Assembly (NCBI GenBank): GCA_027026255.1
Contig: JALVOT010000008.1
Span: 11,619 to 75,618, forward strand
From: a candidate division WOR-3 bacterium
GTDB taxonomy: Bacteria > Hydrothermota > Tepidihabitantia > SM23-42
Direction of reading: 5' to 3'
DNA length: 64,000 bases
Part shown: in pieces, positions 1-64,000 of the stretch
Numbering within the stretch: the first letter of the stretch is position 1
Layout of the letters: each line of letters opens with the position of its first letter
Program-made: the position numbers and the translations under genes
Notes under the pieces: model-generated
The model's database searches: none
Told to the model about the DNA's origin: nothing
The model's input: the letters and a program-made list of their open reading frames with translations, nothing else

Positions 1-1270
1 CATCCTTATGGGCAAAATCGAATTTGTTATAATCCATTCGATCGTAAAAAATACCATCAACTTCAGGATATCTTTTTATCAATTTTTTTGCCTGGCCGAT
101 TATATATCTACCCCAGCTGCTTTTCGGGTCGGGATTCATCAGATTTGTATATTTCCAGGATGGTAAGGGATTACCGTTTTCGTCTTTTGCAATATCCGGC
201 GGGAAATATCGTTTTGCATACTGATGCCAGGCTTCAAAGACTTGAAAATATAGATATACCTTGATTCCATATTTATGCCAGAGACTGATGAGCCGCTGCA
301 TATCTTTACAACTATTGCGCTTTCTGCCTGCGCCATCTTTCCATTCGGAAATGCTTACCCGGTCCGAATTGGATATAAGCCCCCAATCCTTGGATTCGGG
401 TACATAAAGTCCATAAAATGGGAAGTATCCATGCAATTCAATCCAGGCAACACCCTGCTCTTTCAGTTGTTCAATCTTTTTGTTTTTATCGAATGGGTTT
501 GCTAAGTAATATAATCCATCATTTAAGCGAATATGTGAAGAAAAATATTCTGGATATCGATTCAAGAAGAAATTCAGCCCGCCTCGCCAATCCGAAGGAT
601 GGATAACAAGATGAATTCCAAATTTAATTGTATTTTTTTTATCACCAAGTAAATTTTTGCAGGAGACTATTAACTTTTTTTTCCTTATAGTAAAAAAAAG
701 AGATGGTTTTTCAATCTCGGGTGATGCGATAATGCTTAATCCGAAATTCTTAGAATGATTCAGAACAGTAAAGACCGGTAAGAAAATATCTTTGCGATAA
801 TTAACGGTTAGGGACGAAAGATTTTCAAGATTTAGCTCATATGGATATCCGGGTTGAAATATATGTTCGATATTATTAATGATCGGGATGATAAAAGAAC
901 CGTTGACTTCAGAGGTGACTTTTGAACGATTGGTAATGGATACCTCCCAGTATAAACCCGCTGAATCGATAAGAAACTTTTGTTTAAATATATGCGTGCG
1001 GTATTTCCGCTCAATTATTATCTTGCCATAATCAGATCTTTGTTCTGTAAAAATTTTTGATTCGAAATTTTGAGAAAATGGAAAGGTGTTTGAAACAAAG
1101 GTGCAGGGCTCTGATATTAAATTACCTTTCCCGAGTTTAATCCCGGCAATATTGTTGTTGTTTTTTGTGATTTCAATCCGAAAGTGCGTGTTCCTCAAAA
1201 TCAAAAGGGAATCTGTTTCGGTTAAAAAATCAGCAGTTAATAAAAATAGTAAGATGTTGACCACTGACAT
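1..1270 (-). CDS. hypothetical protein, 3' end cut by the window edge (hydrophobic signal-like N-terminus; C-terminal half weakly glycoside-hydrolase/TIM-barrel-like)
   Basis: Absent from the ORF track because it has no stop inside the window. My manual minus-strand translation is open from ATG 1270 (MSVVNILLFLLTADFL...) down to base 1 (...GIFYDRMDYNKFDFAHKD). The ATG overlaps the TAA stop of the upstream GT2 gene (TAATG). Confidence 0.7.
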   Translation of the reverse strand, partial: MSVVNILLFLLTADFLTETDSLLILRNTHFRIEITKNNNNIAGIKLGKGNLISEPCTFVSNTFPFSQNFESKIFTEQRSDYGKIIIERKYRTHIFKQKFLIDSAGLYWEVSITNRSKVTSEVNGSFIIPIINNIEHIFQPGYPYELNLENLSSLTVNYRKDIFLPVFTVLNHSKNFGLSIIASPEIEKPSLFFTIRKKKLIVSCKNLLGDKKNTIKFGIHLVIHPSDWRGGLNFFLNRYPEYFSSHIRLNDGLYYLANPFDKNKKIEQLKEQGVAWIELHGYFPFYGLYVPESKDWGLISNSDRVSISEWKDGAGRKRNSCKDMQRLISLWHKYGIKVYLYFQVFEAWHQYAKRYFPPDIAKDENGNPLPSWKYTNLMNPDPKSSWGRYIIGQAKKLIKRYPEVDGIFYDRMDYNKFDFAHKD

Positions 1271-2325
1271 TAGCAACGGTCGAATTTCTGTTTACCCAAA
1301 ATATCTTTTAATATCTGTCCAATGGGAATTTTGGGAGGACCGAATTTTAAAATTCCATATAAAAAACCCAATCCCCAAGAGATATGTAAAACCCAGAAGA
1401 TAAGAATAAGCAGCGGGAAATATATAATACCGTGTCTTATAGAAATCGCCAAGGATGTTGCCGCGGTGTAGAAAAAGTATGAGGCGACAGGTATCCACCA
1501 ATATTTTAAGCCGACAGCCAGGGATATGATTGATAAAAAAAGCCAGATTAATAGTGCCGGAGGGATCAGATGCCTCCAGCGAATTGAATCAGGATGGGTC
1601 TTAATTGTCTTTACCCTCCAGATTCCATAAAGTAGATACTGTCGAGCGAGTTTTTTTAGTGAACCCCGGACAATATATTGGCATCGTATCTTTGGTGAAA
1701 GCAAAATTTTTCCACCGGCTTTACGAATTCGATAGTTGAGTTCATAATCGCCATTTCTTACCCAACCTTCATTAAAAAGACCGACCGATTCCAGGGTGCT
1801 TTTGCGCCAGGCGCCGAGATATACAGTATCCACCCATTTTTCTTTTTTTAAATAACGAAATTCCGCATCACCGATGCCGAAAGGGGTAGTGGTTGCTAAG
1901 GCGATCGCTTTGGTTAGATAATTATATCCGACCGCCTTCTGGAGACCACCGACATTTGCTGCGCCGGTAGATTGTAGTAATTCCACGCAATTTCGGATAT
2001 AATCAGGTGCATAGATTACATGGGCATCCATACTTATAATGATTTCACCACGAGCTGCTTTAATGCCAATGTTATTTGCACTAACCCTTATCTTCTTTGG
2101 ATTATCGAGCAATTTAATAAAAGGATATTTGCGCATATACTCTTCAACAATTTCCCGAGAGCGGTCCGTGCTTCTTCCATCAACTACCAGAATTTCCATT
2201 TTGTCCCGAGGATAATCATTGGAAACGATTGAATCCAACGATTGTGCCACAAATTTTTCTTCATTACGGAGGGGAATTATTACTGAAACAAAAGGTAATT
2301 GCTCAGAACTTTTGACTTGCGGCAT
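1270..2325 (-). CDS. family 2 glycosyltransferase with C-terminal membrane helices
   Basis: 351-aa ORF. The N-terminus VSVIIPLRNEE...NDYP...EILVVDGRSTD is a typical GT-A/GT2 signature, and the C-terminus is hydrophobic. Confidence 0.85.
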   Translation of the reverse strand: MPQVKSSEQLPFVSVIIPLRNEEKFVAQSLDSIVSNDYPRDKMEILVVDGRSTDRSREIVEEYMRKYPFIKLLDNPKKIRVSANNIGIKAARGEIIISMDAHVIYAPDYIRNCVELLQSTGAANVGGLQKAVGYNYLTKAIALATTTPFGIGDAEFRYLKKEKWVDTVYLGAWRKSTLESVGLFNEGWVRNGDYELNYRIRKAGGKILLSPKIRCQYIVRGSLKKLARQYLLYGIWRVKTIKTHPDSIRWRHLIPPALLIWLFLSIISLAVGLKYWWIPVASYFFYTAATSLAISIRHGIIYFPLLILIFWVLHISWGLGFLYGILKFGPPKIPIGQILKDILGKQKFDRC

Positions 2326-2331
2326 AGATTT

Positions 2332-2359
2332 ATTATAGTTAAATCAGATACATTGTCAA
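2332..2359 (-). promoter_or_regulatory. sigma70-type promoter, leaderless geometry (GT2 operon)
   Basis: Minus strand reads TTGACA (2359-2354), 16 nt, TATAAT (2337-2332), 6 nt, ATG (2325). Confidence 0.6.
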
Positions 2360-2386
2360 TTGACCAGGCTGTTATTTGTTAAACTA

Positions 2387-2414
2387 TTGACTAAATCTTT
2401 GATTTATATATACT
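2387..2414 (+). promoter_or_regulatory. sigma70-type promoter, leaderless geometry (wzz-like operon)
   Basis: TTGACT (2387-2392), 16 nt, TATACT (2409-2414), 6 nt, ATG (2421). Confidence 0.6.
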
Positions 2415-2420
2415 CAATTT

Positions 2421-3650
2421 ATGAAAAAGTTGAGAAAAATGACTGTTCTGGACTATTGGTTAATAATGACTAAACACCGAAGGGTTTTAATAATTAATAC
2501 TGTTACAATAACTGTTATTGCAATAGTGATAAGTCTTCTTTTAATTCCTCAATTTAGAGCGAGCGCGACGATCTTGCCACCGGGCGGTGAGGAATCGACA
2601 ATGTTTGGGCTTTTATCTTCAAACCTTCCTGCAGGAATCGCCAGTTTATCAAGGATGACCGGGGTTGTGCCAGGATTGGCAACACCTTCGGATCTTTATG
2701 CCGCAATTTTGAAGAGCGGGAGGATAAAAGGAATAATTATAAAAAGATTCAATTTAATGGAGGAGTTTAAAACCAGGACTATGATTGATGCCTACAAGGC
2801 GCTCGACAGAATTACAAAAATTGAAGTCTCACCCGAGGGGCTCATTTCCGTTACCGTAACCTATAAGAACAAATACCTTGCCGCTGATATTGCCAATGCC
2901 TATATTGAAGAATTGGATAAGTTTAATCGAGAGACGGCGATGACCACGGGCAAGAAATATCGTATATTCATCGAAAAAAGGTTGAAAGAGACCGAGGATT
3001 CCTTGGCCCGGGCAGAAGAGGCATTAAGAAATTTCCAGGAAAAACACCGAACCATTGCCCTTGATACTGAAATTGAAAAGGTTATTGAGACGATTGCGAA
3101 ATTAAAGAGCCAAATAATTTTAAAGGAGGTGCAGAAAGGGGCATCCGGTGGAGTCAATAACCCTTACACCCGAAGTATTGAGCAGGAATTAAGGGAATTA
3201 AGAAAACAACTTGCAAAGATTGAATTTGGTGGGAGGACTAAGAAAAATAAGGAGTTCGGCGCGGGGTTTTCAATTCCACTTGCTGAACTTCCTGAAGTTT
3301 CATTGGAATATGCCCGGCTGTTCAGGGATGTTAAGGTTCAAGAGGCCGTATATGAACTTCTTACCCAGCAATATGAGCAGGCAAAGATTATGGAGGCAAA
3401 AGATACCCCGACCGTGCAGATGCTGGATCGCGCCTCCCCGCCCGAGAAGCGGTTTTTCCCGGTACGAAGTAGAATAGTTATTTTCGCCTTTATTTTATCT
3501 TTAATAATCAATATTCCCATCGCGCTTTTTTTAGATTATTTGGTTGATACAAAAAATAATCCAAAAGATCACCAAACATTTAATAGAATAACAAAGGACA
3601 TTTCCCGGGATTTAATAAAACTGAAAAAACTATTTACACATAAAAAATAA
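2421..3650 (+). CDS. polysaccharide chain-length determinant (Wzz/GumC-like, no kinase domain)
   Basis: 409-aa ORF with N- and C-terminal TM segments flanking a long coiled-coil region. It sits in a Wzx/Wzy locus. Confidence 0.75.
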   Translation: MKKLRKMTVLDYWLIMTKHRRVLIINTVTITVIAIVISLLLIPQFRASATILPPGGEESTMFGLLSSNLPAGIASLSRMTGVVPGLATPSDLYAAILKSGRIKGIIIKRFNLMEEFKTRTMIDAYKALDRITKIEVSPEGLISVTVTYKNKYLAADIANAYIEELDKFNRETAMTTGKKYRIFIEKRLKETEDSLARAEEALRNFQEKHRTIALDTEIEKVIETIAKLKSQIILKEVQKGASGGVNNPYTRSIEQELRELRKQLAKIEFGGRTKKNKEFGAGFSIPLAELPEVSLEYARLFRDVKVQEAVYELLTQQYEQAKIMEAKDTPTVQMLDRASPPEKRFFPVRSRIVIFAFILSLIINIPIALFLDYLVDTKNNPKDHQTFNRITKDISRDLIKLKKLFTHKK

Positions 3651-3671
3651 TATGCCCGGCGGACATTCTCT

Positions 3672-5078
3672 ATGAGTCCATACATTATTAATACTATTCC
3701 TGAAACAAAAAAACATATCGGGTTTCTGATTTTCCTCGGGATTATATTGATACAAACGGTTTTCATCATCATTTTTGCTTATTATGGTCTTATACCAATT
3801 CTCTTGTCCGCGATTTTTACTTTTTTATTCGTATATACATTTCTTTCTGTAAAAAGATATTATTTTCTCGTTTGTCTGTATTTTAGTATCTTCCCGGCAA
3901 TGTATTACTTGTCAAATTTCCCTGATATCCCTGTCGGATTTGTCTGGTACATTGGCTATCCGCTTTTTTTACTACTCATTTTTTACTGGATGATTCATAT
4001 TATGGAAAATAAATATATATTATCACTTACCACACTTGATGTGCTGCTGATATTGTTCGGAAGCTCTCTATTCCTTTCAGCTGCACTCGGTTACCTGAAA
4101 GGATATGACCGCGAATACTGGCTGTATGATTTTATGAATCTATCTTTGTATATTACATATTTTGTTGTCCTTTATTCGCCTCTGAAAAATATGGGTAAAC
4201 AAATCTTTGGTTTTATTAGCGTCTGCGCCGTCATCATTTCTTTGCAATTTTTGGATGCGATATTCAAATTCGGAGGTATTGTAATTCTAACAAGAATTGT
4301 ATCCGAACATATACATCTTTCCCAACTTGCATTTCCCTATATCGCCCTGAATATGATTTACACAAGAAATAAATTAAAGAAATTCATTTTTGCGATAGCT
4401 ATTCTTCTGATTTTTGTTGGTATTATTATTTCACAGCAAAGAGCAATGTGGGGCTCAACATTTGTTATGACATTTATTTTAGCGATAATTGCTTTTTATC
4501 GTATACACTTATGGTTGAAATTACATATTGTCAAAATTATAACCGCAGCCGTAATTATTTTCATAGGTCTGACAGGATTGTTCTTTGTAGTTAACACATC
4601 AACACAAGGACAATTATATACTACTCTTATCAGCAGGGGATTAATTTTATTCAATCCGGTTTTACTGAAATTTGACGAATCAGCGAAGGTCCGAATGCAT
4701 GAAATCTCTGATGCAATAGATGATACGAAAAATGAATTTTTAATAGGAAAGGGTTTAGGGGCTTCGCTGGTTACCCGATGGCGTTTTGTTCGACATAGTG
4801 TAGTGGATAATAGTTTTGTATTCCTGTATTGGAAGATGGGGCTTTGGGGTTTATTCACCTTTTTATCTTTTTACTTATATTTTTTCCTTAGAGGCTGGAG
4901 ATTGTTGAAGAAAAAATTATCACTTGATGAGCGGTGTATAGTTGAATCATCCCTGCTTAATTTTCTTGGACTTTTTATAATCGCTCTAACAAATGTCTGT
5001 ATCGTTCATTATAGATTCATCCTGATCTGGGCAACAATGATTGCGATTGTTGAATCGATTGCCAGGAAGTATGACTGA
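3672..5078 (+). CDS. O-antigen polymerase/ligase-like (Wzy-type) polytopic membrane protein
   Basis: 468-aa ORF with many TM helices. The ISQQRAMWGS loop resembles the Wzy_C/O-antigen ligase motif. Confidence 0.7.
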   Translation: MSPYIINTIPETKKHIGFLIFLGIILIQTVFIIIFAYYGLIPILLSAIFTFLFVYTFLSVKRYYFLVCLYFSIFPAMYYLSNFPDIPVGFVWYIGYPLFLLLIFYWMIHIMENKYILSLTTLDVLLILFGSSLFLSAALGYLKGYDREYWLYDFMNLSLYITYFVVLYSPLKNMGKQIFGFISVCAVIISLQFLDAIFKFGGIVILTRIVSEHIHLSQLAFPYIALNMIYTRNKLKKFIFAIAILLIFVGIIISQQRAMWGSTFVMTFILAIIAFYRIHLWLKLHIVKIITAAVIIFIGLTGLFFVVNTSTQGQLYTTLISRGLILFNPVLLKFDESAKVRMHEISDAIDDTKNEFLIGKGLGASLVTRWRFVRHSVVDNSFVFLYWKMGLWGLFTFLSFYLYFFLRGWRLLKKKLSLDERCIVESSLLNFLGLFIIALTNVCIVHYRFILIWATMIAIVESIARKYD

Positions 5079-6375
5079 TTACATAAAAAAATCTTTTGTT
5101 ACATATTTAAATCAAATAATCAGGTTATTACTGATTGCCGGAAGTAATATCATCATCGCCCGATACCTTGGTCCTTCCGGGAAAGGTATCCTGGCATTAA
5201 TAACAAATTTTTACTCAATAACAGTGATGATTGGTATGTTCGGAATCGATGAGGCGAGTGTCTATTTTATTAGCAGTAAAAAAGCGAAGCACAGTGCATT
5301 ATTTACTAATATTCTGTGTCAGACGGTGATAATTTCTGTTATTGCAACAGTGATTTTTCTGACCAATAGAAGTTGGTTTCTAAGCCGTCCTCTAAAGGGC
5401 ATTACAGAACATTATTATTATATCATGATTTTCTTGATTCCCCTATTTTTTTTGATTCAACATACAAGAACAATACTTCTTGGGCATCGGGCAATTTATA
5501 AATATAATATATATATCGTGCTCCAGATGTTGTTTCTCTTTGTTGGCCAGTTAATTCTTATTCCCCACTTTGGATTGTGGGGCGGGGTTCTTTCTATAAT
5601 AGTTGCTGGAGTTATAAGCTCGGTTTTGGGGATTGTTTTCCTTTTAAAATTTGGGTCTCCTCAGACGAAAATTAATTTTGGTTTATTGAAAAAGTCGTAT
5701 GGTTTTGGCATTAAATCTCAGCTTGGATTGTTCTTCAGTTATATCAATAGAAGGCTGGATATCTTTATTGTTAATTTTTTTTTAAATCCATCCCAGGTCG
5801 GTATTTACTCAATTGCTGTTGCGGTGGCTGAATTACCCTGGTATCTTCCTTCATCCGCCGCCACGGTTCTTTTTCCCTGGGTGGCTGATAAATCAAAAAA
5901 TGAATCTGCGAAATTTACGGCATATGTATTAAGGAACAGTATTTTTATTACCTTCGTAATCGGAGTCGTTCTTGCCCTTTCCGGTAAAATCATTATAACT
6001 ATTCTCTTCGGTAAGGCCTTTGATAAATCAGTGTTATTATTATATATTTTACTACCCGGAATCCTCTGTCTTGGTATTACACGCATTCTTGGGGCGCACT
6101 TTCAGGGTAGCGGAAGACCTGAGTTGGGGACATTGATGGTAGCATTTTCATTTGTAGAAACGGTTGTTCTTGATGTGGTTTTGATTCCTAAGGTCGGCAT
6201 CATAGGCGCCGCTGTGGCATCCACAATTGCGTATGCAACTTCTGCATTAATTGGAATATATATATTTATAAGATTGTGGCCGGTTAATATATTTGACACA
6301 TTGTTTGTTAAGAAAGATGATTTTTTAAAGATGAGAAATTTCTTGAATTTCTTAAAAAGGAGGAATAATGAATAA
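5071..6375 (+). CDS. Wzx-type polysaccharide flippase (MOP superfamily)
   Basis: Polytopic ORF. The track starts at TTG 5041, but ATG 5071 (MTDYIKK...) overlaps the upstream stop (ATGACTGA), so I prefer 5071. Confidence 0.75.
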   Translation: MTDYIKKSFVTYLNQIIRLLLIAGSNIIIARYLGPSGKGILALITNFYSITVMIGMFGIDEASVYFISSKKAKHSALFTNILCQTVIISVIATVIFLTNRSWFLSRPLKGITEHYYYIMIFLIPLFFLIQHTRTILLGHRAIYKYNIYIVLQMLFLFVGQLILIPHFGLWGGVLSIIVAGVISSVLGIVFLLKFGSPQTKINFGLLKKSYGFGIKSQLGLFFSYINRRLDIFIVNFFLNPSQVGIYSIAVAVAELPWYLPSSAATVLFPWVADKSKNESAKFTAYVLRNSIFITFVIGVVLALSGKIIITILFGKAFDKSVLLLYILLPGILCLGITRILGAHFQGSGRPELGTLMVAFSFVETVVLDVVLIPKVGIIGAAVASTIAYATSALIGIYIFIRLWPVNIFDTLFVKKDDFLKMRNFLNFLKRRNNE

Positions 6376-7408
6376 AAAATTACTTCTCGCTGCGCCTATC
6401 GGGGCACCCGGTCCGTTGACTGCATTAAGAAATCATTATAAAATCCTCAAAAACCATTTTGACTGTCAATTTGCTTCACTTGAAGAATTGGTATTCCCGT
6501 TTTGTAATAAACTTAATAAGCATAAAAATTTCTGTGATAGGGCTGCACGAAGATTGAAATGGGTATCGGTTAATAGGCTGATTCCGTTTGGCGAAAATAT
6601 AATTTTTGCCAGTTATGGTAGAATTTACAAAACAATCATTGCGAAACTAAACAAAAAAGGGATTAGACCGTCGTTTATCTGGTGCAGCACCTTGGGACAG
6701 CTGGAGATGACACCCGGGGAAAGGGCTTCTTTTGTGGCTATGATAGAATTATTGAAAAAAGGAAGAATAAAGTATTTGTTGCTCCATCGTCGGTTGTATA
6801 AAACAATTGGAGTATTTTTGAAAGAGGTGGTTTTTTTGCCGCATAGTATTGACCTTGTAGAATTACAGGGCGTAGAAAAGCTTAATTTACCGGGATTAAA
6901 TATTGACCTGTTCTGTCGGCCCAGATACGGAAAAAATATTTTAAATCAATTGCTTGCTTTTGAAATAGCCCGGCTTGATGGAAAATTACATATCAATTTT
7001 GATGTCAATAAATTTAATGGGATAGTGGAACTTATCTCTTCGAAATATATTCAACACCGATGGATTCCGCAGAATAGCTATTTTAGTCTGATTTCAAGTA
7101 TGGACCTTGCCCTCCAGGTAACGATAGGTGAAAGTTTCAATTATGCGGTTTGTGAACATATGGCCCTTGGTGTGCCTGTCTTAACTACCGAAGATATATA
7201 TCTGGTATCCGGGGATAAATATCTGGCGAAATATTTATGTGTTCCTGCTGCGGATACTCCTCCTGTAATTGCTGAGTATATTAGAAAAATCGTAACCGAT
7301 AGAAATTTACACAATGAGCTGGCAAATCGTTGCCGGGAAAGAATTGCCAGAGTCGCTGAAGATAATAATAAAATAGTTATTCAAAAAATCAAGGAACTCT
7401 TTGGTTGA
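6368..7408 (+). CDS. glycosyltransferase (GT1/GT4-like)
   Basis: 346-aa ORF. The C-terminal ESFNYAVCEHMALGVPVLTTED matches the E..G...EAMA.G.PV motif of GT-B enzymes. Confidence 0.6.
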   Translation: MNKKLLLAAPIGAPGPLTALRNHYKILKNHFDCQFASLEELVFPFCNKLNKHKNFCDRAARRLKWVSVNRLIPFGENIIFASYGRIYKTIIAKLNKKGIRPSFIWCSTLGQLEMTPGERASFVAMIELLKKGRIKYLLLHRRLYKTIGVFLKEVVFLPHSIDLVELQGVEKLNLPGLNIDLFCRPRYGKNILNQLLAFEIARLDGKLHINFDVNKFNGIVELISSKYIQHRWIPQNSYFSLISSMDLALQVTIGESFNYAVCEHMALGVPVLTTEDIYLVSGDKYLAKYLCVPAADTPPVIAEYIRKIVTDRNLHNELANRCRERIARVAEDNNKIVIQKIKELFG

Positions 7409-8510
7409 CCTTTTTATATACTTCCAGGGTAGCGAGTGCTGTTTTCTCCCACGAAAAATTCTTTGATATCTCAAACCCCTTTTGTGCAATTTGATGGGCA
7501 TATTGGGGATTTAGCAAAATGCGCTCTAATGCTGATTTCAATTCTGTAGTATTGTTCGGGTTGAAAGTAATTACCCCATTCTTTACAAATGGAGCAACTG
7601 CAATTGAATTTGAAATAATCACGGGAATCTTTGACGCCATCGCTTCTAACACCGGGAGTGAAAAACCCTCATAAAGTGATGGCATCACAAAAACTGAGGC
7701 ATTTGCATATAAATCTGCTAAATTTTCGGTAACATGGCCGAGGAATAGAACCTGTTTACTTAAATTAAATTTTTGAATATATTTCTTAACCGTAATGTAT
7801 GCATTACCTTTTTTGCCGGCGACGACGATTATGTATCTATTTTTTATTTCGCCGCTCAATTGATTATATGCCTGAATTAATGTTTCCAGATTTTTATTCT
7901 TATCAATGACACTCACAAAAAGGATATAAGGTTTGGTTATATTATTGAAAGAATGCTTTTTGTATGAAGGGTTAAACTGATTTAGATTTACACCATTAAG
8001 AACCAAACTTATTTTTTTTGAATTTATGCCCAGTCTGGTAAGTAAGGCTTTTTTTACATTGGGGGAGACAGCGATAATATGGTCAGATTTTTTTGTTTCA
8101 AGTTTTACAATAATTTTACGAGCCAGGGAGCGAAACCAACCGTATTTTTCAGGAAAAGAAAATTCCAATAACTCATCATGGATTGAACAGATGTGTATAG
8201 TATTTTTGAAAATGAGAGGCATTGTGCCCGGTAGGTGGACTATGTCAGGATGAAATTTCCGGGCTAAAAATGGAAAAATGAAGGCATGCCAGATATTTCT
8301 TAATATTCTATTAGAGAACCAATTTATCTTAATTAACTGGAGATTTTTGTTGTTAATATAACCTTTAAAATTTTCCTGCCATTTACCATAAAATATGTAG
8401 TACTGATTGGCGGTGTCAATTTTGGCGAGGGCATAGATTAATTCCAGACAATATCTGTCTGTGCCTTTAATTAAATGGGACCAACTTACTGCATTAATAA
8501 CAATACGCAT
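7389..8510 (-). CDS. GT4-family glycosyltransferase
   Basis: 373-aa ORF with the motif VMPSLYEGFSLPVLEAMASKIPVIISN. Confidence 0.85.
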   Translation of the reverse strand: MRIVINAVSWSHLIKGTDRYCLELIYALAKIDTANQYYIFYGKWQENFKGYINNKNLQLIKINWFSNRILRNIWHAFIFPFLARKFHPDIVHLPGTMPLIFKNTIHICSIHDELLEFSFPEKYGWFRSLARKIIVKLETKKSDHIIAVSPNVKKALLTRLGINSKKISLVLNGVNLNQFNPSYKKHSFNNITKPYILFVSVIDKNKNLETLIQAYNQLSGEIKNRYIIVVAGKKGNAYITVKKYIQKFNLSKQVLFLGHVTENLADLYANASVFVMPSLYEGFSLPVLEAMASKIPVIISNSIAVAPFVKNGVITFNPNNTTELKSALERILLNPQYAHQIAQKGFEISKNFSWEKTALATLEVYKKVNQRVP

Positions 8511-8513
8511 ATA

Positions 8514-9578
8514 TTAAAGAAATTTTTTGATCGCCGCTAATGTATCATCTGCGACATTACGCCAGGTTCTTATTTTTGCAGACCTTAATGCATTATTTTT
8601 TGCAATAGAAATTCTTAGGTTATGGTCGGTTATTAATCGATGAATCGCCTCAGCAAGGGCATCAATATTTTCCGGTTCGTATAAAATTGCGTTAATATTA
8701 TCTTTAAGTGACTCCCTGGTTGCCGGAATTGCTGATGCAATGATAGGCAGGCCAAAGGAAATCGCTTCGAGGAGCACCATACCAAAGGTCTCAGAACGGG
8801 ATGCCGAAATGAAGATATCGGCTTTTCTATAAAAATGAGACAATCTTTCTTTATCTACTTCACCGTGAAAGATAATTTTCCCGGATAAATTCGCTTCATA
8901 AATTAATTTTTGAATACAATGAAAATATTTGGAATTCGAATCATACCTACCAATTACATTTAATGTAAAATCAAGATTCTTTAGTCTGCTTAATGCCTTT
9001 ATTAAAGTGTCCAGCCCTTTCCATGGTTTCACCTGACCAACAAAAAGCAGGTTCTTTGCATTTTCAGCTGAATGCTTTCTGGGTTTACCCCATACCTTTG
9101 GAGCCGGATTTACAATTTTTTGAGTTTTGGAATTTAAATGAAATGGAGAAAAGTATGCCTTTGCTGATACACTGGGAAAAATCAGGAGAGAGGCACCCTG
9201 GAGAATAAGATATTCAATTAAAAACTCTAAATTTCGTTCAATAGACCCCTTTCGAAGATTATAAAATGTCTGAAGGCAATTAATGCCGTATCTATTGCCC
9301 AGCATTCTGCTGATAAAGAGGGGAATAATTAAACGAAAATGCATACCATGATTCACGAAGATAAAAGAATTTTTTCGATACCTTAAAAGAATTTTTACAA
9401 TCTTGAGGATAAAATACAATCTATTTTTTCTTATCCACACAGGAAAATCAGCACAATTTATAACATCCATTTCAATACCCCTGTTTTGCAAGTACCTGAT
9501 TATTTGGGCTAATCGATACAGACCACCGGTATAAGGATGATAAAGATCGCGGTGAATAATTATTAACTTTTTCTTCAA
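8514..9578 (-). CDS. GT4-family glycosyltransferase
   Basis: 354-aa ORF with the motif ISASRSETFGMVLLEAISFGLPIIAS. TTG start with GTGAGG 6 nt upstream. Confidence 0.8.
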   Translation of the reverse strand: MKKKLIIIHRDLYHPYTGGLYRLAQIIRYLQNRGIEMDVINCADFPVWIRKNRLYFILKIVKILLRYRKNSFIFVNHGMHFRLIIPLFISRMLGNRYGINCLQTFYNLRKGSIERNLEFLIEYLILQGASLLIFPSVSAKAYFSPFHLNSKTQKIVNPAPKVWGKPRKHSAENAKNLLFVGQVKPWKGLDTLIKALSRLKNLDFTLNVIGRYDSNSKYFHCIQKLIYEANLSGKIIFHGEVDKERLSHFYRKADIFISASRSETFGMVLLEAISFGLPIIASAIPATRESLKDNINAILYEPENIDALAEAIHRLITDHNLRISIAKNNALRSAKIRTWRNVADDTLAAIKKFL

Positions 9579-9619
9579 ATAGGCCTCACTTAAGAAAATT
9601 TAAATGAAATATGATTTTA

Positions 9620-9647
9620 ATTATATGCAATTTCTAATAAGCGTCAA
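9620..9647 (-). promoter_or_regulatory. sigma70-type promoter with ~40-nt leader (GT4 genes)
   Basis: Minus strand reads TTGACG (9647-9642), 16 nt, TATAAT (9625-9620). Confidence 0.5.
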
Positions 9648-9679
9648 GGATTCTCTGATTTATATTTAAGGTTTAAGAG

Positions 9680-9707
9680 TTGACTTATCAAAAAAATTAA
9701 TTATTCT
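9680..9707 (+). promoter_or_regulatory. sigma70-type promoter, leaderless geometry (egsA-like gene)
   Basis: TTGACT (9680-9685), 16 nt, TATTCT (9702-9707), 6 nt, GTG (9714). Confidence 0.45.
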
Positions 9708-9713
9708 TGTTTT

Positions 9714-10760
9714 GTGCAAGCAAGGTTGCCTAAGTTTATTGAAATCGGGAACAGCAAGATTGAAGGACTTTTTAGTCTCTTGAATGAACGCAGATTGGAT
9801 TTCAATAAGGTGATGGTTTTCGGTGATAGAAAAACATTTATCCTGGGTGGTAACCGCATTGTTCAGGACCTCCAGTCAAAAGAGGTTTCGGTTTCCCGGT
9901 TTTTTGTTGAAAACAGTGATGAGGTGAATCTTAATAAGGCGGAGGCCGAAATTGCAAGGTTTGACCCGGACCTGATTATCGGATTCGGCGGCGGCAAGGT
10001 TCTGGATGTGGCAAAATGCTCTTCAGGCAATAAAGAGAAAATCTTTATCAGTATGCCCACCACCCTTTCCAATGATGGAATCGCCTCGCCGGTTGCGGTG
10101 ATAAAAACGAGAAAAAATATACCTCTGAGCCATTTTACCCGGCCTGCATACGGAGTCGTTGTTGACCTGAAAATCATAAAGAAGGCCCCGGCAAGATTTA
10201 TCCGGGCCGGGGTGGGGGATTTACTTTCCAACCTCTCGGCGGCTTTTGATGCCCGATTAGCCCAATCAAGGGGCAGGGAGCGAATCAGTGAATATGCAGT
10301 AGCCTTGGCTGAAAAGGGTGCCCTTGATATCTTAGAATTAAACGATTATTCGATAAAGAGTGATGATTTTTTGCGGGTGCTTGCCGGTGGGCTTATCAAG
10401 AGCGGATTTGCGATGTGTCTTTATGGTTCATCCCGCCCGGCAAGTGGTAGTGAACATAAAATCAGCCATTCCTTAGATTTTCTTTATCCGGGTCGTGATG
10501 TGCTCCATGGTGAACAGGTAGGGATTGCAACCATATTTACAATGGCACTCCAGAAAAATCGCCGTCTCAATGGAGTGATAAAATTGTATAAGGCAATCAA
10601 CTTTCCCCGGAGGTTAAGATATCTGAATATCAATAAAGACCAGTTTGTTGATGTCGTGCTGAAGGCCCGAAAATTTCGACCAGGGAGATTTACCGTCCTT
10701 GAGGCGGAAAGATTAAATCATTCAAGAATAAAAGGGATCATTAAGACCATTCACCTCTAA
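9714..10760 (+). CDS. egsA: sn-glycerol-1-phosphate dehydrogenase (EgsA/AraM family, iron-type alcohol dehydrogenase fold)
   Basis: 348-aa ORF with GGGKVLDVAK, PTTLSNDGIASP, AGVGDLLSN, SGSEHKISHSLD and LHGEQVGIATI, the motif set I associate with G1PDH/AraM. Confidence 0.7.
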   Translation: MQARLPKFIEIGNSKIEGLFSLLNERRLDFNKVMVFGDRKTFILGGNRIVQDLQSKEVSVSRFFVENSDEVNLNKAEAEIARFDPDLIIGFGGGKVLDVAKCSSGNKEKIFISMPTTLSNDGIASPVAVIKTRKNIPLSHFTRPAYGVVVDLKIIKKAPARFIRAGVGDLLSNLSAAFDARLAQSRGRERISEYAVALAEKGALDILELNDYSIKSDDFLRVLAGGLIKSGFAMCLYGSSRPASGSEHKISHSLDFLYPGRDVLHGEQVGIATIFTMALQKNRRLNGVIKLYKAINFPRRLRYLNINKDQFVDVVLKARKFRPGRFTVLEAERLNHSRIKGIIKTIHL

Positions 10761-10858
10761 TCGGCATTGCCCCCCCCGAGGGGTTTATATGCTTTTTTGA
10801 CTGATGGGTTTGAGGTGCACAATATAAGAAATTTCTGCACAGAAGTTGATAAAGTGCC

Positions 10859-10886
10859 TTGACTTTTGATAAATATTATTTATAAT
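10859..10886 (+). promoter_or_regulatory. sigma70-type promoter, leaderless geometry (mglBA)
   Basis: TTGACT (10859-10864), 16 nt, TATAAT (10881-10886), 6 nt, ATG (10893). Confidence 0.6.
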
Positions 10887-10892
10887 AACACA

Positions 10893-11387
10893 ATGCGTGA
10901 AGGTATTAATATTTTTGAAGAGGATTTCTGGGCGATTACCGATGCATTGAACCGGTTATTGCAGGGGACTAATGCCCGTACAATACTGTTGATTGATAAG
11001 GCAGGTCAACTCATCACTTCATCCGGAGATACATCGAATATTGATACTTCATCATTTGCCACACTCTCAGCTGCTGATTTTGCCGCAACAAGCCAGCTCG
11101 CCTCGCTGATTGGAGAAAAGGAGTTTTCTACTCTATTCCATCAGGGAGAAAAGGAAAATCTTTATGTCTGTTTGATTGCGAATCGGGTTATACTTGCGGT
11201 TATATTTGACCACCGCACTACCCTTGGTTTGGTCCGCGTAAAGGCAAAGAATACAGCTGCAGAGTTGGAGAAGATATTTACCGAAATCTTCAGTAAGTTA
11301 GAAAAGGAATCGGGTGGCCCGAGCAAGATTGATGCTGACTTTACCAAAACCGCTGAGGAAGAACTTAATAAACTATTTGGGTTTTAA
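10893..11387 (+). CDS. mglB: Roadblock/LC7-domain protein (MglB-like GAP)
   Basis: ORF directly upstream of the mglA-like GTPase, with Roadblock-like size and sequence. ATG 10893 is preferred over the track TTG 10866. Confidence 0.65.
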   Translation: MREGINIFEEDFWAITDALNRLLQGTNARTILLIDKAGQLITSSGDTSNIDTSSFATLSAADFAATSQLASLIGEKEFSTLFHQGEKENLYVCLIANRVILAVIFDHRTTLGLVRVKAKNTAAELEKIFTEIFSKLEKESGGPSKIDADFTKTAEEELNKLFGF

Positions 11388-11409
11388 ACAACAAAAATTT
11401 TAAACAATT

Positions 11410-11991
11410 ATGGCTTTAATTAATTATGCTTCTCGAGAGATTAACTCCAAGATTGTCTATTACGGCCCGGGATTGGGTGGTAAGACAACGAATATAAAAT
11501 ATGTCTATACAAAACTGAACCCTTCAATAAAGGGCCGGTTGATAAGTTTGGCAACAGAACTTGACCGCACCCTGTTCTTCGATTTCCTGCCGGTTGATTT
11601 GGGAACTATCCGGGGCTTTAAGACCCGGTTCCATCTTTATACTGTTCCCGGTCAGGTTTTCTATAATGCCTCAAGAAAATTAATCTTGAAGGGCGTTGAT
11701 GGAATTGTCTTTGTTGCTGATTCACAGATCGAACGATTTGATGAAAATATTGAATCTTTTGAAAATATGGAGGACAATCTCAGAACTTATAATCTGGATA
11801 TGAATCGAATCCCCTTAGTGATTCAGTATAATAAAAGAGACCTTCCCAATATTACCTCTGTAGAGGAATTACAAAAGGTTTTAAATCCAGAAAATAAATA
11901 CCCCTATTTTGAATCAGTGGCAACCCAGGGTATTGGTGTCTTTGAGACACTTAAAGAAATCTGTAAATTGGTGCTTAAGGTCTTAGCCTGA
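11410..11991 (+). CDS. mglA: MglA-type Ras-like small GTPase
   Basis: G1 is GPGLGGKTT, G3 is TVPGQ (the MglA-typical variant of DxxGQ), and G4 is NKRD. Confidence 0.85.
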   Translation: MALINYASREINSKIVYYGPGLGGKTTNIKYVYTKLNPSIKGRLISLATELDRTLFFDFLPVDLGTIRGFKTRFHLYTVPGQVFYNASRKLILKGVDGIVFVADSQIERFDENIESFENMEDNLRTYNLDMNRIPLVIQYNKRDLPNITSVEELQKVLNPENKYPYFESVATQGIGVFETLKEICKLVLKVLA

Positions 11992-12002
11992 GCATAGTAT
12001 GG

Positions 12003-12287
12003 ATGATGTCCTCTCAGAGTTGCAGTCGTTGTAATAAGATTATCAATCCGGGTGATCCATTTTATCGATTGTTGATAAAGGTCTTTGCTGATTTTGATGG
12101 CGTAATAAATATAAAGTCTGAGAAATATGACCTGAATAAAGAGTTTGAGAAGATAAAGTCGATTCCTGAAGAACTGCTTGAAGAAGAGGTATATAAAGAA
12201 TTTAATTTTGTCCTCTGCCCAAGGTGTAAAGAGATTTATTGTGCCAACCCTTTGAATCTTCCCCTTAATCTAAATAATAATCCATAA
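12003..12287 (+). CDS. small zinc-ribbon protein
   Basis: 94-aa ORF with CSRC...CPRC pairs, packed between mglA and dnaE. Confidence 0.5.
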   Translation: MMSSQSCSRCNKIINPGDPFYRLLIKVFADFDGVINIKSEKYDLNKEFEKIKSIPEELLEEEVYKEFNFVLCPRCKEIYCANPLNLPLNLNNNP

Positions 12288-12288
12288 A

Positions 12289-15200
12289 ATGTCATTTGTT
12301 CATCTACATAATCATACCGAGTATTCCTTGCTTGATGGAGCGGTGAAGATTGAAAGGCTTATTGAACTCGCCGCTAAATATAAGATGCCTGCCTTAGCAA
12401 TTACTGACCATGGTAACCTTTTCGGAGCGATAAAATTTTATAAGCAGGCACATAAAAAGGGGATTAAACCGATTATCGGTATGGAGACTTATGTCGCTCC
12501 AAAATCGAGGTTTGACCAGTCAAAAAATATCCGGATTCCTGAATCCTCTTTTCATCTTACCCTGCTCAGTGAGAATGAGGCGGGTTATAAGAATTTAATA
12601 AAACTTTCTTCACTTGCCTATTTAGAAGGATTTTATTATAAACCGCGGGTTGATAAGGAACTTTTGTCAGGGTTTAATAAAGGATTGATTGCCCTTTCTG
12701 GTTGTTATAAGGGAGAGATTCCATATCGAATTCGCCAGGGGAAGATTGACCAGGCAAAAAAGGCACTTGAAGATTATATTGATATATTCGGCAGGGAAAA
12801 TTTTTATATAGAACTGATGAGGCTTGGTATAAAAAATGAACAGGAGGTCAATAATGAACTCTTAAAACTTGCCCATCAGTTTGATGTTTCAGTAGTGGCA
12901 ACCAATGACTGCCATTATCTCTATGCTGAAGACCATAAGGCACATGATGTTCTTTTATGTATCGGAACAAAAAAGACCCTGCAGGATAAAGAAAGATTAA
13001 GATTTGAAACAAGGCAGGCATATTTTAAGTCGCCGGAGGAGATCTCCCGGCTTTTTGAAGACCTGCCTGAGGCGATTACCAATACCCAGCTCATTGCAGA
13101 AAGGTGTAATCTGATGATTGATACCTCGGGCAAGGATGTAAAGCTTCCGGGTTTCCCGCGGCCCCAGGGTTTTGATACTGATTTTGATTATCTTAAGTAT
13201 CTGAGTCTTGAAGGTATAAAACACCGTTTCAGTAAGGTTACTCCAGGGATTGAGGAGAGGCTCAATTATGAATTGAATATTATAAAGAAGATGGGTCTAT
13301 CCGGGTATTTCTTGATTGTCCGGGAGATTATTGCGTTTGCCCGGGAAAATGGTATTCCGGTTGGCCCGGGTAGGGGTTCAGCAGTAGGAAGTCTGGTCCT
13401 CTATTCCTTAGGGATTACTGATATTGATCCATTAAAATATAATTTGATATTTGAACGTTTTTTAAACCCTGAACGGCTGAGTCTTCCGGATATTGATGCA
13501 GATTTTGGCGATACAAGGAGGGATGAGGTTATCGATTTTATAAAAAAACGGTATGGAGAGAAGAATGTTACTCAGGTTATTACTTTTGGAACCATGCAGG
13601 CAAGGGCGGTTGTCCGGGATGTGGGCAGGGTCCTGGGTATCCCCTATAACGAGATTGATCGATTGGCAAAACTCATTCCTTTCCATACAGGCATTGATGA
13701 GGCGTTGGAGCGGATTAATGAATTTAAGAATCTGGTTGAATCAAAGCCTGAATATAAAGAACTTATTGATATTGCAAAGAAATTAGAGGGGATTGCCCGG
13801 CATTCATCAACCCATGCAGCCGGTGTTGTGATTACACCAAAGGAACTGATTGAATATGTCCCTTTATATAAGAGCCCTGATAAGGGTGAAATCTGTACCC
13901 AGTATGCAAAAAATTCCTTGGAGGCGATCGGGCTTTTAAAGATGGATATTCTTGGACTGCGCACCCTTACCGTAATTGACCAGACCTTAAAGATGCTGGG
14001 ACGACAGATTCCAGAAATTCCGATTTATGATAAAGAGACCTATGATTTATTAAAAAGGGGAGAGACGGTGGGTGTATTCCAGCTTGAAAGTCAGGGTATG
14101 CAGGATATATTGCGCAGTTTTCAACCAGAAAAATTTGAAGACCTGATTGCAGTAATTGCACTCTATCGTCCCGGTCCTATGGCAAATGTTAATCTTAAAA
14201 GGATGATTGAAAATAAACAGCATCCAGAAAAGATTGAATATCTGCATCCTCTATTAGAGCCGATATTAAAGGAGACCTACGGAATGATTGTATATCAGGA
14301 ACAGGTAATGCAGATTGCATCAAGGATTGCCGGATTTTCCTTAGCTGAGGCAGATAATCTGAGAAGGGCGATGGGTAAGAAAATTCATGAATTGATGCAT
14401 GAAAATCGCGAAATTTTTATTGAGGGTGCAGTTAAGAGAAAGATTCCTGCCAGACTTGCTGAGGAGATTTTCGACCAAATCGCCCCATTCGCCGGGTATG
14501 GATTTAACAAATCCCATGCCGCGGCCTATGCGGTTCTGGCAAACCAGACCGCATATCTGAAATGCCATTATCCATTGGAGTTTATGATTGCCTCACTCAA
14601 CAGTGAAATAAATGATACAAACCGTCTGTGGGTTTTGATTCGTGAGGCAGGACGTATGGGCCTGCAGATATTGGGTCCGGATATTAATAAGAGTGATTAT
14701 GAGTTCAAAAAAGAGAAAGATGCAATAAGATATGGACTTGGTGCCCTAAAGAATTTAGGCAGGCCGATGATCGATTTAATAACGAAACAGAGGCAGCGCG
14801 GACCATTTAAGTCATTCTTTGATTTTCAAACCCGGGTTAAAGGATTTAATAGAAAATCTTTGGAATCTTTAATAAAGGCAGGGGCCTTTTCTCAATTTGA
14901 ACCAGACCCTGATAAATTACTTAAAACCGCCTTTACCAGGGATATCAAACTCGGCAAACAGCAGACCCTTTTCGGCTTCAAATCCGAGCCTGAACAACCT
15001 CAGACTAAGGAGAAATGGGATAAGGTCAGGGCTGAAAAAGAGGCATTTGGTTTCTATTTTTCTGAACATCCATTAGAAAAGTATCAGGAAGAGTTTGCAA
15101 TTCTCGGGCTTACTCCAATCAAGAATCTTGCCCGGGTTAAGAATGGTGGTTTTGTTGCAATCGGTGGAATTATAAATTCAAAAAAGGTGAAGCGGGACAA

Positions 15201-15645
15201 AAAAGGCAGGAATTATGCAATCGTCAATATCGAAGATTTAGAAGGGTCGGTAGATGTATTTGTCTTTTCAGAAAATTTTCAAAGGTATTCCCGTTTTTTA
15301 AAGAATGATATACCGTTAATTATTAAAGGCAGAATTTCTGGTGAAGAGGATAAGCAGAGTATCCGGGCTGAACAGATTATCCGGTTTAAGGATGCCCACA
15401 ACTATTATAAAAAGATTCTTATCCATTTTGATAATAATTTTCCTGAAGAAAAATTAAAGAAGTTATATGAATTGATTGAAAGGTATCAGGGTGATTGTGA
15501 GGTCTGGTTTCGGGTTAATAATAACGGCAAGGATGTGCGCAATATACGTTCCAGAACAATGAGGATAAAGCCCGATAATATTGTGCTGAAACAGATTAAG
15601 GAGATTGTGGGTGAAGATTCGGTTCAAATCTATGGTCAGGTCTAA
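12289..15645 (+). CDS. dnaE: DNA polymerase III alpha subunit
   Basis: 1118-aa ORF. It has the PHP N-terminus FVHLHNHTEYSLLDG and polymerase-core motifs (GRGSAVGSLV, PDIDADF). Confidence 0.97.
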   Translation: MSFVHLHNHTEYSLLDGAVKIERLIELAAKYKMPALAITDHGNLFGAIKFYKQAHKKGIKPIIGMETYVAPKSRFDQSKNIRIPESSFHLTLLSENEAGYKNLIKLSSLAYLEGFYYKPRVDKELLSGFNKGLIALSGCYKGEIPYRIRQGKIDQAKKALEDYIDIFGRENFYIELMRLGIKNEQEVNNELLKLAHQFDVSVVATNDCHYLYAEDHKAHDVLLCIGTKKTLQDKERLRFETRQAYFKSPEEISRLFEDLPEAITNTQLIAERCNLMIDTSGKDVKLPGFPRPQGFDTDFDYLKYLSLEGIKHRFSKVTPGIEERLNYELNIIKKMGLSGYFLIVREIIAFARENGIPVGPGRGSAVGSLVLYSLGITDIDPLKYNLIFERFLNPERLSLPDIDADFGDTRRDEVIDFIKKRYGEKNVTQVITFGTMQARAVVRDVGRVLGIPYNEIDRLAKLIPFHTGIDEALERINEFKNLVESKPEYKELIDIAKKLEGIARHSSTHAAGVVITPKELIEYVPLYKSPDKGEICTQYAKNSLEAIGLLKMDILGLRTLTVIDQTLKMLGRQIPEIPIYDKETYDLLKRGETVGVFQLESQGMQDILRSFQPEKFEDLIAVIALYRPGPMANVNLKRMIENKQHPEKIEYLHPLLEPILKETYGMIVYQEQVMQIASRIAGFSLAEADNLRRAMGKKIHELMHENREIFIEGAVKRKIPARLAEEIFDQIAPFAGYGFNKSHAAAYAVLANQTAYLKCHYPLEFMIASLNSEINDTNRLWVLIREAGRMGLQILGPDINKSDYEFKKEKDAIRYGLGALKNLGRPMIDLITKQRQRGPFKSFFDFQTRVKGFNRKSLESLIKAGAFSQFEPDPDKLLKTAFTRDIKLGKQQTLFGFKSEPEQPQTKEKWDKVRAEKEAFGFYFSEHPLEKYQEEFAILGLTPIKNLARVKNGGFVAIGGIINSKKVKRDKKGRNYAIVNIEDLEGSVDVFVFSENFQRYSRFLKNDIPLIIKGRISGEEDKQSIRAEQIIRFKDAHNYYKKILIHFDNNFPEEKLKKLYELIERYQGDCEVWFRVNNNGKDVRNIRSRTMRIKPDNIVLKQIKEIVGEDSVQIYGQV

Positions 15646-15678
15646 AATTATTTAATAATTTAATAAAGGAGAAACTTT

Positions 15679-16353
15679 ATGGGTATTATTCTACTGCTTT
15701 TGGGGTTGTACTATGTTGACCAGCCCTATCCTGCGGTTCCTGAACATAGTCAATTTGATATTCAGCTGAGGTTCGGGCCTGAGGGTGAGATACTCGGTTT
15801 TTTTAATATTGGAATCTGGGATCGCTTTGGTTTCGGGCTCAGTTATGGTGCTTCAAATTTGATCGGTGCGGGAAATCCAGATTTCTATACCCATCCCGGG
15901 GTCCAGATACGCCTGGTTGCAATTCCTGAAGGTTTAATCTTTCCGCTGTTAATCTTTGGATTTGATAATCAGGGTTATGGTCCATATAATAATGCACGGT
16001 ATCAAATCAGGTCAAAGGGTTTATATGGACAGCTCGCCAAGACCCTTGCCGGCCCGGGAATTGCATTTGTTCCCAGCTTAGGAATCAACTATACATTTGA
16101 ATCAGATGATGGACTTAATCTATTTATCGGTTCCAAACTCCAGCTTGGCGAAAATACTGCAATACTCCTTGAATATGACCCTAATTTTAATGACCCTGAA
16201 GACCAGAATAAGGGCTATCTCAATGCGGGATTGAGGATTATCTTTTATGAAGAACTTTTCTTTGAACTGGGAATTCGTGACCTTCTGGACAATGCAGGTG
16301 ATAACTTGCAGTTTAATCGAATGATTAAACTGGGATATGAACAGACTTTGTAA
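15679..16353 (+). CDS. hypothetical protein (possible outer-membrane beta-barrel)
   Basis: 224-aa ORF with alternating aromatic/Gly-rich strands. No recognisable motif. Confidence 0.5.
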   Translation: MGIILLLLGLYYVDQPYPAVPEHSQFDIQLRFGPEGEILGFFNIGIWDRFGFGLSYGASNLIGAGNPDFYTHPGVQIRLVAIPEGLIFPLLIFGFDNQGYGPYNNARYQIRSKGLYGQLAKTLAGPGIAFVPSLGINYTFESDDGLNLFIGSKLQLGENTAILLEYDPNFNDPEDQNKGYLNAGLRIIFYEELFFELGIRDLLDNAGDNLQFNRMIKLGYEQTL

Positions 16354-16373
16354 AATGTTTCACGTGAAACATT
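16354..16373. promoter_or_regulatory. perfect 20-bp palindrome (candidate operator) upstream of trxA
   Basis: AATGTTTCAC|GTGAAACATT. A second hairpin, CCGCTTGATAGCGG, follows before the trxA RBS. Confidence 0.35.
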
Positions 16374-16409
16374 AAGACCGCTTGATAGCGGAGATATAAG
16401 GAGGTTATA

Positions 16410-16733
16410 ATGGTTAAAGAATTAACTGACAATGATTTTCATCAGGAAGTTGAAAAATCAGAACTTCCATATGTTGTCGATTTCTGGGCAATATGGTGTG
16501 CACCCTGTTCATTGGTGAGTCCGATTATGGAGGAACTTGCCAGTGAATATGATGGTAAAATAAAGGTAGGTAAGATAAATGTTGACAATGAGATTAAGAC
16601 CGCAAATGAATTCGGGATTCAGAATATACCGACTATCATTATCTTTCAAAGAGGAAAAGAGGTTGAGAGGATTATCGGTGCGGTGCCTAAGGAACATATA
16701 GTAAAAAAGTTGAAGAAATACATAGGAGAATAA
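16410..16733 (+). CDS. trxA: thioredoxin
   Basis: 107-aa ORF with active site WCAPC. AAGGAGG RBS. Confidence 0.9.
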   Translation: MVKELTDNDFHQEVEKSELPYVVDFWAIWCAPCSLVSPIMEELASEYDGKIKVGKINVDNEIKTANEFGIQNIPTIIIFQRGKEVERIIGAVPKEHIVKKLKKYIGE

Positions 16734-16734
16734 A

Positions 16735-17241
16735 ATGAAATTAAAAAACTGGATAATATTTATATCTGCTTTGCTGTTGTTGTTCTGTAGTTCAAGAGAA
16801 CCGGCAAAGAAGAAAGTGTCAGAAGGTTCAGGTATGAAGAACGACTTTACCCTGAAATCCCTTGATAATCAGACCTATACCCTTTCTCAATTAAGGGGTA
16901 AGGTTGTTCTCCTGGATTTCTGGGCGACCTGGTGTCCACCCTGTAAAAAAAGTATTCCGATATTCATAAAACTGTACAATAAATATAAAGAAAAGGGGTT
17001 TATGGTGCTTGGTATCGGGCTTGATGAAGAAGAGGCATTAAGGAATTATCAATCGCAGGTCAAAATACCCTATCCGATACTTCTGGGAAACAAAAAGGTT
17101 GCTAAACTCTATGATGTCAGTGCTATTCCAACGATGGTGATATATGACAAAAAAGGCAAACTTGTTAAGAGACAGGTCGGTATGAGTCCGGAATTAGAGG
17201 GTCAGCTCGATACCTTTATCGATTCGCTGTTGAGTGAATAA
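16735..17241 (+). CDS. TlpA/ResA-like thiol:disulfide oxidoreductase lipoprotein
   Basis: Signal/lipobox-like N-terminus (LLLFCSS) and FWATWCPPCKK. Confidence 0.85.
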   Translation: MKLKNWIIFISALLLLFCSSREPAKKKVSEGSGMKNDFTLKSLDNQTYTLSQLRGKVVLLDFWATWCPPCKKSIPIFIKLYNKYKEKGFMVLGIGLDEEEALRNYQSQVKIPYPILLGNKKVAKLYDVSAIPTMVIYDKKGKLVKRQVGMSPELEGQLDTFIDSLLSE

Positions 17242-17255
17242 AAGAGAATAAATAT

Positions 17256-17525
17256 ATGAAAAAGAAACCGGTGCCGTCAGGTTTAAAGATTTCTGCAGTA
17301 ATATTGATTATCTTATACAGGTGGACGGTTATCAGTATTACTGCAGGAATCCGGCTCTGGAATGGTAAAAACCGGGTAAGGATCATCAGAAAAGTTTTGA
17401 AAATTGGAGGTGCTGTCTTAGAGGGCTGTGCCCTGGCAGCCGAAATTGTTTTATTATTCGGGTTAAAACTCTGTAAAATCACGATTTTAAGTCGATATCG
17501 TGATGAGATTTTATCTGTTTGCTGA
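17256..17525 (+). CDS. hypothetical small membrane protein
   Basis: 89-aa ORF following the redoxin gene. It competes with an antisense 88-aa ORF. Weak RBS. Confidence 0.3.
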   Translation: MKKKPVPSGLKISAVILIILYRWTVISITAGIRLWNGKNRVRIIRKVLKIGGAVLEGCALAAEIVLLFGLKLCKITILSRYRDEILSVC

Positions 17526-17564
17526 TGAGAATTATAAAAAAATATAACCAGAGGAGAAGATAAG

Positions 17565-17960
17565 ATGATACGATTAAATTGGCAAAAGGGTCTTCAGTTT
17601 ATTGCCGAAGACGATTATGGTCATAAGATTGTGGTGGATACATCCCGGGATATGGGTGGTTTAGACCAGGGTTTTAGACCTATGGACTTATTGCTGGTCG
17701 CCCTGGCAGGCTGTATGGGAATGGATATTGTGGCGATCCTTACAAAAAAAGGCGGAAAGATTGATAAATTTACCATTGAAATTGAGGGTAAAAAGGCAGA
17801 AGAGCATCCCCATAAATACGAAAATATCACTATAAAATTCAATTGTGAGGGTGATTATCAGCGTAAGGACCTTTTAAGGTCTTTTGAACTTTCCCGGGAT
17901 AAATACTGCAGTGTCAGTGCCACATTGAAGACCTGCCCGAAGATTAATTATATAATCTAA
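17565..17960 (+). CDS. OsmC-family protein
   Basis: 131-aa ORF with OsmC/Ohr-like LLVALAGCMGMD and KYCSVSATL Cys motifs. Confidence 0.8.
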   Translation: MIRLNWQKGLQFIAEDDYGHKIVVDTSRDMGGLDQGFRPMDLLLVALAGCMGMDIVAILTKKGGKIDKFTIEIEGKKAEEHPHKYENITIKFNCEGDYQRKDLLRSFELSRDKYCSVSATLKTCPKINYII

Positions 17961-18275
17961 GCATAAAGAGACTCTTTAATAAATCTTTTAAGAATTCTCA
18001 CAACCGATTTTTTTCTTGTAATGGCCATAAATAAAACCATACTTACTATATAAAACAATCTTCAGCGTATAGCAATTAAAAAGGCAGTTATTCGGCTGCG
18101 GCATCCATATAAAAAATCAGAGATAAAAGATATTTTAATTAAGTCGCACAGTTTTTTCTGGAAGGGTGTAAATTACCGGACGCTTATTCTGGATGTTCTG
18201 CGCAGCAGGGTGCGATGTTTAAAAAATCTTCTCCAGAAGGGTCAAAGAAATCTGATTAAATTCTGGATAATTGGT

Positions 18276-18337
18276 GTTTAACGGGGGGGGCAAAACACCT
18301 GAACGAGTTGCAAATATTGTATTGCCCGCTGTTATCT
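18276..18337 (-). repeat. attC-like imperfect inverted repeat (62 nt)
   Basis: Minus strand reads AGATAAC-A-GCGGGCAA-28 nt-TTGCCCCCCCC-GTTAAAC. It overlaps the stop codon of the methyltransferase ORF. Confidence 0.4.
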
Positions 18338-19246
18338 TTTCCTTAAAGTAATCCACAAAGTTTTAACTCCTAAGTCTTCAAATGAGTAATTGGTTTTAAA
18401 TCTATCGGCCAATCGTAGTCGCTTTAAGATTTCTATATCTGTATGACCTGGCTTTTTTACTTTTTGCTCGACAATCTCGAATCCTGATTGTTTTATTACA
18501 CTGATATAGTCTGGATAACGCAGTCTATTCTGAAAATGGATAGAGGAATTAAGCACTGACCATGTTTTTTCAGAAAATGTGAGGAAATTATAGCAGGAAA
18601 TGTTTTTATCAAAATATGAGTAATGGTCTTTTAAATCAATTAAGCAACTCACAATGCCTTTTGGTTTAAGAATTCTGTAGCATTCTTTGAGTATCTTTAT
18701 GATATCATTTTCGGGTATATGTTCAAGGGTTGCAGTACTTGAGATGAAATGAAACGATTCTGATGAAAAGGGTGTGTTCCGGGCATCTATTGGAGCAAGC
18801 CAGCGAATACCGAATATTTTAAATAATTCTGAGACATCCTTAATTTTTACTGAATTCACTCGAATCCGGTTATCTATAAGTGATTCTACTTTTGATTTAT
18901 GCTTTGATAATCTCGATATACTATCATTTACTAACTCAAGGCGTAAGTTCTGTCGAATGTCAATGAGTGTCTGATGTTCGACGCCAAAACAATAGTAGGC
19001 AAGGGGAATGATTAAATCCCAGCCTGCTCCGAATTCATAGAATTGAGCATCAGTGAGCCTTATACCCGAACAATATTGGGGAAAATTATTGAAATGTCTC
19101 TTTGCAATTTCAACCTTTCCTAAGAAACGTTTATTACTGATAGGAAGATTTTTTGTGATATTCCGCTGAAAAAAGTAGTTCCAGGTTTCGCTCCCTGGAA
19201 GATGACTGAAAATCTGTTGTAAAACCGCTTTAGCAATAAATTTCAC
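18332..19246 (-). CDS. class I SAM-dependent methyltransferase
   Basis: 304-aa ORF with EFGAGWD (motif I-like) and LKPKGIV. GTG start. Confidence 0.7.
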   Translation of the reverse strand: MKFIAKAVLQQIFSHLPGSETWNYFFQRNITKNLPISNKRFLGKVEIAKRHFNNFPQYCSGIRLTDAQFYEFGAGWDLIIPLAYYCFGVEHQTLIDIRQNLRLELVNDSISRLSKHKSKVESLIDNRIRVNSVKIKDVSELFKIFGIRWLAPIDARNTPFSSESFHFISSTATLEHIPENDIIKILKECYRILKPKGIVSCLIDLKDHYSYFDKNISCYNFLTFSEKTWSVLNSSIHFQNRLRYPDYISVIKQSGFEIVEQKVKKPGHTDIEILKRLRLADRFKTNYSFEDLGVKTLWITLRKR

Positions 19247-19333
19247 TTGCTATTCTTTCAATAACAGTATTTATATTTATTCAATCAACTCTCATTTATC
19301 TGTCTTACAAGCACTTTGGGTAATGCTCGGCGG

Positions 19334-19439
19334 CTATGAGTAATGGCGGGATTTTCCGCACTCACTTTCATTTTTGCGTTGCCGTTTGTTTTATTCATAT
19401 TTATTCCAGTATTAACACTTTGCCCGCCGTTACTCATAG
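19334..19439 (+). repeat. structured repeat, copy A (17-bp closing stem, ~70-nt AU-rich interior); homologous to 50430-50533
   Basis: CTATGAGTAATGGCGGG ... CCCGCCGTTACTCATAG. The single non-Watson-Crick pair is G.U only on this strand. About 75% identity to the reverse complement of copy B. Confidence 0.6.
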
Positions 19440-19458
19440 CCTTTGTTGGCGGTAGTAA

Positions 19459-20427
19459 TTATAATTTTACTATTTCAACTCGTCTGTTTTTTGCTCTTCC
19501 TTCATCTGTAGAATTTGTAGCTACAGGTGCTGCTTGTCCGACACCGTACGCTTTTAACTGTTCAGCTTTTACAGAATATTTTGATATCAATTCATTTACA
19601 ACAGCTTGTGCTCTTTCCATTGATAATTTAATATTAGCATCAAAGTCGCCTGTGTTGTCTGTATGTCCTACAATGACAAATTTCTTGTCAGGATGATTTT
19701 TGAGATAGCCTGCTATTACCTTGAGAGTTTCATCTGATTCCGGTTTAATATCTGCTTTACCCGGATCAAAAAGAATACTGTAGATTGAGATATGACCATA
19801 AGTAGCTAAGTTTTCGTCAATATTATGAGCATTTAAAATATCTTCCCTATCGGCTTCCATAACATCCTGTGTAATAAGTGTCTTGTCAGAAAATCCTGAT
19901 ATGTAGATGACTGTATAAATGTTTTTTTCTGCACCCGGTTTGCGGGCGACTATGAAACAATGTGTGTCTTCACCGCGTGGATAATATTCAAGCCCAAACT
20001 GTCCGGTCATTTTGTTACCATAGTAATAGTTGCAAAAATCTTCTGAATTACAACCAATGCCATCGATACCTTTGCCTTTGACTAAGATTGTGAAACCGTT
20101 TTTCTTTAGATTGTCAAGTAAAGTTTTATATAAATAAGCAGGATTATTTTCGGCCGGGGTTGTGTACTGATATCTAATCAACCTACCTTCTGTCTTAAGC
20201 ATGTGAGGAAAATACCTGCCTCTGTCTTCCTTGTATGTGAGCTTGGTCAGAGGAACATTATATTCCTGCCATTTAAAGACTTTGTAGAATTTAAGGTCAG
20301 AGCCTGGGAAACGTTGGATTAAAGGATAGTCCTTAGAGCCTTTTACATCATTATTTTGTGCAAAAAGATTTGTGGAAAACATTAATGCAACTACTGCTAA
20401 AATTAAAGTTACTTTTTTCATTTTCAA
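19459..20427 (-). CDS. OmpA-family protein (C-terminal OmpA/peptidoglycan-binding domain)
   Basis: Signal peptide present. C-terminus reads GHTDNTGDFDANIKLSMERAQAV...GRAKNRRVEIV. Confidence 0.85.
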   Translation of the reverse strand: MKMKKVTLILAVVALMFSTNLFAQNNDVKGSKDYPLIQRFPGSDLKFYKVFKWQEYNVPLTKLTYKEDRGRYFPHMLKTEGRLIRYQYTTPAENNPAYLYKTLLDNLKKNGFTILVKGKGIDGIGCNSEDFCNYYYGNKMTGQFGLEYYPRGEDTHCFIVARKPGAEKNIYTVIYISGFSDKTLITQDVMEADREDILNAHNIDENLATYGHISIYSILFDPGKADIKPESDETLKVIAGYLKNHPDKKFVIVGHTDNTGDFDANIKLSMERAQAVVNELISKYSVKAEQLKAYGVGQAAPVATNSTDEGRAKNRRVEIVKL

Positions 20428-20465
20428 ATCTCCTTTTATTTAATGTTTATTTTCGGTTTTATTAC

Positions 20466-20547
20466 CACCAACCTTTTGCGTATTTGCGAAGTACCGTAGG
20501 CATTTAAGTGAGTACCAAAGGGGCGAACTGCAAACACGCTGTTAGAC
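20466..20547 (-). repeat. attC-like imperfect inverted repeat (82 nt)
   Basis: Minus strand reads GTCTAAC-A-GCGTGTTTGC...GCAAATACGC-AAAAG-GTTGGTG. It starts 24 nt after the stop of the 75-aa ORF. Confidence 0.4.
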
Positions 20548-20571
20548 AATAGTAGGGACACTTATTTTTCA

Positions 20572-20799
20572 CTATTTGTCCCAGGTCATTTTGATCTTAC
20601 TAATTTGAGTTTCGCCTCCGAGGACATTCCCTTCATTATCAATTCTTATTTTGTCAATGCCGCCGATCTCTTTTCTGAAATCAGTTATGATGTCCCGGTG
20701 AGGTTCTTCTACCCAATTATCAAAATCATTGGGAATCTTCAAACCATCCTTGAAACCTTTTAGATAGTCGTCAATAGCTATGATTTCACCTCCTTTCAT
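20572..20799 (-). CDS. hypothetical 75-aa protein (partner of the nucleotidyltransferase; not HEPN-like)
   Basis: ORF 49 nt downstream of the NTase gene. No Rx4H motif. Confidence 0.45.
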   Translation of the reverse strand: MKGGEIIAIDDYLKGFKDGLKIPNDFDNWVEEPHRDIITDFRKEIGGIDKIRIDNEGNVLGGETQISKIKMTWDK

Positions 20800-20848
20800 T
20801 TATTTTTCCATCCAGTCTGGCAGATATTTATCCACCAGGCTCTTGAAG

Positions 20849-21157
20849 TTAAATGTTTCGTTTTTTTTGTAGAATAACCTTTTGTTCGTTCAGTATTCGT
20901 TTTTTAAGTAGAGGATGAATAGATTTATAAGTAATAATATCCACTTCCCTTCCCAACAGTTTTTGAAGCTTTAACTTCATACCCATAAGGTCTAATAGAC
21001 TTTTTCTCCCTTCAAATTCAATTAGCAAGTCTATATCGCTATCTTTGGTGACTTCTCCTCTTACTATCGAGCCCAAAAGAGCAGTTCTTTTCACCCTGTA
21101 TTTCTTTAATACTTTAATAAGTGTATCTTTTATTTCTTTAATCTGCTCGCTATTCAT
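20849..21157 (-). CDS. MNT-type nucleotidyltransferase-domain protein (antitoxin-like)
   Basis: LLGSIVRGEVTKDSDIDLLIEF matches the GS...DxD minimal NTase motif. Confidence 0.8.
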   Translation of the reverse strand: MNSEQIKEIKDTLIKVLKKYRVKRTALLGSIVRGEVTKDSDIDLLIEFEGRKSLLDLMGMKLKLQKLLGREVDIITYKSIHPLLKKRILNEQKVILQKKRNI

Positions 21158-21186
21158 ATTTTTTAGCTTCCAGGGCAGGGTTCGGG

Positions 21187-21365
21187 ATTTCGGACAACTC
21201 GTTCATATCCGTAATATTACGAATATACATCCCTCTGGGTGAAATTATACTCCTTTCTTCTTTATCAACCATTATAGAATAAATATATAGCAAAAAAACA
21301 AAAAGTCAAGACCATTTTCAGAAAGTTCTCTTTGGAGGTCTTAAAAAAAGTTGCCGAAGGCGATT
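21187..21365 (-). repeat. junction repeat copy 1 (terminator hairpin + promoter module + L-motif)
   Basis: Minus strand carries AATCGCCTTCGGCAAC-T7, AAGACCTCCAAAGAGAACTTTCTGA, TTGACT-16-TATATT and the L-motif with hairpin 21205-21226. Homologous to 22921-23028 and 24478-24682. Confidence 0.7.
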
Positions 21366-21407
21366 GGGGTGAGCGAACCAGATGCCCGCTTGTTGTTTTA
21401 TGCACGG

Positions 21408-22541
21408 TTAGGATAAAACCTTAAAATATACTATAAAACCATATATGATTCCTTCGGTTAAAAGAAAGTAAGGGATGGAATATTGGTGGAAACTTAACCA
21501 TAATTTTTTATTTTTTGCTATTCTTAAGGCAATAATATTTGCTAATGAGGAGATTATTAAACCATTTCCACCAACATTTACCCCATATGTTATTACCTGC
21601 CAATTGTGCGTAAATTTCGAGATAAGCACAGTTGCTGGAACATTACTAACTACTTGAGATGTGAATACTGATACCAAAAATACATTATTTGCAGAGTTTA
21701 AATTTAGCGCATTAATAGTTTTTGATACTATTGATGCAGTGGAAATAATATGAAAATCAATGAAAATAATTATAAAAAGTAACAATAATGCCCAATCTAC
21801 TTTCGCCAATACTTTGCTGTTATATATAATATAAATTGTAAAAATAACTGGTAATATCCAGATGGCTAATCTCAACTCTAAAAAGATAATATAAACTAAT
21901 AGCATTGCTGTAGATAAAATTAACAGTGGTTTTTTGAATGCCTTACTGTTACTTATATCTTCTGAAACTTTTATCTTTTTGTCAGAGAAAACAATCCAGG
22001 CAAATATTAAAAGAATTAAAAGAAGAAAAATAACTAATGGGAACATCTTTATGATAAATGTAATAAAAGAGATATTCCATTTGTGCCATAAAAATATATT
22101 TTGTGGGTTGCCAATTGGTGTTAAGGAAGAGCCTATATTAACAGAAATGGTTTCAAAAATTATTAACTTAGAAATGTCATTTTCTATTATGTTTTGAATC
22201 CCGATGGTTAATGGAATAACTACAAAAAGCGTGATGTCATTTGTAAGAAATGTGGACAGTAATGCTGAAAAGATTATTAAAAAAAATGAAAGAGATTTTT
22301 CGGTTCCCATTTTTTTTATTATTTTTTCAGACAGGGTATCAAAAAACTTACTTTCTTTTAGTCCCGTGGTAATTATAAGCAATCCTGTAAGTGCTATTAT
22401 TGTTCTCCAATCAATAAAGTAAGGATAATTGATTATTTGATGATGGTATACAATAGATAAAATAATAAGTAAGATAACGAATATAGATAAAATAAATTCT
22501 TTTTTTACAATCTTAATTATCCCCATTTTATACACAATCAC
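21408..22541 (-). CDS. ArsB/NhaD/CitMHS-superfamily anion or cation permease
   Basis: 377-aa polytopic ORF with the IGNPQNI motif. Confidence 0.7.
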   Translation of the reverse strand: MIVYKMGIIKIVKKEFILSIFVILLIILSIVYHHQIINYPYFIDWRTIIALTGLLIITTGLKESKFFDTLSEKIIKKMGTEKSLSFFLIIFSALLSTFLTNDITLFVVIPLTIGIQNIIENDISKLIIFETISVNIGSSLTPIGNPQNIFLWHKWNISFITFIIKMFPLVIFLLLILLIFAWIVFSDKKIKVSEDISNSKAFKKPLLILSTAMLLVYIIFLELRLAIWILPVIFTIYIIYNSKVLAKVDWALLLLFIIIFIDFHIISTASIVSKTINALNLNSANNVFLVSVFTSQVVSNVPATVLISKFTHNWQVITYGVNVGGNGLIISSLANIIALRIAKNKKLWLSFHQYSIPYFLLTEGIIYGFIVYFKVLS

Positions 22542-22920
22542 CTTTTATATAACATCTCGTGTGTATTTAAAGTTACTGAAGACAATTTGGGTGAGGATTG
22601 AATACCAGAACCAGATACCTGTTTGTTAAACGACAGCAGAGGTCTTTCATAGTATTATACGTTCCTTAATACTCATTTTTTGGTCGTAAATCCTAACCTA
22701 AAACTTTTGTGGGTGTCGTTAGTATCAAAATAGTTTTGGATTTTACTGGCTCCAGTTCCTCCGATTTTTATCAGAATAGTCAAATAAAACTCTTGAGATC
22801 CTGCTTGATGGGCAAAGTGAATCTTATTTTGGAATCCTTTCACCTTCCACCTGGCTCTATCTTTTACTTCCTTTATTCATTAAGTGGATACACCTTGCTC
22901 TAAGCGAAAACATATTTTTT

Positions 22921-23028
22921 CCTCCTTTATCAAGCATTATGCAATAATATAATAGCAAAAAAACAAAAAGTCAAGTCCGTTCAGAAAGTTCTCTTTGGAG
23001 GTCTTAAAAGAAGTCGCCGAAGGCGATT
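22921..23028 (-). repeat. junction repeat copy 2 (terminator hairpin + promoter module)
   Basis: Minus strand carries AAATCGCCTTCGGCGACTTCTTTT, then TTGACT (22974-22969), 17 nt, TATATT (22951-22946), then GATAAAGGAGGAA. Confidence 0.7.
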
Positions 23029-23097
23029 TAGAAAAATCTTTTCTGCCTGTCGGCAGACAGGGATTTCCCTTTTATCCGCTGTTAGGTGAGGTCGCTT

Positions 23098-23406
23098 TCA
23101 ACTTTTCACCACTTGTATACCCATTATCTTAACGCCATCTGTTGTTCTCATCGATAATGTTGTAGGTTCGGTAATTAGACACTGTCCCTCTTTAAGATTC
23201 ACTATTTCTTGATTAGCCCTTACTTCTGCTGTCCCTTTAATAACATAGAAAATAACATAAGAAGTCATTTCGCAAGTTGGCATCTCACCACCGGCCGGAA
23301 GCTCAATAATTCTTAGTTTAAATTCCTTAGCTTTATAGAAAACATTCTTATCCCGTTCCTCATACGGATATACTGCCATTGTTTTGATATCAAAAACTTG
23401 CATCAT
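23098..23406 (-). CDS. cupin-domain protein
   Basis: About 102 aa counted from ATG 23406, which is preceded by AGGAGGTGAAG. Small beta-barrel-like sequence. The track start at 23445 overlaps the upstream gene more extensively. Confidence 0.6.
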   Translation of the reverse strand: MMQVFDIKTMAVYPYEERDKNVFYKAKEFKLRIIELPAGGEMPTCEMTSYVIFYVIKGTAEVRANQEIVNLKEGQCLITEPTTLSMRTTDGVKIMGIQVVKS

Positions 23407-23959
23407 CTTCACCTCCTGAGACTTGTTTTTTACAGCTCCATTCAATTAGTTGTTCTATAGATACTCCCATTATTATAACAAAAACAATTGTTAAAATAAG
23501 TCTTGCTGCCATAAATTTTGGCCCAAGGAATTGAAGTTCCACCATCTCTTGAGGGATTTTTATGCATGCCCAGGCAGAAAGGAAAACAATGATACAGGAT
23601 ATTTTGGCGCCTTTTTTAAGTAAAGTAGAAGCTATAGGAAAAGCCACATATAGAGGGCCTGTAGGCAGTGACCCCAACAATATTCCGAGAAAAACGCTCT
23701 TTATTCCAGCAGCTTTTCCCAGATATTTTACAACCATATTCTTAGGCATAAATACCGCAAAAAGTCCCATCAATACCAGAACAGCAGGGAGTATTGAAAT
23801 CATTTCAATAAAGAATTTCAATGATGTATTAGTTACTGCTTTTTGTTTGTCAGGAAAAATTGAGAGTAAAATTACTGTAATAAATAAAGTGAGTCCAAGA
23901 ATGATTACATCTCGTTTCATTTCCTTTCTTTGAGTTTCTTTTTCTACAGGTTCTTTCAT
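23390..23959 (-). CDS. permease, C-terminal half of a split UPF0718/ArsP-like permease
   Basis: 189-aa polytopic ORF with a 4-nt overlap with the upstream half. Confidence 0.55.
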   Translation of the reverse strand: MKEPVEKETQRKEMKRDVIILGLTLFITVILLSIFPDKQKAVTNTSLKFFIEMISILPAVLVLMGLFAVFMPKNMVVKYLGKAAGIKSVFLGILLGSLPTGPLYVAFPIASTLLKKGAKISCIIVFLSAWACIKIPQEMVELQFLGPKFMAARLILTIVFVIIMGVSIEQLIEWSCKKQVSGGEDDASF

Positions 23960-24438
23960 AGTATCACTCCCATGATGATGCCAATAATAATTGCAATTAC
24001 AAAACTTATTCCATTTCTGAGTAAAGCTATTTTCTTTCCCAATTCTTTTATTTCTAAAGGTAGTGTAACTATACCAATCATAGTTAAGGTAGTAATAAAT
24101 ACTGCAACCGAGGTAACTGATGTCCCGTTTTTGAGGAGAGATGCTGCTAACGGAAAGGAAATTAAAGAAGGGATATGCAAGAATGCTCCCAATGATGCTA
24201 CAATAAGCACTCCTCCAAAACCTGCCTGCTCACCAATGAGTTTAGAAATCTGACCTTGCGGTACGAAACCTAAAAGCAGTCCTATAAAGATTATAATAAT
24301 AAGAACAGTGGGAAAAATACGAAAGAATGACTTTAATGCTCCGGTTAATGCCTGTTTTGTTTTTGTTCGTTCCTTAATAAACGCAAATATTAAACAGCCA
24401 AAAGCAAAGACATTTATAAGTATGGCAGTTGTATTCAT
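23956..24438 (-). CDS. permease, N-terminal half of a split UPF0718/ArsP-like permease
   Basis: 160-aa polytopic ORF. AAGGAGG RBS. Confidence 0.55.
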   Translation of the reverse strand: MNTTAILINVFAFGCLIFAFIKERTKTKQALTGALKSFFRIFPTVLIIIIFIGLLLGFVPQGQISKLIGEQAGFGGVLIVASLGAFLHIPSLISFPLAASLLKNGTSVTSVAVFITTLTMIGIVTLPLEIKELGKKIALLRNGISFVIAIIIGIIMGVIL

Positions 24439-24477
24439 GGAATATTCCTCCTTACATTTGAACTCATATATCTATCA

Positions 24478-24682
24478 ATGTCGCCTAACTCCTTCATATA
24501 CGAACAGTTCGCATATCCCTGTCTGTGTGTGGGTACGCACAGGCAGACATCCTTCTGGGTGAAATCATACTCCTTCCTCCTTTATCAAGCATTATGTAAT
24601 AATATAATAGCAAAAAGACAAAAAGTCAAGTCCGTTCAGAAAGTTCTCTTTGGAGGTCTTAAAAGAGTTTCCTGAGGTGATT
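24478..24682 (-). repeat. junction repeat copy 3 (promoter module + L-motif carrying a 30-nt hairpin insertion)
   Basis: Same module as copies 1 and 2. The L-motif ends in GAGTTAGGCGACAT (GTTAGGC is the complement of 24483-24489), 44 nt before the permease ATG. Confidence 0.7.
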
Positions 24683-24741
24683 TGGGTAAGGGCTGAAACT
24701 TCGAATTAGATACATCGTGTTATGCGATATGCTGATTTTTT

Positions 24742-25095
24742 TTATTTTCTTCGTGGTCTGAGAAGACCGCCAAAAATTCCACCTACCAGACCAAGAAATC
24801 CAAAGTAGAGTGTAGAGATAAAGACACCGCCGCCAATTACTGCACCCAGGATTCCTCCTAAAGCTGCGCCCTGAAAACCACCAAGAATATTCCCTAAGAA
24901 ACCGCCAATAGTTGTGAAAATAATGCCTGCAAAAATTCCATCGATTGTTCCGCTCAAAAATCCAGCTAATATACCTCTTCCTATTCCACCGGCAATTAAA
25001 CCAGCGGTAAAACCAGCAATGATGGGGCCGAGTATCGGGATAGGACTCAATACTGCCATTGCAATGGCCCCGATAATAACCCCTAAAACTAACAT
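24742..25095 (-). CDS. glycine-rich small membrane protein
   Basis: 117-aa ORF built from GxxxG-type repeats and hydrophobic segments. Confidence 0.6.
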   Translation of the reverse strand: MLVLGVIIGAIAMAVLSPIPILGPIIAGFTAGLIAGGIGRGILAGFLSGTIDGIFAGIIFTTIGGFLGNILGGFQGAALGGILGAVIGGGVFISTLYFGFLGLVGGIFGGLLRPRRK

Positions 25096-25877
25096 AATGA
25101 CCTCATTTTTTCAGGCATTTCGCCTAACGGTTTAGCAAACTTTGGTTGCCACACGAAGTATCCATCTTGATAGATTAATCTTTGATTGCTGTCCGGGGAT
25201 TCTCTGAATCGCAATGTGTCCGGATTACCGTGGACGGAAAAATACTTCATAGCAGATTGCTGTTTTTGGCCCCTGAAATCATCTATCCGACCCCTTTTCA
25301 TTGTTGTGTTCTCTGTTTCAGGGCGCCAGTTATTATTCCATAAGAAATATAAGCAGCCGTCCTCGTCGGTATTGATTTCTCCATCCTAATCAACACAGGC
25401 AAAATATAAAGCACAAAAGATTGAGGATGTAATATCTATCATTTTTGTCCCAACCTCATCATCATAATGTGCCATCAAAGACCACCAATTAGGGTCTTCT
25501 TTCTTTTTTCTTGTTTGAAAAAGCCATTTAATCTTTGAATTTATGTATTTCTTCTGAAATGCCTTAAGGTATTCTATTTCGTCCGAAGTTATATTTAGTG
25601 GATTAATATCGTTATGCTTCAATCCGGTATTTCGTACAATTCTTGGTATTAGTTCCCAACCATAGATATGTTCTCCCCGAAAAAATATTGGTTTTACGCT
25701 TGAGCCTTCATTCATGAAACTTTTAATACCGGAAGTTTTTAATAATACCTCTCCACATGAACTTATATAGCAATTACCATTACACCCTGTCGATAGTTGC
25801 TTATCATCACGGGTCAGTTGCCGCCAAGAAACGCAGCGAATTGGCGGCAACTGACCATATTGTTCAGGTTTTTTCAT
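25089..25877 (-). pseudogene. FRG-domain protein gene interrupted by one in-frame TAG (25386-25388)
   Basis: FFRGEHIYGWELIPRIVR and WWSLMAHY...IDITSSIFCALYFA are FRG-like. The same frame stays open after the TAG for 98 more codons, down to 25092. Confidence 0.6.
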
Positions 25878-26020
25878 TATAGTATTCCATAAACATCTTT
25901 GTCAGTGGATTGTGAGCTTTTGTCAGAGAGGTACCAAATAATCCCCAAAATTTCTCTGACCGCGTTTTTTTTAGGGAAAAACTCATCAGGTTTTTGAATC
26001 ATCTCTTTGTCTTTTCTCAT
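25877..26020 (-). CDS. hypothetical 47-aa ORF
   Basis: Below the track size cutoff. ATG 26020; its TAA overlaps the FRG ATG (TAATG). Confidence 0.3.
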   Translation of the reverse strand: MRKDKEMIQKPDEFFPKKNAVREILGIIWYLSDKSSQSTDKDVYGIL

Positions 26021-26074
26021 TAGCGGAAGACAGGCTTCTATTATTCCCTCTTGTCAGGACCTGTCTTTATTTCA

Positions 26075-26599
26075 TTACTCTTTTCTTTTTTTACTCTTCT
26101 CTTGCACAAGTCTTTTGATTTCATCCAGATGCCCAAGTTCGAATTCTTTTTTCGGTTTCGGTATCTGTTCCAGTACGGCATTTATTGCTTCTTCCGCTTG
26201 CTTTGCCGTCCGTGGATTTATCGCTTTCTGCTTAACTAAATCCTGAATGGCCTGTACATAGATGTATCCGCATCTATGGGCGCTTGGATTAAAGAGTTTT
26301 ACACAAGTTGTTTGGTCACAACATGCTTGAACTATAGCTGCATCCGTAAAGTGATTGGCGTGGTAAACAAACCCTGGCTTAACGATCCAGAACGACCATA
26401 CTGCTTTTAGGTAATAACAGCCAGGGGGAACTTCAACTTCAAGGTGACCACATTTGGCAGGTAAAACTACGTACTTCTTACCGCACCACTGGAGTACATT
26501 ACCATCGCAGTCATAGATGGTAACATACCATGTCCTTTTATCAACACTACAGGGATCGTCAATCCCTGAAATCCAGATGTTAAGTTTTGCCATTCCCAT
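26075..26599 (-). CDS. Cys-rich hypothetical protein (12 Cys in the first ~125 aa, Lys/Glu-rich tail)
   Basis: 174-aa ORF with a GGAGG RBS. No recognisable family. Confidence 0.6.
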   Translation of the reverse strand: MGMAKLNIWISGIDDPCSVDKRTWYVTIYDCDGNVLQWCGKKYVVLPAKCGHLEVEVPPGCYYLKAVWSFWIVKPGFVYHANHFTDAAIVQACCDQTTCVKLFNPSAHRCGYIYVQAIQDLVKQKAINPRTAKQAEEAINAVLEQIPKPKKEFELGHLDEIKRLVQEKSKKRKE

Positions 26600-26683
26600 T
26601 TTTTTTTCCTCCTTTTAATTAAATTCCAGGAAGTTCCGGCCACAAGAACTCCCTTCAAAAAAGAACTATATATACAAAAGTTA

Positions 26684-26863
26684 TCAATTAGTACAACAAA
26701 CTATTAGTCCTAAGCAGAATGCTTTAACTCCACGATCTGCTTTTTCGACAGTAAGCTGGGGTAATTCCCTTATCTGTTGAGCTAACGCAGCCTCAATTTG
26801 TGGTGTTGATCTAATTTGTAGCACGTCTTCCAAAGCCACTTTTTTTTCTTCTTTTCCAGGCAT
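26684..26863 (-). CDS. 59-aa peptide with a helical leader-like region and hydrophobic C-terminus AFCLGLIVCCTN (candidate RiPP precursor)
   Basis: ATG 26863 lies 5 nt after AAGGAGGTGA, which overlaps the end of the radical SAM gene. Confidence 0.55.
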   Translation of the reverse strand: MPGKEEKKVALEDVLQIRSTPQIEAALAQQIRELPQLTVEKADRGVKAFCLGLIVCCTN

Positions 26864-26868
26864 TATTA

Positions 26869-28257
26869 TCACCTCCTTTCGTGGCCATTAGATTGAATTT
26901 TTTTTCTGCAGCCGGGCGGTGTTCCAAAAAAGTCATTTTTGCTATAATACGCCCTTAAACGACACATTTTTAAATCGCAACTATTTACAAAAGAACAATT
27001 GCTGCATTCTGAAAGATTACTTAATTCTACCGAACCTCTAAATAATTCCCAGGAATCCAATTCCCAAATTTCTTTAATTTCATTTTCCTTGGTTGAACCC
27101 ATAGCAAAATGATTATCATGAAAGGCATAAACACAGGGGAAAACGATACCATCAGATCTTATTGCAAGTCTTGTAGTTCCAGCAGTGCAAAAAATCCTAC
27201 TATTTTTTAAGGGTTTTAAATCTTCATATTTTGGTTCATATGGATTTAAATAACCGATGTAAATTTTTCCCTCAAAATGATTTTTTAGTTTATCTATGGA
27301 ATTTGAAATGTTATTAATATCAGAATTTTCCAACAAAAATTCTTTATGATTTTTTGCTCTTCCGAGAGCATCCAACACTAAGAAATTTATGGATTCAGCG
27401 CCTATAGAATATGCTAACTCTGCAATTGATTTTAATTGATGAATATTTTTTTTATTAACAGTTGTTGCAATATGGAATTTTGCACCTGCTTTTGATAAGA
27501 GTTCTAAACCATTAATTACCTTGCGGAAACTATCAGGCCCCCTTAACAATTCATGTGTTTCACAATTGGCTCCGTCTAATGAAACTGTCGTTGAGAAATT
27601 AGGCCGTGAAAGAAGTAATGCTAATGATTTATCAATTAGAGTTCCGTTAGTCAGTAATTCTATTCTTATTCTTTTTTGAGCTAAATAATCTATTATTTCT
27701 CCTGAACCGGGATACAGCAACGGTTCACCACCTGAAATTGCTATTCTATATGTTCTTAGTTTTTCAAACTGATCGAATATATTTAGCCATGAAATAAGCT
27801 CAAGTTCGTTATCTAATTTTTTGCCAGCTTTATAAATACAGTGTTTACAATAAAGGTTACAAGCTCTTGTGAAGTGAACTTCAGCCTCATATGGAGTTGA
27901 TGTGACAGGGACGTAGGATTTAATAGAGGTTAATTCAAAATCAGAAATATTTTTTGAGTTTTGGAAATTATCTGTAAGTATCTCAGAAGGATTAAAATGT
28001 TTACTAATAACCTTAATTATATCCTTAACAGTTATTTCTATTCCTCTTTGAGAGCAAAATGAACAAATTTGTTCAAAAGAAAGATAATTATTCTCAAATA
28101 ATTTAAGTATTAAAAATAGTGTTAGACTAATTTTATACTTTTCAGCAGTATCAATATTAAATGCTAAGTAAGGAGTATGGAAATATGGATCATTTCTGAT
28201 AATCCAACGATCAGATAAAGTATATGGTTTATTTGCTGAGAGAGAAAACGATTTCAT
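26869..28257 (-). CDS. radical SAM/SPASM-domain peptide-modifying enzyme with an N-terminal RRE/PqqD-like region
   Basis: CNLYCKHC (Cx3Cx2C), GGEPLL, and a C-terminal Cys cluster (CTAG...FPCVY...CSNCSFVNSCDLKMC) typical of SPASM. Confidence 0.8.
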   Translation of the reverse strand: MKSFSLSANKPYTLSDRWIIRNDPYFHTPYLAFNIDTAEKYKISLTLFLILKLFENNYLSFEQICSFCSQRGIEITVKDIIKVISKHFNPSEILTDNFQNSKNISDFELTSIKSYVPVTSTPYEAEVHFTRACNLYCKHCIYKAGKKLDNELELISWLNIFDQFEKLRTYRIAISGGEPLLYPGSGEIIDYLAQKRIRIELLTNGTLIDKSLALLLSRPNFSTTVSLDGANCETHELLRGPDSFRKVINGLELLSKAGAKFHIATTVNKKNIHQLKSIAELAYSIGAESINFLVLDALGRAKNHKEFLLENSDINNISNSIDKLKNHFEGKIYIGYLNPYEPKYEDLKPLKNSRIFCTAGTTRLAIRSDGIVFPCVYAFHDNHFAMGSTKENEIKEIWELDSWELFRGSVELSNLSECSNCSFVNSCDLKMCRLRAYYSKNDFFGTPPGCRKKIQSNGHERR

Positions 28258-28556
28258 ATATTAATGTTTATAGTATCGATTGGACTAACTGTTTTCCCCG
28301 GACTCTTTCTGCTTATATAGGAATAAAACTTATTTATATTACTGCTTTTATGCTCCATTAGGTTCCATATCTTTCCAGAAATCATTCTTACTTCTTTTAT
28401 CAACCCCTTATCATAAGGAATTTGAATTATAATTTCATCATTTTCCTCAAGCGCAATCTTCACAGCAGTTATTTTGCCTGTTTGTACCGTCTTCACGGCA
28501 GACAGGTCTTCCCTTACCATTTTATAAAACACATTCTGTTTTTTTATTATATTCAT
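28254..28556 (-). CDS. hypothetical 100-aa protein (segments resemble the N- and C-termini of tyrosine recombinases)
   Basis: Carries IQIPYDKGLIKEVRMISGKIWN and a C-terminal SPID. 4-nt ATGA overlap with the radical SAM gene. Confidence 0.45.
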   Translation of the reverse strand: MNIIKKQNVFYKMVREDLSAVKTVQTGKITAVKIALEENDEIIIQIPYDKGLIKEVRMISGKIWNLMEHKSSNINKFYSYISRKSPGKTVSPIDTININI

Positions 28557-28614
28557 ATTCTATTCCTATCCTTTCCTTACAATTTCCAGTTCCAGCACTT
28601 TAATATATGATACT

Positions 28615-28642
28615 ATTATATTCATATACACGAGTCTGTCAA
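28615..28642 (-). promoter_or_regulatory. sigma70-type promoter of the radical SAM operon
   Basis: Minus strand reads TTGACA (28642-28637), 16 nt, TATAAT (28620-28615), followed by a 58-nt leader. Confidence 0.55.
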
Positions 28643-28686
28643 GGCCTGATTTTGCCTGGTCTGGCAGGTTTATTGATTAATCAGTA

Positions 28687-30651
28687 TTAATAGACAAAAT
28701 ATATCTGGCCGAATATTCTCCGTCCGGGCATCGGATAGTTTCTATCTTTTATTGAATTGCCGAATTGCGTGGCATATTCTTTATTAAAGAGGTTCTTCAC
28801 GCCTACGGATAATTCCCATACCTTTAAGAATTTTTTTCCTGCGGTGATATCCACAATGTAGTATGGATTCAGGGTCTTCGTATCCATCTTTATTCTGGGA
28901 TAATCTTCATAATTGGGATAGTAATTAACCTGTTCACCCACATACGAACCGATGATGTTGAGATTCCACTGATGCCGGAACTTAAAATATAATTTTGTTG
29001 AAAATTTATATTTCGGAATAAACCCTGCGGTTCTTGTTTTCGTTTCAAACTCAATATGGGATGTATCTGCAAGCCAGTCATAATATGAATAGACCAGTTC
29101 TCTGTTTTCCTGTTGGGCAAGAAGGTATGTTCCTTCTAATGCAACTTTTAAAAACCAGCTGACCCGGGTATTAATCCGGGCTTCAATCCCTTTGATATTA
29201 ACGTAGTCGACATTTTGCGGTTTCCACAGTCCATTATTATCAGGCAGCCAGGCAATCTTATCATTTATATTGCGCATAAATATTGCCAGACTTGTAAAAA
29301 GATTATACCGGGGTGAAATCTCAGCCCTCAGTTCATATGCCTCGCCATATTCAGGTTTGATATCTGGATTTCCACCGGTTGGATAGTAGAGGTCATTGAA
29401 TGTCGGTGCCCGGAATGCCCGGCCTGCTGAACCCTTTAAAAAACACCTTTCGGTCAATTGATAGACAATGCCCAGTTGAGGTGAAATGAAGTTGCCATAA
29501 CCAGAATTCTGATCCAGGCGTAGAGAAGAATGGACCTTTATAAAATCTATCGGTTCAATCCTGGTTTCAATCCAGTATCCGATATTATGATATGCCGCAT
29601 CCCAGACCGATTTTCCAAAAAGGCTCGATTCTGTAATGCTGTTCAGACTGTCGTATCTGAAATCAAATCCGCTGATAACCTTAAACTGATTTAGATTATA
29701 ACCGGTTGAGAAGTTTATGCCTGCGGTTCGAACATCCCATTGATATTCTTCTTCAACCGGAGCGGCCCAGAAGTATTTTGTATGATATTTAATACGATAG
29801 AGATTGCCGTATATTTTCAGGTCAAGGTTGATTCGGCTACCGGGCACAAAGCTGATATCCAGATTGCTCAAGGCTATGCGGTCTCTCTGACGGTCATAAA
29901 GTGAAGTCGATTGGGAATCGCCAAAAACCGGAGGGGGTGTAATACTATCGATATAGGGCATCGGTCCAGGAACACCATGGTCCCTTAAATTAAGGCTGAA
30001 ATCCAGGTTTGTCTTAAACCTCTTTTTATTATAACTTAATCCATTTTTCAGATAGTAACCAGAGAAATCACTGTTTGACCGGATACCCTGGGCCTTAGAT
30101 TTTGTCTGTTCCAAGTAATAACCAAAATTGCCGGCGGGAACAAAAAATTTTAAGAAGTAGTTCTGTTGATTGGGAAAGGCAGTTATTTTTAGCTGAGAGT
30201 TTTTTTGATAATCAAATTCATCAGTGATGATGTTAATCACACCACCTAAGGCATTTGCTCCGTAGAGTGCAGAACAGGGACCTTTGACAATCTCAATCCT
30301 TTTTATGGAGTTGATATCAATCATACTCAAGTCCGCCATTCCAAAGAGCATCGAATTCAGGGGCTGACCATTTAAAAGAACCAATGTGCCATTGGATGAT
30401 ATGCCCCTGATGCATAGACTGCCAACACCACCAGGGGTTCCATAATCCTTTATTTCGACCCCAGCGGCATACTGGAGAATTTCGGTCAAAGAAGCAGGTT
30501 TTATTTTCTCAATTTCATCCTTTGTTATTACCAGGGTCGCAGTAGCGATATCCTGCAGTTTCTCAGGATATCTTGTTGCCGTAACCACAATACCTTCAAC
30601 CTCGTAGATCGGTTGTTGGGTAATGAGTTGAATGGTTAATAATAAAATCAT
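28687..30651 (-). CDS. btuB: TonB-dependent receptor, cobalamin-type (BtuB-like)
   Basis: 654-aa ORF with a plug domain, beta-barrel, and C-terminal aromatic residue. It follows a cobalamin riboswitch. Confidence 0.85.
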   Translation of the reverse strand: MILLLTIQLITQQPIYEVEGIVVTATRYPEKLQDIATATLVITKDEIEKIKPASLTEILQYAAGVEIKDYGTPGGVGSLCIRGISSNGTLVLLNGQPLNSMLFGMADLSMIDINSIKRIEIVKGPCSALYGANALGGVINIITDEFDYQKNSQLKITAFPNQQNYFLKFFVPAGNFGYYLEQTKSKAQGIRSNSDFSGYYLKNGLSYNKKRFKTNLDFSLNLRDHGVPGPMPYIDSITPPPVFGDSQSTSLYDRQRDRIALSNLDISFVPGSRINLDLKIYGNLYRIKYHTKYFWAAPVEEEYQWDVRTAGINFSTGYNLNQFKVISGFDFRYDSLNSITESSLFGKSVWDAAYHNIGYWIETRIEPIDFIKVHSSLRLDQNSGYGNFISPQLGIVYQLTERCFLKGSAGRAFRAPTFNDLYYPTGGNPDIKPEYGEAYELRAEISPRYNLFTSLAIFMRNINDKIAWLPDNNGLWKPQNVDYVNIKGIEARINTRVSWFLKVALEGTYLLAQQENRELVYSYYDWLADTSHIEFETKTRTAGFIPKYKFSTKLYFKFRHQWNLNIIGSYVGEQVNYYPNYEDYPRIKMDTKTLNPYYIVDITAGKKFLKVWELSVGVKNLFNKEYATQFGNSIKDRNYPMPGRRIFGQIYFVY

Positions 30652-30666
30652 TGTGCCTCCTTTCGT

Positions 30667-30840
30667 CCGAAGGATTTCTTCGGTAGACCGGGGATAGGTC
30701 TCCTGGCTTATCCACCCTTAATCAACCTTCCCATTCTGTCTTGTAGAACAGTGGTTTTCTATGATTAAGGTATCTACTGGAATCACAGTGGCGGCGACCG
30801 CGGCCGATTTTCACGGCGCTTCCCTTGAATCCACCAGCCG
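30667..30840 (-). promoter_or_regulatory. cobalamin (B12) riboswitch
   Basis: Minus strand carries GGTGGATTCAAGGGAAGCGCCGTGAAAATCGGCCGCGGTCGCCGCCACTGT, GGGAAGG, and the B12 box AAGCCAGGAGACC. Confidence 0.85.
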
Positions 30841-30844
30841 ATAG

Positions 30845-30872
30845 ATTATATTCAGATAATAATAACTGTCAA
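30845..30872 (-). promoter_or_regulatory. sigma70-type promoter of the riboswitch-btuB unit
   Basis: Minus strand reads TTGACA (30872-30867), 16 nt, TATAAT (30850-30845). Confidence 0.6.
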
Positions 30873-30882
30873 CCCATTCACC

Positions 30883-31069
30883 TGGGGTCAAATCTTCACA
30901 ATTCACAAACCTGTATAGGCGACATACCATTAACTCGTCAATCGTAATTGATATTGCTACTATACTGATAAAATATCTCGCAACAACGCCGTAATAACTC
31001 CATCATCAGAATACAATTTAAACTGGAATAAATCAAACATTAATTGTGAATTGTGAAGATTTGACCCCA
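30883..31069. repeat. 187-bp element with perfect 26-bp terminal inverted repeats (MITE or invertible segment)
   Basis: TGGGGTCAAATCTTCACAATTCACAA at 30883-30908 and its exact reverse complement at 31044-31069, with a 135-bp interior. Confidence 0.8.
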
Positions 31070-31078
31070 AAACTCACA

Positions 31079-31106
31079 TTGACATCTTAAATCAAAAGGA
31101 TATAAT
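31079..31106 (+). promoter_or_regulatory. sigma70-type promoter of the ECF sigma operon
   Basis: TTGACA (31079-31084), 16 nt, TATAAT (31101-31106). Confidence 0.55.
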
Positions 31107-31191
31107 GATGCAGGAGATGAGAAAATAGATTTTTTAAATTCGGCTGTTACCTGAGGGTTGAAATTTGAGTCTTATAGGTAAAGGAGGTTAT

Positions 31192-31557
31192 ATGCCACAT
31201 CTTTCTCTATTAATACCCATTGTTGCAATTGTCTTTGGCTGTGGAATTGCAATTATTGCAATTATTACAGAGTATTATGAAAAGAAAAGATACCATGAGT
31301 CTTTGGTAAAGGCATTAGAGACCGGTAATGACCCGGAGAAGGTCAAGGAGCTATTCAAACTGCCGGAAAAAAAGGAACCATATACTATAAGATACCTGCA
31401 CAAAGGAATTACTACAATTGCGGTGGGCATTGGAGCAGGACTGTTCGGACTTTTTATAAATACAAGAGTTATTACCGGCATCGGTGTCTTTCTATGCATC
31501 CTGGGTCTGGCATTCTTACTGATACATTATCTGATTAAAAAGAATAGACCTGAATAA
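31192..31557 (+). CDS. small membrane protein (two hydrophobic ends, charged middle)
   Basis: ATG 31192 after AAAGGAGG (the track starts at an upstream TTG). Confidence 0.6.
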   Translation: MPHLSLLIPIVAIVFGCGIAIIAIITEYYEKKRYHESLVKALETGNDPEKVKELFKLPEKKEPYTIRYLHKGITTIAVGIGAGLFGLFINTRVITGIGVFLCILGLAFLLIHYLIKKNRPE

Positions 31558-31562
31558 TACCT

Positions 31563-32105
31563 TTGCCTGCAGATATCAATGAACTTGTTCGATTATCCAA
31601 AACGGGTGATGAGAAGGCGATTGCCCGGCTCATCACCCTGTATAAGCAGTTGATATTCACCCTTGCATATCGTATGATCCAGGATTATGAACTGAGTCGG
31701 GATATATGCCAGGAGACATTCATTAAGGCATTCAAAAACATTCATAAATTGAAAAATCCGGCATCGATGAAGGCCTGGCTCTGTTCGATAGCGCGCAATA
31801 TAATCTATGATAAAATCAGAGAGAGGAAAAAGCACAATACGGTGAGTCTTGAACAAATTCAAGAACCTCTGGTTTCTGACCAATCACTCCGTATAAGAAA
31901 ACAGATGATAATTCAAAATGCTCTTGCCCGGTTGAATGAACAGGACCGTCTGTTATTGTCTTTATATTATTATCAGGGGATGGATATCAAGGATGTTGCT
32001 GTAATAACAAAAAGGAAACCAGAAAATATTAAGATGGCGTTGAGCCGGGCAAGGGCAAGATTGAGAAGGGAGTTGAAAGGATATGAAGATGAACTTATGC
32101 CCTGA
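31563..32105 (+). CDS. ECF-type RNA polymerase sigma factor (sigma-70 family, regions 2 and 4)
   Basis: 180-aa ORF with DICQETFIKAF and a C-terminal HTH (DIKDVAVITKRKPENIKMALSRAR). Confidence 0.85.
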   Translation: MPADINELVRLSKTGDEKAIARLITLYKQLIFTLAYRMIQDYELSRDICQETFIKAFKNIHKLKNPASMKAWLCSIARNIIYDKIRERKKHNTVSLEQIQEPLVSDQSLRIRKQMIIQNALARLNEQDRLLLSLYYYQGMDIKDVAVITKRKPENIKMALSRARARLRRELKGYEDELMP

Positions 32106-32556
32106 TAAAGAAAGACTTATTGCCTATCGCTCAGGTATTCTGAATCCGGCAGAGCAAAAATTGATTGAAGAACATATTACTCAATGTAAAAAATGCCAGC
32201 GGGAATTGAAGATAGAATTGGAGATTGATAAATGTTTATCAACAGCGTTTGATCCCGGACCCATTGAAGATTCTGTAATCCAGCGATTACGATTGGACCG
32301 AGAAATATCTGCAAGAATCTGGTGGTCATATCCGGTCTGGGTGTTTTTGAATACCTTGGCATTTCTGGCGCTTGGTCTGGGGGTATGGGTGATAATCAAC
32401 CAACCCTATATCATCTCTAAGTTAAATGATTTTGTTAATTTATTACCGAAGAATTCAAACGCTATTATAATGAATGTTATCAGTATTCTATTTTTATTGA
32501 TGAGTTTGGCCTTTTCTTTTCGGAAAAAGTTCCTCAGATATCTTATTGAATTGTAA
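32083..32556 (+). CDS. anti-sigma factor (zf-HC2-like, single TM)
   Basis: H..QCKKC motif and a TM helix. It overlaps the sigma gene end. Confidence 0.65.
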   Translation: MKMNLCPDKERLIAYRSGILNPAEQKLIEEHITQCKKCQRELKIELEIDKCLSTAFDPGPIEDSVIQRLRLDREISARIWWSYPVWVFLNTLAFLALGLGVWVIINQPYIISKLNDFVNLLPKNSNAIIMNVISILFLLMSLAFSFRKKFLRYLIEL

Positions 32557-32907
32557 AATGAGCATAGGTGTTGCGTACGCCTGATTCTGGTAATTACCCG
32601 AATACCAGAGTAATTTAAATTAGTAATTTTATTTCAAAAAATCGAAATTTCAATGTGATTTTTTGAGAAATGGAGCATTGGACAAATTTACTAAATAAAC
32701 CAAATAAATCAGATAAATCAGATAAATTAAAAAACGGGATTCTTTGCTGCACTCAGAATAACAATTTTTATGTTATTCTGAATCTGCTATTTCCCCTGCT
32801 CTGTGTTAAATACAATGAGCCGTTCCTCAGGCATAGCCCTCACTTCCAGAACCCGGTCCTCTATACAGATATAGGAAAGAGTGAAGAAAAGTCAGGTAAT
32901 TTCAATC

Positions 32908-32935
32908 TTGACAGGACAGTATTTATTTTTATAAT
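32908..32935 (+). promoter_or_regulatory. sigma70-type promoter of the BNR/T9SS gene
   Basis: TTGACA (32908-32913), 16 nt, TATAAT (32930-32935), then GAGGAGG. Confidence 0.55.
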
Positions 32936-33080
32936 GGTTTGAGGAGGTTTTATACAGACCGCTATTTTTCTACTCTTACCGTTTTATATTTTTGGCTTTG
33001 GCCAGCGCGATTCTGCCTATCTTAATATTAAACTGAATAATGACTCCACAACCGAAATTCAGAACGAAGAACAGATTGTA

Positions 33081-34592
33081 ATGAACCCTTTAGATACGAC
33101 AAACCTTGTTGCAGTATGGAGGGATTTCAGACTGGGTTATCGTCGGGTAGGCTATGGCTATACATTTGATGGCGGTTTAACCTGGGTACAGGACCTCTTT
33201 CCTTTAACTTCATATTCCCGGGATAGTGACCCAGGCATAACCTATGATACCGCAGGAAACTTTTATGCAGTAATCTTATCATTTAATACTACATCAGAAC
33301 CGAATGGTCTGTTTGTATACAAATCAACAGATGGAGGTGTGACCTGGAATGGTCCGGATACGGTCATAGATGGTGCCCCAGGGGTATTTGAAGATAAAGA
33401 ACTTATTGCCTGTGATCGTTCTAATAGTGCATATACCGGTAACCTTTATGTAACCTGGACAAGGTTTGGCTATGATACAGAGATTCTAATGTGTCGTTCT
33501 ACAGACGGCGGCAACACATTTGTTGGACCGGTCTCAATAAGTGATGTGGATGGTGTGCAGTGGCCAGTGCCAGCAGTTGGGCCAAATGGTGAGGTCTATA
33601 TCGCCTGGGTTCAGTATTCTGGTTCTATTAAATTTGACCGCTCAACTGATGGGGGTCAGACCTTTGGCACCGATATAACCCTGCAACCGGTCTCTTTTGT
33701 TTCTGGTAATATTAATGGAAGAATCATGGTATTTTCCTTTCCGGCAATGGATGTAGATATTACCGGCGGTCCTAATAACGGAAATATCTATGTTGCCTAT
33801 ATGGATTACTCTTCAAGGAATACAGATACTGATATCTATTTTACTAAATCTACGGATGGTGGTAATACCTGGAGTCAGAAACAGAGAATTAATGACGACC
33901 CGGTCAGTAATGGTTGTGATCAATTCCACCCCTGGCTTACGGTTGCCCCGGATGGCAGTATCATAGTTGTTTTCCTTGACCGACGACGTGACCCGAATAA
34001 TCTCTTGATGGATTTATATATGACCACCTCAACTGATGGTGGTAATACCTGGTCCCCTAATGAAAGAATAACTACTGTATCTTCAGACCCTACTGCAGGT
34101 TTATTTAAAGGCGATCCCGCTAAATATCCAATAAAAATTGACCATCCAGTAATCACTGCAGGAAGGTCAGGCCTTATTGGTGAATATATCTGTGTTACCG
34201 CATCCTCAATTAATGATATCCATCAAATCTGGACCGATACAAGACTTGGAAATCAGGATGTCTTTGTTGGTGTTGCCGATACTACACAACCCGGAATTGC
34301 CGAGGTATATTCTGACCACTCTAAATCGCCATTACTGAATATTCTATCCAATCCCGGTTCCAAGAATATCAGGTTTCAGGTCTTATCGAATGAAACATCG
34401 GTCAAGAGAGTACCGATAAAAATCTACGATACTACCGGAAGACTGGTCGATAAATTTTACGCCCTGGTTAATAATACAATAATCTGGGATAGAAAAGATA
34501 AGAATGGCAATTATCTAAGGCCTGGTGTCTATTTCTGGTCAGTGGAATCCTCCAGACAGAAATGCATTAAGAAATTCGTCCTGACCGAATAG
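33081..34592 (+). CDS. BNR/sialidase-like beta-propeller protein with a T9SS-type C-terminal sorting domain (true start probably upstream, ~32952)
   Basis: Repeated S.DGG.TW BNR motifs. The C-terminal ~80 aa (IKIYDTTGRLV...GVYFW...KFVL) resemble a T9SS CTD. Confidence 0.8.
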   Translation: MNPLDTTNLVAVWRDFRLGYRRVGYGYTFDGGLTWVQDLFPLTSYSRDSDPGITYDTAGNFYAVILSFNTTSEPNGLFVYKSTDGGVTWNGPDTVIDGAPGVFEDKELIACDRSNSAYTGNLYVTWTRFGYDTEILMCRSTDGGNTFVGPVSISDVDGVQWPVPAVGPNGEVYIAWVQYSGSIKFDRSTDGGQTFGTDITLQPVSFVSGNINGRIMVFSFPAMDVDITGGPNNGNIYVAYMDYSSRNTDTDIYFTKSTDGGNTWSQKQRINDDPVSNGCDQFHPWLTVAPDGSIIVVFLDRRRDPNNLLMDLYMTTSTDGGNTWSPNERITTVSSDPTAGLFKGDPAKYPIKIDHPVITAGRSGLIGEYICVTASSINDIHQIWTDTRLGNQDVFVGVADTTQPGIAEVYSDHSKSPLLNILSNPGSKNIRFQVLSNETSVKRVPIKIYDTTGRLVDKFYALVNNTIIWDRKDKNGNYLRPGVYFWSVESSRQKCIKKFVLTE

Positions 34593-34848
34593 AGGAAATT
34601 CTAAGGTCAGATCTTGCAGGGATGATTTTTGAGAGGCGATTTATAATCTTTAAAGTAAAGAATTTGTCATTGTATGGTAAACAGAACTGAATAAAATGTA
34701 GACCTTCGGTCTCGGATCTGTTTAAGATTAACCTACGCATATTATCTGACCAGCTATCATAAATCTTTTTGAACGATTCATCACGAAAGGTTTGAACGCC
34801 TGCAAATATTCTCACCGGATGAGAAAGATCGGTAGTTCTATGGTTCAT
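34567..34848 (-). CDS. hypothetical 93-aa ORF
   Basis: The only ORF in an otherwise empty 320-nt gap. No motif, and it overlaps the BNR gene end. Confidence 0.25.
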   Translation of the reverse strand: MNHRTTDLSHPVRIFAGVQTFRDESFKKIYDSWSDNMRRLILNRSETEGLHFIQFCLPYNDKFFTLKIINRLSKIIPARSDLRISSIRSGRIS

Positions 34849-34932
34849 AAAAAGAATTGGACAATCAGATGTCTGATTGTTAAACTCTTATATTGTTTAG
34901 ATCCGGTCTAAAATTTGTCCTGCATTCAACTA

Positions 34933-34960
34933 TTGACTTACAAAGAGAATTCGTTAATAT
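34933..34960 (+). promoter_or_regulatory. sigma70-type promoter, near-leaderless (mntA/hepT)
   Basis: TTGACT (34933-34938), 16 nt, TAATAT (34955-34960), 8 nt, ATG (34969). Confidence 0.5.
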
Positions 34961-34968
34961 TAGATAAT

Positions 34969-35373
34969 ATGAAAAAATTAGAGCAAACATATCTTGAAAA
35001 GATATCGACTATCTTGAAAAAAGAAGAAAATGTTATTTTCGCCTACCTATATGGTTCTTTTTTAAAGACAGAGAACTATCACGATATTGATATTGGTGTA
35101 TATATAGGAAACACTAAGGAAATTGATATTCTTGATCGCCAATTGTCATTAGCCACAAAATTACAGAAAGTGGTAAAGGGAAAAGAAATCGATTTACGAA
35201 TTCTCAATGTTGCCCCGCTTAGTTTCTGTTTTAATGTTATCCATGAAGGTAAATTAATCTATTCGCGTGACGAAGAGAGGCGCACTGATTTTGAAATTGA
35301 AATACTGGATAGATATTTTGACTTTTTGCCTCATTTAAAAGAATATTATCGAGATGTCGTGCTAAATGAATAA
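34969..35373 (+). CDS. mntA: MntA-type nucleotidyltransferase antitoxin
   Basis: YLYGSFLKTENYHDIDIGVY matches the GS...DxD motif. ATG 34969 (MKKLEQ...) is preferred over the track start. Confidence 0.8.
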   Translation: MKKLEQTYLEKISTILKKEENVIFAYLYGSFLKTENYHDIDIGVYIGNTKEIDILDRQLSLATKLQKVVKGKEIDLRILNVAPLSFCFNVIHEGKLIYSRDEERRTDFEIEILDRYFDFLPHLKEYYRDVVLNE

Positions 35374-35806
35374 TCACCGTAAGATTGATCAGAATAAAAT
35401 CGCGCGCCATTTTACCGAACTTAAAGGAGCGGTTGATAAATTAATTGAAATATCCCGGGTTCCGCTGAGCGACTTTCTTAAAGATCGTTTTCTTATTGAT
35501 GCAGCAAAATACAATTTTATTGTCGCAATTGAATCAGTCATTGATATCGCTAACCATTTAGTCGCAAAAATGGCTCTTGGAAAACCAGCTGATTATGCCG
35601 ATGTAATGAAAATTTTATCTTCGGCTAATATTGTTTCAGAAGACCTACAGAATACTTTGATAAAAATGGTAAAATTCAGAAATCTTTTGGTGCATCTATA
35701 CTGGGAGGTTGATAATCAAAAAGTATATAATATATTAATTAATAACATCAAAGATTTTAAAAATTTTGAATCAGCGATTAGAAAATTCTTAAATTCAATA
35801 TCATAA
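35366..35806 (+). CDS. hepT: HepT-type HEPN (DUF86) toxin
   Basis: FRNLLVHLY matches the Rx4H HEPN motif. 8-nt overlap with mntA. Confidence 0.8.
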   Translation: MNNHRKIDQNKIARHFTELKGAVDKLIEISRVPLSDFLKDRFLIDAAKYNFIVAIESVIDIANHLVAKMALGKPADYADVMKILSSANIVSEDLQNTLIKMVKFRNLLVHLYWEVDNQKVYNILINNIKDFKNFESAIRKFLNSIS

Positions 35807-35989
35807 TTTTTAACAAATATAGTAAAATAATAATCAAGGATTTTGATTTTTTTTGAGTTAGTAATTATATTAGAGATCTTATTATCATAATAGTTCAGCA
35901 TGCCCGGGTGAAATATACGGGCCAGTATCTTATTAATTCAGTATCACACAATAAATACATTTAAGTCAAAGATAAAATGTATTATTCTC

Positions 35990-36017
35990 TTGACAATTCA
36001 GTGATTCTGAATAGACT
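35990..36017 (+). promoter_or_regulatory. sigma70-type promoter (outer-membrane protein gene)
   Basis: TTGACA (35990-35995), 16 nt, TAGACT (36012-36017), then a leader with an AGGAGG RBS. Confidence 0.45.
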
Positions 36018-36036
36018 TTTATAAACAGGAGGTTAT

Positions 36037-36573
36037 ATGAAACGGATAGCGATCGCCCTGTTTATAATCGTTGTCTTTTTAGGGGCAAAGGATCTGTCTG
36101 GATTAATCGGTATGGGCATCGGTTTCAGTCCTGATACCTACCAGGGATCTACCGGGTATGGTTTGGGATTTCCTGTAATCGATATTGCTGTAACCAGAAT
36201 TGGGATGAGTCAAACTGTAGCAATTGAACCGATTGGACAATTCACCTTAACCGGGGATGGCGATACCGAAGTCCGTTTTCGTCTTTCGGTGCTTGGTGAT
36301 TTTCTTTTAAAAGGACACTCCAGGACAAATATCTATGCCAAGGCAGGGATCGGTTTTGTGATTCAGCCGGGAACTCCAGAGACGATGTTCGGATTTAATC
36401 TACCGTTCGGTTTCGGTCTTGAGCACTTTGTCAGCGATTACTTCTCTGTCAATCTCGCTGCACTGAGCGGATTCAGCTATACCTCAAATCCGAATAATCA
36501 ATCGGGTTCTTCCTGGGAAGTTACACTGGGTAATGAAAAACCGTTTGCCTTCTATCTTCTCTGGTATTATTGA
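36037..36573 (+). CDS. small outer-membrane beta-barrel protein
   Basis: Signal peptide, alternating strands, and a C-terminal aromatic residue (LLWYY). Confidence 0.6.
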   Translation: MKRIAIALFIIVVFLGAKDLSGLIGMGIGFSPDTYQGSTGYGLGFPVIDIAVTRIGMSQTVAIEPIGQFTLTGDGDTEVRFRLSVLGDFLLKGHSRTNIYAKAGIGFVIQPGTPETMFGFNLPFGFGLEHFVSDYFSVNLAALSGFSYTSNPNNQSGSSWEVTLGNEKPFAFYLLWYY

Positions 36574-36618
36574 TAAAGGATTTGTGCCCGACCTTGCAGG
36601 GCAAGGTCGGGCATCCCG

Positions 36619-37032
36619 ATGAAAGAAAATTTCTGTTATTTAGACCATACGGCGGATCTGGGAATTAAGGTTCGGGCAGAGACATTGGATGAACTTTTTA
36701 TCAACATTGCAAAGGCGATATTCAAGACGCAGATTACTGGTAAACTTCAAATAAAAGAAGAAAAAAAGATCCATATCGAGGCTGAATCGATTGAGGAACT
36801 CTTTATTGATTGGTGCCGCGAGTTATTATACAACTTTTCAGTATATGGATTTATTCCCGGGAAGTATAAAGTGGCAGTGAAAAAAAATCGGCTTCAGGCG
36901 GTATTGGCTGGAGATAAATTTGACCAGAAAAGGCATAGAGTAATAATTGAAATAAAAAATCCTACATATCACAATTTGAAGATAGAAAAGACGGGGAACG
37001 GGTTCCAGGCGACAATAATTTTTGATGTGTAG
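36619..37032 (+). CDS. archease
   Basis: YLDHTADLGIKV N-terminal signature and ~137-aa size. Confidence 0.75.
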   Translation: MKENFCYLDHTADLGIKVRAETLDELFINIAKAIFKTQITGKLQIKEEKKIHIEAESIEELFIDWCRELLYNFSVYGFIPGKYKVAVKKNRLQAVLAGDKFDQKRHRVIIEIKNPTYHNLKIEKTGNGFQATIIFDV

Positions 37033-37035
37033 AAG

Positions 37036-37656
37036 CTATTTTAACAGTCCCAGCCAGGGACCCAATAGGAATTGTATCCTGCCGATTAAAAGGCTGACCC
37101 TTGCCATTACAGTATAACCAAATGATGCACCAAATCCAATCATTATAAATATTATACCCAGTTTAGAAGTCGGCTTTAGAATCCCCTTATGCTCACGGGA
37201 AAAATAGAAGTAAATCAATGTGCATACTACACCAATAAAAATGATTGTTGACCAGAGTCCTGCAGTAAAGTTTGAAAAAGAATCAGGAACAACCACGGTG
37301 CCTTCAATCTGTTTGAGAATAAATGCCTGAAAATATGCCGGTATTGAGATTCCGGCGCCCCAGCCGATCATAAAGCCAATCGGTATCCGGACAAGCCAGG
37401 AAACCTTGGGTATAAAACGGGTGAAGTATAAAAGGCCCAATAAAAGGGGGACCAGATAGATAATTTCACCTCGTCCCAGGGGTTCAAAGAGATTCGGCCT
37501 TAAGGCATTATGCCAGTAAAATACTATGTAATAACCATTGGCAACCCCGACAAAGAGATGCTCGGCAAATTTGTAAAATGGGTTGTCTTTATAAAGGAAT
37601 GAAAATATCATCAGGGTTAATATCGCCCCGAGCCATATCCAGGGGTCTGAACTCAT
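37036..37656 (-). CDS. hypothetical polytopic membrane protein (operon gene 4)
   Basis: 206-aa ORF with a 4-nt overlap with gene 3. Confidence 0.6.
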   Translation of the reverse strand: MSSDPWIWLGAILTLMIFSFLYKDNPFYKFAEHLFVGVANGYYIVFYWHNALRPNLFEPLGRGEIIYLVPLLLGLLYFTRFIPKVSWLVRIPIGFMIGWGAGISIPAYFQAFILKQIEGTVVVPDSFSNFTAGLWSTIIFIGVVCTLIYFYFSREHKGILKPTSKLGIIFIMIGFGASFGYTVMARVSLLIGRIQFLLGPWLGLLK

Positions 37657-38519
37657 TGTTTTCTCCTTACAAAGAAATATCCGATATTACCCAGGATAAT
37701 GAAGGCAATAATAAGAAGATGCACCATCTGCTGGGAGTTCATTCCGGTCTCAGCAGTGCCCAGGGATTTTGCATAGCCGTATTTTAATACAAGATTTTCA
37801 TACTCGGCGGCGCCCTTCATCCCGGACATCATTCCGGAGAACTGTCCGGTTTGGAGAAAGGGATAGTATTTGGGTGCCATCACAGCAGTCAATCCAGCCC
37901 CCACCTTCACCCCATAGCGGGTCTGGGGATAGAGGACCCAGGATTCAGGATAGGCACCGGCGGAAAGAATTATTGCAATCGCCACCTGTTTATAATTTTT
38001 TACCCTTTGCATCAGGGGAAAGGAGTCTACTGGATTTCTGAAATAATCACGGGGAAATACACCCTTGATACTCTCGCCCATATCAAGCAGGGCTGCGGTT
38101 AAGCCTGATTTCCAGCCCAGGTATACATAGTCCTCGCCATAAATTATCGAGTCCTCATGGGTTTTTGCATTCTGATTAATTTCCCGGCTCACCTTTGTAA
38201 AGGCATCTACGGCCAGACCCGGACCCTGGGGATCAAACGACATTCCGATAACTGGAATATGGCGACTAAAACAGTGTTTTAATAAGGCAATCGCCATTGG
38301 ATGACATTCGGGCATTGTCTGAGGTGTATAATCGAATGAAATGATGACTGCCTTATCATTTTCTGGAATTGATTCAATAAAGTCAAAGAGCCTTCTGGTC
38401 TGGGGCATAATATTCTGGGGAATTCTGAAATGAAGAAAGAAAGGCAGGATAACCAGAATGGTAAGAAGTAGATATATAATTCTTCGGTCAATCCCGGCAA
38501 TGACTTCATACCACTTCAT
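37653..38519 (-). CDS. hypothetical protein with terminal TM helices (operon gene 3)
   Basis: 288-aa ORF with 4-nt overlaps on both sides. Confidence 0.6.
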
Positions 38520-39139
38520 TCCTTACCTCCAAGCCAGGAACGTTCAATGCCGAGAATAATCTTTAATGCCGTAGCGATTGAACCGAATGCAATACCCAGA
38601 AGGATGCCCCTTTGTGATGCCATATTGGGAACCCGCATAATCCATTCTGCAAATCCTGGAATACCCGGATGGATAAATTGACCAAAGGGCATAAATCCAA
38701 CCATTACAATAAACGAAGCAAGCAGCAATAGTGTCGCCTCTAAACTGCGGGCACGAAACGCCCGGTATGCCGCTGATGCCATATAGTATGCCAGCAGGGC
38801 GAACATTGTCGCGCCCAGGGGTGCCATAATATTCAGGTAAATCTTCTGATACAGGGAATTCGTCCCCACGCCCCAGAATAAGCCGATGACCGCCATAATC
38901 ACCATACTCGTCAGCGTAACCAGACTGTATTGCCAGCCCGGGTTTCTCTTCTGAATCTTCATTCCATGGTGTCGAATCAGATTACCGATTGCCAGAATAA
39001 GTGCGAATGCTATCAGAACAATAATCCATTTATAAATCATACTGCTGAAATTCAATGATACAGGATGCGGGATAAAGAATTGGATAATCATTATTACACC
39101 CATTATCAAACAGATTGCTAAGGGAATTTTTCTCTTCAC
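38516..39139 (-). CDS. hypothetical polytopic membrane protein (operon gene 2)
   Basis: 207-aa ORF with 4-nt overlaps on both sides. Confidence 0.6.
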
Positions 39140-40224
39140 TGCACCCTCAGGTAAGAGATGAGATTTATATTAAAGAATGATAAGACAGTAAAACCGAACA
39201 GGATTGCAAGGACGATTAATTTACCATAATCCTGTGCCTTTAACGAACCTAAAAGCAGGGGTTCATTTGATAGATAGGCCGAGGCGGCATAGAGCTCCTC
39301 ACCAATAAGGGTATAATCGCATGCTGCAACAAAGAATGGAAGCTGAAGGACCGAGTCGGTTCCAGCAATTTGAATCGCGCCGGCCTGGCCTCCGGTTTCT
39401 GCCATAATCAGTGATTCCGCCCAGAAGCTGCCGATAAAAAAGTTTGTCGCCGGTTTTTCCCTGGTCATTATTCCATTGACTGCCGCGGCAAATCCAAATT
39501 GTGCTTCGGTAAGATAGCGCACATAATCTTCTTTAAACTTTTCCGTCCTGCCTTCACTGATAAATGCCTCTTTTACGACTTCCTTGGCGACTGTATAGGT
39601 GACGGACCAGCGATTTACTACAATCAATGGTGTATCATATTGGGCGATTTTTTTCGCCACTTCACCCAGGATATTCATCGAGGCGATCGTGGCTGTAAAA
39701 TCGATATCACCCAGACCGGGCACATAGAGGATCGGCTTGCCCATCTCTGTAGCACGACCCACGGCTTCATCCACTGCATCAAGTCCGGGGATTTTACGGA
39801 TAAATAACTTTTTACCAGACTTAGCCTGCTGGACAAAGTATGCAAGTAATAAGGTAAAGATGATAATACTGATTAAAATATTTGTCCTGCCGGTATGGAA
39901 GAGCTGGGGAGAAGAATGAACCGGATTACTCGGCGGAGAATAGAATAATCGATTATCTTTCACCGCCGCAACCTTATAGAGATAATCTTGCCCATCGCTT
40001 GCCTTCTCATCTTCAAAATTAAAAACCCCCCGTGTTACCATACCGATTCTTTTATATGTAGTATCAGGTAGTGAACAACGAAATATTATATAACCGTCAA
40101 TAATTTTATCATCACAAGAGCCCTGCCATTTTAATTCAATTGTGGAGCCGGCATCATTGGGTCGGTCCAATGCCTTAAGAGCGGTGGGTGGTGAAATGGT
40201 GAGGATTAACAGGAACAAGCACAC
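39136..40224 (-). CDS. hypothetical protein: FN3-like N-terminal domain, TM helix, large cytoplasmic or periplasmic domain, C-terminal TM (operon gene 1)
   Basis: 362-aa ORF. GTG start 5 nt after a TAAAAT -10 box. Confidence 0.6.
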
Positions 40225-40229
40225 CCTGA

Positions 40230-40257
40230 ATTTTAACTAAAAATTTGATTATGTCAA
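40230..40257 (-). promoter_or_regulatory. sigma70-type promoter, leaderless geometry (4-gene membrane operon)
   Basis: Minus strand reads TTGACA (40257-40252), 16 nt, TAAAAT (40235-40230), 5 nt, GTG (40224). Confidence 0.5.
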
Positions 40258-40272
40258 TACACGATTAAAAAT

Positions 40273-42336
40273 TCAGATTAACCAATTCTGCAGTTTTACG
40301 GTATCGAGATCAACATTAAACTTCAAGACCGGTGTGTGGTCCACATCAGTGCTGTTTTTTACAGCAATCATTATAAATTCAATCGCACGGTCTTTTTCAG
40401 TAACGATATTATTATAAGGGATTGCAATTTCCCCGATTTTATCAATCTTATAATCAATCCCCCCGGTCTCTCCGAGTTTAAATGTTATCTCCTTTGGTTT
40501 ATAAAATTTAATCTTGTATTGATAGTCTTCGGGCCGGTGGTCCTCAAGGTCAAATCTTATGTAGATATACTTTTCATCAAATCCGCAGTAGACCATTGAG
40601 AAGATGCCGGCAAACCGATGTCGGGTTCCCCCCAGCCTTTTGATATTGGCATATCCGGCGTTAAACCACTCATAAAAATGGGTAAGTCGACCATCGATTA
40701 CCGGCGTCATTTTATCAATCGGTTGATAAACCGGCACCTCGGTCGATTTCTTTATTGGAGAAAACAGTTCGGGCGGAACCTCCCCGCCGAGCTGTTTATA
40801 GAGTGCGATTGCGTTTGTTCGAAAAAGTTCATCAAATGCCTCGACCGCCGGGGCATAGTGCTGACCACCAAACCACCAGAACCAATCAGAACCTTCAAGG
40901 ATGTAGAATCTTTGCCAGGTCTTTTTGTCTTTAATATTTTTTTCAATCAAAAACCGCCTCAAATCAGAGACAATCTTCCATGCCCGCTGTGTCTCCTTAG
41001 ATTTTATCCAGGGGTTAAAATGAGTTCCCGCCCAGGTTCCCGGAAACAGGGTCTTTAATTTATTGTGGGTTTTAGAACGGCAGAGAAATTCAGAAAAGGT
41101 CGTTGTTGATATCTTTTCTTTTACTAAATTTTCATAGAGTAAATTGAGAAATTGAGTGCCATCTGAAGGATAGTTTTCCCAGGGATTTTCTCCATCAAGA
41201 ATAACCGGGATGATAAAGTTTTTAAAGGGCGGCAAACTATTTCTTAATTCCTTGAGACGATTTATAAAGTCATTTACCGCAACCGGAGGGTCATAGGAAT
41301 TATAGGTATGATATATCAGATTGGAAAGAACCCGATCTCGAAAGAATATTGTGATATCTTTAAATCGCCAGGGCCGGTATAAAATTTCCGCCTGCCGGGG
41401 GATACCCTGTTCATCGCGAGAAAAAGATTGCTGCTGGCTCCTTGCCAATAACTCTTCATCGGCTGCAAGCCACTTAATCCCTTCTCTTTTCAGCATAGGA
41501 ATCAGTTCTTTGCAGACTCCGGCTTCAGGAGGCCAGAAACCGGCCGGTTTTCGTCCAAATAACTTTTTGAATATCTCTATACCGTCTTCTATCTGGGCCC
41601 GGGCATCGTCCGGGAATGAAAAGTTTATACTGAGTTCAAGGTTCGGGTCGCATAGCCGGGCGATTTTGCTGTCAATCAATATCGGTAATATCGGATGATG
41701 AAGGGCTGATGTGGTGATTTCAATCTTTCCCGCATCGAATGCCTTTTTATATTCATCCAGGGTTGATTTGATGATTTTTTTTTGAAGTTCAATTACCCGT
41801 AATTTGTCATCTTCAGTGAAGTTTCTGGATTTGTTATATAAATCAAGAATTGCAGCACGAAACATCGGGTCTATCCAGACCAGATTTGACCAGATTTGCA
41901 AATCACGAAACTCTTCGGTGGTGAATGTCCGGGCAATTGTTGGTAACTCATCTTCAACAATATATTTACCCCTTTTTAATAGTAGTGAAAAATATCTTGG
42001 ATATGGTTCAATCATCCTCTCCCAGTTGGTCAGAAAGAAGTCCCTGAGTATCTCTATCTTTTCCTCAAGGGTCAGATTTCCGGCATCCTTTTTAAATAGT
42101 TCAAATTGGCGGTCGGTTACCCTGTCGTGTTGATACGCGTCAATCAGAATAAGCAGTGAAGGGGTAAAGTTGAATGTTGCATGGATTTCTGGAAATTCCT
42201 CAATATGTTTCAGCATATCCAGATAATCCTTTATCAGGTGAAGTCTTACCCAGGGCAGAATGAGTATATTGTTATCGGGTTTGGATAATATCGGCTGATG
42301 GAAATGCCAATAGAATGCTACACTTATATTATCCAA
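40273..42336 (-). CDS. glycoside hydrolase family 57 (alpha-glucan-active enzyme)
   Basis: 687-aa ORF. N-terminus FYWHFHQP, plus DGENPWE and WFWWFG motifs typical of GH57. TTG start. Confidence 0.8.
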   Translation of the reverse strand: MDNISVAFYWHFHQPILSKPDNNILILPWVRLHLIKDYLDMLKHIEEFPEIHATFNFTPSLLILIDAYQHDRVTDRQFELFKKDAGNLTLEEKIEILRDFFLTNWERMIEPYPRYFSLLLKRGKYIVEDELPTIARTFTTEEFRDLQIWSNLVWIDPMFRAAILDLYNKSRNFTEDDKLRVIELQKKIIKSTLDEYKKAFDAGKIEITTSALHHPILPILIDSKIARLCDPNLELSINFSFPDDARAQIEDGIEIFKKLFGRKPAGFWPPEAGVCKELIPMLKREGIKWLAADEELLARSQQQSFSRDEQGIPRQAEILYRPWRFKDITIFFRDRVLSNLIYHTYNSYDPPVAVNDFINRLKELRNSLPPFKNFIIPVILDGENPWENYPSDGTQFLNLLYENLVKEKISTTTFSEFLCRSKTHNKLKTLFPGTWAGTHFNPWIKSKETQRAWKIVSDLRRFLIEKNIKDKKTWQRFYILEGSDWFWWFGGQHYAPAVEAFDELFRTNAIALYKQLGGEVPPELFSPIKKSTEVPVYQPIDKMTPVIDGRLTHFYEWFNAGYANIKRLGGTRHRFAGIFSMVYCGFDEKYIYIRFDLEDHRPEDYQYKIKFYKPKEITFKLGETGGIDYKIDKIGEIAIPYNNIVTEKDRAIEFIMIAVKNSTDVDHTPVLKFNVDLDTVKLQNWLI

Positions 42337-42350
42337 GACTGATTTTTTTT

Positions 42351-43010
42351 CTATTTATTAAAATATCCCAGATAAAATCTTGCGTCAGCGTCGATTTGCC
42401 GGGGAGGTTTCTTCTTAAGCAGTTCTTTAAACGCCCTTTTTGCCTCCTCGGTATTACCCAGAATGCCGTTTACCCTCCCATAGGCAAGTAAACCCAATAG
42501 ATAAAATTTTGAATCTTTATCCTTGATGAGTTTTTTGTAGTATCCCAAGGCACGCTTATAATCTTTTAAGCCTTCAGCCGCACAGCCGGCACCCAGAAGT
42601 GCTGAGGGTCTCAGAAGATAATCCTTCTTCTGCAGGGTAAGAAATTTTTCAAAATAATCCAACGCCGCCGCGAAATTTCCTGAGTGGTATTTTATAACTC
42701 CTAAGTAGTAGAGACCGATTTTGCCCGGCCTTGTATTCTGGAAATTTTCAGTCAGCTGGGTTAATACCTTTTCCGCATCCTGGGTTCTGCCTACAGAAAT
42801 CATGCCAATCGCCTGGGTATAAAGAAGTTCGGCTTGAGGATTTTCAGTTTCACCCCGGGATAGAAAATAGACGAGAAGTCCGCAGCCGATAACAAAGGCG
42901 ATGCCCACAAATATTGCGGTTTCCCGATGCCGGACAATAAGTTTCATTACCTTTTCCATTGTGGAAAGGAATTCGTCTTCCTCTCTTACACCCCTTTTCC
43001 TTGTTCTCAT
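42351..43010 (-). CDS. membrane-anchored TPR-repeat protein
   Basis: 219-aa ORF with one TM helix followed by TPR-like repeats. Confidence 0.65.
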   Translation of the reverse strand: MRTRKRGVREEDEFLSTMEKVMKLIVRHRETAIFVGIAFVIGCGLLVYFLSRGETENPQAELLYTQAIGMISVGRTQDAEKVLTQLTENFQNTRPGKIGLYYLGVIKYHSGNFAAALDYFEKFLTLQKKDYLLRPSALLGAGCAAEGLKDYKRALGYYKKLIKDKDSKFYLLGLLAYGRVNGILGNTEEAKRAFKELLKKKPPRQIDADARFYLGYFNK

Positions 43011-43041
43011 ATCATCTCCTTATCCGGAAAATAATCCATAC

Positions 43042-43115
43042 CACCCCTGACCCGATTCGAACGGGTGACCTGCGGTTTAGGAAACCGCCGCTCTATCCTG
43101 CTGAGCTACAGGGGT
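43042..43115 (-). tRNA. tRNA-Arg (anticodon CCT)
   Basis: Manual cloverleaf: acceptor ACCCCTG/CAGGGGT, anticodon stem GCGGT/ACCGC with loop TTCCTAA, T-arm ACCCG-TTCGAAT-CGGGT. No encoded CCA. Confidence 0.9.
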
Positions 43116-43170
43116 AGATTTTTATTAGCATATTATAGCGAATTTTTTATCTTAGTCAACAAAAAGAACC

Positions 43171-44253
43171 TTATCTTTTCACCCGAAGCATCAGGAAACC
43201 ACCGAGTATTCCGAAGATGATATTGGGAAGCCAGGCTGAGGTTATCGGGTCCATCAAACCGGCAACTCCGTAGGCACGGCACGATTGTATCACACCCCAA
43301 TATACGAATGCCAGGACGATACTTATCCCAAGACCGATTGCGATCCCGCCTTTTTTCAAAACCACTGATATAGGCAGGACGATGAGAAGCACAATCAAGG
43401 TGATCAAGGGATAAGAGAAACGATAATTCAACTCCACCCTTTCCTTTACGACATCCTGACCGGCCCTTGACCGTTTTTTCACAAATTTAATAAGCTCAAG
43501 AAAATTCATCTCTTCAAGCGGTTTTATCCGACGAAGAAAATCTTCCGGTTTTTCCTTGAGTTCAGGCATGGTCAATCTGGGATAGACATTCAGTTTCTCA
43601 TTTCCGGAAGAATCAAATTCCCGTACCGTAACACTCTCCAGGACCCAGCCATTCTGATAAAATCCTCTTATGGCATCAATCCTTTTTTTAATCTTCTGAT
43701 CCTTCCGGGAAATCTTCCAGAGTGTTAAGTGATTTAATGTTTTTGAATTACCATCAAAACTTTTGATAAAATAGACCCAGTTATCTTCTCCATAATAAAA
43801 AAAGTTGCTTCTGCGCATTGATTTTCTTATCGGCCTTTTATCAATCTTTGCCCGTTTATGTTCAAACATCTTTGTCTGTGCCCAGGTTCCGACTGTTTCC
43901 TGGAAGATAAATGTGAATAAGACAATGACCAGCCCGGTCTCCAAAAGGAGGAAGAATAGTTGATTAATATCCATACCGCCGGTCTTCAGCGCAAGCATCT
44001 CGTTATTTTTTGTCATTATTCCAAAGACGAAAAATACCGCCATAATAGTAGCAACCGGTATCAAGAGTACAATATATGATGGAGTGAGATATAGATAATA
44101 GATAAAGATATCAATACCCGAGACATTGCGGGCGAGGAATTTTCCCAGATTATCAAAGAGGTTAATAATAACATAGATGAATACGAGCACAGCCAAGCAT
44201 ATTATTAGATAGCGGAGAAACATTTTGAGTACATAGGCATTGATTATCTTCAT
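43171..44253 (-). CDS. lptG: LptF/LptG-family LPS export permease (second of the pair)
   Basis: 360-aa ORF with YjgP/YjgQ-type topology. 4-nt overlap with the upstream paralogue. Confidence 0.75.
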   Translation of the reverse strand: MKIINAYVLKMFLRYLIICLAVLVFIYVIINLFDNLGKFLARNVSGIDIFIYYLYLTPSYIVLLIPVATIMAVFFVFGIMTKNNEMLALKTGGMDINQLFFLLLETGLVIVLFTFIFQETVGTWAQTKMFEHKRAKIDKRPIRKSMRRSNFFYYGEDNWVYFIKSFDGNSKTLNHLTLWKISRKDQKIKKRIDAIRGFYQNGWVLESVTVREFDSSGNEKLNVYPRLTMPELKEKPEDFLRRIKPLEEMNFLELIKFVKKRSRAGQDVVKERVELNYRFSYPLITLIVLLIVLPISVVLKKGGIAIGLGISIVLAFVYWGVIQSCRAYGVAGLMDPITSAWLPNIIFGILGGFLMLRVKR

Positions 44254-45488
44254 GTTTTTAAGATTGGACGGTCATATTCAGCAGTCCAGTAAAGATATAC
44301 ACCAATTATCAGAAGGATGATATTGGGCAGCCAGGTTGCCCAGAATGGAGAAAAGCCTTTGCGGTCGGCAAATTCCTCACCGCCGATTACCATTATATAA
44401 TAGAGTGAAAATAGCATAACACCGATGAGGATGCCGCCAATCCCACCGCGTCTGAAGATATAGCCGGCCGGTGCACCGATTAAGATAAATACGATACAGG
44501 CAAATGCAAGGGAAAATTTTTTGTTGAGGGAGACGAGATACCGGGATGTCTTTCTCCTCTGCCCTTTGAGAATTGTAAGGTTTCGCTTGATTTGAAATGC
44601 GATACGGTCTAAGGTGTGAACATCGCCGTTCAAATAACCATTCAGCCCTGCCTTACCAAGGCTGTCAATCTTCGCTTCGGTCTTTTTGATGTCGTTTTTG
44701 AATCGTTCAATCCGCTGCAGAAGATTGAACAGGGTTAATTCATCTTCGTTTCGATATTTACGGGTCTTTCTTTCGAGTTCAGTTTTTAAAGGCATATTGA
44801 TAAGCTGTTTTTTGAAATTCGTCTTTTGATACCTTTCATTATCAACGAGTTGATGAAGTTCACCGTCATAGAGGATGAATTGCAGAATCTCTTCATCTTC
44901 AAAGTTTTTCAATTCTCCCCGGGGTGCGGTAATCAATAAGCGCTTACTGAAATTATAGATTGTAACATCATAAATCCTTGAATGTTTCTCATCCTTTTTA
45001 CCGATATAGATTGTGTAGCCGGGAAAATCATTGGAGAAGATGCCTTCAGGCAGGCGCACTGCGGGACGCTTTCTTGAAACATCGAGCATCAAATTTCTCA
45101 CCCGATGATTTGACTCCGGGAGGATAAAGCCGTTGAATAACATCAGAAAGACCATAAAGAGGGAGGTGAGAAGTAGAGGTACCTTGACCATTGAAAAGAA
45201 TGAGAAACCGCTCGTCTTTAAGGCAAGGATTTCATTTTCCTGAGAAAATCTACCCATACTCATCACCACCGCAACCAGAATTGCCATTGGTGCTGTATAA
45301 GAAACCACTAAGGGCAGGGAATAGATGAGAATCTGGCCCACTATATAGATTGGCAATCCCTTTCTCACAAATAGGTCAATGAGCCGGAACAGCTCATTCA
45401 TTAAGAGGATGAATGTCAGGGCAAACAGGGAAAAGACAAAAGGGGGAACAAATTCTTTAATAAAATAGCGGTCGATTATTCTAATCAA
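44250..45488 (-). CDS. lptF: LptF/LptG-family LPS export permease (first of the pair)
   Basis: 412-aa ORF with the same fold and topology as the neighbour. Confidence 0.75.
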   Translation of the reverse strand: MIRIIDRYFIKEFVPPFVFSLFALTFILLMNELFRLIDLFVRKGLPIYIVGQILIYSLPLVVSYTAPMAILVAVVMSMGRFSQENEILALKTSGFSFFSMVKVPLLLTSLFMVFLMLFNGFILPESNHRVRNLMLDVSRKRPAVRLPEGIFSNDFPGYTIYIGKKDEKHSRIYDVTIYNFSKRLLITAPRGELKNFEDEEILQFILYDGELHQLVDNERYQKTNFKKQLINMPLKTELERKTRKYRNEDELTLFNLLQRIERFKNDIKKTEAKIDSLGKAGLNGYLNGDVHTLDRIAFQIKRNLTILKGQRRKTSRYLVSLNKKFSLAFACIVFILIGAPAGYIFRRGGIGGILIGVMLFSLYYIMVIGGEEFADRKGFSPFWATWLPNIILLIIGVYLYWTAEYDRPILKT

Positions 45489-46242
45489 TAAGACCCCTCT
45501 GTTTTAAGATATCCAGCGCCCTTACCAGCATTGTGGTTCGCGCATAGGCCTCGGGATTGATAGCAGGGTTAAAATTTAGGATGCCCTGCTCAACAAGTCT
45601 CATATAGGGGAGATACAGATAGGAATGGCTTGAGATATAATTCAGCCGATAAAATTTCTTTGGCCGGGAGGGCTGCAGAAATCGGTCCAGGATAATTATC
45701 AGATTGCCATTGGTGATTGTATCATTATCATAGAATTTACCGTTGGGGAGGATGGGAAGGTAGTTGTGTGACATTACATATACCATTGGGTCTAACACAG
45801 ATTGTCTGTTAACTGCACCGCACATCAGCTCGGCAAAGAGGCGTCGGGTGAGGGGGAAGAAGTCATCAATCTTATCCTTTAAGGAAACCGGGATGTCTTT
45901 AATTAAATTATACAGTTTTGTATACCGTTTTTCTTTGTGATAAAGATAAGCAAGATTTAATACTACATTCTTGTCTCGTTTGCCGATTTTCATAAGTTGT
46001 TCTAAGGTTGAAATCATCCTCTTTTGATTATTCAGTTTTTTGTAGCATCTGAAAAGGTAGTATAGTGTAGTATCTGAATCAGGATGTTTTGAATAATAGA
46101 GATTAAAGTATCTGATGGCCTGACTTATCTCTCCTTTTTGATAGTAAGCCTGTGCCTTTTTAAAGTCATTATGCGGCTTTAAGAATGGTATACAGCTTAT
46201 AAAAAGAAAGATTATGGGCCAATAATAATAGCGACACGGCAT
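45481..46242 (-). CDS. hypothetical protein with N-terminal TPR-like repeats
   Basis: 253-aa ORF. The start is uncertain because it overlaps the upstream gene by 31 nt. Confidence 0.55.
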   Translation of the reverse strand: MPCRYYYWPIIFLFISCIPFLKPHNDFKKAQAYYQKGEISQAIRYFNLYYSKHPDSDTTLYYLFRCYKKLNNQKRMISTLEQLMKIGKRDKNVVLNLAYLYHKEKRYTKLYNLIKDIPVSLKDKIDDFFPLTRRLFAELMCGAVNRQSVLDPMVYVMSHNYLPILPNGKFYDNDTITNGNLIIILDRFLQPSRPKKFYRLNYISSHSYLYLPYMRLVEQGILNFNPAINPEAYARTTMLVRALDILKQRGLID

Positions 46243-46985
46243 TCTTTTAAAAGTTTAAGGTTGTTTTTTGAACCGTGAATAAGACGGGCATCAGAGGAAG
46301 ATATCTTAATATCGGATAGATTCTTACCCATTACGCCGATTGCCTCAATCCTTAAAGGGTTATTGCCGATTCTTGAATTATTATGTAGCTCAGTCCGGGA
46401 ATAAAGGACTACCCCATTTTCTATAATATTGTGAATTTCAGCAAAATTGACGGAGTGCACTTCATTCATTGATTCATTATATATCCTGGGAAACAGGCAG
46501 GGCTTTACACCCAACCCCCGGGCATCAATTATGATTCCAGTGTAATTGGTCGAAGTAATCTCCTGGGGAATTAACTGCAGGCCGTCAGGGATGGGTCTGC
46601 CTTTGGGCCAGGGTTGACCACAGCAAGGGCAGAGCATAGGCACAACGAATTTTACCGGTTCTGTTTCTGGCATCAGCAGATTGAGAATTTTGGGAATCAA
46701 TGATAATTGACTGGCATATTCAATGCTGCCGTCGGTCAGATAGTTCTGGCTCATACGCGGCGATTTAAAGATTAACTTATCTAAAGCCGATTCCTGTTCC
46801 GGATGTTTCTTTAAAAAATCTTTGACCAGTAATTTACTATCGTAGGGAAGATTGTATAATTCTTCTTTCAGAAGCGGAATAATTGAATCACGATTTGTAC
46901 TTGAGACCTTCAGAGTCATTGCAGGCCAATCCATCTTTGCCCCGGCAACAGCGGTGAAAATTAAAAAAATTATTAGCTTTCTCAT
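46212..46985 (-). CDS. hypothetical secreted protein
   Basis: 257-aa ORF with a signal peptide. AAGGAGG RBS. Confidence 0.6.
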   Translation of the reverse strand: MRKLIIFLIFTAVAGAKMDWPAMTLKVSSTNRDSIIPLLKEELYNLPYDSKLLVKDFLKKHPEQESALDKLIFKSPRMSQNYLTDGSIEYASQLSLIPKILNLLMPETEPVKFVVPMLCPCCGQPWPKGRPIPDGLQLIPQEITSTNYTGIIIDARGLGVKPCLFPRIYNESMNEVHSVNFAEIHNIIENGVVLYSRTELHNNSRIGNNPLRIEAIGVMGKNLSDIKISSSDARLIHGSKNNLKLLKECRVAIIIGP

Positions 46986-47016
46986 TAAACCTCCTTGGTT
47001 TAAGTTTTGAAAGATA

Positions 47017-47088
47017 AGCGGGTGACGGGATTTGAACCCGCGACCCTCGGCTTGGGAAGCCGATGCTCTACCACTGAGCTACGCCCGC
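47017..47088 (-). tRNA. tRNA-Gly (anticodon CCC)
   Basis: Manual cloverleaf: GCGGGCG...CACCCGC (one C-A mismatch), anticodon stem TCGGC/GCCGA with loop TTCCCAA, T-loop TTCAAAT. Confidence 0.85.
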
Positions 47089-47183
47089 AAATCTTAAAAA
47101 TTATATACCAAATATTTTGATTGTCAAGGCAGGGTTCATTCAGAGCTGAATCTCAAAATAGTATAAAGGATTGAACCCTGAGA

Positions 47184-47498
47184 TTATGGTATCGGCGAGA
47201 CAGGGAATCGGTGAATTTATGATTAAAAAAGCCAGATAAAATTTTAAATTAATCATCCATCCCTTGACAAAGGGTGGCGGTTGAATATACTCTGGATATG
47301 GAGAGAGGAATACTGAACATTGGAGATTCAGGGTATAGCTTTGCTACTAAGTTTTTAAAATCAGGGATGGATTTAGGATATATTCAAGAACTATTGGCAT
47401 ACAAAAATTGCAGAACAACTGAGGTTTATACCTGTGTAAATAAAACAAATCTTGCAAAAATTGAGAATCCTCTTGATAGGCTGATGAAGGAGAAATGA
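47184..47498 (+). pseudogene. decayed tyrosine recombinase/integrase gene (C-terminal remnants only)
   Basis: One frame reads LWYRRDRESVNL*...*...*QRVAVEYTLDMERGILNIGDSGYSFATKFLKSGMDLGYIQELLAYKNCRTTEVYTCVNKTNLAKIENPLDRL. Compare the integrase motifs HSFAT..L..G.D...IQELLGH....TT.IYTHV....SPLD.L. It has three in-frame stops and altered catalytic H residues. Confidence 0.6.
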
Positions 47499-47559
47499 GT
47501 ATGATTTCACCCAGAAGTATCTATATCCGCATTGCGGATATAGATGAGTTAGGTGACAT
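47497..47559 (+). repeat. L-motif copy (homologous to 21187-21254 and 24478-24576)
   Basis: GAGTATGATTTCACCCAGAAG, an 11-bp perfect hairpin (47520-47544), then GATGAGTTAGGTGACAT. Homology to the other copies stops at 47559. Confidence 0.7.
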
Positions 47560-47609
47560 GCAGAAAAACAGTAAAATAAAAAAGGAGTTAATAAAAAGGA
47601 GTTAATAAA

Positions 47610-49751
47610 ATGGTTGATATAAAAGAAGGACTTACCCAAAAGCCAGTGATAAGTAGAATCCTTATTGATTTTTTCAAATCAAAAGAAGACTTTGATGGTA
47701 AACTATATATTGGCTATCCAATACTGTATAGTGGCGAAAATAGTATAGTGATCGATGCTTTATGGATTTCCAAGAAATATGGGATAATTATATTTGACTT
47801 AATTGAAAAAGAACAAGATTGTAATGATTATGCTAAAAGACAAGACCTTATATACTCACAATTAGATTCATTACTGCGGGCATATCCCGACTTAAAAAGA
47901 GGCAGAAAAGAACTTTTGGTAAACATAGAACTTTTAAGTTTTGCAAGCAATTTATGCAAAACAGATTTTGACAACTATATTGTTTCTTCAGAAGAGGATT
48001 TAAATAAGTATCTTGGACAAAAAGTACTAAATTGGGATAGTAGTTATTTGTTTGATAAGGTTTTATCTATAATTCAATCTGTTGTTAACTTAAAAAAGAA
48101 AACTAAAAGAAATATCATTAATCCAAATTCTAAGGGAGGTATATTAAAAAATAAATTAGAACCAACCATTGCTACTTTAGATAGAAATCAAGAAGAAGTG
48201 GTGATAAAATATTTTGATGGTGTACAAAGAATAAGGGGATTAGCAGGTTCTGGTAAAACAATTGTTTTGGCTTTAAAAGCGGCTTATTATCATTCTTTAT
48301 TTCCAGATTGGAATATTGCTGTGACATTTAACACACGTTCACTCAAAGATCAATTTAAAGATCTTATTACGCGATTTGTAGTAGACAAAAAACGTGAAAT
48401 GCCAGATTGGTCAAAAATAAGAGTCGTAAATGCGTGGGGGAGTCCCAAAGATAAAGAAGAAGAAAAAGGACTTTACTATGATTATTGTATTTCAAACAAT
48501 ATTGAATATTTTGATTTCAGAAAAGCAAAAAGTATTAATAAAAATAATCCTTTTAGAGTTGCTTGCAAAAATGCCTTAGAGAAATCACCTTCTCATATAA
48601 ATGAAAAATTTGATGCTATTTTGATTGATGAGGCTCAAGACTTATCTGTTGAATTTCTTCAAATTTGTTATAATTTTTTAAAAAAGCCAAAAAGATTAAT
48701 TTATGCTTATGATGAATTACAAAAGTTAAATGAAGGTGAAGCATTGCCAAATCCAACTAAATTTCTTCCGATTGAAGAAAATGATTATGATGATAGAATT
48801 TTAAAAATATGCTATCGTAATTCAAGACCTATATTAGTTACAGCACATGCATTAGGATTTGGTATTTATCGAGAACCCACTACAAGAGTAGATGGATTAA
48901 AAACTGGATTAGTCCAGTTTTTTGATCAACCCCGTTTATGGCAAGATGTTGGATATGAAAAAGAGGAAGGAGAATTTAAAGCTGGAGAAAGAATAGTACT
49001 TACAAGAACGGAAGAATCTAGCCCTAAATATCTAGAAGATCATTCGCCAATAAATGATTTATTAGTTTTTACACAGTTTAGAAATAAAAAAGAGCAAGCA
49101 GAATGGGTGGCAAATGAAATAGAAAAAAATCTAAAAGAAGAAGAACTCTCATATAAAGACATAATAGTTATTAACCCGATTGCCTTAACCACAAAAGAAG
49201 AAGTTGCTTTAATTAGAAATACTTTATTACAAAAAGGTATAAACAACCATATTGCAGGTGAATTTAATGCTGATATATTTTTCCAGGATAAGTCAATTGC
49301 ATTTACCGGAATAAATAGAGCGAAGGGAAATGAAGTTCCAATGGTATATATTATAAATGCACAAGATTGTTATTCATCATCTTTATTTAATGAACGCGAT
49401 TTGAGAAGACTGCGAAATATTTTATTTACTGCAATTACTAGAAGTAAAGCATGGGTTAGAGTTGTCGGAATAGGAAATAAAATGCAATCTCTTATTAATG
49501 AATTTAATAAGATAAAGAAAAATAATTTTAAACTTAACTTTATTTATCCATCAAAGGAAGAGATTGAAAGGATTAATATAATTCACAGGGATATTACAAA
49601 AGAAGAAGAAAGGAAACTAAAACGAGATGTAGATACTCTTAATAATTTAAAAGATATTGTAGAAAGTATTAAAAATGGTAAAACATTTATTGAAGATTAT
49701 CCAGTTGAAGTGCAAAAGATAATCAAGCTATTAATTGAAAAATTGGACTAG
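47610..49751 (+). CDS. NERD-like N-terminal domain fused to an SF1 (UvrD/DUF2075-like) helicase/ATPase
   Basis: 713-aa ORF with GYPILYSGENSIVIDALWISKKYGIIIFDLIEK, then Walker A GLAGSGKT, Walker B ILIDEAQD, CYRNSRPIL and LFTAITRSKAWVRVVG. Confidence 0.8.
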   Translation: MVDIKEGLTQKPVISRILIDFFKSKEDFDGKLYIGYPILYSGENSIVIDALWISKKYGIIIFDLIEKEQDCNDYAKRQDLIYSQLDSLLRAYPDLKRGRKELLVNIELLSFASNLCKTDFDNYIVSSEEDLNKYLGQKVLNWDSSYLFDKVLSIIQSVVNLKKKTKRNIINPNSKGGILKNKLEPTIATLDRNQEEVVIKYFDGVQRIRGLAGSGKTIVLALKAAYYHSLFPDWNIAVTFNTRSLKDQFKDLITRFVVDKKREMPDWSKIRVVNAWGSPKDKEEEKGLYYDYCISNNIEYFDFRKAKSINKNNPFRVACKNALEKSPSHINEKFDAILIDEAQDLSVEFLQICYNFLKKPKRLIYAYDELQKLNEGEALPNPTKFLPIEENDYDDRILKICYRNSRPILVTAHALGFGIYREPTTRVDGLKTGLVQFFDQPRLWQDVGYEKEEGEFKAGERIVLTRTEESSPKYLEDHSPINDLLVFTQFRNKKEQAEWVANEIEKNLKEEELSYKDIIVINPIALTTKEEVALIRNTLLQKGINNHIAGEFNADIFFQDKSIAFTGINRAKGNEVPMVYIINAQDCYSSSLFNERDLRRLRNILFTAITRSKAWVRVVGIGNKMQSLINEFNKIKKNNFKLNFIYPSKEEIERINIIHRDITKEEERKLKRDVDTLNNLKDIVESIKNGKTFIEDYPVEVQKIIKLLIEKLD

Positions 49752-49752
49752 T

Positions 49753-50409
49753 ATGAGTATTAAATCTGAAATACTAAGAGAAATAAGAAGTATTACAACA
49801 TCTTTAGTTGAGAAAAGTATAATTATCGACCAAAATTGGCCTAGTGAAAAAAATGGTGAAATTGTATGGGATAATTATAAAGGACTCGCTTTTTCTTTAC
49901 AAAATGAACCTTATGAAACAATTTTTGATCAATGCAGAAAAGAAAGAGATTTTAACTTTATGCTCATTGACGGAAGTCTAATTCAATTACAATATCGCAT
50001 TAAGGGGAATAATTTAATAGAACATATTTTACGATTCTTACCAAATCCTTCATTCGAAAAATATCAGGATAATCCGGAAGAGTTTGAAGAATTATATTAT
50101 GGTATTGAATTGTTTACAAATATATTAGATAAAAAAACTATTGTTTTCCCAATACGATTTGACTTCTCAAATATTCATAAAGAAATATTGCATCCGAAAG
50201 TCCACGCAACTTTTGGTAATTATAAAGATTGTAGGATTCCAATTTCAAAACCTATAAGCCCCAAAAGATTTGTTTCATTTATATTAAGAAATTTTTACAA
50301 CTACAAATTTATAGATTCTGGTATAGAAAGTCAGTTAATTTCCAGCATCGTATTTGAAGAAGATATTGCAGATAATGAAAAGAAATTGATACATCTTGCA
50401 TATGATTAA
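49753..50409 (+). CDS. hypothetical 218-aa partner protein (size and position fit DUF2290; unverified)
   Basis: ATG 49753 lies 1 nt after the helicase TAG. No motif I can name. Confidence 0.6.
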   Translation: MSIKSEILREIRSITTSLVEKSIIIDQNWPSEKNGEIVWDNYKGLAFSLQNEPYETIFDQCRKERDFNFMLIDGSLIQLQYRIKGNNLIEHILRFLPNPSFEKYQDNPEEFEELYYGIELFTNILDKKTIVFPIRFDFSNIHKEILHPKVHATFGNYKDCRIPISKPISPKRFVSFILRNFYNYKFIDSGIESQLISSIVFEEDIADNEKKLIHLAYD

Positions 50410-50429
50410 AGCACAAACGCCCGATATTG

Positions 50430-50533
50430 TGTATGAGTAATGGCAGGCAAAGTATCAAAAATAAAACATATGTGAATAAAATAAACAGTAGTGCAAAAAT
50501 GAAGGTAAGTGCGGAACCCGCCACTACTCATAC
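50430..50533 (-). repeat. structured repeat, copy B (homologous to 19334-19439)
   Basis: GTATGAGTAATGGCAGG...CCCGCCACTACTCATAC. The two non-Watson-Crick pairs are G.U only on the minus strand. It lies 20 nt after the stop of the upstream ORF. Confidence 0.6.
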
Positions 50534-50884
50534 ACTTGCCCGTTGCACAAAATCGCAATTGAATAGAGAAAATTTCGTTTTTTAATTTTAGAATTGAAAA
50601 ATCGATTACTACATATAAAATTTGTCTATTTGATGATTGATGCGAAATGGATGTTTTTCACAAAATCGAATGGGGTTTCAAATCTGAGCACCAGACAAAC
50701 CAGATAAAACGCTTCGCGGTACAAAACGCGCTAAAGCGCTGTACTTAACACAGAGAAGCGGTGTAATGAATCAGAAAATTCTGCTTTCGCCTTTCCGTGT
50801 TTTCTTTGCGGCCTTTGCAGATTTTTTACGGTCCTCTTTTGCATCTTTTGCGATAATTAAAACAACCCAGAAATCTGTTTATTA

Positions 50885-50913
50885 TTGACAAATTAATGAT
50901 ATAGATATATAAT
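50885..50913 (+). promoter_or_regulatory. sigma70-type promoter, leaderless geometry (rfb operon)
   Basis: TTGACA (50885-50890), 17 nt, TATAAT (50908-50913), 5 nt, GTG (50919). Confidence 0.55.
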
Positions 50914-50918
50914 GGCCT

Positions 50919-51770
50919 GTGAAGGTATTTATCAGTGGAGCGGATGGTGCCCTGGGAAGGGAGATGCAGGTCCTTTTAAGAAATCAGGGGATAAATTTCC
51001 TGGGTGCCGATGTAAATCAATTTGATATTACTGATTTTTCAAAGACAAAGGATGCATTGTTGAATTATCGGCCTGATGTAATCCTCCACTTTGCGGCAAT
51101 AAGTGATGTTGACCGGTGTGAAGAGGAGGTGGAACTTGCGTTTCGCACCAATGCCTTGAGCAGTTTGGGTCTTGCCATAATTGCAAAAAAGCTGAAGGCG
51201 AAGCTGCTCTATATCAGTACCAATTTTGTTTTTGATGGGGCTGAAGAGAAGATATATATTGAGTATAGTAAAGCAAATCCGATAAATGAATATGGCCGCA
51301 CCAAACTTCTGGGTGAATATTATATCAAAGATATTTATGACCGATTTTTTATTGTGCGCACATCCTGGCTTTTCGGAAGACATTCCAAAACATTTATCTC
51401 AAAATTTTTGGTCAATAAGAATAAACCCGGTTCCATAGATGTCATCTGCGACCAGTTTGGTTCTTTTACCTATATCCCGGATCTTGCCCGGATGATATTA
51501 CTTTTAATAAAATCAGAAAATTATGGAATCTTTCATATTGTAAATCAGGGGATTGGTTCCTGGCTCGATTTTGCCCTGAAGGCAAAGGAGCTGGCACGAT
51601 TCAAGACCGAAATCAGGCCGATTAAGACTGAAGAACTGAATTTATCTGCGGCCCGGCCAAGGTTTGCTCCTTTGGGTTCAAATAACTTTGAATACCTTTT
51701 TAATAAAAGAATGCGGTCCTGGGAAGACGCCCTCACGGAATTTATTAAGGTAATCAAGCAGGGGGCTTGA
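50919..51770 (+). CDS. rfbD: dTDP-4-dehydrorhamnose reductase
   Basis: 283-aa ORF with the N-terminal Rossmann motif KVFISGADGALG and RmlD-like length and context. Confidence 0.8.
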   Translation: MKVFISGADGALGREMQVLLRNQGINFLGADVNQFDITDFSKTKDALLNYRPDVILHFAAISDVDRCEEEVELAFRTNALSSLGLAIIAKKLKAKLLYISTNFVFDGAEEKIYIEYSKANPINEYGRTKLLGEYYIKDIYDRFFIVRTSWLFGRHSKTFISKFLVNKNKPGSIDVICDQFGSFTYIPDLARMILLLIKSENYGIFHIVNQGIGSWLDFALKAKELARFKTEIRPIKTEELNLSAARPRFAPLGSNNFEYLFNKRMRSWEDALTEFIKVIKQGA

Positions 51771-51802
51771 TTTTTTCTGCACTATCATTATAATTTAATT
51801 TA

Positions 51803-52870
51803 ATGAAAGGATTGATTCTCGCTGGTGGATTTGGTACTCGACTCCGCCCCCTTACCTATACCGGGGCGAAACAGCTCATTCCGATTGCCAATAAGCCGAT
51901 TATATTTTATGGTATTGAAACCCTGATTGATGCCGGGATAAAGGAGATCGGGATTGTTGTGGGTGAGACCGGTCCTGAGGTAAGACAGATGGTCGGCGAT
52001 GGCTCACGCTGGAACATTAAGATAGACTATATACATCAACCGTCACCTCTGGGCCTTGCCCATTGCATAAAGATATCCAGGGAATTTCTTGGTGATGAAC
52101 CATTTATTATGTATCTTGGTGATAATCTTTTAAAAGAAGGGGTTAGGAAGTTTGTTGATAAATTTAATAGAAATAGTCCTGATGCGCTCATCCTCCTTAC
52201 CCGGGTTCCCAATCCCCAGGATTTTGGTGTCGCCCAGATTGATAATAACAATAAGGTCATAAAACTTATTGAGAAGCCGAAAGAACCACCTTCAAACCTT
52301 GCCCTGGTTGGTATCTATCTCTTTAATAAAAATATCTTTCTTGCCGTTGATAATATTAAGCCTTCCGGCCGGAATGAACTGGAGATTACCGATGCGATTC
52401 AGTGGCTTCTGGATAATAATTATAATGTAGAATCCCAGGAGGTGGAGAAGTGGTGGAAGGATACCGGAAAGCCCGAAGATATTATTGATGCCAATCTGCT
52501 TGTCCTGGAAGGTCTGGAACCTTCAAATCAGGGCAGATTGCTCGATTCCCTGGTTAATGGTAAGGTGGTGATTGAACCCGATGCGATAATTGAGAATAGC
52601 ACGATTCGGGGTCCGGTGATTATTGGAAAGAAGAGCCATATCATCCATTCATATATCGGCCCGTTTACATCGATCGGTAATAATGTAATAATTGAAAATT
52701 CCGAGGTTGAGTGCAGTGTAATAATGGATGATGCCCGAATAAAGAATATTGAAAAGAGGATTGACCGTTCAATCATTGGTCGAGGGGCGCTGATAAGCCA
52801 GACCGACCATTCACCCAGGACCCACCGTTTTATTCTGGGGGACCAGAGTTATGCCGAGATTGTAAGATGA
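51803..52870 (+). CDS. rfbA: glucose-1-phosphate thymidylyltransferase, long form with a C-terminal left-handed beta-helix
   Basis: LILAGGFGTRLRPLTYTGAKQL signature and 355-aa length. Confidence 0.8.
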   Translation: MKGLILAGGFGTRLRPLTYTGAKQLIPIANKPIIFYGIETLIDAGIKEIGIVVGETGPEVRQMVGDGSRWNIKIDYIHQPSPLGLAHCIKISREFLGDEPFIMYLGDNLLKEGVRKFVDKFNRNSPDALILLTRVPNPQDFGVAQIDNNNKVIKLIEKPKEPPSNLALVGIYLFNKNIFLAVDNIKPSGRNELEITDAIQWLLDNNYNVESQEVEKWWKDTGKPEDIIDANLLVLEGLEPSNQGRLLDSLVNGKVVIEPDAIIENSTIRGPVIIGKKSHIIHSYIGPFTSIGNNVIIENSEVECSVIMDDARIKNIEKRIDRSIIGRGALISQTDHSPRTHRFILGDQSYAEIVR

Positions 52871-53337
52871 ATGAAAAGGATTTGATTTCCGGCGTTAAAA
52901 TAAAGCGGCTGAAACTTATCCCGGATGAGAGGGGAAGGTTGATGGAGATTTTACGGGCGGATGACCCGCAGTTTGAGAGGTTTGGCCAGGTCTATATCAC
53001 CACGGCATATCCCGGGGTTGTAAAGGCATGGCATTATCATAAATTACAGGACGATAATATGACGGTCATCAAGGGGATGGCAAAGATTGTGCTCTATGAT
53101 GACCGGGCAGAAAGTAATACCAGGGGTATGATTAATGAATTCTTTGTCGGCGAACATAATCATATCCTGATTCACATTCCCAGACTTGTCTGGCATGGAT
53201 TCAAGTGTATCAGTCCTGATGAGGTGATTGTCCTTAATATCGTAACTGAGTGTTATAATTATAATCAGCCTGATGAGTATCGTAAGGGTCCCCATAATTC
53301 TGATATACCCTATGACTGGGCCCGTAAAGACGGATAA
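52867..53337 (+). CDS. rfbC: dTDP-4-dehydrorhamnose 3,5-epimerase (short cupin form)
   Basis: 156-aa ORF with the DERG...E motif and WHYH. 4-nt overlap with rfbA. Confidence 0.75.
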   Translation: MNEKDLISGVKIKRLKLIPDERGRLMEILRADDPQFERFGQVYITTAYPGVVKAWHYHKLQDDNMTVIKGMAKIVLYDDRAESNTRGMINEFFVGEHNHILIHIPRLVWHGFKCISPDEVIVLNIVTECYNYNQPDEYRKGPHNSDIPYDWARKDG

Positions 53338-53348
53338 TCATTAAATTT

Positions 53349-54371
53349 ATGAAGGTATTGGTTACCGGGGGCTGCGGTTTTATCGGTTCAAATTACATAA
53401 GATACATAATCAAAAAAAGACCCAAGTATAAGATTTTCAATATTGATAAACTCACCTATGCGGGAAATCTTGAAAACTTAAAGGATTTAAAAAATAAGAA
53501 AAATTACAAATTTATCCGTGCCGATATTACGAATGCCCGGATAATGGGCCAAATCTTCAAAAAATTTATGCCTGATGCAGTAATAAACTTTGCTGCTGAG
53601 ACCCATGTTGACCGCAGCATACTCTCACCCTCATCGTTTATTAAGACAAACTTCCTGGGGGTTGGTATTTTATTAAATCTCTCTTTAAAATTTTCCGTCC
53701 AGAGATTTATTCAAATCTCCACGGATGAGGTTTACGGCTCGATCCTGAATGGTAAGTTTACCGAGGAGAGTCCGATATCTCCATCAAGCCCTTATTCAGC
53801 AAGCAAGGCTGCGGCTGACCATCTTGTGCTTTCTTATTATAAGACCTATAAACTGCCGGTATTGATTACCAGATCCTCAAATAATTATGGGCCATACCAG
53901 TTTCCGGAAAAGTTGATTCCCTTGGTCATTCATAATGCCCTTAACAACAAGAAGATTCCGGTATATGGTGACGGCAGGAATGTACGCGATTGGTTATATG
54001 TTGAGGATAATTGTCGAGCCATTGATTTGATTTTTCAAAAGGGCAGATCCGGTGAGATATATAATATCGGTGGAGAACAGGAACTGACAAATATCGATGT
54101 TGTAAAGATGATCTTAAAGACACTGAAACGGGATTTTAGTTTAATCTGTTTTGTAAAGGACCGCCCGGGCCATGACCGAAGATATGCCCTTTCAATAAAT
54201 AAGATAAAGAAAGAGATTGGCTGGTCTCCTTCAGTGACATTCAGCCAGGGTATAAAAAAGACCATTAACTGGTATCTCCGTAATAAAGTCTGGTTTCAGC
54301 ATGTAGAAAAGGGCACCTACCGAAAGTTTTATAAAAAATACTACTCAAAACTGGGTCTGAAACAGTTCTGA
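53349..54371 (+). CDS. rfbB: dTDP-glucose 4,6-dehydratase
   Basis: VLVTGGCGFIGSN, STDEVYG and YSASKAA (YxxxK) motifs. Confidence 0.9.
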   Translation: MKVLVTGGCGFIGSNYIRYIIKKRPKYKIFNIDKLTYAGNLENLKDLKNKKNYKFIRADITNARIMGQIFKKFMPDAVINFAAETHVDRSILSPSSFIKTNFLGVGILLNLSLKFSVQRFIQISTDEVYGSILNGKFTEESPISPSSPYSASKAAADHLVLSYYKTYKLPVLITRSSNNYGPYQFPEKLIPLVIHNALNNKKIPVYGDGRNVRDWLYVEDNCRAIDLIFQKGRSGEIYNIGGEQELTNIDVVKMILKTLKRDFSLICFVKDRPGHDRRYALSINKIKKEIGWSPSVTFSQGIKKTINWYLRNKVWFQHVEKGTYRKFYKKYYSKLGLKQF

Positions 54372-54510
54372 TTCAGGATTAAAGGCGGTCAAAAAATGGA
54401 TATCAGTCGTTGTGATATGCTGAATTTCGAGCCGATTTTCCCCGGCTATATTGTAAATTGTATATTTTTTGAGAAAAATATGATAAAAATATTGGAAATT
54501 CAGTCTCACC

Positions 54511-54538
54511 TTGACTTTTTCTGCTTTTTGGCTAAAAT
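54511..54538 (+). promoter_or_regulatory. sigma70-type promoter, leaderless geometry (V-ATPase genes)
   Basis: TTGACT (54511-54516), 16 nt, TAAAAT (54533-54538), 6 nt, ATG (54545). Confidence 0.55.
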
Positions 54539-54544
54539 AAGGTT

Positions 54545-54865
54545 ATGAAATTGATTGAGGAGATTAAAGAGGCCGAGGCAAAGGCGGAAAGGATAAAAAA
54601 AAATGCTGAGAAGAAGGGTCAGCAGATTTTACAAAAGACCAGAGATGAGATGGAAAGGGAACTGAAAAATCTTGAGGAATTAAAGGAAAAGATGGAACAG
54701 GAAACGATAAAACAGGCAAAGGTGATTATCGATAAGGAATTCAAATCTTTGAAAAAGGAGTTTGAGAAGAGCCTTTCTGAACTCAAAAATGCTTTTAATA
54801 AAAAGCGTGCCGAGGCCATAAAAAGGGGCCAGGAGATAATTCTTAAATGGCCATCATCCCGGTAG
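54545..54865 (+). CDS. V/A-type ATPase peripheral-stalk subunit (G/H-like coiled coil)
   Basis: 106-aa Lys/Glu-rich coiled coil directly upstream of subunit I. Confidence 0.6.
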   Translation: MKLIEEIKEAEAKAERIKKNAEKKGQQILQKTRDEMERELKNLEELKEKMEQETIKQAKVIIDKEFKSLKKEFEKSLSELKNAFNKKRAEAIKRGQEIILKWPSSR

Positions 54866-56937
54866 AAAAGGTTCATATTGTTGTCCATAAGAGTATCAGG
54901 GATAACTTTTTACATAAACTTCAGCAGGCGGGAATTGTTCATATTACTGAACTCAGAGAGACAACTCCGGCCCAGCCTCCAGACCTGGCCCGGGTGAATG
55001 AAGCCCTGAGCCAGCTCTCGGTATACAAGAAAAGGGGGGTTTTAGAAACCTTTGTTAAAATAAAAAGACCAATTAAATTTGAAGAGTTTGAGCAGTCGGT
55101 GCGCCAGTACAATTACCAGCAGACCGTTGCTGAATTTGAAAGGATTAAAAAAGAGCGGGAATTGGCCCAGACCCGAATCCATCATCTAAAAGAAAATATT
55201 GCCCTCCTTTATCCCTGGTCTCCGCTGAATTATGAACTTAAACAACTTAAATCATTCAAGCAGACCGAGGCGATTGCGGTCCATATCCCATCAAAAGAGA
55301 AATTTGAGGAAATCTTGCAGGGGCTTGAGCAGGTTTCTTTTTCCTGGGAAGAGGTGAATAGTATCGGTTCCTCTTTATATGTAATTTTCTTTGTCCGCAC
55401 CGAGGACGGGCCAGGACTGCGCACCTACCTTATTGAAAAGGGGAGCGAGATCATTGATTTTAAAGATCTTTCCGGAATTCCTGGTCAGTTGATTGCTGAG
55501 TTTGAAAAGGAGAGTGAGGTATTAAAAAAGAAGATAGAAGAACTGCAGAAAAAGGAGGCGGAACTCTTTAAAGAGGTTTCAAAACTGGAACTGGTAAGTG
55601 ACCTGATTGCCAATGAGCATAAAAAGGATGAAATAAGTCAGTCCCTGCCTGAGACTTCAAGTACGATAAATATTATCGGCTGGATTAAGAAGAAGGACAG
55701 GCCGGTTCTTGAAGAACTCTTAAGAAAGGCAGAACTTGCAGTCTATGAAAGGCTTGAGCCAGAACCGGATGAACGGCCACCAATTGCCCTGACAAATTCT
55801 GCCTGGGCAAGACCCTATGAGATGCTTATAAAATTATACAGTATGCCCTCACCGGATGAGTATGATCCCACCCCGTTTGTTGCAATCTTCTTTCCACTAT
55901 TTTTTGCGCTCTGCCTTACAGATGCAGTATATGGTATAATCCTGATCGGACTTTCTCTCTATCTGCTGCATCGGGTTGCTGGAGACCGCAGTCTTATCTG
56001 GATCCTCCTGATCGGTGGTGTGGTAACAATCTTCACCGGCAGTATAACCGGTGGTTGGGCAGGGGATCTCTTTGATAAGATTGCATTCAAGCCTCTGGTC
56101 GATTTTAAACATTCCCTTACCCTATTTAATCCCCTTGAGAATCCAATGATCTTTTTGGCACTGGCACTGGGGCTTGGTTTTATCCATCTTCTTTTAGGTC
56201 TGGGTATTGAGATTTTTGATTCGGTACGAAACAAGGCATATGGCCATGCAATATTTGGCAATCTTACCTGGTTCATATTTCTCCCCTGTTTGATTCTCTA
56301 TTTCACGGTTTTCAAATCTATGCCCCAGACAAAGGCGCTGCTTGAGATTGTGATGTGGCTGTGCATTGTGGGCATAATTGTCTTCTCATATCAGGAAAGC
56401 CCGGCGTCATTGCCGGACCAGTTAATCTGGTCAGTAATTATCTTTCTCTTCTGGGTTGGTATAACCCAGCTTATTATGGGCAAGTTCTTCAATTTCCATT
56501 ATCAGATTCAGATACCAAAGTTTGCCTATCTTTTGATAATCCCGGCACTTTTAATTGAGATTTTCCGGCGCAAGAATGCAAAAAAGGTTCTTGTCAAAAT
56601 CGCCTGGGGGTTTTACACCCTTTATGGGATTTCAACATTTCTCAGTGTTGTGCTTTCCTATGTGCGGCTTATGGCATTGGGAATGGTGACCGGTGTTATT
56701 GCAATGGCGATTAATGTCATAGCCTGGATGCTAATCAAGATTCCTTTTGTCGGGGTTGTGGTGACAATTTTAATCCTGATTGGAGGACATATCTTCAATA
56801 TGGTTATCAATAGTCTGGGTGGATTTATTCATACTATGAGGCTGCAGTATATTGAGTTTTTTGGTCGATTTTATACCGGTGGAAGCAGGCCATTCCGGCC
56901 GTTCGGTTATGAAACAAAATATGTGGAATTTGAATAG
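54847..56937 (+). CDS. atpI: V/A-type ATPase subunit I (a-subunit)
   Basis: 696-aa ORF with a soluble N-terminal half followed by a polytopic C-terminal half (LSYVRLMALG...GGFIHTMRLQYIEFF). Confidence 0.85.
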   Translation: MAIIPVEKVHIVVHKSIRDNFLHKLQQAGIVHITELRETTPAQPPDLARVNEALSQLSVYKKRGVLETFVKIKRPIKFEEFEQSVRQYNYQQTVAEFERIKKERELAQTRIHHLKENIALLYPWSPLNYELKQLKSFKQTEAIAVHIPSKEKFEEILQGLEQVSFSWEEVNSIGSSLYVIFFVRTEDGPGLRTYLIEKGSEIIDFKDLSGIPGQLIAEFEKESEVLKKKIEELQKKEAELFKEVSKLELVSDLIANEHKKDEISQSLPETSSTINIIGWIKKKDRPVLEELLRKAELAVYERLEPEPDERPPIALTNSAWARPYEMLIKLYSMPSPDEYDPTPFVAIFFPLFFALCLTDAVYGIILIGLSLYLLHRVAGDRSLIWILLIGGVVTIFTGSITGGWAGDLFDKIAFKPLVDFKHSLTLFNPLENPMIFLALALGLGFIHLLLGLGIEIFDSVRNKAYGHAIFGNLTWFIFLPCLILYFTVFKSMPQTKALLEIVMWLCIVGIIVFSYQESPASLPDQLIWSVIIFLFWVGITQLIMGKFFNFHYQIQIPKFAYLLIIPALLIEIFRRKNAKKVLVKIAWGFYTLYGISTFLSVVLSYVRLMALGMVTGVIAMAINVIAWMLIKIPFVGVVVTILILIGGHIFNMVINSLGGFIHTMRLQYIEFFGRFYTGGSRPFRPFGYETKYVEFE

Positions 56938-56966
56938 GCAGGATACCTTTAATAATGGCAAATTAA

Positions 56967-57458
<492 letters not shown>

Positions 57459-57459
57459 T

Positions 57460-58020
57460 ATGACTACGCAAAAGGTAACCGACAAGATTATTGAAGACGC
57501 AAAGAAAGAGGCGAAGAGGATACTTGATCAATATAAGAAAGAGGCCGAAAAGATGAAAAAGGAATATACTGAACAGATTGAAAAGAAGAAGGCGCGGATT
57601 CAAAAGGAACTTGAGACGCTGAAAAAGACGGAAATTATGAAGGCGGTGGCACAGAAGCGATTGGAATTCAAAAAAGAACTTATTAGTGAAAAGCAGAGGT
57701 TGATTAGAGAAGTACTTGACCAGGGATTGGAGCAGATTCCCCGGCATAAGAAATATCTTAAATTTCTCAAGGAATTGATCAAAAAGGGTGAGGAATCAGA
57801 TGGTGAATTGTTTCTCAGTTCCCGGGATAAGAAGGCATATGCTACACAATTGGAGAAGTTTCTAAAGGAGCAGGGTCGTAACTATGTAATCAAGACTGAT
57901 AAGATCGGCGGCGGTGTGGTTATAAAAAAGGGAAAGAAAACCTATCTTGGTTCCCTGGATATTATTACTGAATTGCTTAAGAATGAACTTAGCATTGAGA
58001 TTGCAAAGGTTCTATTTTAA
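57460..58020 (+). CDS. atpE: V/A-type ATPase subunit E
   Basis: 186-aa ORF with an N-terminal Lys/Glu coiled coil and a globular C-terminus. Confidence 0.75.
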   Translation: MTTQKVTDKIIEDAKKEAKRILDQYKKEAEKMKKEYTEQIEKKKARIQKELETLKKTEIMKAVAQKRLEFKKELISEKQRLIREVLDQGLEQIPRHKKYLKFLKELIKKGEESDGELFLSSRDKKAYATQLEKFLKEQGRNYVIKTDKIGGGVVIKKGKKTYLGSLDIITELLKNELSIEIAKVLF

Positions 58021-58031
58021 GGGGGTAGTAT

Positions 58032-60068
58032 ATGGCTGATAATGTGTTAAAAAATATTGGAATCTTTGGCCATGCCGGAAGTGGTAAGACAACCATTTCT
58101 GATGCTTTACTATATCGGTGCGGAGCAAATACAAGATTTGGTAAGGTGAGTGATAAGACATCGGTCTTTGACACGGATCCTGAAGAACAGGAAAGGGGCT
58201 TCAGCCTCAGCCTTGCCGTAGCAACATTTGAGCATAAGAATAATCTTATTAACTTGATTGATACACCAGGTTATTCGGATTTTATCGGGGATGCATATAG
58301 TGGCCTTGAGGCGGTCGACTGCGCAGTTCTTGTGATCGATGCCTCAGCCGGGGTTGAGGCAGGAACCGAAAGGTTGCTCAGCGAAATTGAAAAGAAGAAG
58401 AAACCGATGGTGGTTTTTATAAACAAATTGAAAAAAGAGAATACCGATTATTACAAGCTGATTGATGCTATCGGAGAGAGCACAAAAAGGAGTGTCGTTC
58501 CTTTGACCATCCCCATCGGCAGTGCGAATCAATTCAAGGGTGTGGTTGATGTCTTAAAAAATAAGGCATATGGTCAGGATGATAAAGAAGAAAAGGTCCC
58601 GGATGAACTGAAGGATATGGTTGATAAATATCAGGAGAAGATAATTGAAGCGGCTGCAGATGTTGATGAAGAACTGATGAATAAATATGTTGAAGGTGAA
58701 AAGATTGAACTTTCTGATTGTCTTGAGTCGTTGAAGAAGGGTATTATGGATTGTAAGGTAAGCCTCTGCCTGGCGGGTGAGGCGTTGGACCTTATCGGTA
58801 TCGCGGGCCTTATTGATGTAATCATAGATTTTCTGCCTGAGGCCAATCTTTTCCCTCCAATTGAGATTGACGGTAAGAAGATTGAAAGAAAAGATGATGC
58901 GCCATTCCTCGGTTATGTTTTTAAGACGATGGTTGAACCCCATCTTGGTGAAATCTGTTATCTCAGGGTCTTGAGTGGTCGAGTCAAGACCGGGACGGTG
59001 GTAAAGAATACTACTAAATCAGTTGATGAAAAGGTGAATCAGATATTACTCTTAAAGGGTAAGGAAAAGAAAGAGACCAATCAGTTGAGTGCCGGTATGA
59101 TTGGAGGTCTGGTGAAATTGAAGGACACCCATACCAGCGACACCTTGAGTAGTCAATCCGACCTTGTGCTGCCACCCATTCAATTTCCCGCACCATCAAT
59201 ATCAATGGCTGTCGTGCCAAAGGCAAAAGGCGATGAAGAGAAGATTTCTAACGGTCTAACCAGGCTCCGGGATGAGGACCCGACCTTTGCCTTTAATTAT
59301 GACCCGGAGATCAAACAATTGATAATCTCGGGGATCGGTGAACTGCATCTTGATGTGATTCTTGCGCGGTTAAAAAGAAAGTATGGGGTGAGTGTTGATC
59401 TGGTAAAACCGAGAATAAAATATCGGGAGACATTTACCAAAAAGGTCGAGGCACAGGGTAAGTATAAAAAACAGACCGGCGGCCATGGTCAGTATGGAGA
59501 CTGCTGGCTCAGGGTTGAACCGTTACCCCGGGGTTCAGGATATGAATTTGTGAATGAGATTGTGGGTGGTGCAATACCATCCAGATTTATTCCTTCAGTG
59601 GAAAAAGGTGTGAAGGAGTCACTGGAACAGGGCTTTATTGCCGGATATCCGGTCACTGATATAAAGGTTACTGTGTTTGATGGGTCATACCATTCAGTGG
59701 ATTCTTCTGATATCGCCTTCAAGATTGCCGCATCAATGGCGATGAAGACAAACGCCCAGAAGGGCAATATGGTTCTTTTAGAACCGATTAATGAGGTTGA
59801 AGTATATGTGCCTGAGGCGTTTATGGGTGATGTGATTGGTGATCTGAATAGTAGAAGGGGTAAGATTATGGGGATGGAGGCGATTGGAAAGATTCAATTA
59901 ATAAAGGCGCTGGTTCCTGAAGGCGAGATGTATAAATATTCAACCAGCCTCCGTTCGATGACTCAGGGAAGGGGATACTTTAATATGAAGTTTCATCATT
60001 ATGAGGAGGTTCCCAGGGAGATAACCCAGAAGATAATCGAACAGTCGAAAAAAGAAAAACAGGAATAG
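58032..60068 (+). CDS. elongation factor G paralogue (EF-G-like GTPase) with atypical G4 motif NKLK
   Basis: 678-aa ORF. G1 is GHAGSGKT and G3 is DTPG. Domains II-V are recognisable (e.g. GELHLDVI, GGHGQYGDC). Confidence 0.85.
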   Translation: MADNVLKNIGIFGHAGSGKTTISDALLYRCGANTRFGKVSDKTSVFDTDPEEQERGFSLSLAVATFEHKNNLINLIDTPGYSDFIGDAYSGLEAVDCAVLVIDASAGVEAGTERLLSEIEKKKKPMVVFINKLKKENTDYYKLIDAIGESTKRSVVPLTIPIGSANQFKGVVDVLKNKAYGQDDKEEKVPDELKDMVDKYQEKIIEAAADVDEELMNKYVEGEKIELSDCLESLKKGIMDCKVSLCLAGEALDLIGIAGLIDVIIDFLPEANLFPPIEIDGKKIERKDDAPFLGYVFKTMVEPHLGEICYLRVLSGRVKTGTVVKNTTKSVDEKVNQILLLKGKEKKETNQLSAGMIGGLVKLKDTHTSDTLSSQSDLVLPPIQFPAPSISMAVVPKAKGDEEKISNGLTRLRDEDPTFAFNYDPEIKQLIISGIGELHLDVILARLKRKYGVSVDLVKPRIKYRETFTKKVEAQGKYKKQTGGHGQYGDCWLRVEPLPRGSGYEFVNEIVGGAIPSRFIPSVEKGVKESLEQGFIAGYPVTDIKVTVFDGSYHSVDSSDIAFKIAASMAMKTNAQKGNMVLLEPINEVEVYVPEAFMGDVIGDLNSRRGKIMGMEAIGKIQLIKALVPEGEMYKYSTSLRSMTQGRGYFNMKFHHYEEVPREITQKIIEQSKKEKQE

Positions 60069-60827
60069 ATGCACCCAATCCTCTTCAGGTTAGATGGATT
60101 TGCAGTTCCTTCTTACGGGGTGATGCTTGTTATCTCTTTCCTGTTTGCAATCTGGTTTACCAAAAAGAAGGCAAAGGCGTTCGGCATATCTACGGTGGTT
60201 ATTGAGAATCTTGCATTCTATCTTATGCTCGGTGTGATTGTTGGCGGTCGTGTATTATATGTGGTATTCCACTGGTCCCAGTATAGTGATGATATCATCG
60301 GTATCTTCCGGATATGGGAAGGCGGGATGATGTTTTTTGGTGGACTTATCGGCGGGTTTCTTGCCGGTACATTGTACCTTAAATCGATAAAGATTCCAAT
60401 TCTTCATATGACCGATATTGTGGCGCCGGCACTGGGTCTCGGTCAATTCTTTACCCGGATTGGATGTTTTTTGAATGGATGCTGTTTTGGTTTACCCACA
60501 AACCTTCCCTGGGCAGTAAAATTCCCCGCTTCCTGTGCAGCCGGTGCCTCACCGCTTGGTGGAAAATATATTCATCCCACCCAGCTCTACGCATCTCTAT
60601 TCGGACTTGTTCTGTTTTTATTTTTAAACAAAAGGTTGAATCGAAAACATTTTCCGGGTGAGGTATTTTCCCTCTATCTGATATTCTATGGTGGATTCAG
60701 GTTTGGTGTAGATTTTGTCCGCTATTATGAAAATTCCGCCAATTACTGGATTAATCAGGTCATCGCCTTAGGGCTGGTGGGAATCGGCATTATAATATAT
60801 TTTTGGAGGAGAAAAGACGCAAGTTAG
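60069..60827 (+). CDS. lgt: prolipoprotein diacylglyceryl transferase
   Basis: 252-aa polytopic ORF with the GGRLGN-like motif GGRVLYV and HPTQLY. Confidence 0.85.
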   Translation: MHPILFRLDGFAVPSYGVMLVISFLFAIWFTKKKAKAFGISTVVIENLAFYLMLGVIVGGRVLYVVFHWSQYSDDIIGIFRIWEGGMMFFGGLIGGFLAGTLYLKSIKIPILHMTDIVAPALGLGQFFTRIGCFLNGCCFGLPTNLPWAVKFPASCAAGASPLGGKYIHPTQLYASLFGLVLFLFLNKRLNRKHFPGEVFSLYLIFYGGFRFGVDFVRYYENSANYWINQVIALGLVGIGIIIYFWRRKDAS

Positions 60828-60836
60828 AAATATGTA

Positions 60837-61544
60837 ATGTTTAAAATCGGGTCATTCTTTTCACCCCTTTTAGATTTTATCCTGCCCCGCACCTGCATCA
60901 TCTGTAATGAACAGATTAATCAGGGTTTGCTTTGCGACAACTGTATCAACTATCTGCCTTCAATACGCAATCCACTGTGTAAGAGATGCGGTCGTCCCAT
61001 AAAAAAGGGGGGATTATGCCGCTATTGCAAAGGTGGCTCAATGGTTGAACACGGCAGGGCCTGGTCGATTTATATGCCCCCGGTAGATAAAATTGTTCAC
61101 TATTTCAAATATAGAAGGCAGACAAGTCTTGCTCGATTGATTGGTCTGGGAATGTCAAATGTCATCAAGGCGGATAACATCCTGAATAAGGCCGATTATA
61201 TAATACCGGTGCCGCTTTTCTGGTTTAAGCGATTAAAAAGGGGCTATAATCAGGCTCGGTTATTAACCGAGATAATCAGTAGTGAATGTCATATACAAAG
61301 TATTAATGCCCTTTCCCGGATAAAGAATACCCGTTCTCAGACAAGACTTGACCCGGAATTGAGAAAAAGGAATGTCCGTAATGCATTTGTATTAAAGGAT
61401 AGAAGAATAGAAAATAAAAATGTTCTCCTTGTAGATGATGTTCTTACTACGGGCGCTACAATAAATGAGTGCGCCCGGGTATTAAAATCCGGAGGTGCAC
61501 AGAATATTTATTCCTGTGTTGCGGCGATCACTCTTATTGAATAA
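60837..61544 (+). CDS. ComF-family protein (zinc-finger N-terminus + phosphoribosyltransferase domain)
   Basis: CxxC pairs at the N-terminus and the PRPP-binding loop VLLVDDVLTTGAT. Confidence 0.8.
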   Translation: MFKIGSFFSPLLDFILPRTCIICNEQINQGLLCDNCINYLPSIRNPLCKRCGRPIKKGGLCRYCKGGSMVEHGRAWSIYMPPVDKIVHYFKYRRQTSLARLIGLGMSNVIKADNILNKADYIIPVPLFWFKRLKRGYNQARLLTEIISSECHIQSINALSRIKNTRSQTRLDPELRKRNVRNAFVLKDRRIENKNVLLVDDVLTTGATINECARVLKSGGAQNIYSCVAAITLIE

Positions 61545-61566
61545 ATCTCTCTTTATACATAATCTT

Positions 61567-62160
61567 AGGTTGTTGCGCATCGCGGTCCGTCTTATCTTAC
61601 AGCGTCGTTATTCGTAATTTTAATGTTTTTACGGTTGCAGCCGATTAACTACAATGTATAACCAGACGGGCATCGATACCGTATAACGTATAACGATTTT
61701 GTATCAAACAAACCAGAAAAAAACGCTTCGCTGTACAAAACGCACTGCGCGCTGTAAAATAAGTAAGCCCAGGGGCGTTTCACCCTGACCCGCCGGGCGA
61801 AGACGCCCGGCAAGCTTTCTTTGTAGCCTGATTGCCCTTCTTCCAGTTGAAGGGCGTCCCGCCCCGAGGCTGGCGGCGGGGACGCCGCCAGCGCTGTAAA
61901 ATGTAGGACGACCTGCAGGCTGAAAAGAGTAAGCATAGAGGCATTCCGCCCCGAGAAACCGCAGGTCGGGATGTTACGCACGAGACAAACCAAATAAACG
62001 AAAATGCAGATCGTTGTAAGTTGTTGGGCATCGAAGCCCGTTTCGTCTTACGGCATCGTTTTTCGTAGAAGAAATCGATCCATGATGCACGATCTATGAG
62101 GAAATGAGGGCTTCGTCTGGAAGTTAGGGCTTCGCCCTGGAAGTTCTTCGCTGGCGCGAA
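61567..62160. repeat. GC-rich non-coding cluster of palindromic and direct repeats
   Basis: ~50-nt imperfect direct repeats at 61567-61620 and 62018-62070. GC hairpins GCCGGGCG-AAGA-CGCCCGGC and GGCGTCCCGCC...GGCGGGGACGCC. A tandem GGGCTTCG.CTGGAAGTT x2. It shares a ~55-nt segment with 50693-50750. Confidence 0.65.
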
Positions 62161-62199
62161 TGGAATTTTAAATTAAAGGCACCAAACAAACCAAAATGC

Positions 62200-62227
62200 T
62201 TGACATCCCTATGGATTTGATTATACT
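62200..62227 (+). promoter_or_regulatory. sigma70-type promoter with a long 5' UTR (cold-shock gene)
   Basis: TTGACA (62200-62205), 16 nt, TATACT (62222-62227), with an ~80-nt leader to ATG 62310. Confidence 0.55.
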
Positions 62228-62309
62228 CTAATTAAAAGTAGGCCAATAGATTTATTTAATGAGACACCCGATGTTACTCATTAATGAACAACGGCCTGAA
62301 AGGAATAAA

Positions 62310-62513
62310 ATGTTATACGGAAATGTTAAATGGTTTAATAGCCGTAAGGGTTATGGCTTTATCGAAAGGGAGGATGGCAAGGGTGATATTTTTGTCCATT
62401 ATGATGATATTGCAGGTGAAGGATATCGGACACTTCAGGCCGGTGAAAGAGTTAAATTCGAAATAGCCACCACCCCGAAGGGTGAAAAAGCGATAAATGT
62501 CCAGCGTGCATAA
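62310..62513 (+). CDS. cold-shock domain protein (CspA family)
   Basis: MLYGNVKWFNSRKGYGFIE...DIFVHY carries the RNP1/RNP2 motifs. ATG 62310 is preferred over the longer track ORF. Confidence 0.9.
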   Translation: MLYGNVKWFNSRKGYGFIEREDGKGDIFVHYDDIAGEGYRTLQAGERVKFEIATTPKGEKAINVQRA

Positions 62514-62534
62514 AGTGCATAAAAAGGAGGCGTA

Positions 62535-62969
62535 ATGGCGCAGGCAAAAAAGGGCGATACCGTAAAGATTCATTACACCGGTAAATTAAATGATGGTAGT
62601 GTATTTGACTCTTCGCTGAATCGTGAGCCCCTGGAATTTACTATTGGTGAAGGTAAGATAATCCCTGGTATTGAGCAGGGTGTCATCGGTATGATACCGG
62701 GAGAATCAAAGACGATTAATGTCTTACCTGACCAGGCATATGGACCGCATCGACCGGAACTCGTTGCCACTATTGAAAAGAAAGAGTTTCCTGAAAATAT
62801 GCTTCTTCAGGAAGGAAAGATACTACAGTTCAGTCAACCTGCAGGGCAGGTATTCAGGGCGAAGATTACCAGAGTTACAGAGACTGATGTTACACTTGAC
62901 GCCAATCATCCATTGGCGGGAAAGGATTTAATATTTGATATCGAACTCTTAGAGATCAGCGGTAAATAA
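62535..62969 (+). CDS. FKBP-type peptidyl-prolyl cis-trans isomerase (SlyD-like short form)
   Basis: VKIHYTGKLNDGSVFDSS...PLEFTIGEG..IPG.E motifs. Confidence 0.85.
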   Translation: MAQAKKGDTVKIHYTGKLNDGSVFDSSLNREPLEFTIGEGKIIPGIEQGVIGMIPGESKTINVLPDQAYGPHRPELVATIEKKEFPENMLLQEGKILQFSQPAGQVFRAKITRVTETDVTLDANHPLAGKDLIFDIELLEISGK

Positions 62970-63015
62970 ATGTAATGTAATAATGTAATTTTTGAAGATT
63001 TTTTAAGGAGGAGAC

Positions 63016-63828
63016 ATGGATGCAAAAACCCATGAGGCGATTGCCATTGCTACATTCCAGAATATGCCTGAGACTTTTAAAAAGGGTCCTCTGGGCCAGG
63101 CGTTATTAAGGCTTCAGCCCGAGGAATGGCAGCTCTATACGGTGCTGCCTGACCGGGTGGATGGTGATAATATCGTGTATGGGTATTTTCATTCTCATAA
63201 GTTTGAGTTCGATGAGGAGAAATTAGAACCTGTGACTATCGTCATTAAAGGTGATGAAAGGCCAAAATATTTAAAGGGTTCAGCACATCCGGTGATTCTG
63301 TCTTATTATATTATGATAAGAAATCGTCAAAAGGAGCAGGATTTCCTTGAGGTTCGTCAACTCGGTGCAAGGATATCTCATTATATCATTGACGGGATGA
63401 CCACCATCTGGCATCTCTGGCACGGCAAACTTTCTGATCGGGTTCATCAGAGGTCCGAAAAACAGATTGGCGACCGCATAGATTGTCTTTTGAAAAAAAC
63501 AAAAGATGTAAAGCCGGAAAAATTTATCCAGAAAAATATGTTTCGTGAAATTGCCCGCCGAACGGAAAGATTCTACAATAAATGGATTAAATTTGCGGTT
63601 AAGACGGCACTTTCAAATAAGAATATTGCAGAACAGCCTGAAATTATTGATATGATTCAGGATATCAAGAGAAATCTTGCCACTATGTGGCATTTTATCG
63701 ATCTCCATATGACGAAAGATGCAAAGATTGCGCGCCTGGCAAAAAACTATGGAATTCCTGTTTCCAACCCGATTCCGAAAAAGGTTTTTAAGAAGATGAA
63801 AAGCCGGGAAAAAAAATTGTATCAATAA
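63016..63828 (+). CDS. hypothetical protein
   Basis: 270-aa ORF with a GGAGG RBS. No motif recognised. Confidence 0.55.
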   Translation: MDAKTHEAIAIATFQNMPETFKKGPLGQALLRLQPEEWQLYTVLPDRVDGDNIVYGYFHSHKFEFDEEKLEPVTIVIKGDERPKYLKGSAHPVILSYYIMIRNRQKEQDFLEVRQLGARISHYIIDGMTTIWHLWHGKLSDRVHQRSEKQIGDRIDCLLKKTKDVKPEKFIQKNMFREIARRTERFYNKWIKFAVKTALSNKNIAEQPEIIDMIQDIKRNLATMWHFIDLHMTKDAKIARLAKNYGIPVSNPIPKKVFKKMKSREKKLYQ

Positions 63829-64000
63829 ACAGAAGTTTTTAGCCCTAAGTCTATTAAAAATATTAATTAACTTTTGTCTTTTCTGAAAAAATATTTACAA
63901 TAAATCTTCACCAATCATAAATTCAGAGGCCTTTTCTGGTTTCAGGAAGTCTTATTAATCTATTCAGGGAAGACTCTTATTTATATCCAAACCAATGATA

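Follow-up and report, generated by a model that had tools for sequence, protein, structure and literature searches.

The window, by which we mean the whole 64,000-nucleotide stretch analyzed here, carries a block of genes between OsmC and btuB. In L001, the closest genome found (81% amino acid identity to the window in DnaE), btuB follows 19 nt after OsmC. Because these two neighbors are adjacent there, positions 17961 to 28686 were read as an insertion of 10.7 kb, all genes of which lie on the minus strand. The original prediction had located the block correctly, and the uniform minus-strand orientation described for the ORFs from 18332 to 25095 was borne out, but relative to L001 the block is larger than claimed. 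Comparison with related genomes had been proposed as a check. The whole block is missing from L001; that single modules are gained or lost is not shown by any comparison within the window's own lineage, which counts against the array reading. From head to tail, the block contains the following genes and related features:

28615 to 28642, minus: promoter-like TTGACA-16-TATAAT at the array head, upstream of h100 (12/12 consensus)
28254 to 28556, minus: relic recombinase gene h100, 100 aa, first gene of the block (phmmer, tblastn)
25089 to 28257, minus: proximal cargo without detectable attC (Pfam; absent in L001), consisting of the next four entries
26869 to 28257, minus: radical SAM/SPASM gene (Pfam)
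26684 to 26872, minus: 62-aa Cys-rich peptide
26075 to 26599, minus: 174-aa protein
25089 to 25877, minus: FRG-domain gene with an in-frame TAG (Pfam)
24742 to 25095, minus: cassette ORF for a DUF5518-like Gly-rich membrane protein (Pfam E = 4e-5, below cutoff)
23098 to 24438, minus: cassette with two ArsP_1 half-permeases and a cupin (Pfam)
21408 to 22541, minus: cassette for a CitMHS/ArsB-NhaD-type permease (Pfam PF03600, E = 1.7e-37)
20849 to 21157, minus: nucleotidyltransferase (Pfam)
20572 to 20799, minus: 75-aa ORF in a 5'-truncated cassette (L113 comparison)
19459 to 20427, minus: cassette for an OmpA-domain protein (Pfam PF00691, E = 2.4e-22)
18332 to 19246, minus: cassette for a class I SAM methyltransferase (Pfam)
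17961 to 18275, minus: noncoding tail of the insertion, ending at the OsmC stop codon (missing from L001)

The modules had been described as functionally unrelated, and the Pfam assignments agree. The nucleotidyltransferase and the 75-aa ORF had also been taken for a TA-like pair; judging from a homologous sequence in a different metagenome (L113), they are probably not a pair. L113 is 81% identical to window positions 20540 to 20849, with homology beginning at the nucleotidyltransferase stop codon. There, the homologue of the 75-aa protein (88% amino acid identity) is preceded by a different ORF, and an intact attC of the family described below (67.6 bits) lies behind it. The homology takes in approximately 42 nt of the 3' end of that upstream partner; in the window, these 42 nt (approximately 20808 to 20849) are homologous to the end of an upstream ORF that the truncated cassette has lost.

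attC-like sites and composite junctions

A covariance model, R1, was derived from 33 sites, all in other organisms. Half of its 10 matches in the window at E <= 10, the top three included, fell at junctions of the minus-strand block, although only two sites reached E < 0.01. An attC-type model had been suggested as a test, and a model trained on foreign sites thus does match the block junctions. Seven sites of the attC family are left in the window, together with three composite units (U1 to U3) and a possible cassette boundary:

24661 to 24725, minus: truncated attC, R'' GCATAAC (24719 to 24725) and central CCCAAAT kept (family consensus comparison)
24477 to 24660, minus: U1 (repeat family, promoter scan, 74-aa relic homology, model R3)
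23006 to 23087, minus: truncated attC, R'' ACCTAAC (23081 to 23087) followed by AGCGGATAAAAGGGAAATC (R1, exact matches)
22880 to 23005, minus: U2, with invariant box (22980 to 23005), promoter-like site (22946 to 22974) and degenerate recombinase relic
22547 to 22631, minus: full-length eroded attC (R1 26.3 bits, E = 0.0027)
21343 to 21413, minus: truncated attC, R'' TCCTAAC (21407 to 21413) overlapping a stop codon (R1, alignment)
21186 to 21342, minus: U3, with invariant box (21317 to 21342), promoter-like site (21282 to 21309) and recombinase relic
20466 to 20547, minus: best-preserved attC (R1 39 bits, E = 4.6e-6, full model length)
19318 to 19451, minus: long-type attC at the OmpA junction, R'' CGCCAAC, 19-bp L stem (alignment, fold z = -3.3)
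18276 to 18337, minus: short terminal attC-like site (R1 13 bits, E = 2.3, weak)
25116 to 25128, minus: possible cassette 5' boundary GTTAGGCGAAAT (weak R3 match, E = 2.3)

Truncation affects three of the seven sites; the other four carry mutations at positions that are otherwise invariant or no longer have their stems. The best-preserved site reads R'' GTCTAAC, L'' GCGTGTTTGC, central TCAC..AAAT, L' GCAAATACGC, spacer AAAAG and R' GTTGGTG; its L stem forms, with an unexceptional folding energy. Three of the four full-length sites folded no better than shuffled sequence. These include the eroded site at 22547, whose final GTTATAT precedes the likely CitMHS ATG by 21 nt; the 250 nt upstream of it (22632 to 22879) contained no convincing ORF. 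The OmpA-junction site aligns end to end with the long attCs of three other loci (L077, L086 and L087) and has a homologous copy at approximately 50410 to 50550. Its R' reads ATTACCC, and the crossover G is therefore mutated to A. The terminal site is composed of R'' AGATAAC, L'' GCGGGCAA, L' TTGCCCCC and R' GTTAAAC, and an identical copy occurs in a second sample (L021).

In each truncated site, a U unit takes the place of the 3' arm: U1 at 24661, where R1 found no match; U2 at 23006, where R1 matched partially (23006 to 23042, E = 0.05); and U3 at 21343 (partial R1 match, 21348 to 21378, E = 10). The site at 23006 carries a 19-nt palindromic insert, and its AGCGGATAAAAGGGAAATC is near-identical to attCs of L053, L064 and L069, with exact matches of 23 to 25 nt. 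No R1 match was obtained in the proximal 3 kb (25.1 to 28.2 kb).

The six AAC boxes and three GTT boxes on which the original prediction rested are present where they had been placed, and all six of its inverse cores are the starts of attC-like sites; that is, they coincide with 5' ends found by an independent covariance model or by end-to-end homology. As instances of RYYYAAC, their positions hold, but only two of the six fit strictly and the motif is not enriched in the window (82 observed versus 116 expected). The extended sequence said to be shared by three of them, TAACAGCG, is found 4 times where 0.93 would be expected, and three of the four copies lie in the block just after stop codons, as described. 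GTTAGGC at 25122 to 25128 is likewise present, but within the 3' end of the FRG gene and with a weak model match only; the boundary sequence around it, 27 nt before the DUF5518 start, matches the attI core plus cassette start of L063 and L108.

The length of the U1 to U3 junctions and their promoters had been listed as weaknesses of the array reading. Promoter-like stretches are there, but the junctions proved composite: each follows a truncated attC and joins a promoter-like stretch to the last approximately 8 recombinase codons, with an attI-like site in U1 and U3 only. All three share a 28-nt invariant stretch, made up of a 26-nt box and 2 flanking bases. In U1, the box (24635 to 24660) is followed by TTGACT-17-TATATT (24601 to 24629), by approximately 8 last recombinase codons and stop (approximately 24557 to 24595) homologous to the 3' end of a 74-aa relic elsewhere in the window, and by an attI-like palindrome with core GAGTTAGGCGACAT (GTTAGGC at 24483 to 24489; R3 match 24477 to 24519, E = 5.7e-10). 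U3 has the core GTTGTCC (21192 to 21198; R3 match 21186 to 21227, E = 2e-6), and U2 has neither a recognizable attI core nor an R3 match. The R3 matches of U1, U3 and U4 range from E = 6e-10 to 4e-6. Internal cassettes are probably transcribed from the U units, whose promoter activity is inferred.

Recombinase relics and their full-length relatives

The original prediction had found no integron integrase in the window. No intact recombinase was found in it, but two recombinase relics exist. The first, h100, joins approximately 66 N-terminal residues (a HARP-like extension) to approximately 34 degenerate C-terminal ones (LMEHKSSNINKFYSYIS..SPID); a deletion has removed the entire core-binding domain and the greater part of the catalytic one. 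When full-length relatives were compared by phmmer, residues 21 to 66 matched residues 24 to 69 of L042 (E = 1e-10) and residues 63 to 96 aligned to its residues 339 to 372. By tblastn, 26 full-length proteins matched 28272 to 28544. Because the promoter scan overall yielded no more sites than chance, promoter function upstream of h100 is inferred from position only. The second relic lies outside the main block:

47274 to 47560, plus: second relic platform, adjoining tRNA-Gly (Pfam, tblastn, R3)

It comprises the 74-aa C-terminal recombinase fragment (47274 to 47498; Pfam PF00589, E = 1e-5; tblastn E down to 9e-16) and an attI-like site (47521 to 47560; R3 E = 4.3e-6) with core GAGTTAGGTGACAT at 47546 to 47559 and GTTAGGT at 47548 to 47554.

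Full-length relatives were found in many bacterial and archaeal phyla, Firmicutes-type MAGs and Paenibacillus included. They consist of a HARP-like N-terminal extension, a Phage_int_SAM_4 core-binding domain and a catalytic domain, and are IntI/XerA-like, all without the IntI-specific insertion. Nine of 10 scored 227 to 261 bits with NF040815 (site-specific tyrosine recombinase/integron integrase; cutoff, 220), with L037 just under it at 209.6 bits. The integron integrase model TIGR02249 gave 212 to 227 bits in two stretches, under its cutoff of 265. The best PDB match was VchIntIA, which has 66 residues at the place where the query has 24. No description of this noncanonical family was found in the literature searched.

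In approximately 30 loci spread over many phyla, a conserved attI-like site with GTTAGGC at its end lies behind the recombinase gene; in six contigs, the sequence breaks off 1 to 2 nt past its GTT. The attC-like arrays of the relatives are co-oriented and structured and begin with YTAAC-A-GCGG. Over 1.09 Mb of loci, 75 of the 76 R1 matches lay downstream of the recombinase and 70 were co-oriented with it; eight WOR-3 control loci gave no match. The attC family had 60 strict matches; pairing in its L helix reached 96%, and 10 of 11 pairs showed compensatory changes. It should be noted that the paired fraction is partly circular because selection of training sites required L''/L' pairing. Reference sites folded at z = -8.5 and -4.0. 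Crossover at GTT, which had been postulated for the block, is reflected in family members, where cassette blocks vary from contig to contig. L095 and L104 have identical platforms and common cassette blocks; at the attI-like site as well as at R', their homology breaks off precisely behind GTT.

The recombinase core can be aligned to XerA (5HXY) without interruption and meets the NCBIfam XerA-type model. Unlike XerA and XerC/D, these recombinases have the extra N-terminal domain, and their genes are multicopy and often decayed, with contigs breaking just after them. Their sites are structured palindromes of 65 to 170 nt in direct orientation along the array, in contrast to dif-flanked modules with 28-bp dif sites.

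Origin of the block

We interpret the block as an integron-like system for gene capture whose cassette array has decayed, with a probability of roughly 85%. The array reading proposed originally is thereby supported, with the qualifications that this is not a canonical IntI integron and that its sites are eroded. It rests on observed homology, model matches, covariation within the family, GTT breakpoints in relatives and the insertion relative to L001. Action of the recombinase on attI- and attC-like sites is inferred, no recombination having been demonstrated for this family, and its use of folded single strands is inference only. The L boxes of the 75-aa gene and its L113 homologue differ, which simple joint inheritance of cassette and attC does not predict and which counts against an array; the origin of the three U copies is left unexplained.

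In the intact form, which relatives show, an IntI/XerA-type tyrosine recombinase heads the array and reads toward it. Its stop codon is immediately followed by one to three AT-rich palindromes and then by GAAC(G/A)AGTTAGGCGA(C/A)AT, and new cassettes would join after the GTT of the attI-like site. Each cassette ends in an imperfect palindrome of 65 to 170 nt, running from R'' YTAAC, one base and L'' through a variable center (CCCAAAT plus a small hairpin) to L', a one-sided bulge of 4 to 5 nt and R' GTTA. In the window, the platform lies between OsmC and btuB, the recombinase gene has collapsed to the 100-aa fusion of its two ends, and the three U units stand in place of three attC 3' arms.

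The best-surviving alternative, which we still regard as improbable, is a canonical integron remnant, or CALIN (a cluster of attC sites lacking an integron integrase; IntegronFinder, PMC4889954), with standard attCs, a classical IntI encoded elsewhere and merely incidental Xer-like relics. Classical integrons share the AAC...GTT R''/R' boxes, the L boxes, the GTT breakpoints and cargo of this cassette type, and archaeal integrons are likewise reported to have attI immediately downstream of the integrase gene (Ghaly et al., 2022, PMC9668308). However, the IntI insertion is absent from the relics and from every full-length relative, and recombinase type, attI-like site and attC family are linked in dozens of loci. 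Site geometry differs as well, with a bulge of 1 nt against 4 to 5 nt and an L box fully paired without extrahelical bases, and R1 matches none of the class 1 cassette junctions. Nine validated archaeal attCs are laid out differently (TAACAA.T. and a 5-nt spacer; PMC9668308). A proxy model of canonical attCs was too insensitive to be weighed on either side. As in a CALIN, several attC-type sites lie within a few kilobases, cassettes are co-oriented and no intact integrase is near, but the block's sites are detected only by a family-specific model, several are truncated and fused to other sequence, and recognizable recombinase relics and attI-like sites remain.

The "inverted" Treponema-type and archaeal integrons are similar in that a tyrosine recombinase heads co-oriented, functionally unrelated small cassettes, with attI beside its gene (downstream in archaeal examples), imperfect-palindrome cassette ends (outer AAC...GTT and paired inner boxes) and crossover between G and TT. 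Cargo is similar as well: FRG, nucleotidyltransferase, cupin and methyltransferase, all in the block, are listed with TIR among archaeal cassette families (PMC9668308, Data S7). In contrast to these integrons, the family recombinase lacks the IntI insertion around patch III, falls under the integron integrase cutoff and has the extra HARP-like domain; in its attC, a one-sided bulge takes the place of an unpaired spacer on both sides and the L box is free of extrahelical bases, and the family extends to Firmicutes-type MAGs and Paenibacillus. Delta-attI-type gene cassettes of class 1 and 2 mobile integrons likewise have attI or its remnants between cassettes instead of attC (Gonzales Machuca et al., 2026, PMC12901181). 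The internal attI-like sites of the block differ in coming with a promoter-like stretch and the last recombinase codons, the U unit standing in for the 3' arm of the preceding attC; functional data are lacking.

Tandem accretion of integrative islands, in which a phage-type integrase inserts each island at the 3' end of an integrase gene already present and the U units are attL/attR scars, appears even less credible. It would fit the recombinase 3' fragment kept in each U unit, reminiscent of tRNA 3' fragments in tRNA-targeting islands, the position of the second relic beside tRNA-Gly and the abundance of short C-terminal recombinase ORFs (all 120 of the matches listed, of 200, were under 77 aa). 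This excess is itself uncertain, since the protein search may favor short targets. The same deletion and the same promoter fusion recur in the U copies, which are therefore copies of a single relic, not independent scars; moreover, the modules contain no other mobile-element genes, and attC-family sites at cassette ends are not predicted. Weakest of all is a generic island of independent operons with duplicated regulatory regions of a regulon as U1 to U3 and chance AAC/GTT boxes: the promoter-like site is conserved, the 28-nt stretch could be an operator, RYYYAAC is not enriched and most junction folds are unremarkable, but U1 and U3 show homology in their 3' halves to the recombinase gene end and its attI-like site, the model and near-identical 23- to 25-mers link the 5' halves of the junctions to a foreign attC family, the first gene is a recombinase relic, and unrelated intergenic DNA does not show comparable match rates.

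As a decayed array, the copy in this genome looks frozen because its sites are eroded and the window holds no intact recombinase; we infer that it is inactive unless a recombinase comes from elsewhere in the genome. The family to which it belongs is widespread, and its recombinase is without the domain defining classical integron integrases.

Extent and gene content of the island

All of the ORFs from 18332 to 25095 lie on the minus strand, and their Pfam functions are unrelated: a methyltransferase, an OmpA domain, a nucleotidyltransferase (NTase), a CitMHS/ArsB-type permease, two ArsP_1 half-permeases with a cupin, and a DUF5518-like membrane protein. The original prediction had described this block from the sequence alone and asked whether 18276-25128 is an integron- or CALIN-like cassette array. 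Its observation was confirmed with regard to strand, unrelated functions, and recombination boxes, all of which were found where it had placed them. The array reading was supported in amended form: the array extends to 28.7 kb, is a fossil, and belongs to a non-canonical family.

By DnaE and the neighboring genes, the window belongs to candidate division WOR-3. The closest genome found, L001, has a DnaE of 81% amino acid identity, and in it btuB follows OsmC after 19 nt. In the window, the two genes are separated by 10.7 kb (17961-28686), minus strand throughout. This stretch also encodes four further items: an FRG gene interrupted by an in-frame TAG, a protein of 174 aa, a radical SAM/SPASM enzyme accompanied by a Cys-rich peptide of 62 aa, and an ORF of 100 aa. 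The feature thus exceeds what was originally found. Within the window's own lineage, the comparison is limited to the absence of the whole island from L001 and to one identical short contig (L021).

The FRG-domain gene (25089-25877, minus strand) contains a single TAG (25386-25388), after which the frame stays open to 25089; this reflects a pseudogene, a sequencing error, or read-through. The gene overlaps the DUF5518 start (ATGTTAG), and its final 12 codons lie beyond a GTTAGGC core. At 26684-28257 (minus strand), the radical SAM/SPASM enzyme is followed by the 62-aa ORF, ending in CLGLIVCCTN, and by the Cys-rich 174-aa protein; the enzyme and the 62-aa ORF look like a RiPP maturase with its precursor peptide. 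Two repeats were also seen elsewhere in the window. A perfect 26-nt inverted repeat (30883-30908 and 31044-31069, 135 nt apart) lies just upstream of a cobalamin riboswitch (30680-30864), itself located before btuB, and a 27-nt direct repeat, AAAACGCTTCGCGGTACAAAACGCGCT, occurs at 50706-50732 and 61720-61746 (93% identical, 11 kb apart).

Recombinase relics, their relatives, and the attI-like site

The 100-aa ORF at the head of the island (28254-28556) is a relic recombinase gene with a 12/12 promoter-like site upstream (28615-28642). Full-length relatives match it in two places, their N-terminal extension at its residues 21-66 (E=1e-10) and their C-terminus at its residues 63-96. A 74-aa ORF adjoining a tRNA-Gly gene is a C-terminal tyrosine recombinase fragment (PF00589, E=1e-5). 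No intact recombinase of this kind was found in the 64-kb window, only relics.

Relatives were recovered by back-translated searches from 80 loci in many bacterial and archaeal phyla, about half of which carry full-length genes (350-480 aa). Ten full-length relatives were scored against profiles. The NCBIfam model NF040815 (XerA-type, "site-specific tyrosine recombinase/integron integrase"; cutoff 220) gave 227-261 bits for nine of the ten and 209.6 for that of locus L037. The integron-integrase model TIGR02249 matched all ten in two stretches, at 212-227 bits, under its cutoff of 265. The best PDB match was VchIntIA (2A3V), in which the stretch containing the IntI-specific domain has 66 residues vs 24 at the same place in the query from locus L042. 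The XerA alignment to a full-length query was contiguous. Pfam additionally reported Phage_int_SAM_4 and, at the N-terminus, a weak match to a HARP-like domain. The full-length relatives thus lack the additional domain specific to IntI (the I2 helix region around patch III); the window itself offers only relics for comparison.

When the protein database was searched with a 43-aa query from the recombinase C-terminus, 200 proteins matched, and the 120 listed were all 38-76 aa long and came from many phyla; the reason is either an abundance of truncated platforms or a bias of the search toward short targets. In two loci (L027 and L028), short recombinase fragments have a promoter-like stretch directly 5' and an attI-like site and cargo (e.g., ThsB-TIR) 3'. 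The second of these holds two such fragment units inside an array, 2.2 kb apart.

In the relatives, the recombinase stop codon is followed by one to three AT-rich palindromes with covarying arms and then by GAAC(G/A)AGTTAGGCGA(C/A)AT. A conserved site ending in GTTAGGC lies directly 3' of the recombinase gene in about 30 loci. For 24 of the 80 loci, the contig breaks off no more than 400 nt from the stop codon, in two cases inside the open reading frame, and six contigs (L043, L049, L070, L076, L088, and L094) end 1-2 nt past the GTT. Contig ends of this kind are expected where an assembly runs into a hypervariable junction. In one Spirochaetota MAG, two contigs (L095 and L104) are 99.7% identical through the gene and the attI-like site and diverge right after the GTT. 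When a sequence model of the site, R3, was built from 28 foreign loci, it matched the window at two of the three composite repeats found at the long junctions of the block (U1 and U3) and at a copy near 47.5 kb (U4).

attI-like sites matched by R3, and the tRNA gene beside the second relic platform
24477-24519, attI-like site of U1 (R3 E=5.7e-10)
21186-21227, attI-like site of U3 (R3 E=2e-6)
47521-47560, plus strand, attI-like site of U4, the 47.5-kb copy (R3 E=4.3e-6)
47017-47088, minus strand, tRNA-Gly(CCC)

Two of the three GTTRRRY cores that had been proposed upstream of modules (24483-24489 and 21192-21198) fall within attI-like sites by R3 match. The expectation for an integron that attI adjoins the integrase and that cassettes join at G/TT is met by the approximately 30 loci, by the GTT breakpoint of the Spirochaetota contigs, and by the R3 matches at U1, U3, and U4. 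Directly past the attI core of locus L064 (10270-10345) stands GTTAAGCAAAATG...CATTTTGCTTAAC and then a short AAC...GTTAGGC element, which could be an empty or minimal cassette site.

The second relic platform (47089-50560; GC 28-33%) comprises, in this order, the 74-aa recombinase fragment, the attI-like site, a 713-aa UvrD-like helicase, a DUF2290 protein, and a long attC-like site (about 50410-50550) homologous to that of the OmpA junction, i.e., the site after the OmpA cassette. The helicase and the DUF2290 protein match the PADLOC models PDLC03002 (E=5.5e-258) and PDLC02999.

attC-like sites and U units at the junctions

Downstream of the recombinases in related loci, arrays of attC-like sites were located. 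Their layout is YTAAC, one base, L'', a variable center (CCCAAAT and a small hairpin), CTTC, L', a one-sided spacer of 4-5 nt, and GTTA, where L'' and L' are the inner paired boxes and R'' (AAC) and R' (GTT) the outer ones. Across an alignment of 33 sites, 96% of the L helix is paired, against 27-43% in slid controls, and 10 of 11 pairs show compensatory changes. It should be noted that the paired fraction is partly circular, because pairing was a selection criterion for the sites. Reference sites gave the expected fold (z=-8.5 and -4.0). A covariance model of such sites from other organisms, R1, found 76 sites in 1.09 Mb of loci, many of them outside the training set; 75 lie downstream of a recombinase and 70 on its strand. 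It had no matches in eight WOR-3 control loci and none at class 1 integron cassette junctions. In the two Spirochaetota contigs, shared cassette blocks start and end exactly at the GTT of R'. In one Dehalococcoidia contig (L053, 5122-10357), a single family attC shares the strand of the recombinase, six others located further downstream are on the other strand, and the array appears partly inverted.

R1 was run on the window with filters off and E<=10. Five of its ten matches, including the top three, fell at minus-strand junctions of the block.

attC-like sites at junctions of the block, as matched by R1
20466-20547, minus strand, full-length site (39 bits, E=4.6e-6)
22547-22631, minus strand, full-length site ending 21 nt before the likely permease ATG (26.3 bits, E=0.0027)
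23006-23042, minus strand, partial site (20.5 bits, E=0.05)
18276-18337, minus strand, weak site (13 bits, E=2.3)
21348-21378, minus strand, partial site (10.1 bits, E=10)

The OmpA junction (19318-19451; R' = ATTACCC) aligned end to end with long-type sites of Bacteroidales loci, and the 5' half of the cupin junction shares 23-25 identical bases with attCs of loci L069, L064, and L053. Five of the six inverse cores that had been noted after stop codons stand at the start of a site backed by R1 or homology; for the sixth, GCATAAC (24719-24725), the only support is comparison of its sequence to the family consensus. RYYYAAC is not enriched in the window (82 matches vs 116 expected), and no more than two of the six boxes conform to it strictly. 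TAACAGCG, the conserved R''-L'' start of the attC-like family, occurs four times vs 0.93 expected, three times directly after stop codons in the block.

The window sites are eroded. Several deviate at family-invariant positions (GTTG and ATTA for GTTA, CAAC for TAAC), and three are truncated. Among fold energies of the junctions, that of the OmpA junction alone stands out, and three of the four full-length window sites fold no better than shuffles. Fold energies alone would wrongly refute the attC idea, so that homology and a model are needed. The integron expectation of an imperfect palindrome with R''(..AAC)/R'(GTT..) and paired L''/L' is met in the family and, by the R1 matches and the homologous long site, in the window, where the sites are eroded. 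In our reading, the array is frozen, unless another part of the genome, outside what a 64-kb window can show, provides a recombinase.

A small GC-rich palindrome, CCTGTCTGCC...GGCAGACAGG, interrupts the cupin-junction attC (23042-23061). Similar palindromes occur in the U1 leader (24505-24545) and inside an attC of an Altarchaeum locus (L040, 9620-9660), and they may be a miniature inserted hairpin family.

A contig from another metagenome (L113) contains a homologue of the 75-aa gene (88% amino acid identity); 25 nt past the stop codon of this homologue lies an intact family attC scoring 67.6 bits. At the DNA level, the contig is homologous to the window (81%) between the NTase stop codon and the R'' box (20849-20540); the homology ends at R'', not R'. 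The upstream partner on this contig is a different small ORF, of which only approximately 42 nt homologous to its 3' end are left in the window, implying that the NTase was juxtaposed by deletion. Judged from sequence comparison, the NTase and the 75-aa ORF probably do not form a pair. The L boxes differ between the two attCs, for which we have no explanation.

U1-U3 form a repeat common to three junctions, spaced 1655 and 1665 nt apart, with a 28-nt invariant stretch and a TTGACT-17-TATATT site. At these junctions, nothing of the attC remains beyond CTTCTTTTA, and its L' and R' are replaced by the U unit. A fourth copy of the 3' half (47479-47560, plus strand) coincides with the last codons of the 74-aa ORF beside tRNA-Gly. 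Since the 3' half is thus the end of a recombinase-fragment ORF, U1-U3 each hold about 8 terminal recombinase codons and roughly 70 nt 3' of the gene. Exact-match scans with the U box (a 26-mer in genome contigs and its inner 22-mer in metagenome contigs) gave no matches, and a 19-mer from the recombinase-relic part gave only five unrelated chance matches. The box and promoter part has a counterpart in none of the fetched loci. Internal attI remnants have also been described inside arrays of class 1 and 2 integrons (PMC12901181).

Other explanations of U were rejected. Despite the regular spacing, tandem duplication of a 1.66-kb unit is contradicted by the unrelated genes between the copies. 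A leader peptide was discarded as the small ORFs are not conserved, and a known riboswitch or leader was ruled out by the absence of Rfam matches in the block at gathering or E<=1 thresholds.

Relation to known systems and implications

The closest known systems are co-oriented integrons, archaeal ones included, for which attI has been reported immediately downstream of intI (PMC9668308). Shared features in the block or the family are a recombinase at the head, attI, co-oriented cassettes, AAC/GTT boxes, and a G/TT crossover. The cargo is also like that of integrons (FRG, nucleotidyltransferase, cupin, and methyltransferase; PMC9668308). When the 80 family loci were searched with the cargo proteins of the window, the only match was a weak one to the nucleotidyltransferase, inside the array of L063. 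The CALIN criterion (at least two attC within 4 kb and no integrase nearby) is satisfied with the family-specific model, not that of IntegronFinder: two sites at a distance of 2.1 kb have E<0.01, and a further five are partial, weak, or homologous.

Unlike integrons, the family has a recombinase without the IntI-specific domain and with an extra N-terminal domain, and its attC geometry differs from that of validated canonical sites (PMC9668308). The two-sided unpaired central spacer and extrahelical L-box bases of canonical attCs are absent from the family; instead, the spacer has 1 nt 5' and 4-5 nt 3', and all of the 11-bp L box is paired. R2, a proxy canonical model from eight validated archaeal attCs, was silent on the window. 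This means little, because it recovered only one or two of approximately seven class 1 sites and is too insensitive.

Two other kinds of element were considered. A tRNA-targeting integrative island, which would be bounded by a tRNA gene and a direct repeat of its 3' end and carry an intact or decayed phage-type integrase, does not fit: neither border of the island (17961-28686) has a tRNA, a target duplication, or an att-like core, and the repeats are U units, not tRNA fragments. Xer/dif modules or IMEX, with dif-like sites of approximately 28 bp (two 11-bp arms and a 6-8 bp spacer), are not met by junction sites of 62-140 nt in direct orientation with an architecture unlike dif.

The window array belongs to an integron-like family that is non-canonical and apparently widespread. 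As a joint reading, we propose that the relic-related recombinases represent an undescribed integron-like lineage across many bacterial and archaeal phyla, with HARP-like structure recognition, distinct folded attCs, and mobile U units; we hold this only tentatively, at a probability of about one in three (0.35). In this lineage, the HARP-like N-terminal domain may recognize DNA structure in place of the IntI I2 helix, the enzyme would recombine the attI-like site with folded attCs having a one-sided bulge and no extrahelical bases, and promoter-attI units like U1-U3 could be mobile cassette-like elements restarting transcription in long arrays. No published description of the recombinase and site family was found in the literature searched, which is not proof of novelty, and the family's archaeal contigs are not listed in the Ghaly 2022 supplement text that was searched (PMC9668308).

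Integron function is currently tied to the I2 insertion of IntI, to which the change from recombination of double strands to that of folded single strands has been attributed (PMC4792948, PMC7790495). A large cross-domain family with GTT-crossover arrays, no I2 insertion, another site geometry, and an extra N-terminal domain would bear directly on integron origins, as an intermediate form or as a solution reached independently. In that case, software that relies on the IntI domain and on the canonical attC model may also overlook a considerable fraction of cassette arrays, including those in WOR-3 and Firmicutes-type genomes. For this WOR-3 genome, gene capture explains both the 10.7-kb strain-specific island and the second one at 47-50.5 kb; we read the two as frozen gene-capture remains, partly carrying candidate defense genes.

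Follow-up and report, generated by a model that had tools for sequence, protein, structure and literature searches.

Within the analysed window (the whole 64,000-nucleotide stretch of DNA from a candidate division WOR-3 bacterium) we identified a cassette of two genes, which code for a radical SAM/SPASM enzyme whose N-terminal domain is RRE-like and for a 59-aa peptide with a cysteine-containing tail, and these very probably constitute a RiPP maturase-precursor pair. The best explanation of the locus as a whole, to which we assign a probability of about 0.8, is a two-gene RiPP cassette in which the enzyme would carry out leader-guided thioether cross-linking of cysteine in the peptide. A sequence-only reading of this DNA had proposed an uncharacterised RiPP-type pair at this place, and that central claim holds: the enzyme lies apart from the non-RiPP radical SAM subfamilies and the peptide is conserved beside its homologues.

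Organization of the locus

The features of the locus, in their order on the minus strand, are:

28642-28615, minus strand: sigma-70-type promoter TTGACA-N16-TATAAT (12/12 match), which starts the transcription unit
28556-28254, minus strand: 100-aa ORF, tyrosine recombinase/integrase remnant (homologue alignment and Pfam)
28257-26869, minus strand: 462-aa radical SAM/SPASM peptide maturase with RRE-like N-terminal domain (Pfam, homologues, AF2 and Foldseek)
28230-27973, minus strand: predicted RRE-like winged-helix domain, approximately residues 10-95 (secondary structure of the AF2 model, structural alignment)
27861-27838, minus strand: CX3CX2C radical SAM cluster motif CNLYCKHC (C133, C137, C140), invariant in 27 family members
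27189-26908, minus strand: SPASM domain with seven conserved cysteines, C357, C375, C418, C421, C427, C432 and C450 (alignment column counts, Pfam)
26878-26869, minus strand: Shine-Dalgarno sequence AAGGAGGTGA of the peptide gene, its TGA being the enzyme stop codon
26863-26684, minus strand: 59-aa precursor peptide, MPGKEEKK...VKAFCLGLIVCCTN, conserved beside the enzyme
26698-26693, minus strand: codons of the invariant Cys56-Cys57, presumed modification site or donor
26654-26628, minus strand: hairpin with a 10-bp stem and the 7-nt loop UGUGGCC, lacking a U-run (fold)
26599-26075, minus strand: 174-aa Cys/His-rich ORF of a separate orphan family outside the conserved cassette

The promoter had been recognized from the letters and agrees with the consensus at every position. 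Consensus promoters are meaningful in this genome, because the window contains seven perfect TTGACA-N16-TATAAT sites against 0.1 expected, and those that were checked (2359, 30872 and 31079) each lie just 5' of a gene start. The TonB-dependent receptor upstream of the locus has its own perfect promoter (30872-30845). The stop codon of the 100-aa ORF overlaps the enzyme start as ATGA. The locus had been read as four tightly linked genes; the physical linkage on one strand stands and the functional unit does not, as this is likely to comprise only the 462-aa enzyme and the 59-aa peptide and to end at the conserved hairpin. Judged from their homologues and gene neighborhoods, the 100-aa and 174-aa ORFs are apparently unrelated neighbours of this pair.

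The radical SAM/SPASM enzyme

The presence of a radical SAM enzyme with CNLYCKHC and a SPASM-type cysteine cluster was borne out by Pfam, with matches to Radical_SAM (PF04055, 8e-25; 88 bits, cut-off 29.5) and to SPASM (PF13186, 5e-11; 43 bits, cut-off 21.5). In radical SAM enzymes the CX3CX2C motif ligates the SAM-cleaving [4Fe-4S] cluster within a partial TIM barrel, and the fold of the window enzyme agrees with this. Further, inspection of the conserved positions and of the AF2 model (whole-enzyme pLDDT 89) showed that: 1) the SPASM cysteines are spaced C357-X12-G370-X4-C375, C418-X2-C421-X5-C427-X4-C432 and C450, which corresponds to the pattern CX9-15GX4C ... CX2CX5CX3-4C ... C with two auxiliary clusters by which SPASM membership is defined; column counts in the family alignment revealed no conserved eighth SPASM cysteine, and the nearby D369 is 93% conserved. 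2) The enzyme retains all 10 cluster-binding cysteines and the GGEPL motif. 3) The N-terminal region is modelled as four short strands (residues 12-42) followed by three main helices (45-93) and a 4-residue one, with a pLDDT of about 90. The top Foldseek matches of the model were SuiB, SkfB, CteB, PqqE and anSME, and the alignment to SuiB (E 1e-21, TM 0.69-0.73, about 470 columns) covered the whole length with its RRE, as did that to CteB. The profile alignments begin at residue 39 for SuiB and at residue 34 for CteB, and Pfam PqqD matched 3 of 20 family members below threshold (best 6e-4). The N-terminal domain, which had been likened to PqqD/RRE, is thus a predicted PqqD-like RRE at the level of the fold, with the resemblance being weak at the level of sequence; the reference fold is a peptide-binding winged helix of three strands plus three helices.

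Among the sequences of solved structures, profile searches with the enzyme recovered SkfB as the best match (5.6e-38); SuiB matched at 9e-29. About 30 full-length relatives share 29-61% identity with the enzyme and conserve all three domains. No NCBIfam model reached its cut-off; the matches below cut-off are an undiscriminating mix at 88-140 bits that includes ScmE, NirJ2, MftC, AhbD, WgkB, StsB, SkfB and PqqE. Placement in a non-RiPP radical SAM subfamily finds no support here, as the anSME, PqqE, MftC and NirJ/Ahb models all scored far below their cut-offs.

The precursor peptide and the hairpin behind it

As the sequence-only reading had described, the ATG of the 59-aa ORF lies 5 nt past a perfect AAGGAGGTGA within the end of the enzyme gene; two copies of this string occur in the window against 0.12 expected by chance. 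Other loci in which the junction was read likewise have (A)AGGAGGTGAT ahead of the peptide gene, with GGGGGTGAT in L090. The peptide combines a conserved leader (..LQIRSTPQIEAALAQQIRELPQL..) with a C-terminal core (..AFCLGLIVCCTN), and both parts recur at homologous loci, in keeping with the leader-core organization and cysteine-containing tail first noted. Core residues of the family follow the motif [F/L/M]-G-[L/I/V]-x-x-C-C, in which G52, C56 and C57 alone are invariant in the peptide alignment. Of the three cysteines in the tail C49 is not invariant, and the C56-C57 pair is kept in 13/13 retrieved family peptides. A Cys-Cys pair is also present in most of the Bacteroidota GG-leader precursors; L091, the most distant relative, has C-D-C in its place, which counts against the explanation favoured here. 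The core contains no conserved aromatic residue, Lys, Glu or Tyr of the kind typical of known C-C/C-O cross-links. It is located at or near the C-terminus in most window-type peptides, two of which carry 8-10 extra residues. NCBIfam yielded no match to the peptide at E <= 1. When the homologous gene of L082 is compared, 16 codons are identical, 25 differ synonymously and 19 non-synonymously, and given this excess of synonymous differences the peptide gene is under purifying selection.

The hairpin had been placed at 26629-26652 with a bulge; it is real, spans 26654-26628 and requires no bulge. Equivalent hairpins with differing stems and the loop NNYGGYC occur in L082, L090, L224 and L225, and in their alignment 97.5% of cells are paired and 6/8 pairs show compensatory change, a level reached by 1 of 500 shuffles. 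Taken as a whole, the 95-nt intergenic stretch shows no folding beyond that of shuffled sequence (z = -0.9), and Rfam gave no match to the hairpin. The two-gene cassette has its conserved 3' end at this hairpin.

The flanking ORFs

A search of 1.84 billion representatives recovered 13 weak homologues of the 100-aa ORF (E 3e-7 to 1e-3), and their alignment displays an integrase N-terminal motif together with a C-terminal "HxSSxxTxxIYTHVS..SPLD" motif; 5 of these 13 sequences match Pfam Phage_integrase (best 2.6e-20). The ORF, with a GC content of 31.7% against a window mean of 38.5%, is a decayed tyrosine recombinase in which the N-terminal domain is fused to the extreme C-terminus. It is not a biosynthetic gene but a scar that a mobile element left at the cassette's 5' edge, and it has no counterpart in the 14 other enzyme-family loci that were compared.

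The 174-aa protein contains 9 cysteines, correcting the initial count of 12. Its family includes more than 330 homologues of 64-80% identity across phyla, which elsewhere occur in unrelated neighborhoods lacking such an enzyme; a single radical SAM gene near one of them (L171) is similar only generically, with 29% identity over 143 residues. The ORF is absent from the same 14 enzyme loci and from five more that were inspected. It belongs to an independent, widespread and very conserved orphan family. The gene is nonetheless probably co-transcribed with the cassette at this locus, because the 84-nt gap upstream of it contains no promoter-like site and the hairpin lacks a U-run.

Distribution and origin of the cassette

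A peptide with the conserved core adjoins the enzyme in every readable locus except one contig of 1.85 kb. This pairing, which spans at least five phyla and two domains, is the co-occurrence that the initial reading had proposed to look for and that is expected of a RiPP system; conservation of the peptide ORF at homologous loci is thereby established. Peptides with the same leader and core are encoded immediately downstream of the enzyme in Hadarchaeota (L001, L003, L083-L086), Aminicenantes (L081), Bacillota (L002 and L222, the latter from cultured Clostridium sp. BNL1100) and unassigned metagenome contigs (L082, L088, L090, L224-L226). In Bacteroidota (L004-L006, L089, L091, L223) GG-leader peptides ending in ..AGLNVCCNF, ..GVLNCCNT, ..GWNTCCNT or ..GIANCCQS precede the enzyme, which is followed by an OMP_b-brl_3 barrel; a Peptidase_C39-ABC exporter is encoded in L004, L005 and L223, and a two-component system was confirmed at L005 and L223. 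With this gene content the Bacteroidota loci are classical RiPP gene clusters. The window peptide lacks a GG leader motif and a scan of its neighbours revealed no PCAT, which places it outside the GG-leader/PCAT type; no protease, exporter or immunity gene lies beside the cassette in the window, Hadarchaeota, Aminicenantes and Bacillota loci. The family is rare and patchy: among 5.8 billion proteins the enzyme is represented by about 30 clusters and the peptide by 14. Its cultured hosts are Clostridium sp. BNL1100, Dysgonomonas termitidis, Labilibaculum euxinus and Ancylomarina sp. DW003. Searches with six core or leader strings gave no match in the open-access papers and bioRxiv preprints that were covered.

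DnaE places the host in candidate division WOR-3, and the cassette is the only copy seen there, other WOR-3 genomes having given distant radical SAM matches only (L016, L018). Several of the closest enzymes (59-61% identity) come from Hadarchaeota, and the cassette has a GC content of 31% against 38.5% for the window. In light of the integrase remnant at the 5' edge, the low GC content and the closest relatives in Hadarchaeota, the cassette was probably acquired horizontally; the approximately 60% identity between the Hadarchaeota and WOR-3 enzymes indicates that a RiPP module has moved between domains.

Proposed mechanism and alternatives

[quoted passage not shown] C56 and/or C57, the likely modified residues in view of their conservation, might then be joined to a carbon a few residues upstream, in the [F/L/M]-G-[L/I/V]-x-x stretch, to give one or more small thioether rings. 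The substrate thiol could be held on an open-site auxiliary cluster of the 7-Cys SPASM domain, as in CteB and SkfB. A thioether is suggested by analogy: QhpD, CteB and Tte1186 also have seven SPASM cysteines, according to a survey of Bacteroidales clusters (PMC10352776), and in CteB and SkfB, which form thioethers, one coordination site of an auxiliary cluster is open, whereas the auxiliary clusters of SuiB, PqqE and anSME are fully ligated (PMC8326336). This argument is only suggestive, as a residue other than Cys could supply the missing ligand (Asp does so in PqqE, and D369 is nearby). That SuiB, the best structural match, forms a C-C bond counts against a thioether, and on bond type alone we consider the odds to be about even. 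As no protease, exporter or immunity gene accompanies the window-type cassette, the leader of its product may never be removed.

The enzyme of this same pair might instead catalyze a non-thioether reaction: other positions of the core could be cross-linked through a C-C or C-O bond, a residue could be epimerised, or a cysteine could be converted (e.g. to formylglycine or dehydro or decarboxylated species), with the Cys-Cys pair serving metal binding, disulfide formation or recognition. This is a possible, if unlikely, alternative, which draws on the rank of the C-C cyclase SuiB, on the undiscriminating NCBIfam matches and on the many reaction types catalyzed by radical SAM/SPASM enzymes (PMC10114670, PMC8326336). 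However, the invariant core is reduced to Gly and two Cys with no residue typical of such cross-links conserved, the 7-Cys SPASM domain resembles that of thioether formers, and anSME-type recognition motifs are absent, the anSME model reaching 85 bits against a cut-off of 349. More speculatively, and with somewhat lower probability, the enzyme family might perform a reaction new to radical SAM/SPASM maturases on adjacent cysteines at or near the C-terminus, for example forming a very small sulfur-containing ring with the invariant Gly region or oxidatively rearranging the vicinal thiols; the product would then define a new RiPP class common to archaea (Hadarchaeota) and bacteria, with the NNYGGYC-loop hairpin and the integrase remnant marking a mobile two-gene module.

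Other alternatives concern the role of the cassette. The absence of adjacent protease, exporter and immunity genes, the location of the core at or near the C-terminus as in MftA and PqqA, and the presence of MftC among the better NCBIfam matches (132 bits) would be consistent with an intracellular peptide-derived cofactor or cell-bound factor, like PQQ or mycofactocin, in place of a secreted bioactive peptide. We regard this as improbable, because the MftC and PqqE scores lie far under the cut-offs of 265 and 381, none of mftB/D/E/F or pqqB/C/D/F is nearby, distant relatives with the same core motif belong to export-type BGCs with PCAT transporters, and the rare, patchy distribution fits accessory rather than core metabolism. 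A single system of all four genes, in which the 100-aa protein would be an accessory factor and the 174-aa protein a partner (as carrier, as immunity protein or as second substrate), as the four-gene interpretation implied, would accord with the common strand, short gaps and likely co-transcription; it is rendered very improbable by the other enzyme loci compared, which have neither ORF, by the enzyme-free neighborhoods of the 174-aa family and by the integrase origin of the 100-aa ORF. Least credible is an inactive relic of past transfer: the adjoining decayed integrase, atypical GC content and sole occurrence in WOR-3 would fit it, but both ORFs are intact, the cluster cysteines and GGEPL are present, the Shine-Dalgarno sequence and promoter are perfect and the peptide gene shows more synonymous than non-synonymous changes. 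The leader-guided two-gene RiPP cassette remains our preferred explanation.

Comparison with known systems

Several characterized systems were rejected as the identity of the pair: 1) Mycofactocin, as TIGR03962 scored 132 against 265 bits, the peptide ends in CCTN and not GVY, and mftB/D/E/F are not among the neighbours. 2) PQQ, as TIGR02109 scored 88.5 against 381, the core is devoid of Glu and Tyr (PqqA has E-X3-Y) and pqqB/C/D are not nearby. 3) anSME (anaerobic sulfatase-maturating enzymes, which act on a sulfatase), as TIGR03942 scored 85.5 against 349 and the enzyme has seven conserved SPASM cysteines as opposed to eight, with an RRE and an adjacent peptide instead. 4) The curated sactipeptide/ranthipeptide maturases, with bits against cut-off of 74/850 for AlbA, 94/300 for SkfB, 105/625 for StsB and 83/340 for PapB; six other members of the enzyme family likewise lie outside these models. 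5) The SCIFF precursor of about 45 aa with six conserved cysteines, as the window peptide has three, two of them conserved, and no NCBIfam match.

The cassette resembles the SCIFF ranthipeptides CteA-CteB and Tte1186a-Tte1186 in being a minimal unit of enzyme and peptide without a dedicated protease or exporter, and it shares with CteB the layout of RRE, radical SAM and 7-Cys SPASM domains and a cysteine-containing core (Foldseek 5wgg/5why, E 1e-17). It differs in its peptide, which has 2-3 cysteines and a C-terminal G-x-x-x-C-C core rather than six cysteines in 45 residues, in its gene order, with the enzyme first and the peptide second, and in its hosts, which include archaea and Bacteroidota. 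SuiB, the Lys-Trp cyclase of streptide (KxxxW), is the best overall structural match over the full length including the RRE; however, the window-family core has no conserved Lys or Trp, and the auxiliary clusters of SuiB are fully ligated (PMC8326336) whereas the window family conserves only seven SPASM cysteines. The KxxxW maturase model was not among the 25 best NCBIfam matches of the window enzyme, and the L004 relative scored 69 against its cut-off of 500. The sporulation killing factor sactisynthase SkfB, the best sequence match of solved structure, is similarly RRE-bearing and thioether-forming, but its single auxiliary cluster sits in a twitch domain and not in a full SPASM domain, its model TIGR04403 gave 94 against a cut-off of 300, and its substrate SkfA is unrelated.

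The architecture of L004, L005 and L223, and of the partly read L006, L089 and L091, resembles the Bacteroidales radical SAM-only RiPP clusters (GG-leader, PCAT, OMP, HK/RR) in the relevant passages of the Bacteroidales survey, from which the window cassette differs in having no GG motif, PCAT or OMP barrel (PMC10352776). In those passages the survey, which is bioinformatic, infers thioether formation from the 7-8-Cys SPASM domain, reports no product and does not describe a G-x-x-x-C-C core (PMC10352776). The enzyme-peptide pair is a genuine, uncharacterised family that so far has no name and belongs to a well-known type of system, a solid but incremental addition. RRE-bearing radical SAM/SPASM enzymes have been a productive source of peptide chemistry, in which new families tended to bring new cross-links. 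The signature of this family, a 50-70-aa peptide with G-x-x-x-C-C at or near its C-terminus, is compact and easily testable, and the family takes two forms, the minimal two-gene cassette and the full export-type cluster, with cultured hosts available.

Gene layout and expression signals

The genes concerned lie on the minus strand, with two further features upstream.

Features of the cassette and its surroundings (window coordinates)
28642-28615, minus strand: perfect TTGACA-N16-TATAAT promoter (direct reading)
28556-28254, minus strand: 100-aa ORF (ORF listing and direct reading)
28257-26869, minus strand: 462-aa ORF, the radical SAM/SPASM enzyme (ORF listing), overlapping the 100-aa ORF by ATGA
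26863-26684, minus strand: 59-aa ORF, the candidate precursor peptide, with its ATG 5 nt past AAGGAGGTGA
26654-26628, minus strand: hairpin between the 59-aa and 174-aa ORFs
26599-26075, minus strand: 174-aa ORF (ORF listing and direct reading)
28687-30651, minus strand: TonB-dependent receptor (Plug and TonB_dep_Rec), directly upstream of the cassette
31563-32556, plus strand: ECF sigma/anti-sigma pair, beyond the receptor

The 462-aa ORF ends with the TGA inside AAGGAGGTGA, an element that occurs twice in the window against 0.12 copies expected. Wherever else this junction was read, the ribosome-binding site AGGAGGTGAT is kept 5' of the peptide gene, with one variant. Perfect TTGACA-N16-18-TATAAT sites number seven in the 64 kb (2332-2359, 28615-28642, 30845-30872, 31079-31106, 32908-32935, 47100-47127 and 50885-50913) against 0.1 expected, and those checked sit just 5' of gene starts. 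The promoter at 28642-28615 is more than a chance match, and sigma-70 promoters of textbook consensus seem to be used with unusual frequency in this WOR-3 genome.

A radical SAM/SPASM enzyme outside the curated families

The 462-aa protein matches the Pfam Radical_SAM and SPASM models at 8e-25 and 5e-11, respectively. It also matches 82 NCBIfam models, none near its curated cut-off: the best scores are to ScmE (140 bits against a cut-off of 400), NirJ2 (138 against 500), MftC (132 against 265) and AhbD (131 against 500), and the further top matches WgkB, StsB, SkfB, PqqE and anSME fall similarly short. Six other members of the enzyme family likewise missed the curated NCBIfam cut-offs. A collection of 5.8 billion sequences yielded about 30 full-length relatives at 29-61% identity. 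In an alignment of 27 of these, conservation spans the entire enzyme, including the N-terminal 110 residues, and encompasses a CX3CX2C motif (C133, C137, C140), a GGEPL motif and exactly seven SPASM cysteines (C357, C375, C418, C421, C427, C432 and C450), with no conserved eighth.

Comparison of the family profile with solved structures recovered SkfB (6e-38) and also anSME, SuiB, PqqE and CteB, the alignments to SuiB and CteB beginning at residues 39 and 34, within the N-terminal domain. Along its entire length the AlphaFold2 model of the enzyme (pLDDT 89) matches SuiB (E 1e-21, TM 0.69-0.73), followed by SkfB, CteB, PqqE, anSME and TigE. Residues 12-93 of this model form four short strands, then three main helices and a 4-residue one. 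Searched alone, the N-terminal domain gave sub-threshold PqqD matches in 3 of 20 members (best 6e-4), and its sequence found only weak winged-helix matches in the PDB. Hence, its assignment as a putative RRE-like domain, i.e. a PqqD-like winged-helix peptide-binding domain, depends mainly on the fold.

A conserved Cys-Cys peptide accompanies the enzyme

In the Hadarchaeota loci (L001, L003, L083-L086), where the enzyme is 59-60% identical to that of the window, the next gene encodes a peptide ending in ...LGEVLQIRTTPQIEAALAEEIRTIPNLVIEKMERGIRASSLGLVVCCCG. The same enzyme-peptide order is seen in Aminicenantes (L081; ...VKVTPQIEAAIAEVAKTIPKLTAESSKAVVAGVLGVAVCCNG), in Bacillota (L002 and L222, the latter from the cultured Clostridium sp. 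BNL1100; ...HVASAFGLIACCNSL) and in unassigned contigs, whose peptides end in ...GLGLIVCCNA, ...FGLIVCCNGASAMVRAA, ...FGLAQDCCN, ...MGLVVCCIL and ...FGLTACCNFRE. A profile of nine such peptides retrieved only 14 clusters from the whole collection, with no named peptide among them in any source. Residues G52, C56 and C57 (window numbering) are invariant, and C49, the third cysteine of the window peptide, is common to only a few members. Between the window peptide and its L082 homologue there are 25 synonymous and 19 non-synonymous codon differences, showing that the peptide is under selection as a protein. No protease, exporter or immunity gene accompanies this minimal window-type cassette. Beside the Cys-Cys cassette of Clostridium sp. 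BNL1100 (CP003259), positions 6350-9167 of L222 (minus strand) encode a further radical SAM protein (457 aa), a Cys-rich peptide of 37 aa (..DNCFLIDSIFKCIFCDGGSGDWEQ) and a protein of 401 aa; these are possibly a separate RiPP locus.

A more distant branch, with enzymes 29-35% identical to that of the window, is found in Bacteroidota: Prevotellamassilia (L004), Labilibaculum (L005/L089), Ancylomarina (L006), L091 and Dysgonomonas termitidis (L223). Here the precursors carry double-glycine leaders and are encoded upstream of the enzyme. Three paralogues occur in D. termitidis (...LKGG|KADLAQESVAPGTAGLNVCCNF, ...GIAGLNVCCNL and ...DGISACCNPT); elsewhere in the branch the precursors end in ...GVLNCCNTNTYPPGSPDKK, ...GWNTCCNTGTTP.. 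and ...GIANCCQSAWPF..., and the most distant one has ...GGFLSNCDCTKDQAQL. Downstream of the enzyme gene is an OMP_b-brl_3 outer-membrane barrel gene; a Peptidase_C39-ABC exporter gene also lies 3' of the enzyme in L004, L005 and L223, and L005 and L223 were confirmed to have a histidine kinase and a response regulator close by. This layout is standard for an exported, leader-cleaved RiPP, and the rSAM-only clusters of a bioinformatic survey of Bacteroidales (PMC10352776) match it. Three genera in this branch also conserve a second, Cys-free GG-leader peptide (L005 5338-5499, L006 5349-5480, L223 4796-4918; ...KGGEDRDYYTVIIDGKEVRIYV, ...KGGEGRDYVIVIIDGEEVRLYV, ...KGGGQWVKLENGEYVWVDN). What both branches have in common is the enzyme and a G-x-x-x-C-C core, and therefore the Cys-Cys peptide is the predicted substrate.

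Predicted chemistry

Genetic coupling is seen between an enzyme of RRE-rSAM-SPASM layout and a leader-core peptide in which the only invariant core residues are a glycine and the Cys-Cys pair. We put the probability that the two are a RiPP maturase and its precursor at roughly 0.85-0.9. In the proposed mechanism the leader would dock on the RRE, a 5'-deoxyadenosyl radical would abstract a hydrogen atom in the core, and one or both cysteines would form thioether links to a carbon a few residues upstream. We infer a thioether because of the invariant cysteines, the position of SkfB as best solved-structure sequence match and the seven-cysteine SPASM domain. QhpD, CteB and Tte1186 likewise have seven cysteines, according to the same survey (PMC10352776). 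In CteB and SkfB one auxiliary cluster leaves open a site at which a substrate thiol can bind, whereas full ligation is found for the clusters of SuiB, PqqE and anSME (PMC8326336). Nevertheless, as SuiB, the best fold match, makes a C-C bond and as a non-Cys ligand could complete the cluster, the thioether reading is only suggestive and we give it about even odds.

Limits of the module

The sequence-only reading had taken all four genes as one system, a view contradicted by both flanking ORFs. For the 100-aa ORF, a search of 1.84 billion representatives gave 13 weak homologues; aligned, these share an integrase N-terminal motif (..KVIIRIPY.QELIKKIK.ISGRRWN..) and a C-terminal tyrosine-recombinase motif (..LLGH.SSKTTEIYTHVS..SPLD), and 5 of the 13 match Pfam Phage_integrase (best 2.6e-20). 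The window ORF has both motifs in degenerate form with the catalytic core deleted, keeping the last ~35 residues of the recombinase; its N-terminal motif is possibly preceded by an HTH_17-like stretch. It is a tyrosine-recombinase remnant. Comparable short recombinase fragments also occur in other metagenomes.

The 174-aa family is missing from all 14 other enzyme-family loci compared, and the gene is outside the conserved module. Its homologues (>330 clusters, 64-80% identity) come from Chloroflexota, an alphaproteobacterium, Kapaibacteria, Bacteroidota and archaea, a patchy distribution despite strong conservation. The window protein has nine cysteines rather than the twelve first counted, and the invariant residues of the family include C17, C31, C39, C50, H52, PPG58-60, NHFTD82-86, C94, C99 and HRC108-110. 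No Pfam, NCBIfam or solved-structure sequence match was obtained; the AlphaFold2 model (pLDDT 90.6) is a beta-sandwich followed by three helices, and structure and solved-structure searches gave generic beta-sandwich matches only. Members include L163 5001-5624, L167-L171 and L172. The L163 member is flanked by a SelD/AIRS-like gene and a CxxCxxCC protein, with ATP sulfurylase and CysS near, and L171 has two copies; no conserved neighbours were found in the loci compared. A tie to rSAM enzymes via L171 was considered and rejected, the sole rSAM gene near a member being only generically similar. In the window itself the 174-aa gene is probably co-transcribed with the cassette, since the 84-nt gap is free of promoter-like sites and no U-run follows the hairpin.

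The position of the TonB-dependent receptor upstream in the window, together with the outer-membrane barrels that follow the enzyme in Bacteroidota, raised the possibility that it belongs to the system. Its gene is preceded by its own perfect promoter and is therefore a separate transcription unit; further, at 1e-6 the receptor failed to group with the OMP_b-brl_3 proteins of Bacteroidota. We judge the adjacency coincidental; an uptake link may exist.

On the other side of the cassette, a perfect 16-bp inverted repeat with a 13-nt spacer (25812-25827/25841-25856) lies in the 5' part of an FRG-domain ORF (25386-25877), which has its own 11/12 promoter at 25905-25876. Two overlapping minus-strand ORFs (23390-23959 and 23956-24438; 189 and 160 aa) both match positions ~10-145 of 294 in the ArsP_1 'predicted permease' Pfam model and represent either a pair of half-size paralogues or a duplicate that has been disrupted. 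Nearby is a transporter gene of the CitMHS/ArsB type (21408-22541).

The hairpin after the peptide gene

A hairpin directly follows the peptide stop codon in every cassette. The sequence-only reading was correct in placing one in the window, but the bulge it drew is unnecessary, as a clean 10-bp stem with a 7-nt loop forms. In the window-nearest clade (the window, L082, L090, L224 and L225) the loop NNYGGYC is kept on varying stems; pairing extends to 97.5% of cells, with compensatory changes in 6 of 8 pairs, a count biased towards pairing by the anchoring of each of these five closest loci on its own predicted hairpin. This pairing was reached by 1 of 500 shuffles, and slid controls were far lower. 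A mixed bacterial and archaeal alignment gave a poor consensus, and Rfam returned no match for the hairpin or leader regions. Ordinary terminators, each a hairpin plus a T-run, occupy this place in the Bacillota, Aminicenantes and Hadarchaeota relatives. In the window and L090 the hairpin lacks a U-run. Most simply, it marks where the cassette transcript ends on its 3' side; it could also act in processing or stability, or serve a mobile cassette as a recombination site.

Origin of the cassette

The host assignment is consistent with the window DnaE, which is 69-74% identical to that of many candidate-division WOR-3 MAGs and 87% to that of a further MAG, and with a T9SS-sorted protein and LptF/G, as expected of a Gram-negative member of the FCB group. 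In a genome scan with the 12 closest enzyme sequences, other WOR-3 genomes gave distant rSAM matches only. Together with the low GC of the enzyme gene and recombinase remnant (31-32% against 38.5 +/- 4.2% for the window) and the archaeal affinity of the nearest relatives, these matches point to a small mobile module putatively acquired by horizontal transfer. Its ends are not definable by repeats, as no convincing flanking direct or inverted repeats delimit it, and its insertion site is not reconstructable, as the cassette borders have no homology by eye to the region upstream of the L163 174-aa homologue.

Relationship to known systems

Six core or leader strings had no match in 8.3 million searchable papers, comprising open-access articles and bioRxiv, and searches by topic, including 'CC motif', BNL1100 and Hadesarchaea, likewise gave no specific result. 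As cultured hosts exist, the family is experimentally accessible. The pair is predicted to work like the SCIFF/CteB, SkfB or SuiB systems, yet it is a member of none, since the enzyme falls far short of every curated model tested and no model matches the peptide. Hence, we regard it as a new and as yet unnamed family of an otherwise well-known type of system.

Follow-up and report, generated by a model that had tools for sequence, protein, structure and literature searches.

Integrons are the textbook system of gene capture. Their attI site is thought to be recombined as plain duplex, while the folded attC sites are handled by an extra domain of the integrase; attI1 carries direct-repeat integrase-binding sites. 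Accessory sites are also known from other tyrosine recombinases, examples being the arm sites of lambda attP and the TnpI recombination site of Tn4430 (IRS), which consists of IR1-IR2 plus DR1-DR2. Two putative archaeal attI sites, immediately downstream of intI, were described by Ghaly et al. 2022 (PMC9668308). The Delta-attI-type gene cassettes of mobile integrons concern class 1 sites and the canonical IntI1 (PMC12901181).

The window analysed here is a stretch of 64,000 nt from the genome of a candidate division WOR-3 bacterium, obtained from a hydrothermal-vent metagenome; relatives of this genome include contigs labelled Candidatus Stahlbacteria. It contains three copies of a structured element, the L-motif. 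On comparative sequence evidence the L-motif is probably, with a probability of about 0.8, a fossil attI-type site of a non-canonical integron-like platform.

The closest known sites are the attI sites of integrons with a co-oriented integrase (the 'inverted' Treponema type) and the two putative archaeal attIs (PMC9668308), to which the L-motif is likened by position and function; the archaeal sequences were published as an image only. Like an integron attI, the L-motif separates the first cassette from a recombinase gene and has at its end a GTTRRRY core, to which attC cassettes are joined; an upstream promoter reads into the array. The enzyme is different: unlike IntI, the recombinase of the L-motif is without the IntI-specific additional domain and carries an extra, HARP-like domain at its N-terminus. 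The site also differs from attI1, having one to three covarying hairpin modules instead of direct repeats, and from the arrangement of a classical integron, since in this window an attI-type site occurs several times within one array.

With attC sites the L-motif shares an R' core box (of the GTTAGGCGAAAT type), stem-loops with variable tips and a CACCCA(A/G)A-like element reminiscent of the CACCCAAAT centre in attCs of the same family. However, it has no conserved helix closing R'' on R', and its hairpins are short, near-perfect and arranged in tandem, whereas an attC is one long imperfect palindrome with extrahelical bases. The order R''-L''...L'-R' with pairing ends was found not in the L-motif but in true attC sites, at other places of the array and in related loci.

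An analogy may be drawn with lambda attP and the IRS of Tn4430, in which repeated elements flank the crossover core on a single side, are bound by the enzyme that acts at the core, and are read by its extra N-terminal domain. In the L-motif, by contrast, the elements are palindromes or hairpins with variable loops, and the domain is HARP-like and not of an arm-binding fold. We know of no accessory host factor for the L-motif platform. The Delta-attI cassettes likewise have attI remnants inside arrays where normal attC junctions would be expected (PMC12901181); the junctions of the window differ in that they join whole promoter/deleted recombinase/attI modules to attC left halves.

Three copies of the L-motif in the window

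An earlier note, made from the letters of the window, had described the three copies as a structured leader ending in a conserved box. Copies were found at all three positions (Table 1): the window has exactly three instances of the 20-nt left element AGTATRATTTCACCCAGARG, where 100 shuffles gave an expectation of 0.00, and repeat finding aligned the plus-strand copy with both copies on the minus strand (82-90% identity over 39-51 nt). The layout is as described, namely a left box, a hairpin, GAxxGAGTT and a 12-nt box, and the partial 3' end, GTTAGGCGAAAT, is also present on the minus strand. The hairpin base ATATnCG/CGnATAT is kept in the copies while the tips vary and nevertheless pair, in agreement with the covariation of the whole family (see below). 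Homology between the copies ends abruptly, directly past the 12-nt box, and unrelated start codons follow 29, 39 and 50 nt past it, at 21157, 24438 and 47610.

Table 1. Positions of the L-motif copies and of associated features. Coordinates refer to the window unless a contig of the source genome (C4 to C18) is named.
Feature	Position	Strand	Remarks
L-motif copy 1	21187-21254	-	one weak hairpin; degenerate box GTTGTCCGAAAT at 21187-21198; 37.7 bits, E 3e-6
L-motif copy 2	24478-24576	-	30-nt GC hairpin at the position of hairpin 1; box GTTAGGCGACAT at 24478-24489; 44.6 bits, E 9e-8
L-motif copy 3, attI-type	47497-47559	+	left box, 12-bp hairpin at 47519-47545, spacer, core box GTTAGGTGACAT at 47548-47559; 31.2 bits, E 9e-5
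Promoter-like TTGACA-16-TATACT	47264-47291	+	just 5' of the recombinase relic; putative, read from the sequence
C-terminal relic (74 aa) of the cognate tyrosine recombinase	47274-47498	+	homologous part 47334-47495; stop codon abuts L-motif copy 3
Two-gene cassette	47610-50409	+	GC 28%; UvrD-like helicase 47610-49751, DUF2290 protein 49735-50409
attC-type site closing the helicase cassette	50411-50553	+	palindrome 50432-50516; core-type box GTTGCACAAAAT at 50542-50553
Candidate inverse core GCACAAAC of this attC	50411-50418	+	by eye; not complementary to the start box of the cassette
Core box GTTAGGCGAAAT, start of the DUF5518 cassette	25117-25128	-	weak covariance-model match, E 0.83
Junction A, attC left half	24667-24730	-	inverse-core box ATATCGCATAAC at 24730-24719
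Junction A, promoter segment D1	24554-24666	-	TTGACT-17-TATATT at 24629-24601
Junction B, degenerate L-motif	22870-23092	-	inverse core ACCTCACCTAAC at 23092-23081; GC hairpin 23062-23041; tetraloop hairpin 23026-23014
Junction B, D1 segment and promoter	23011-22899	-	promoter 22974-22946
Junction C, upstream part	21234-21418	-	inverse core TTTTATCCTAAC at 21418-21407; attC left half with CACCCCAAT centre
Junction C, D1 segment and promoter	21346-21234	-	promoter 21309-21282
Distal attC-type palindrome, end of the minus-strand array	19340-19450	-	palindrome 19354-19438
L-motifs outside the window	C14:124672-124756, C4:135611-135698, C4:130040-130079, C8:250-326, C18:188537-188571, C6:68153-68188		profile search

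Copies 1 and 2 have a further segment of about 113 nt upstream in common (D1), which holds a promoter-like TTGACT-16/17-TATATT and of which a third copy lies at 22899-23011. The 30-nt GC hairpin that had been reported as an insertion is indeed akin to the hairpin at 23041-23062: the arms CCCTGTCTG and CAGGCAGA are common to it (24519-24548) and the latter, and these two are the only ones in the genome. The copy that carries it is, however, copy 2 and not the plus-strand copy to which it had been assigned. Both GC hairpins sit within array junctions. At a locus of a same-genus relative (L039), a similar GC hairpin adjoins an L-motif.

The core reads GTTAGGY in copies 2 and 3, whereas copy 1 has a degenerate GTTGTCC, outside GTTRRRY. 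When folded as single-stranded DNA and compared with shuffled sequences, copy 3 gave z values of -6.5 (top strand) and -7.0 (bottom strand), copy 2 of -1.3 and -2.5, and copy 1 values near 0; better-than-shuffled folding was seen in copy 3 only. Copy 1 is degenerate, both in its box and in folding at the level of shuffled sequence, and this counts against the attI reading. A small conserved ORF spanning the L-motif (MNELGE...) was considered and rejected, because the differences in loop length are not multiples of 3 and the frame is lost in copy 2.

The site and its recombinase in other genomes

Relatives of the source genome carry the hairpin together with GAACGAGTTAGGCGAAAT. The exact box GTTAGGCGAAAT was no commoner in 60 relatives than a reversed control, indicating that arrays are small in this lineage. 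In a one-genome-per-species collection the 20-mer TATGAACGAGTTAGGYGAMA was found on 41 contigs, with about 38 true sites and three coding coincidences, from many archaeal and bacterial phyla. Every site had the same layout, in which a CCAGAG box precedes two or three tandem hairpins and a linker leads on to the box; the DNA beyond it is unrelated. A recombinase gene, or a relic of it truncated from the 5' side, was located directly upstream of 16 of these sites.

In order to avoid ascertainment bias on the 20-mer, loci were also sampled by homology to the recombinase. At least 550 relatives were found in one-genome-per-species contigs, again from many bacterial and archaeal phyla, and 80 loci were kept. 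Nearly all recombinase genes with available downstream sequence precede the same architecture, which is located about 100 nt past intact genes. It comprises a CCAGAG box, between one and three covarying hairpins, a spacer fixed at 6 nt and the GTTRRRY core, with stems that differ by lineage. A profile of the L-motif built from 28 sites matched directly 3' of the recombinase gene in 47 of the 61 testable loci, that is, those with at least 150 nt available downstream; the misses were the most distant recombinases, where the same layout could be recognized by eye. The adjacency of attI to its integrase gene has its counterpart here, in these loci with intact genes as well as in copy 3, which abuts a relic, and site and gene are co-directional as in the 'inverted' group. 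In Nitrospirota-type platforms (L102, L105, L110, L113, L118 and L128), GTTAGCCGCTCATTGCGGGCA is found repeatedly after the core and may be a common start of first cassettes or the unoccupied right side of the site.

A covariance model built from foreign loci only recovered the three copies of the window, with the scores given in Table 1, and beyond these nothing in the window at E below 0.1, the partial box lying above this limit. Profile searches added at least five or six copies from beyond the window; the 2.1-Mb genome holds at least nine in all. In front of the outside copies there is either a promoter, TTGAC(T/A)...TATAxx, or a recombinase relic, and behind them an unrelated gene. On contig C18 nothing separates the first recombinase codons from the last hairpin, to which they are fused; the relic modules elsewhere in the source genome represent independent deletions of the recombinase gene.

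No intact cognate recombinase was found in the source genome, which has three C-terminal relics and two ordinary Xer-like genes. The 74-aa relic in front of copy 3 matches the tail of Pfam Phage_integrase and the last 50 positions of TIGR02249. In a relative of the same order, a full-length homologue of 370 aa ends about 110 nt before GAGTTAGGCGAAAT. The recombinase scored above the cut-off for NF040815 only (XerA type / integron integrase; 234 against a cut-off of 220); with TIGR02249 it reached 217 bits, in two pieces, below the cut-off of 265. The IntI insertion of VchIntIA (PDB 2A3V, residues 180-238) comprises 59 residues against 17 in the recombinase, and the alignment with XerA is continuous. 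Hence, the recombinase family is without the IntI-specific additional domain around patch III, and by this defining domain of the enzyme the L-motif platform falls outside the classical integron family. Because the domain is missing and the score is below the TIGR02249 cut-off, classical attC processing cannot be assumed.

The N-terminus of the recombinase has about 75 extra residues with a confidently predicted fold (pLDDT about 92). Pfam HARP (PF07443) was matched above cut-off in one member (27.8 bits), and a family profile of the domain matched the HARP domain of SMARCAL1 (PDB 4O66) with an E value of 0.0024. The same structure was the top Foldseek match (4o66; prob 0.95, E 0.057, TM 0.46-0.53). 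With moderate confidence, the N-terminal domain is predicted to be a HARP-like, structure-specific DNA-binding domain. A literature search retrieved no HARP-bearing recombinase of this kind and no hairpin-bearing attI, which does not prove that none has been described. The present analysis contributes the anatomy of the insertion site, a proposed multi-hairpin attI, together with its distribution, a test of the crossover position and the N-terminal domain.

Hairpins and core box

Covariation of the hairpins was measured in two alignments of related sites from other genomes. It amounted to 0.242 in alignment A1 (0.104 when shuffled) and to 0.251 in alignment A3 (0.113 when shuffled), and none of 500 shuffles reached the score in either case. 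In A3, pairing was found in 74% of the cells for hairpin 1 and in 83% for hairpin 2; a hairpin 0 upstream of the CCAGAG box was only 47% paired and was hence dropped from the model. Covariation of this kind does not tell RNA from DNA.

The claim of the earlier note that the L-motif is a leader holds by position, since it is located between a sigma-70-like promoter and unrelated start codons; the claim that it folds as RNA on the sense strand was not borne out. A cis-acting RNA leader would be transcribed from the promoter, and its hairpin would regulate translation, stability or processing of the downstream mRNA. The arrangement suits this explanation, all three window copies lying between the promoter and a Shine-Dalgarno sequence with ATG, as do the covarying hairpins; constant non-hairpin spacing with variable loops is compatible with any folded strand, RNA included. 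Copies 1 and 2 do have G.T as their odd pair when the sense strand is considered, as had been argued, but the family as a whole shows no such bias: sense-strand G.T and A.C mismatches numbered 14 and 13 in A1, and 37 and 73 in A3. Across the family, no difference in folding energy was found between top and bottom strand, and copies 1 and 2 fold weakly. No copy matched Rfam, whether the search used the gathering threshold or permissive E limits of 1 and 5. Moreover, the downstream genes are unrelated, and the L-motif tracks the 3' end of the recombinase gene instead; it ends in a recombination core common to attC sites, and its hairpin arms evolve in concert. An RNA leader is thus very unlikely to be what the L-motif is, and transcribed RNA may have an added role.

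The concerted evolution is seen in the arms of hairpins 1 and 2, which are 78% alike within a locus but only 64% when different loci are compared (p<0.0002). Such concerted change would be unnecessary for a purely structural RNA, and it suggests that one protein recognises the sequence of both hairpins. If the L-motif is an attI-type site, its hairpins could act as duplex palindromes or as extruded DNA hairpins, and both forms would fit the data. The segments outside the hairpins are near-invariant in length (12-13, 18-19 and 6 nt; sd 0.2-0.5 nt), whereas the hairpins range from 17 to 25 nt. From left box to core the distance along the duplex is 72-83 bp, and with the hairpins looped out it is 35-38 nt; this constancy despite variable hairpins favours extruded stem-loops over duplex. 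Most likely, therefore, the hairpins would be extruded as stem-loops and recognised by the HARP-like domain, a step suggested by the spacing of the aligned sites.

Two further ideas were discarded. A helix closing the left box on the R' box, predicted for copy 3, is not conserved across loci: pairing within a locus was no better than between loci (p=0.87). The interpretation of the hairpins as pseudo-core sites (GAAC...GTTC) holds in some lineages only.

Comparative genomics had been proposed as a check on whether the GTT box is a recombination junction, and the outcome was positive. In other loci the L-motif is followed by attC sites composed of R'' (TCGCCTAAC), L'', a CACCCAAAT centre, L' and AAC, then GTTAnnnGAAAT. 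Inverse cores, each 12 nt long, were compared at 12 attC sites for which the preceding box could be identified. They complemented the start box of their own cassette at a mean of 9.1 of 12 positions, against 6.9 of 12 for the following box; the start box was the better fit in nine of the 12 sites and the worse in one. In ORF-less mini-cassettes right after the site (L094, L146 and L154), the box is followed by 13 nt and then by its exact reverse complement, which starts an attC. Since the inverse core complements the start box of its own cassette, the GTT box is the junction and travels with the cassette, and homology between the L-motif copies ends past the box because the box moves with the cassette.

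The complementarity in related loci suggests that the crossover falls at the 5' edge of the box. A GTTRRRY core, with the putative crossover G|TT, is present in copies 2 and 3. Within the window, the inverse core of the DUF5518 cassette fits its own start box at 10 of 12 positions and that of the permease cassette at 9 of 12, while the helicase cassette shows no fit: by eye, its attC is not complementary to the box of copy 3, which counts against the attI reading.

Intact relatives of the platform show the order promoter, recombinase gene, L-motif and cassettes, all in the same orientation, and their recombinase is of the Xer/IntI type, with a HARP-like N-terminal domain and no IntI-specific insertion. 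We propose that a circular cassette uses its folded attC to recombine with the core, the exchange falling at the 5' edge of the GTT box. With the crossover at this edge, the box (TTAGGYGAMAT) would belong to the first cassette, and all DNA 3' of the box would be captured. The hairpin modules would serve as accessory recognition elements for the recombinase, and the platform promoter would read through the L-motif into the cassette. Copy 3 retains the 74-aa relic of the enzyme; all that is left in copies 1 and 2 is the promoter with about 10 codons of the gene, joined to attC left halves. As the recombinase genes are gone or decayed, all three copies would be fossils, at most promoter-proximal leaders of cassettes.

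Cassette arrays and composite junctions

The minus-strand array extends from 25128 to about 19340. Its genes are unrelated to each other (DUF5518, a split ArsP-type permease and a cupin, a CitMHS transporter, a nucleotidyltransferase and an OmpA-family protein), with composite junctions between them. The palindromes at 50432-50516 and at 19354-19438(-), imperfect and about 100 nt long, are 79% alike, and a third similar one was found on contig C4. The C4 palindrome is flanked by ACCTAAC and GTTATAAGG, and that at 50432-50516 is followed by GTTGCACAAAAT; these flanks identify the palindromes as long attC-type sites.

The attC left half 5' of each module consists of inverse core, L'' and CACCCCAAT centre, and the join to the module falls about where an intact attC has its L' arm and R' box (compare locus L087). 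The D1 segment of the window junctions has homologues at four foreign loci, where it forms the native promoter region of an intact recombinase gene; this identifies copies 1 and 2 as modules of promoter, deleted recombinase and attI. The composite junctions could be due to insertion of a platform into attC, or to the homologous spread of one junction. The presence of several attI-type modules within one array, unlike the single attI of a classical integron, counts against the attI reading.

The same junctions bear on the possibility that promoter, recombinase and L-motif together are a mobile cassette, which circularises and inserts into attC sites; the L-motif would then be the element's own site and not a fixed chromosomal attI. 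Three window junctions join an attC left half to D1 at the place expected for the L' arm and R' box, followed by the relic and then the R' box, as such insertions would predict. An attC just 5' of the intact recombinase gene in L097 and L154, a second L-motif in L097 and L141, and the 50-70% identity between archaeal and bacterial recombinases of the family are also consistent with mobility. However, an attC-like centre within 400 nt upstream was found in only 2 of 35 intact loci, the left junction is without a recognisable GTT-type box, and the helix closing left box on R' box is not conserved, as described above. In addition, the three window junctions are paralogous, and ordinary homologous recombination may have spread them. 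We consider a mobile cassette of this kind highly improbable and retain the reading as a fossil attI-type site.

A wider proposal, possible but doubtful at present, extends this reading: there may exist, across Archaea and Bacteria, a second integron-type lineage that is independent of the additional domain of IntI. Its insertion site would be folded DNA, with tandem extruded hairpins at fixed spacing from the core, read by a HARP-like N-terminal domain that replaces the IntI domain, and the promoter-recombinase-attI unit could move into attC sites of existing arrays. Such movement would explain arrays with several attI modules.

The recombinase family is very large and cross-domain, and it is without the domain by which integrases handle folded attC, yet it is accompanied by attC-bounded cassettes, a hairpin-bearing site and a HARP-like domain. 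If the site works as proposed, it represents a different solution to structure-specific recombination, it bears on the origin of integrons from Xer-type enzymes, and it explains many arrays that are now filed as attC clusters without integrase. The L-motif profile marks the start of an array even after decay of the recombinase, as in this hydrothermal-vent genome.

The helicase/DUF2290 pair behind copy 3 matches PADLOC PDLC03002 (856 bits) and PDLC02999 (200 bits) over the full model length, and the cassette is a candidate anti-phage defence pair. Copy 3 is located near a tRNA-Gly gene, and the island adjoins the 5' end of the tRNA, not its 3' end. Nine relatives keep the tRNA-Gly flank, but neither the island nor any other cassette was seen within 0.8-1.5 kb in any of them, so that these nine offer no alternative occupant of the site; the contig of the same genus stops at the tRNA. 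That the L-motif is the end of another mobile element (attL/attR of an integrative island) or a Xer/dif-type site (as in difSL/XerS), followed by ordinary chromosome, is very improbable: the vicinity of the tRNA, the absence of the island beside the same tRNA in the nine relatives, the abrupt end of homology, and the Xer-like length of a recombinase that exceeds the cut-off only for the XerA-type NF040815 agree with it, but the position at the 5' end of the tRNA does not, nor do at least nine copies in the 2.1-Mb genome next to two ordinary Xer-like genes, a palindrome centre of 1-7 nt where a dif is a single site with two arms of about 11 bp and a fixed centre of 6-8 bp, and the attC-bounded cassettes that follow, with inverse cores complementing their own start box.

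Metagenome contigs from two DNA runs were compared over 18300-26300. One low-depth contig joins 21365 to 23062; the shorter side of this joint is only 23 nt long, and 13 foreign letters lie in between. Contig depth was 301 over 20337-21301 and 252 over 21740-22992, which hold the nucleotidyltransferase and CitMHS cassettes, against about 400-440 for the neighbours. The lower depth and the joint are a weak hint of cassette polymorphism, too weak for claiming cassette loss.

The ArsP-type permease at 23390-24438(-) is split into overlapping ORFs of 160 and 189 aa, both of which match the same first half of the Pfam model. The nucleotidyltransferase of the array (20849-21157(-)) matches PADLOC PDC-S09, and an FRG-domain protein just 5' of the array (25386-25877(-)) matches PADLOC PDC-S15.

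A cobalamin riboswitch (30680-30864(-), 75 bits) is located directly 5' of a TonB-dependent receptor gene (28687-30651), and a radical SAM/SPASM gene lies downstream of this region. The riboswitch is adjoined by a perfect 26-nt inverted repeat (30883-30908 and 31044-31069), whose arms are 135 nt apart and which may be an IS10-like miniature transposon.
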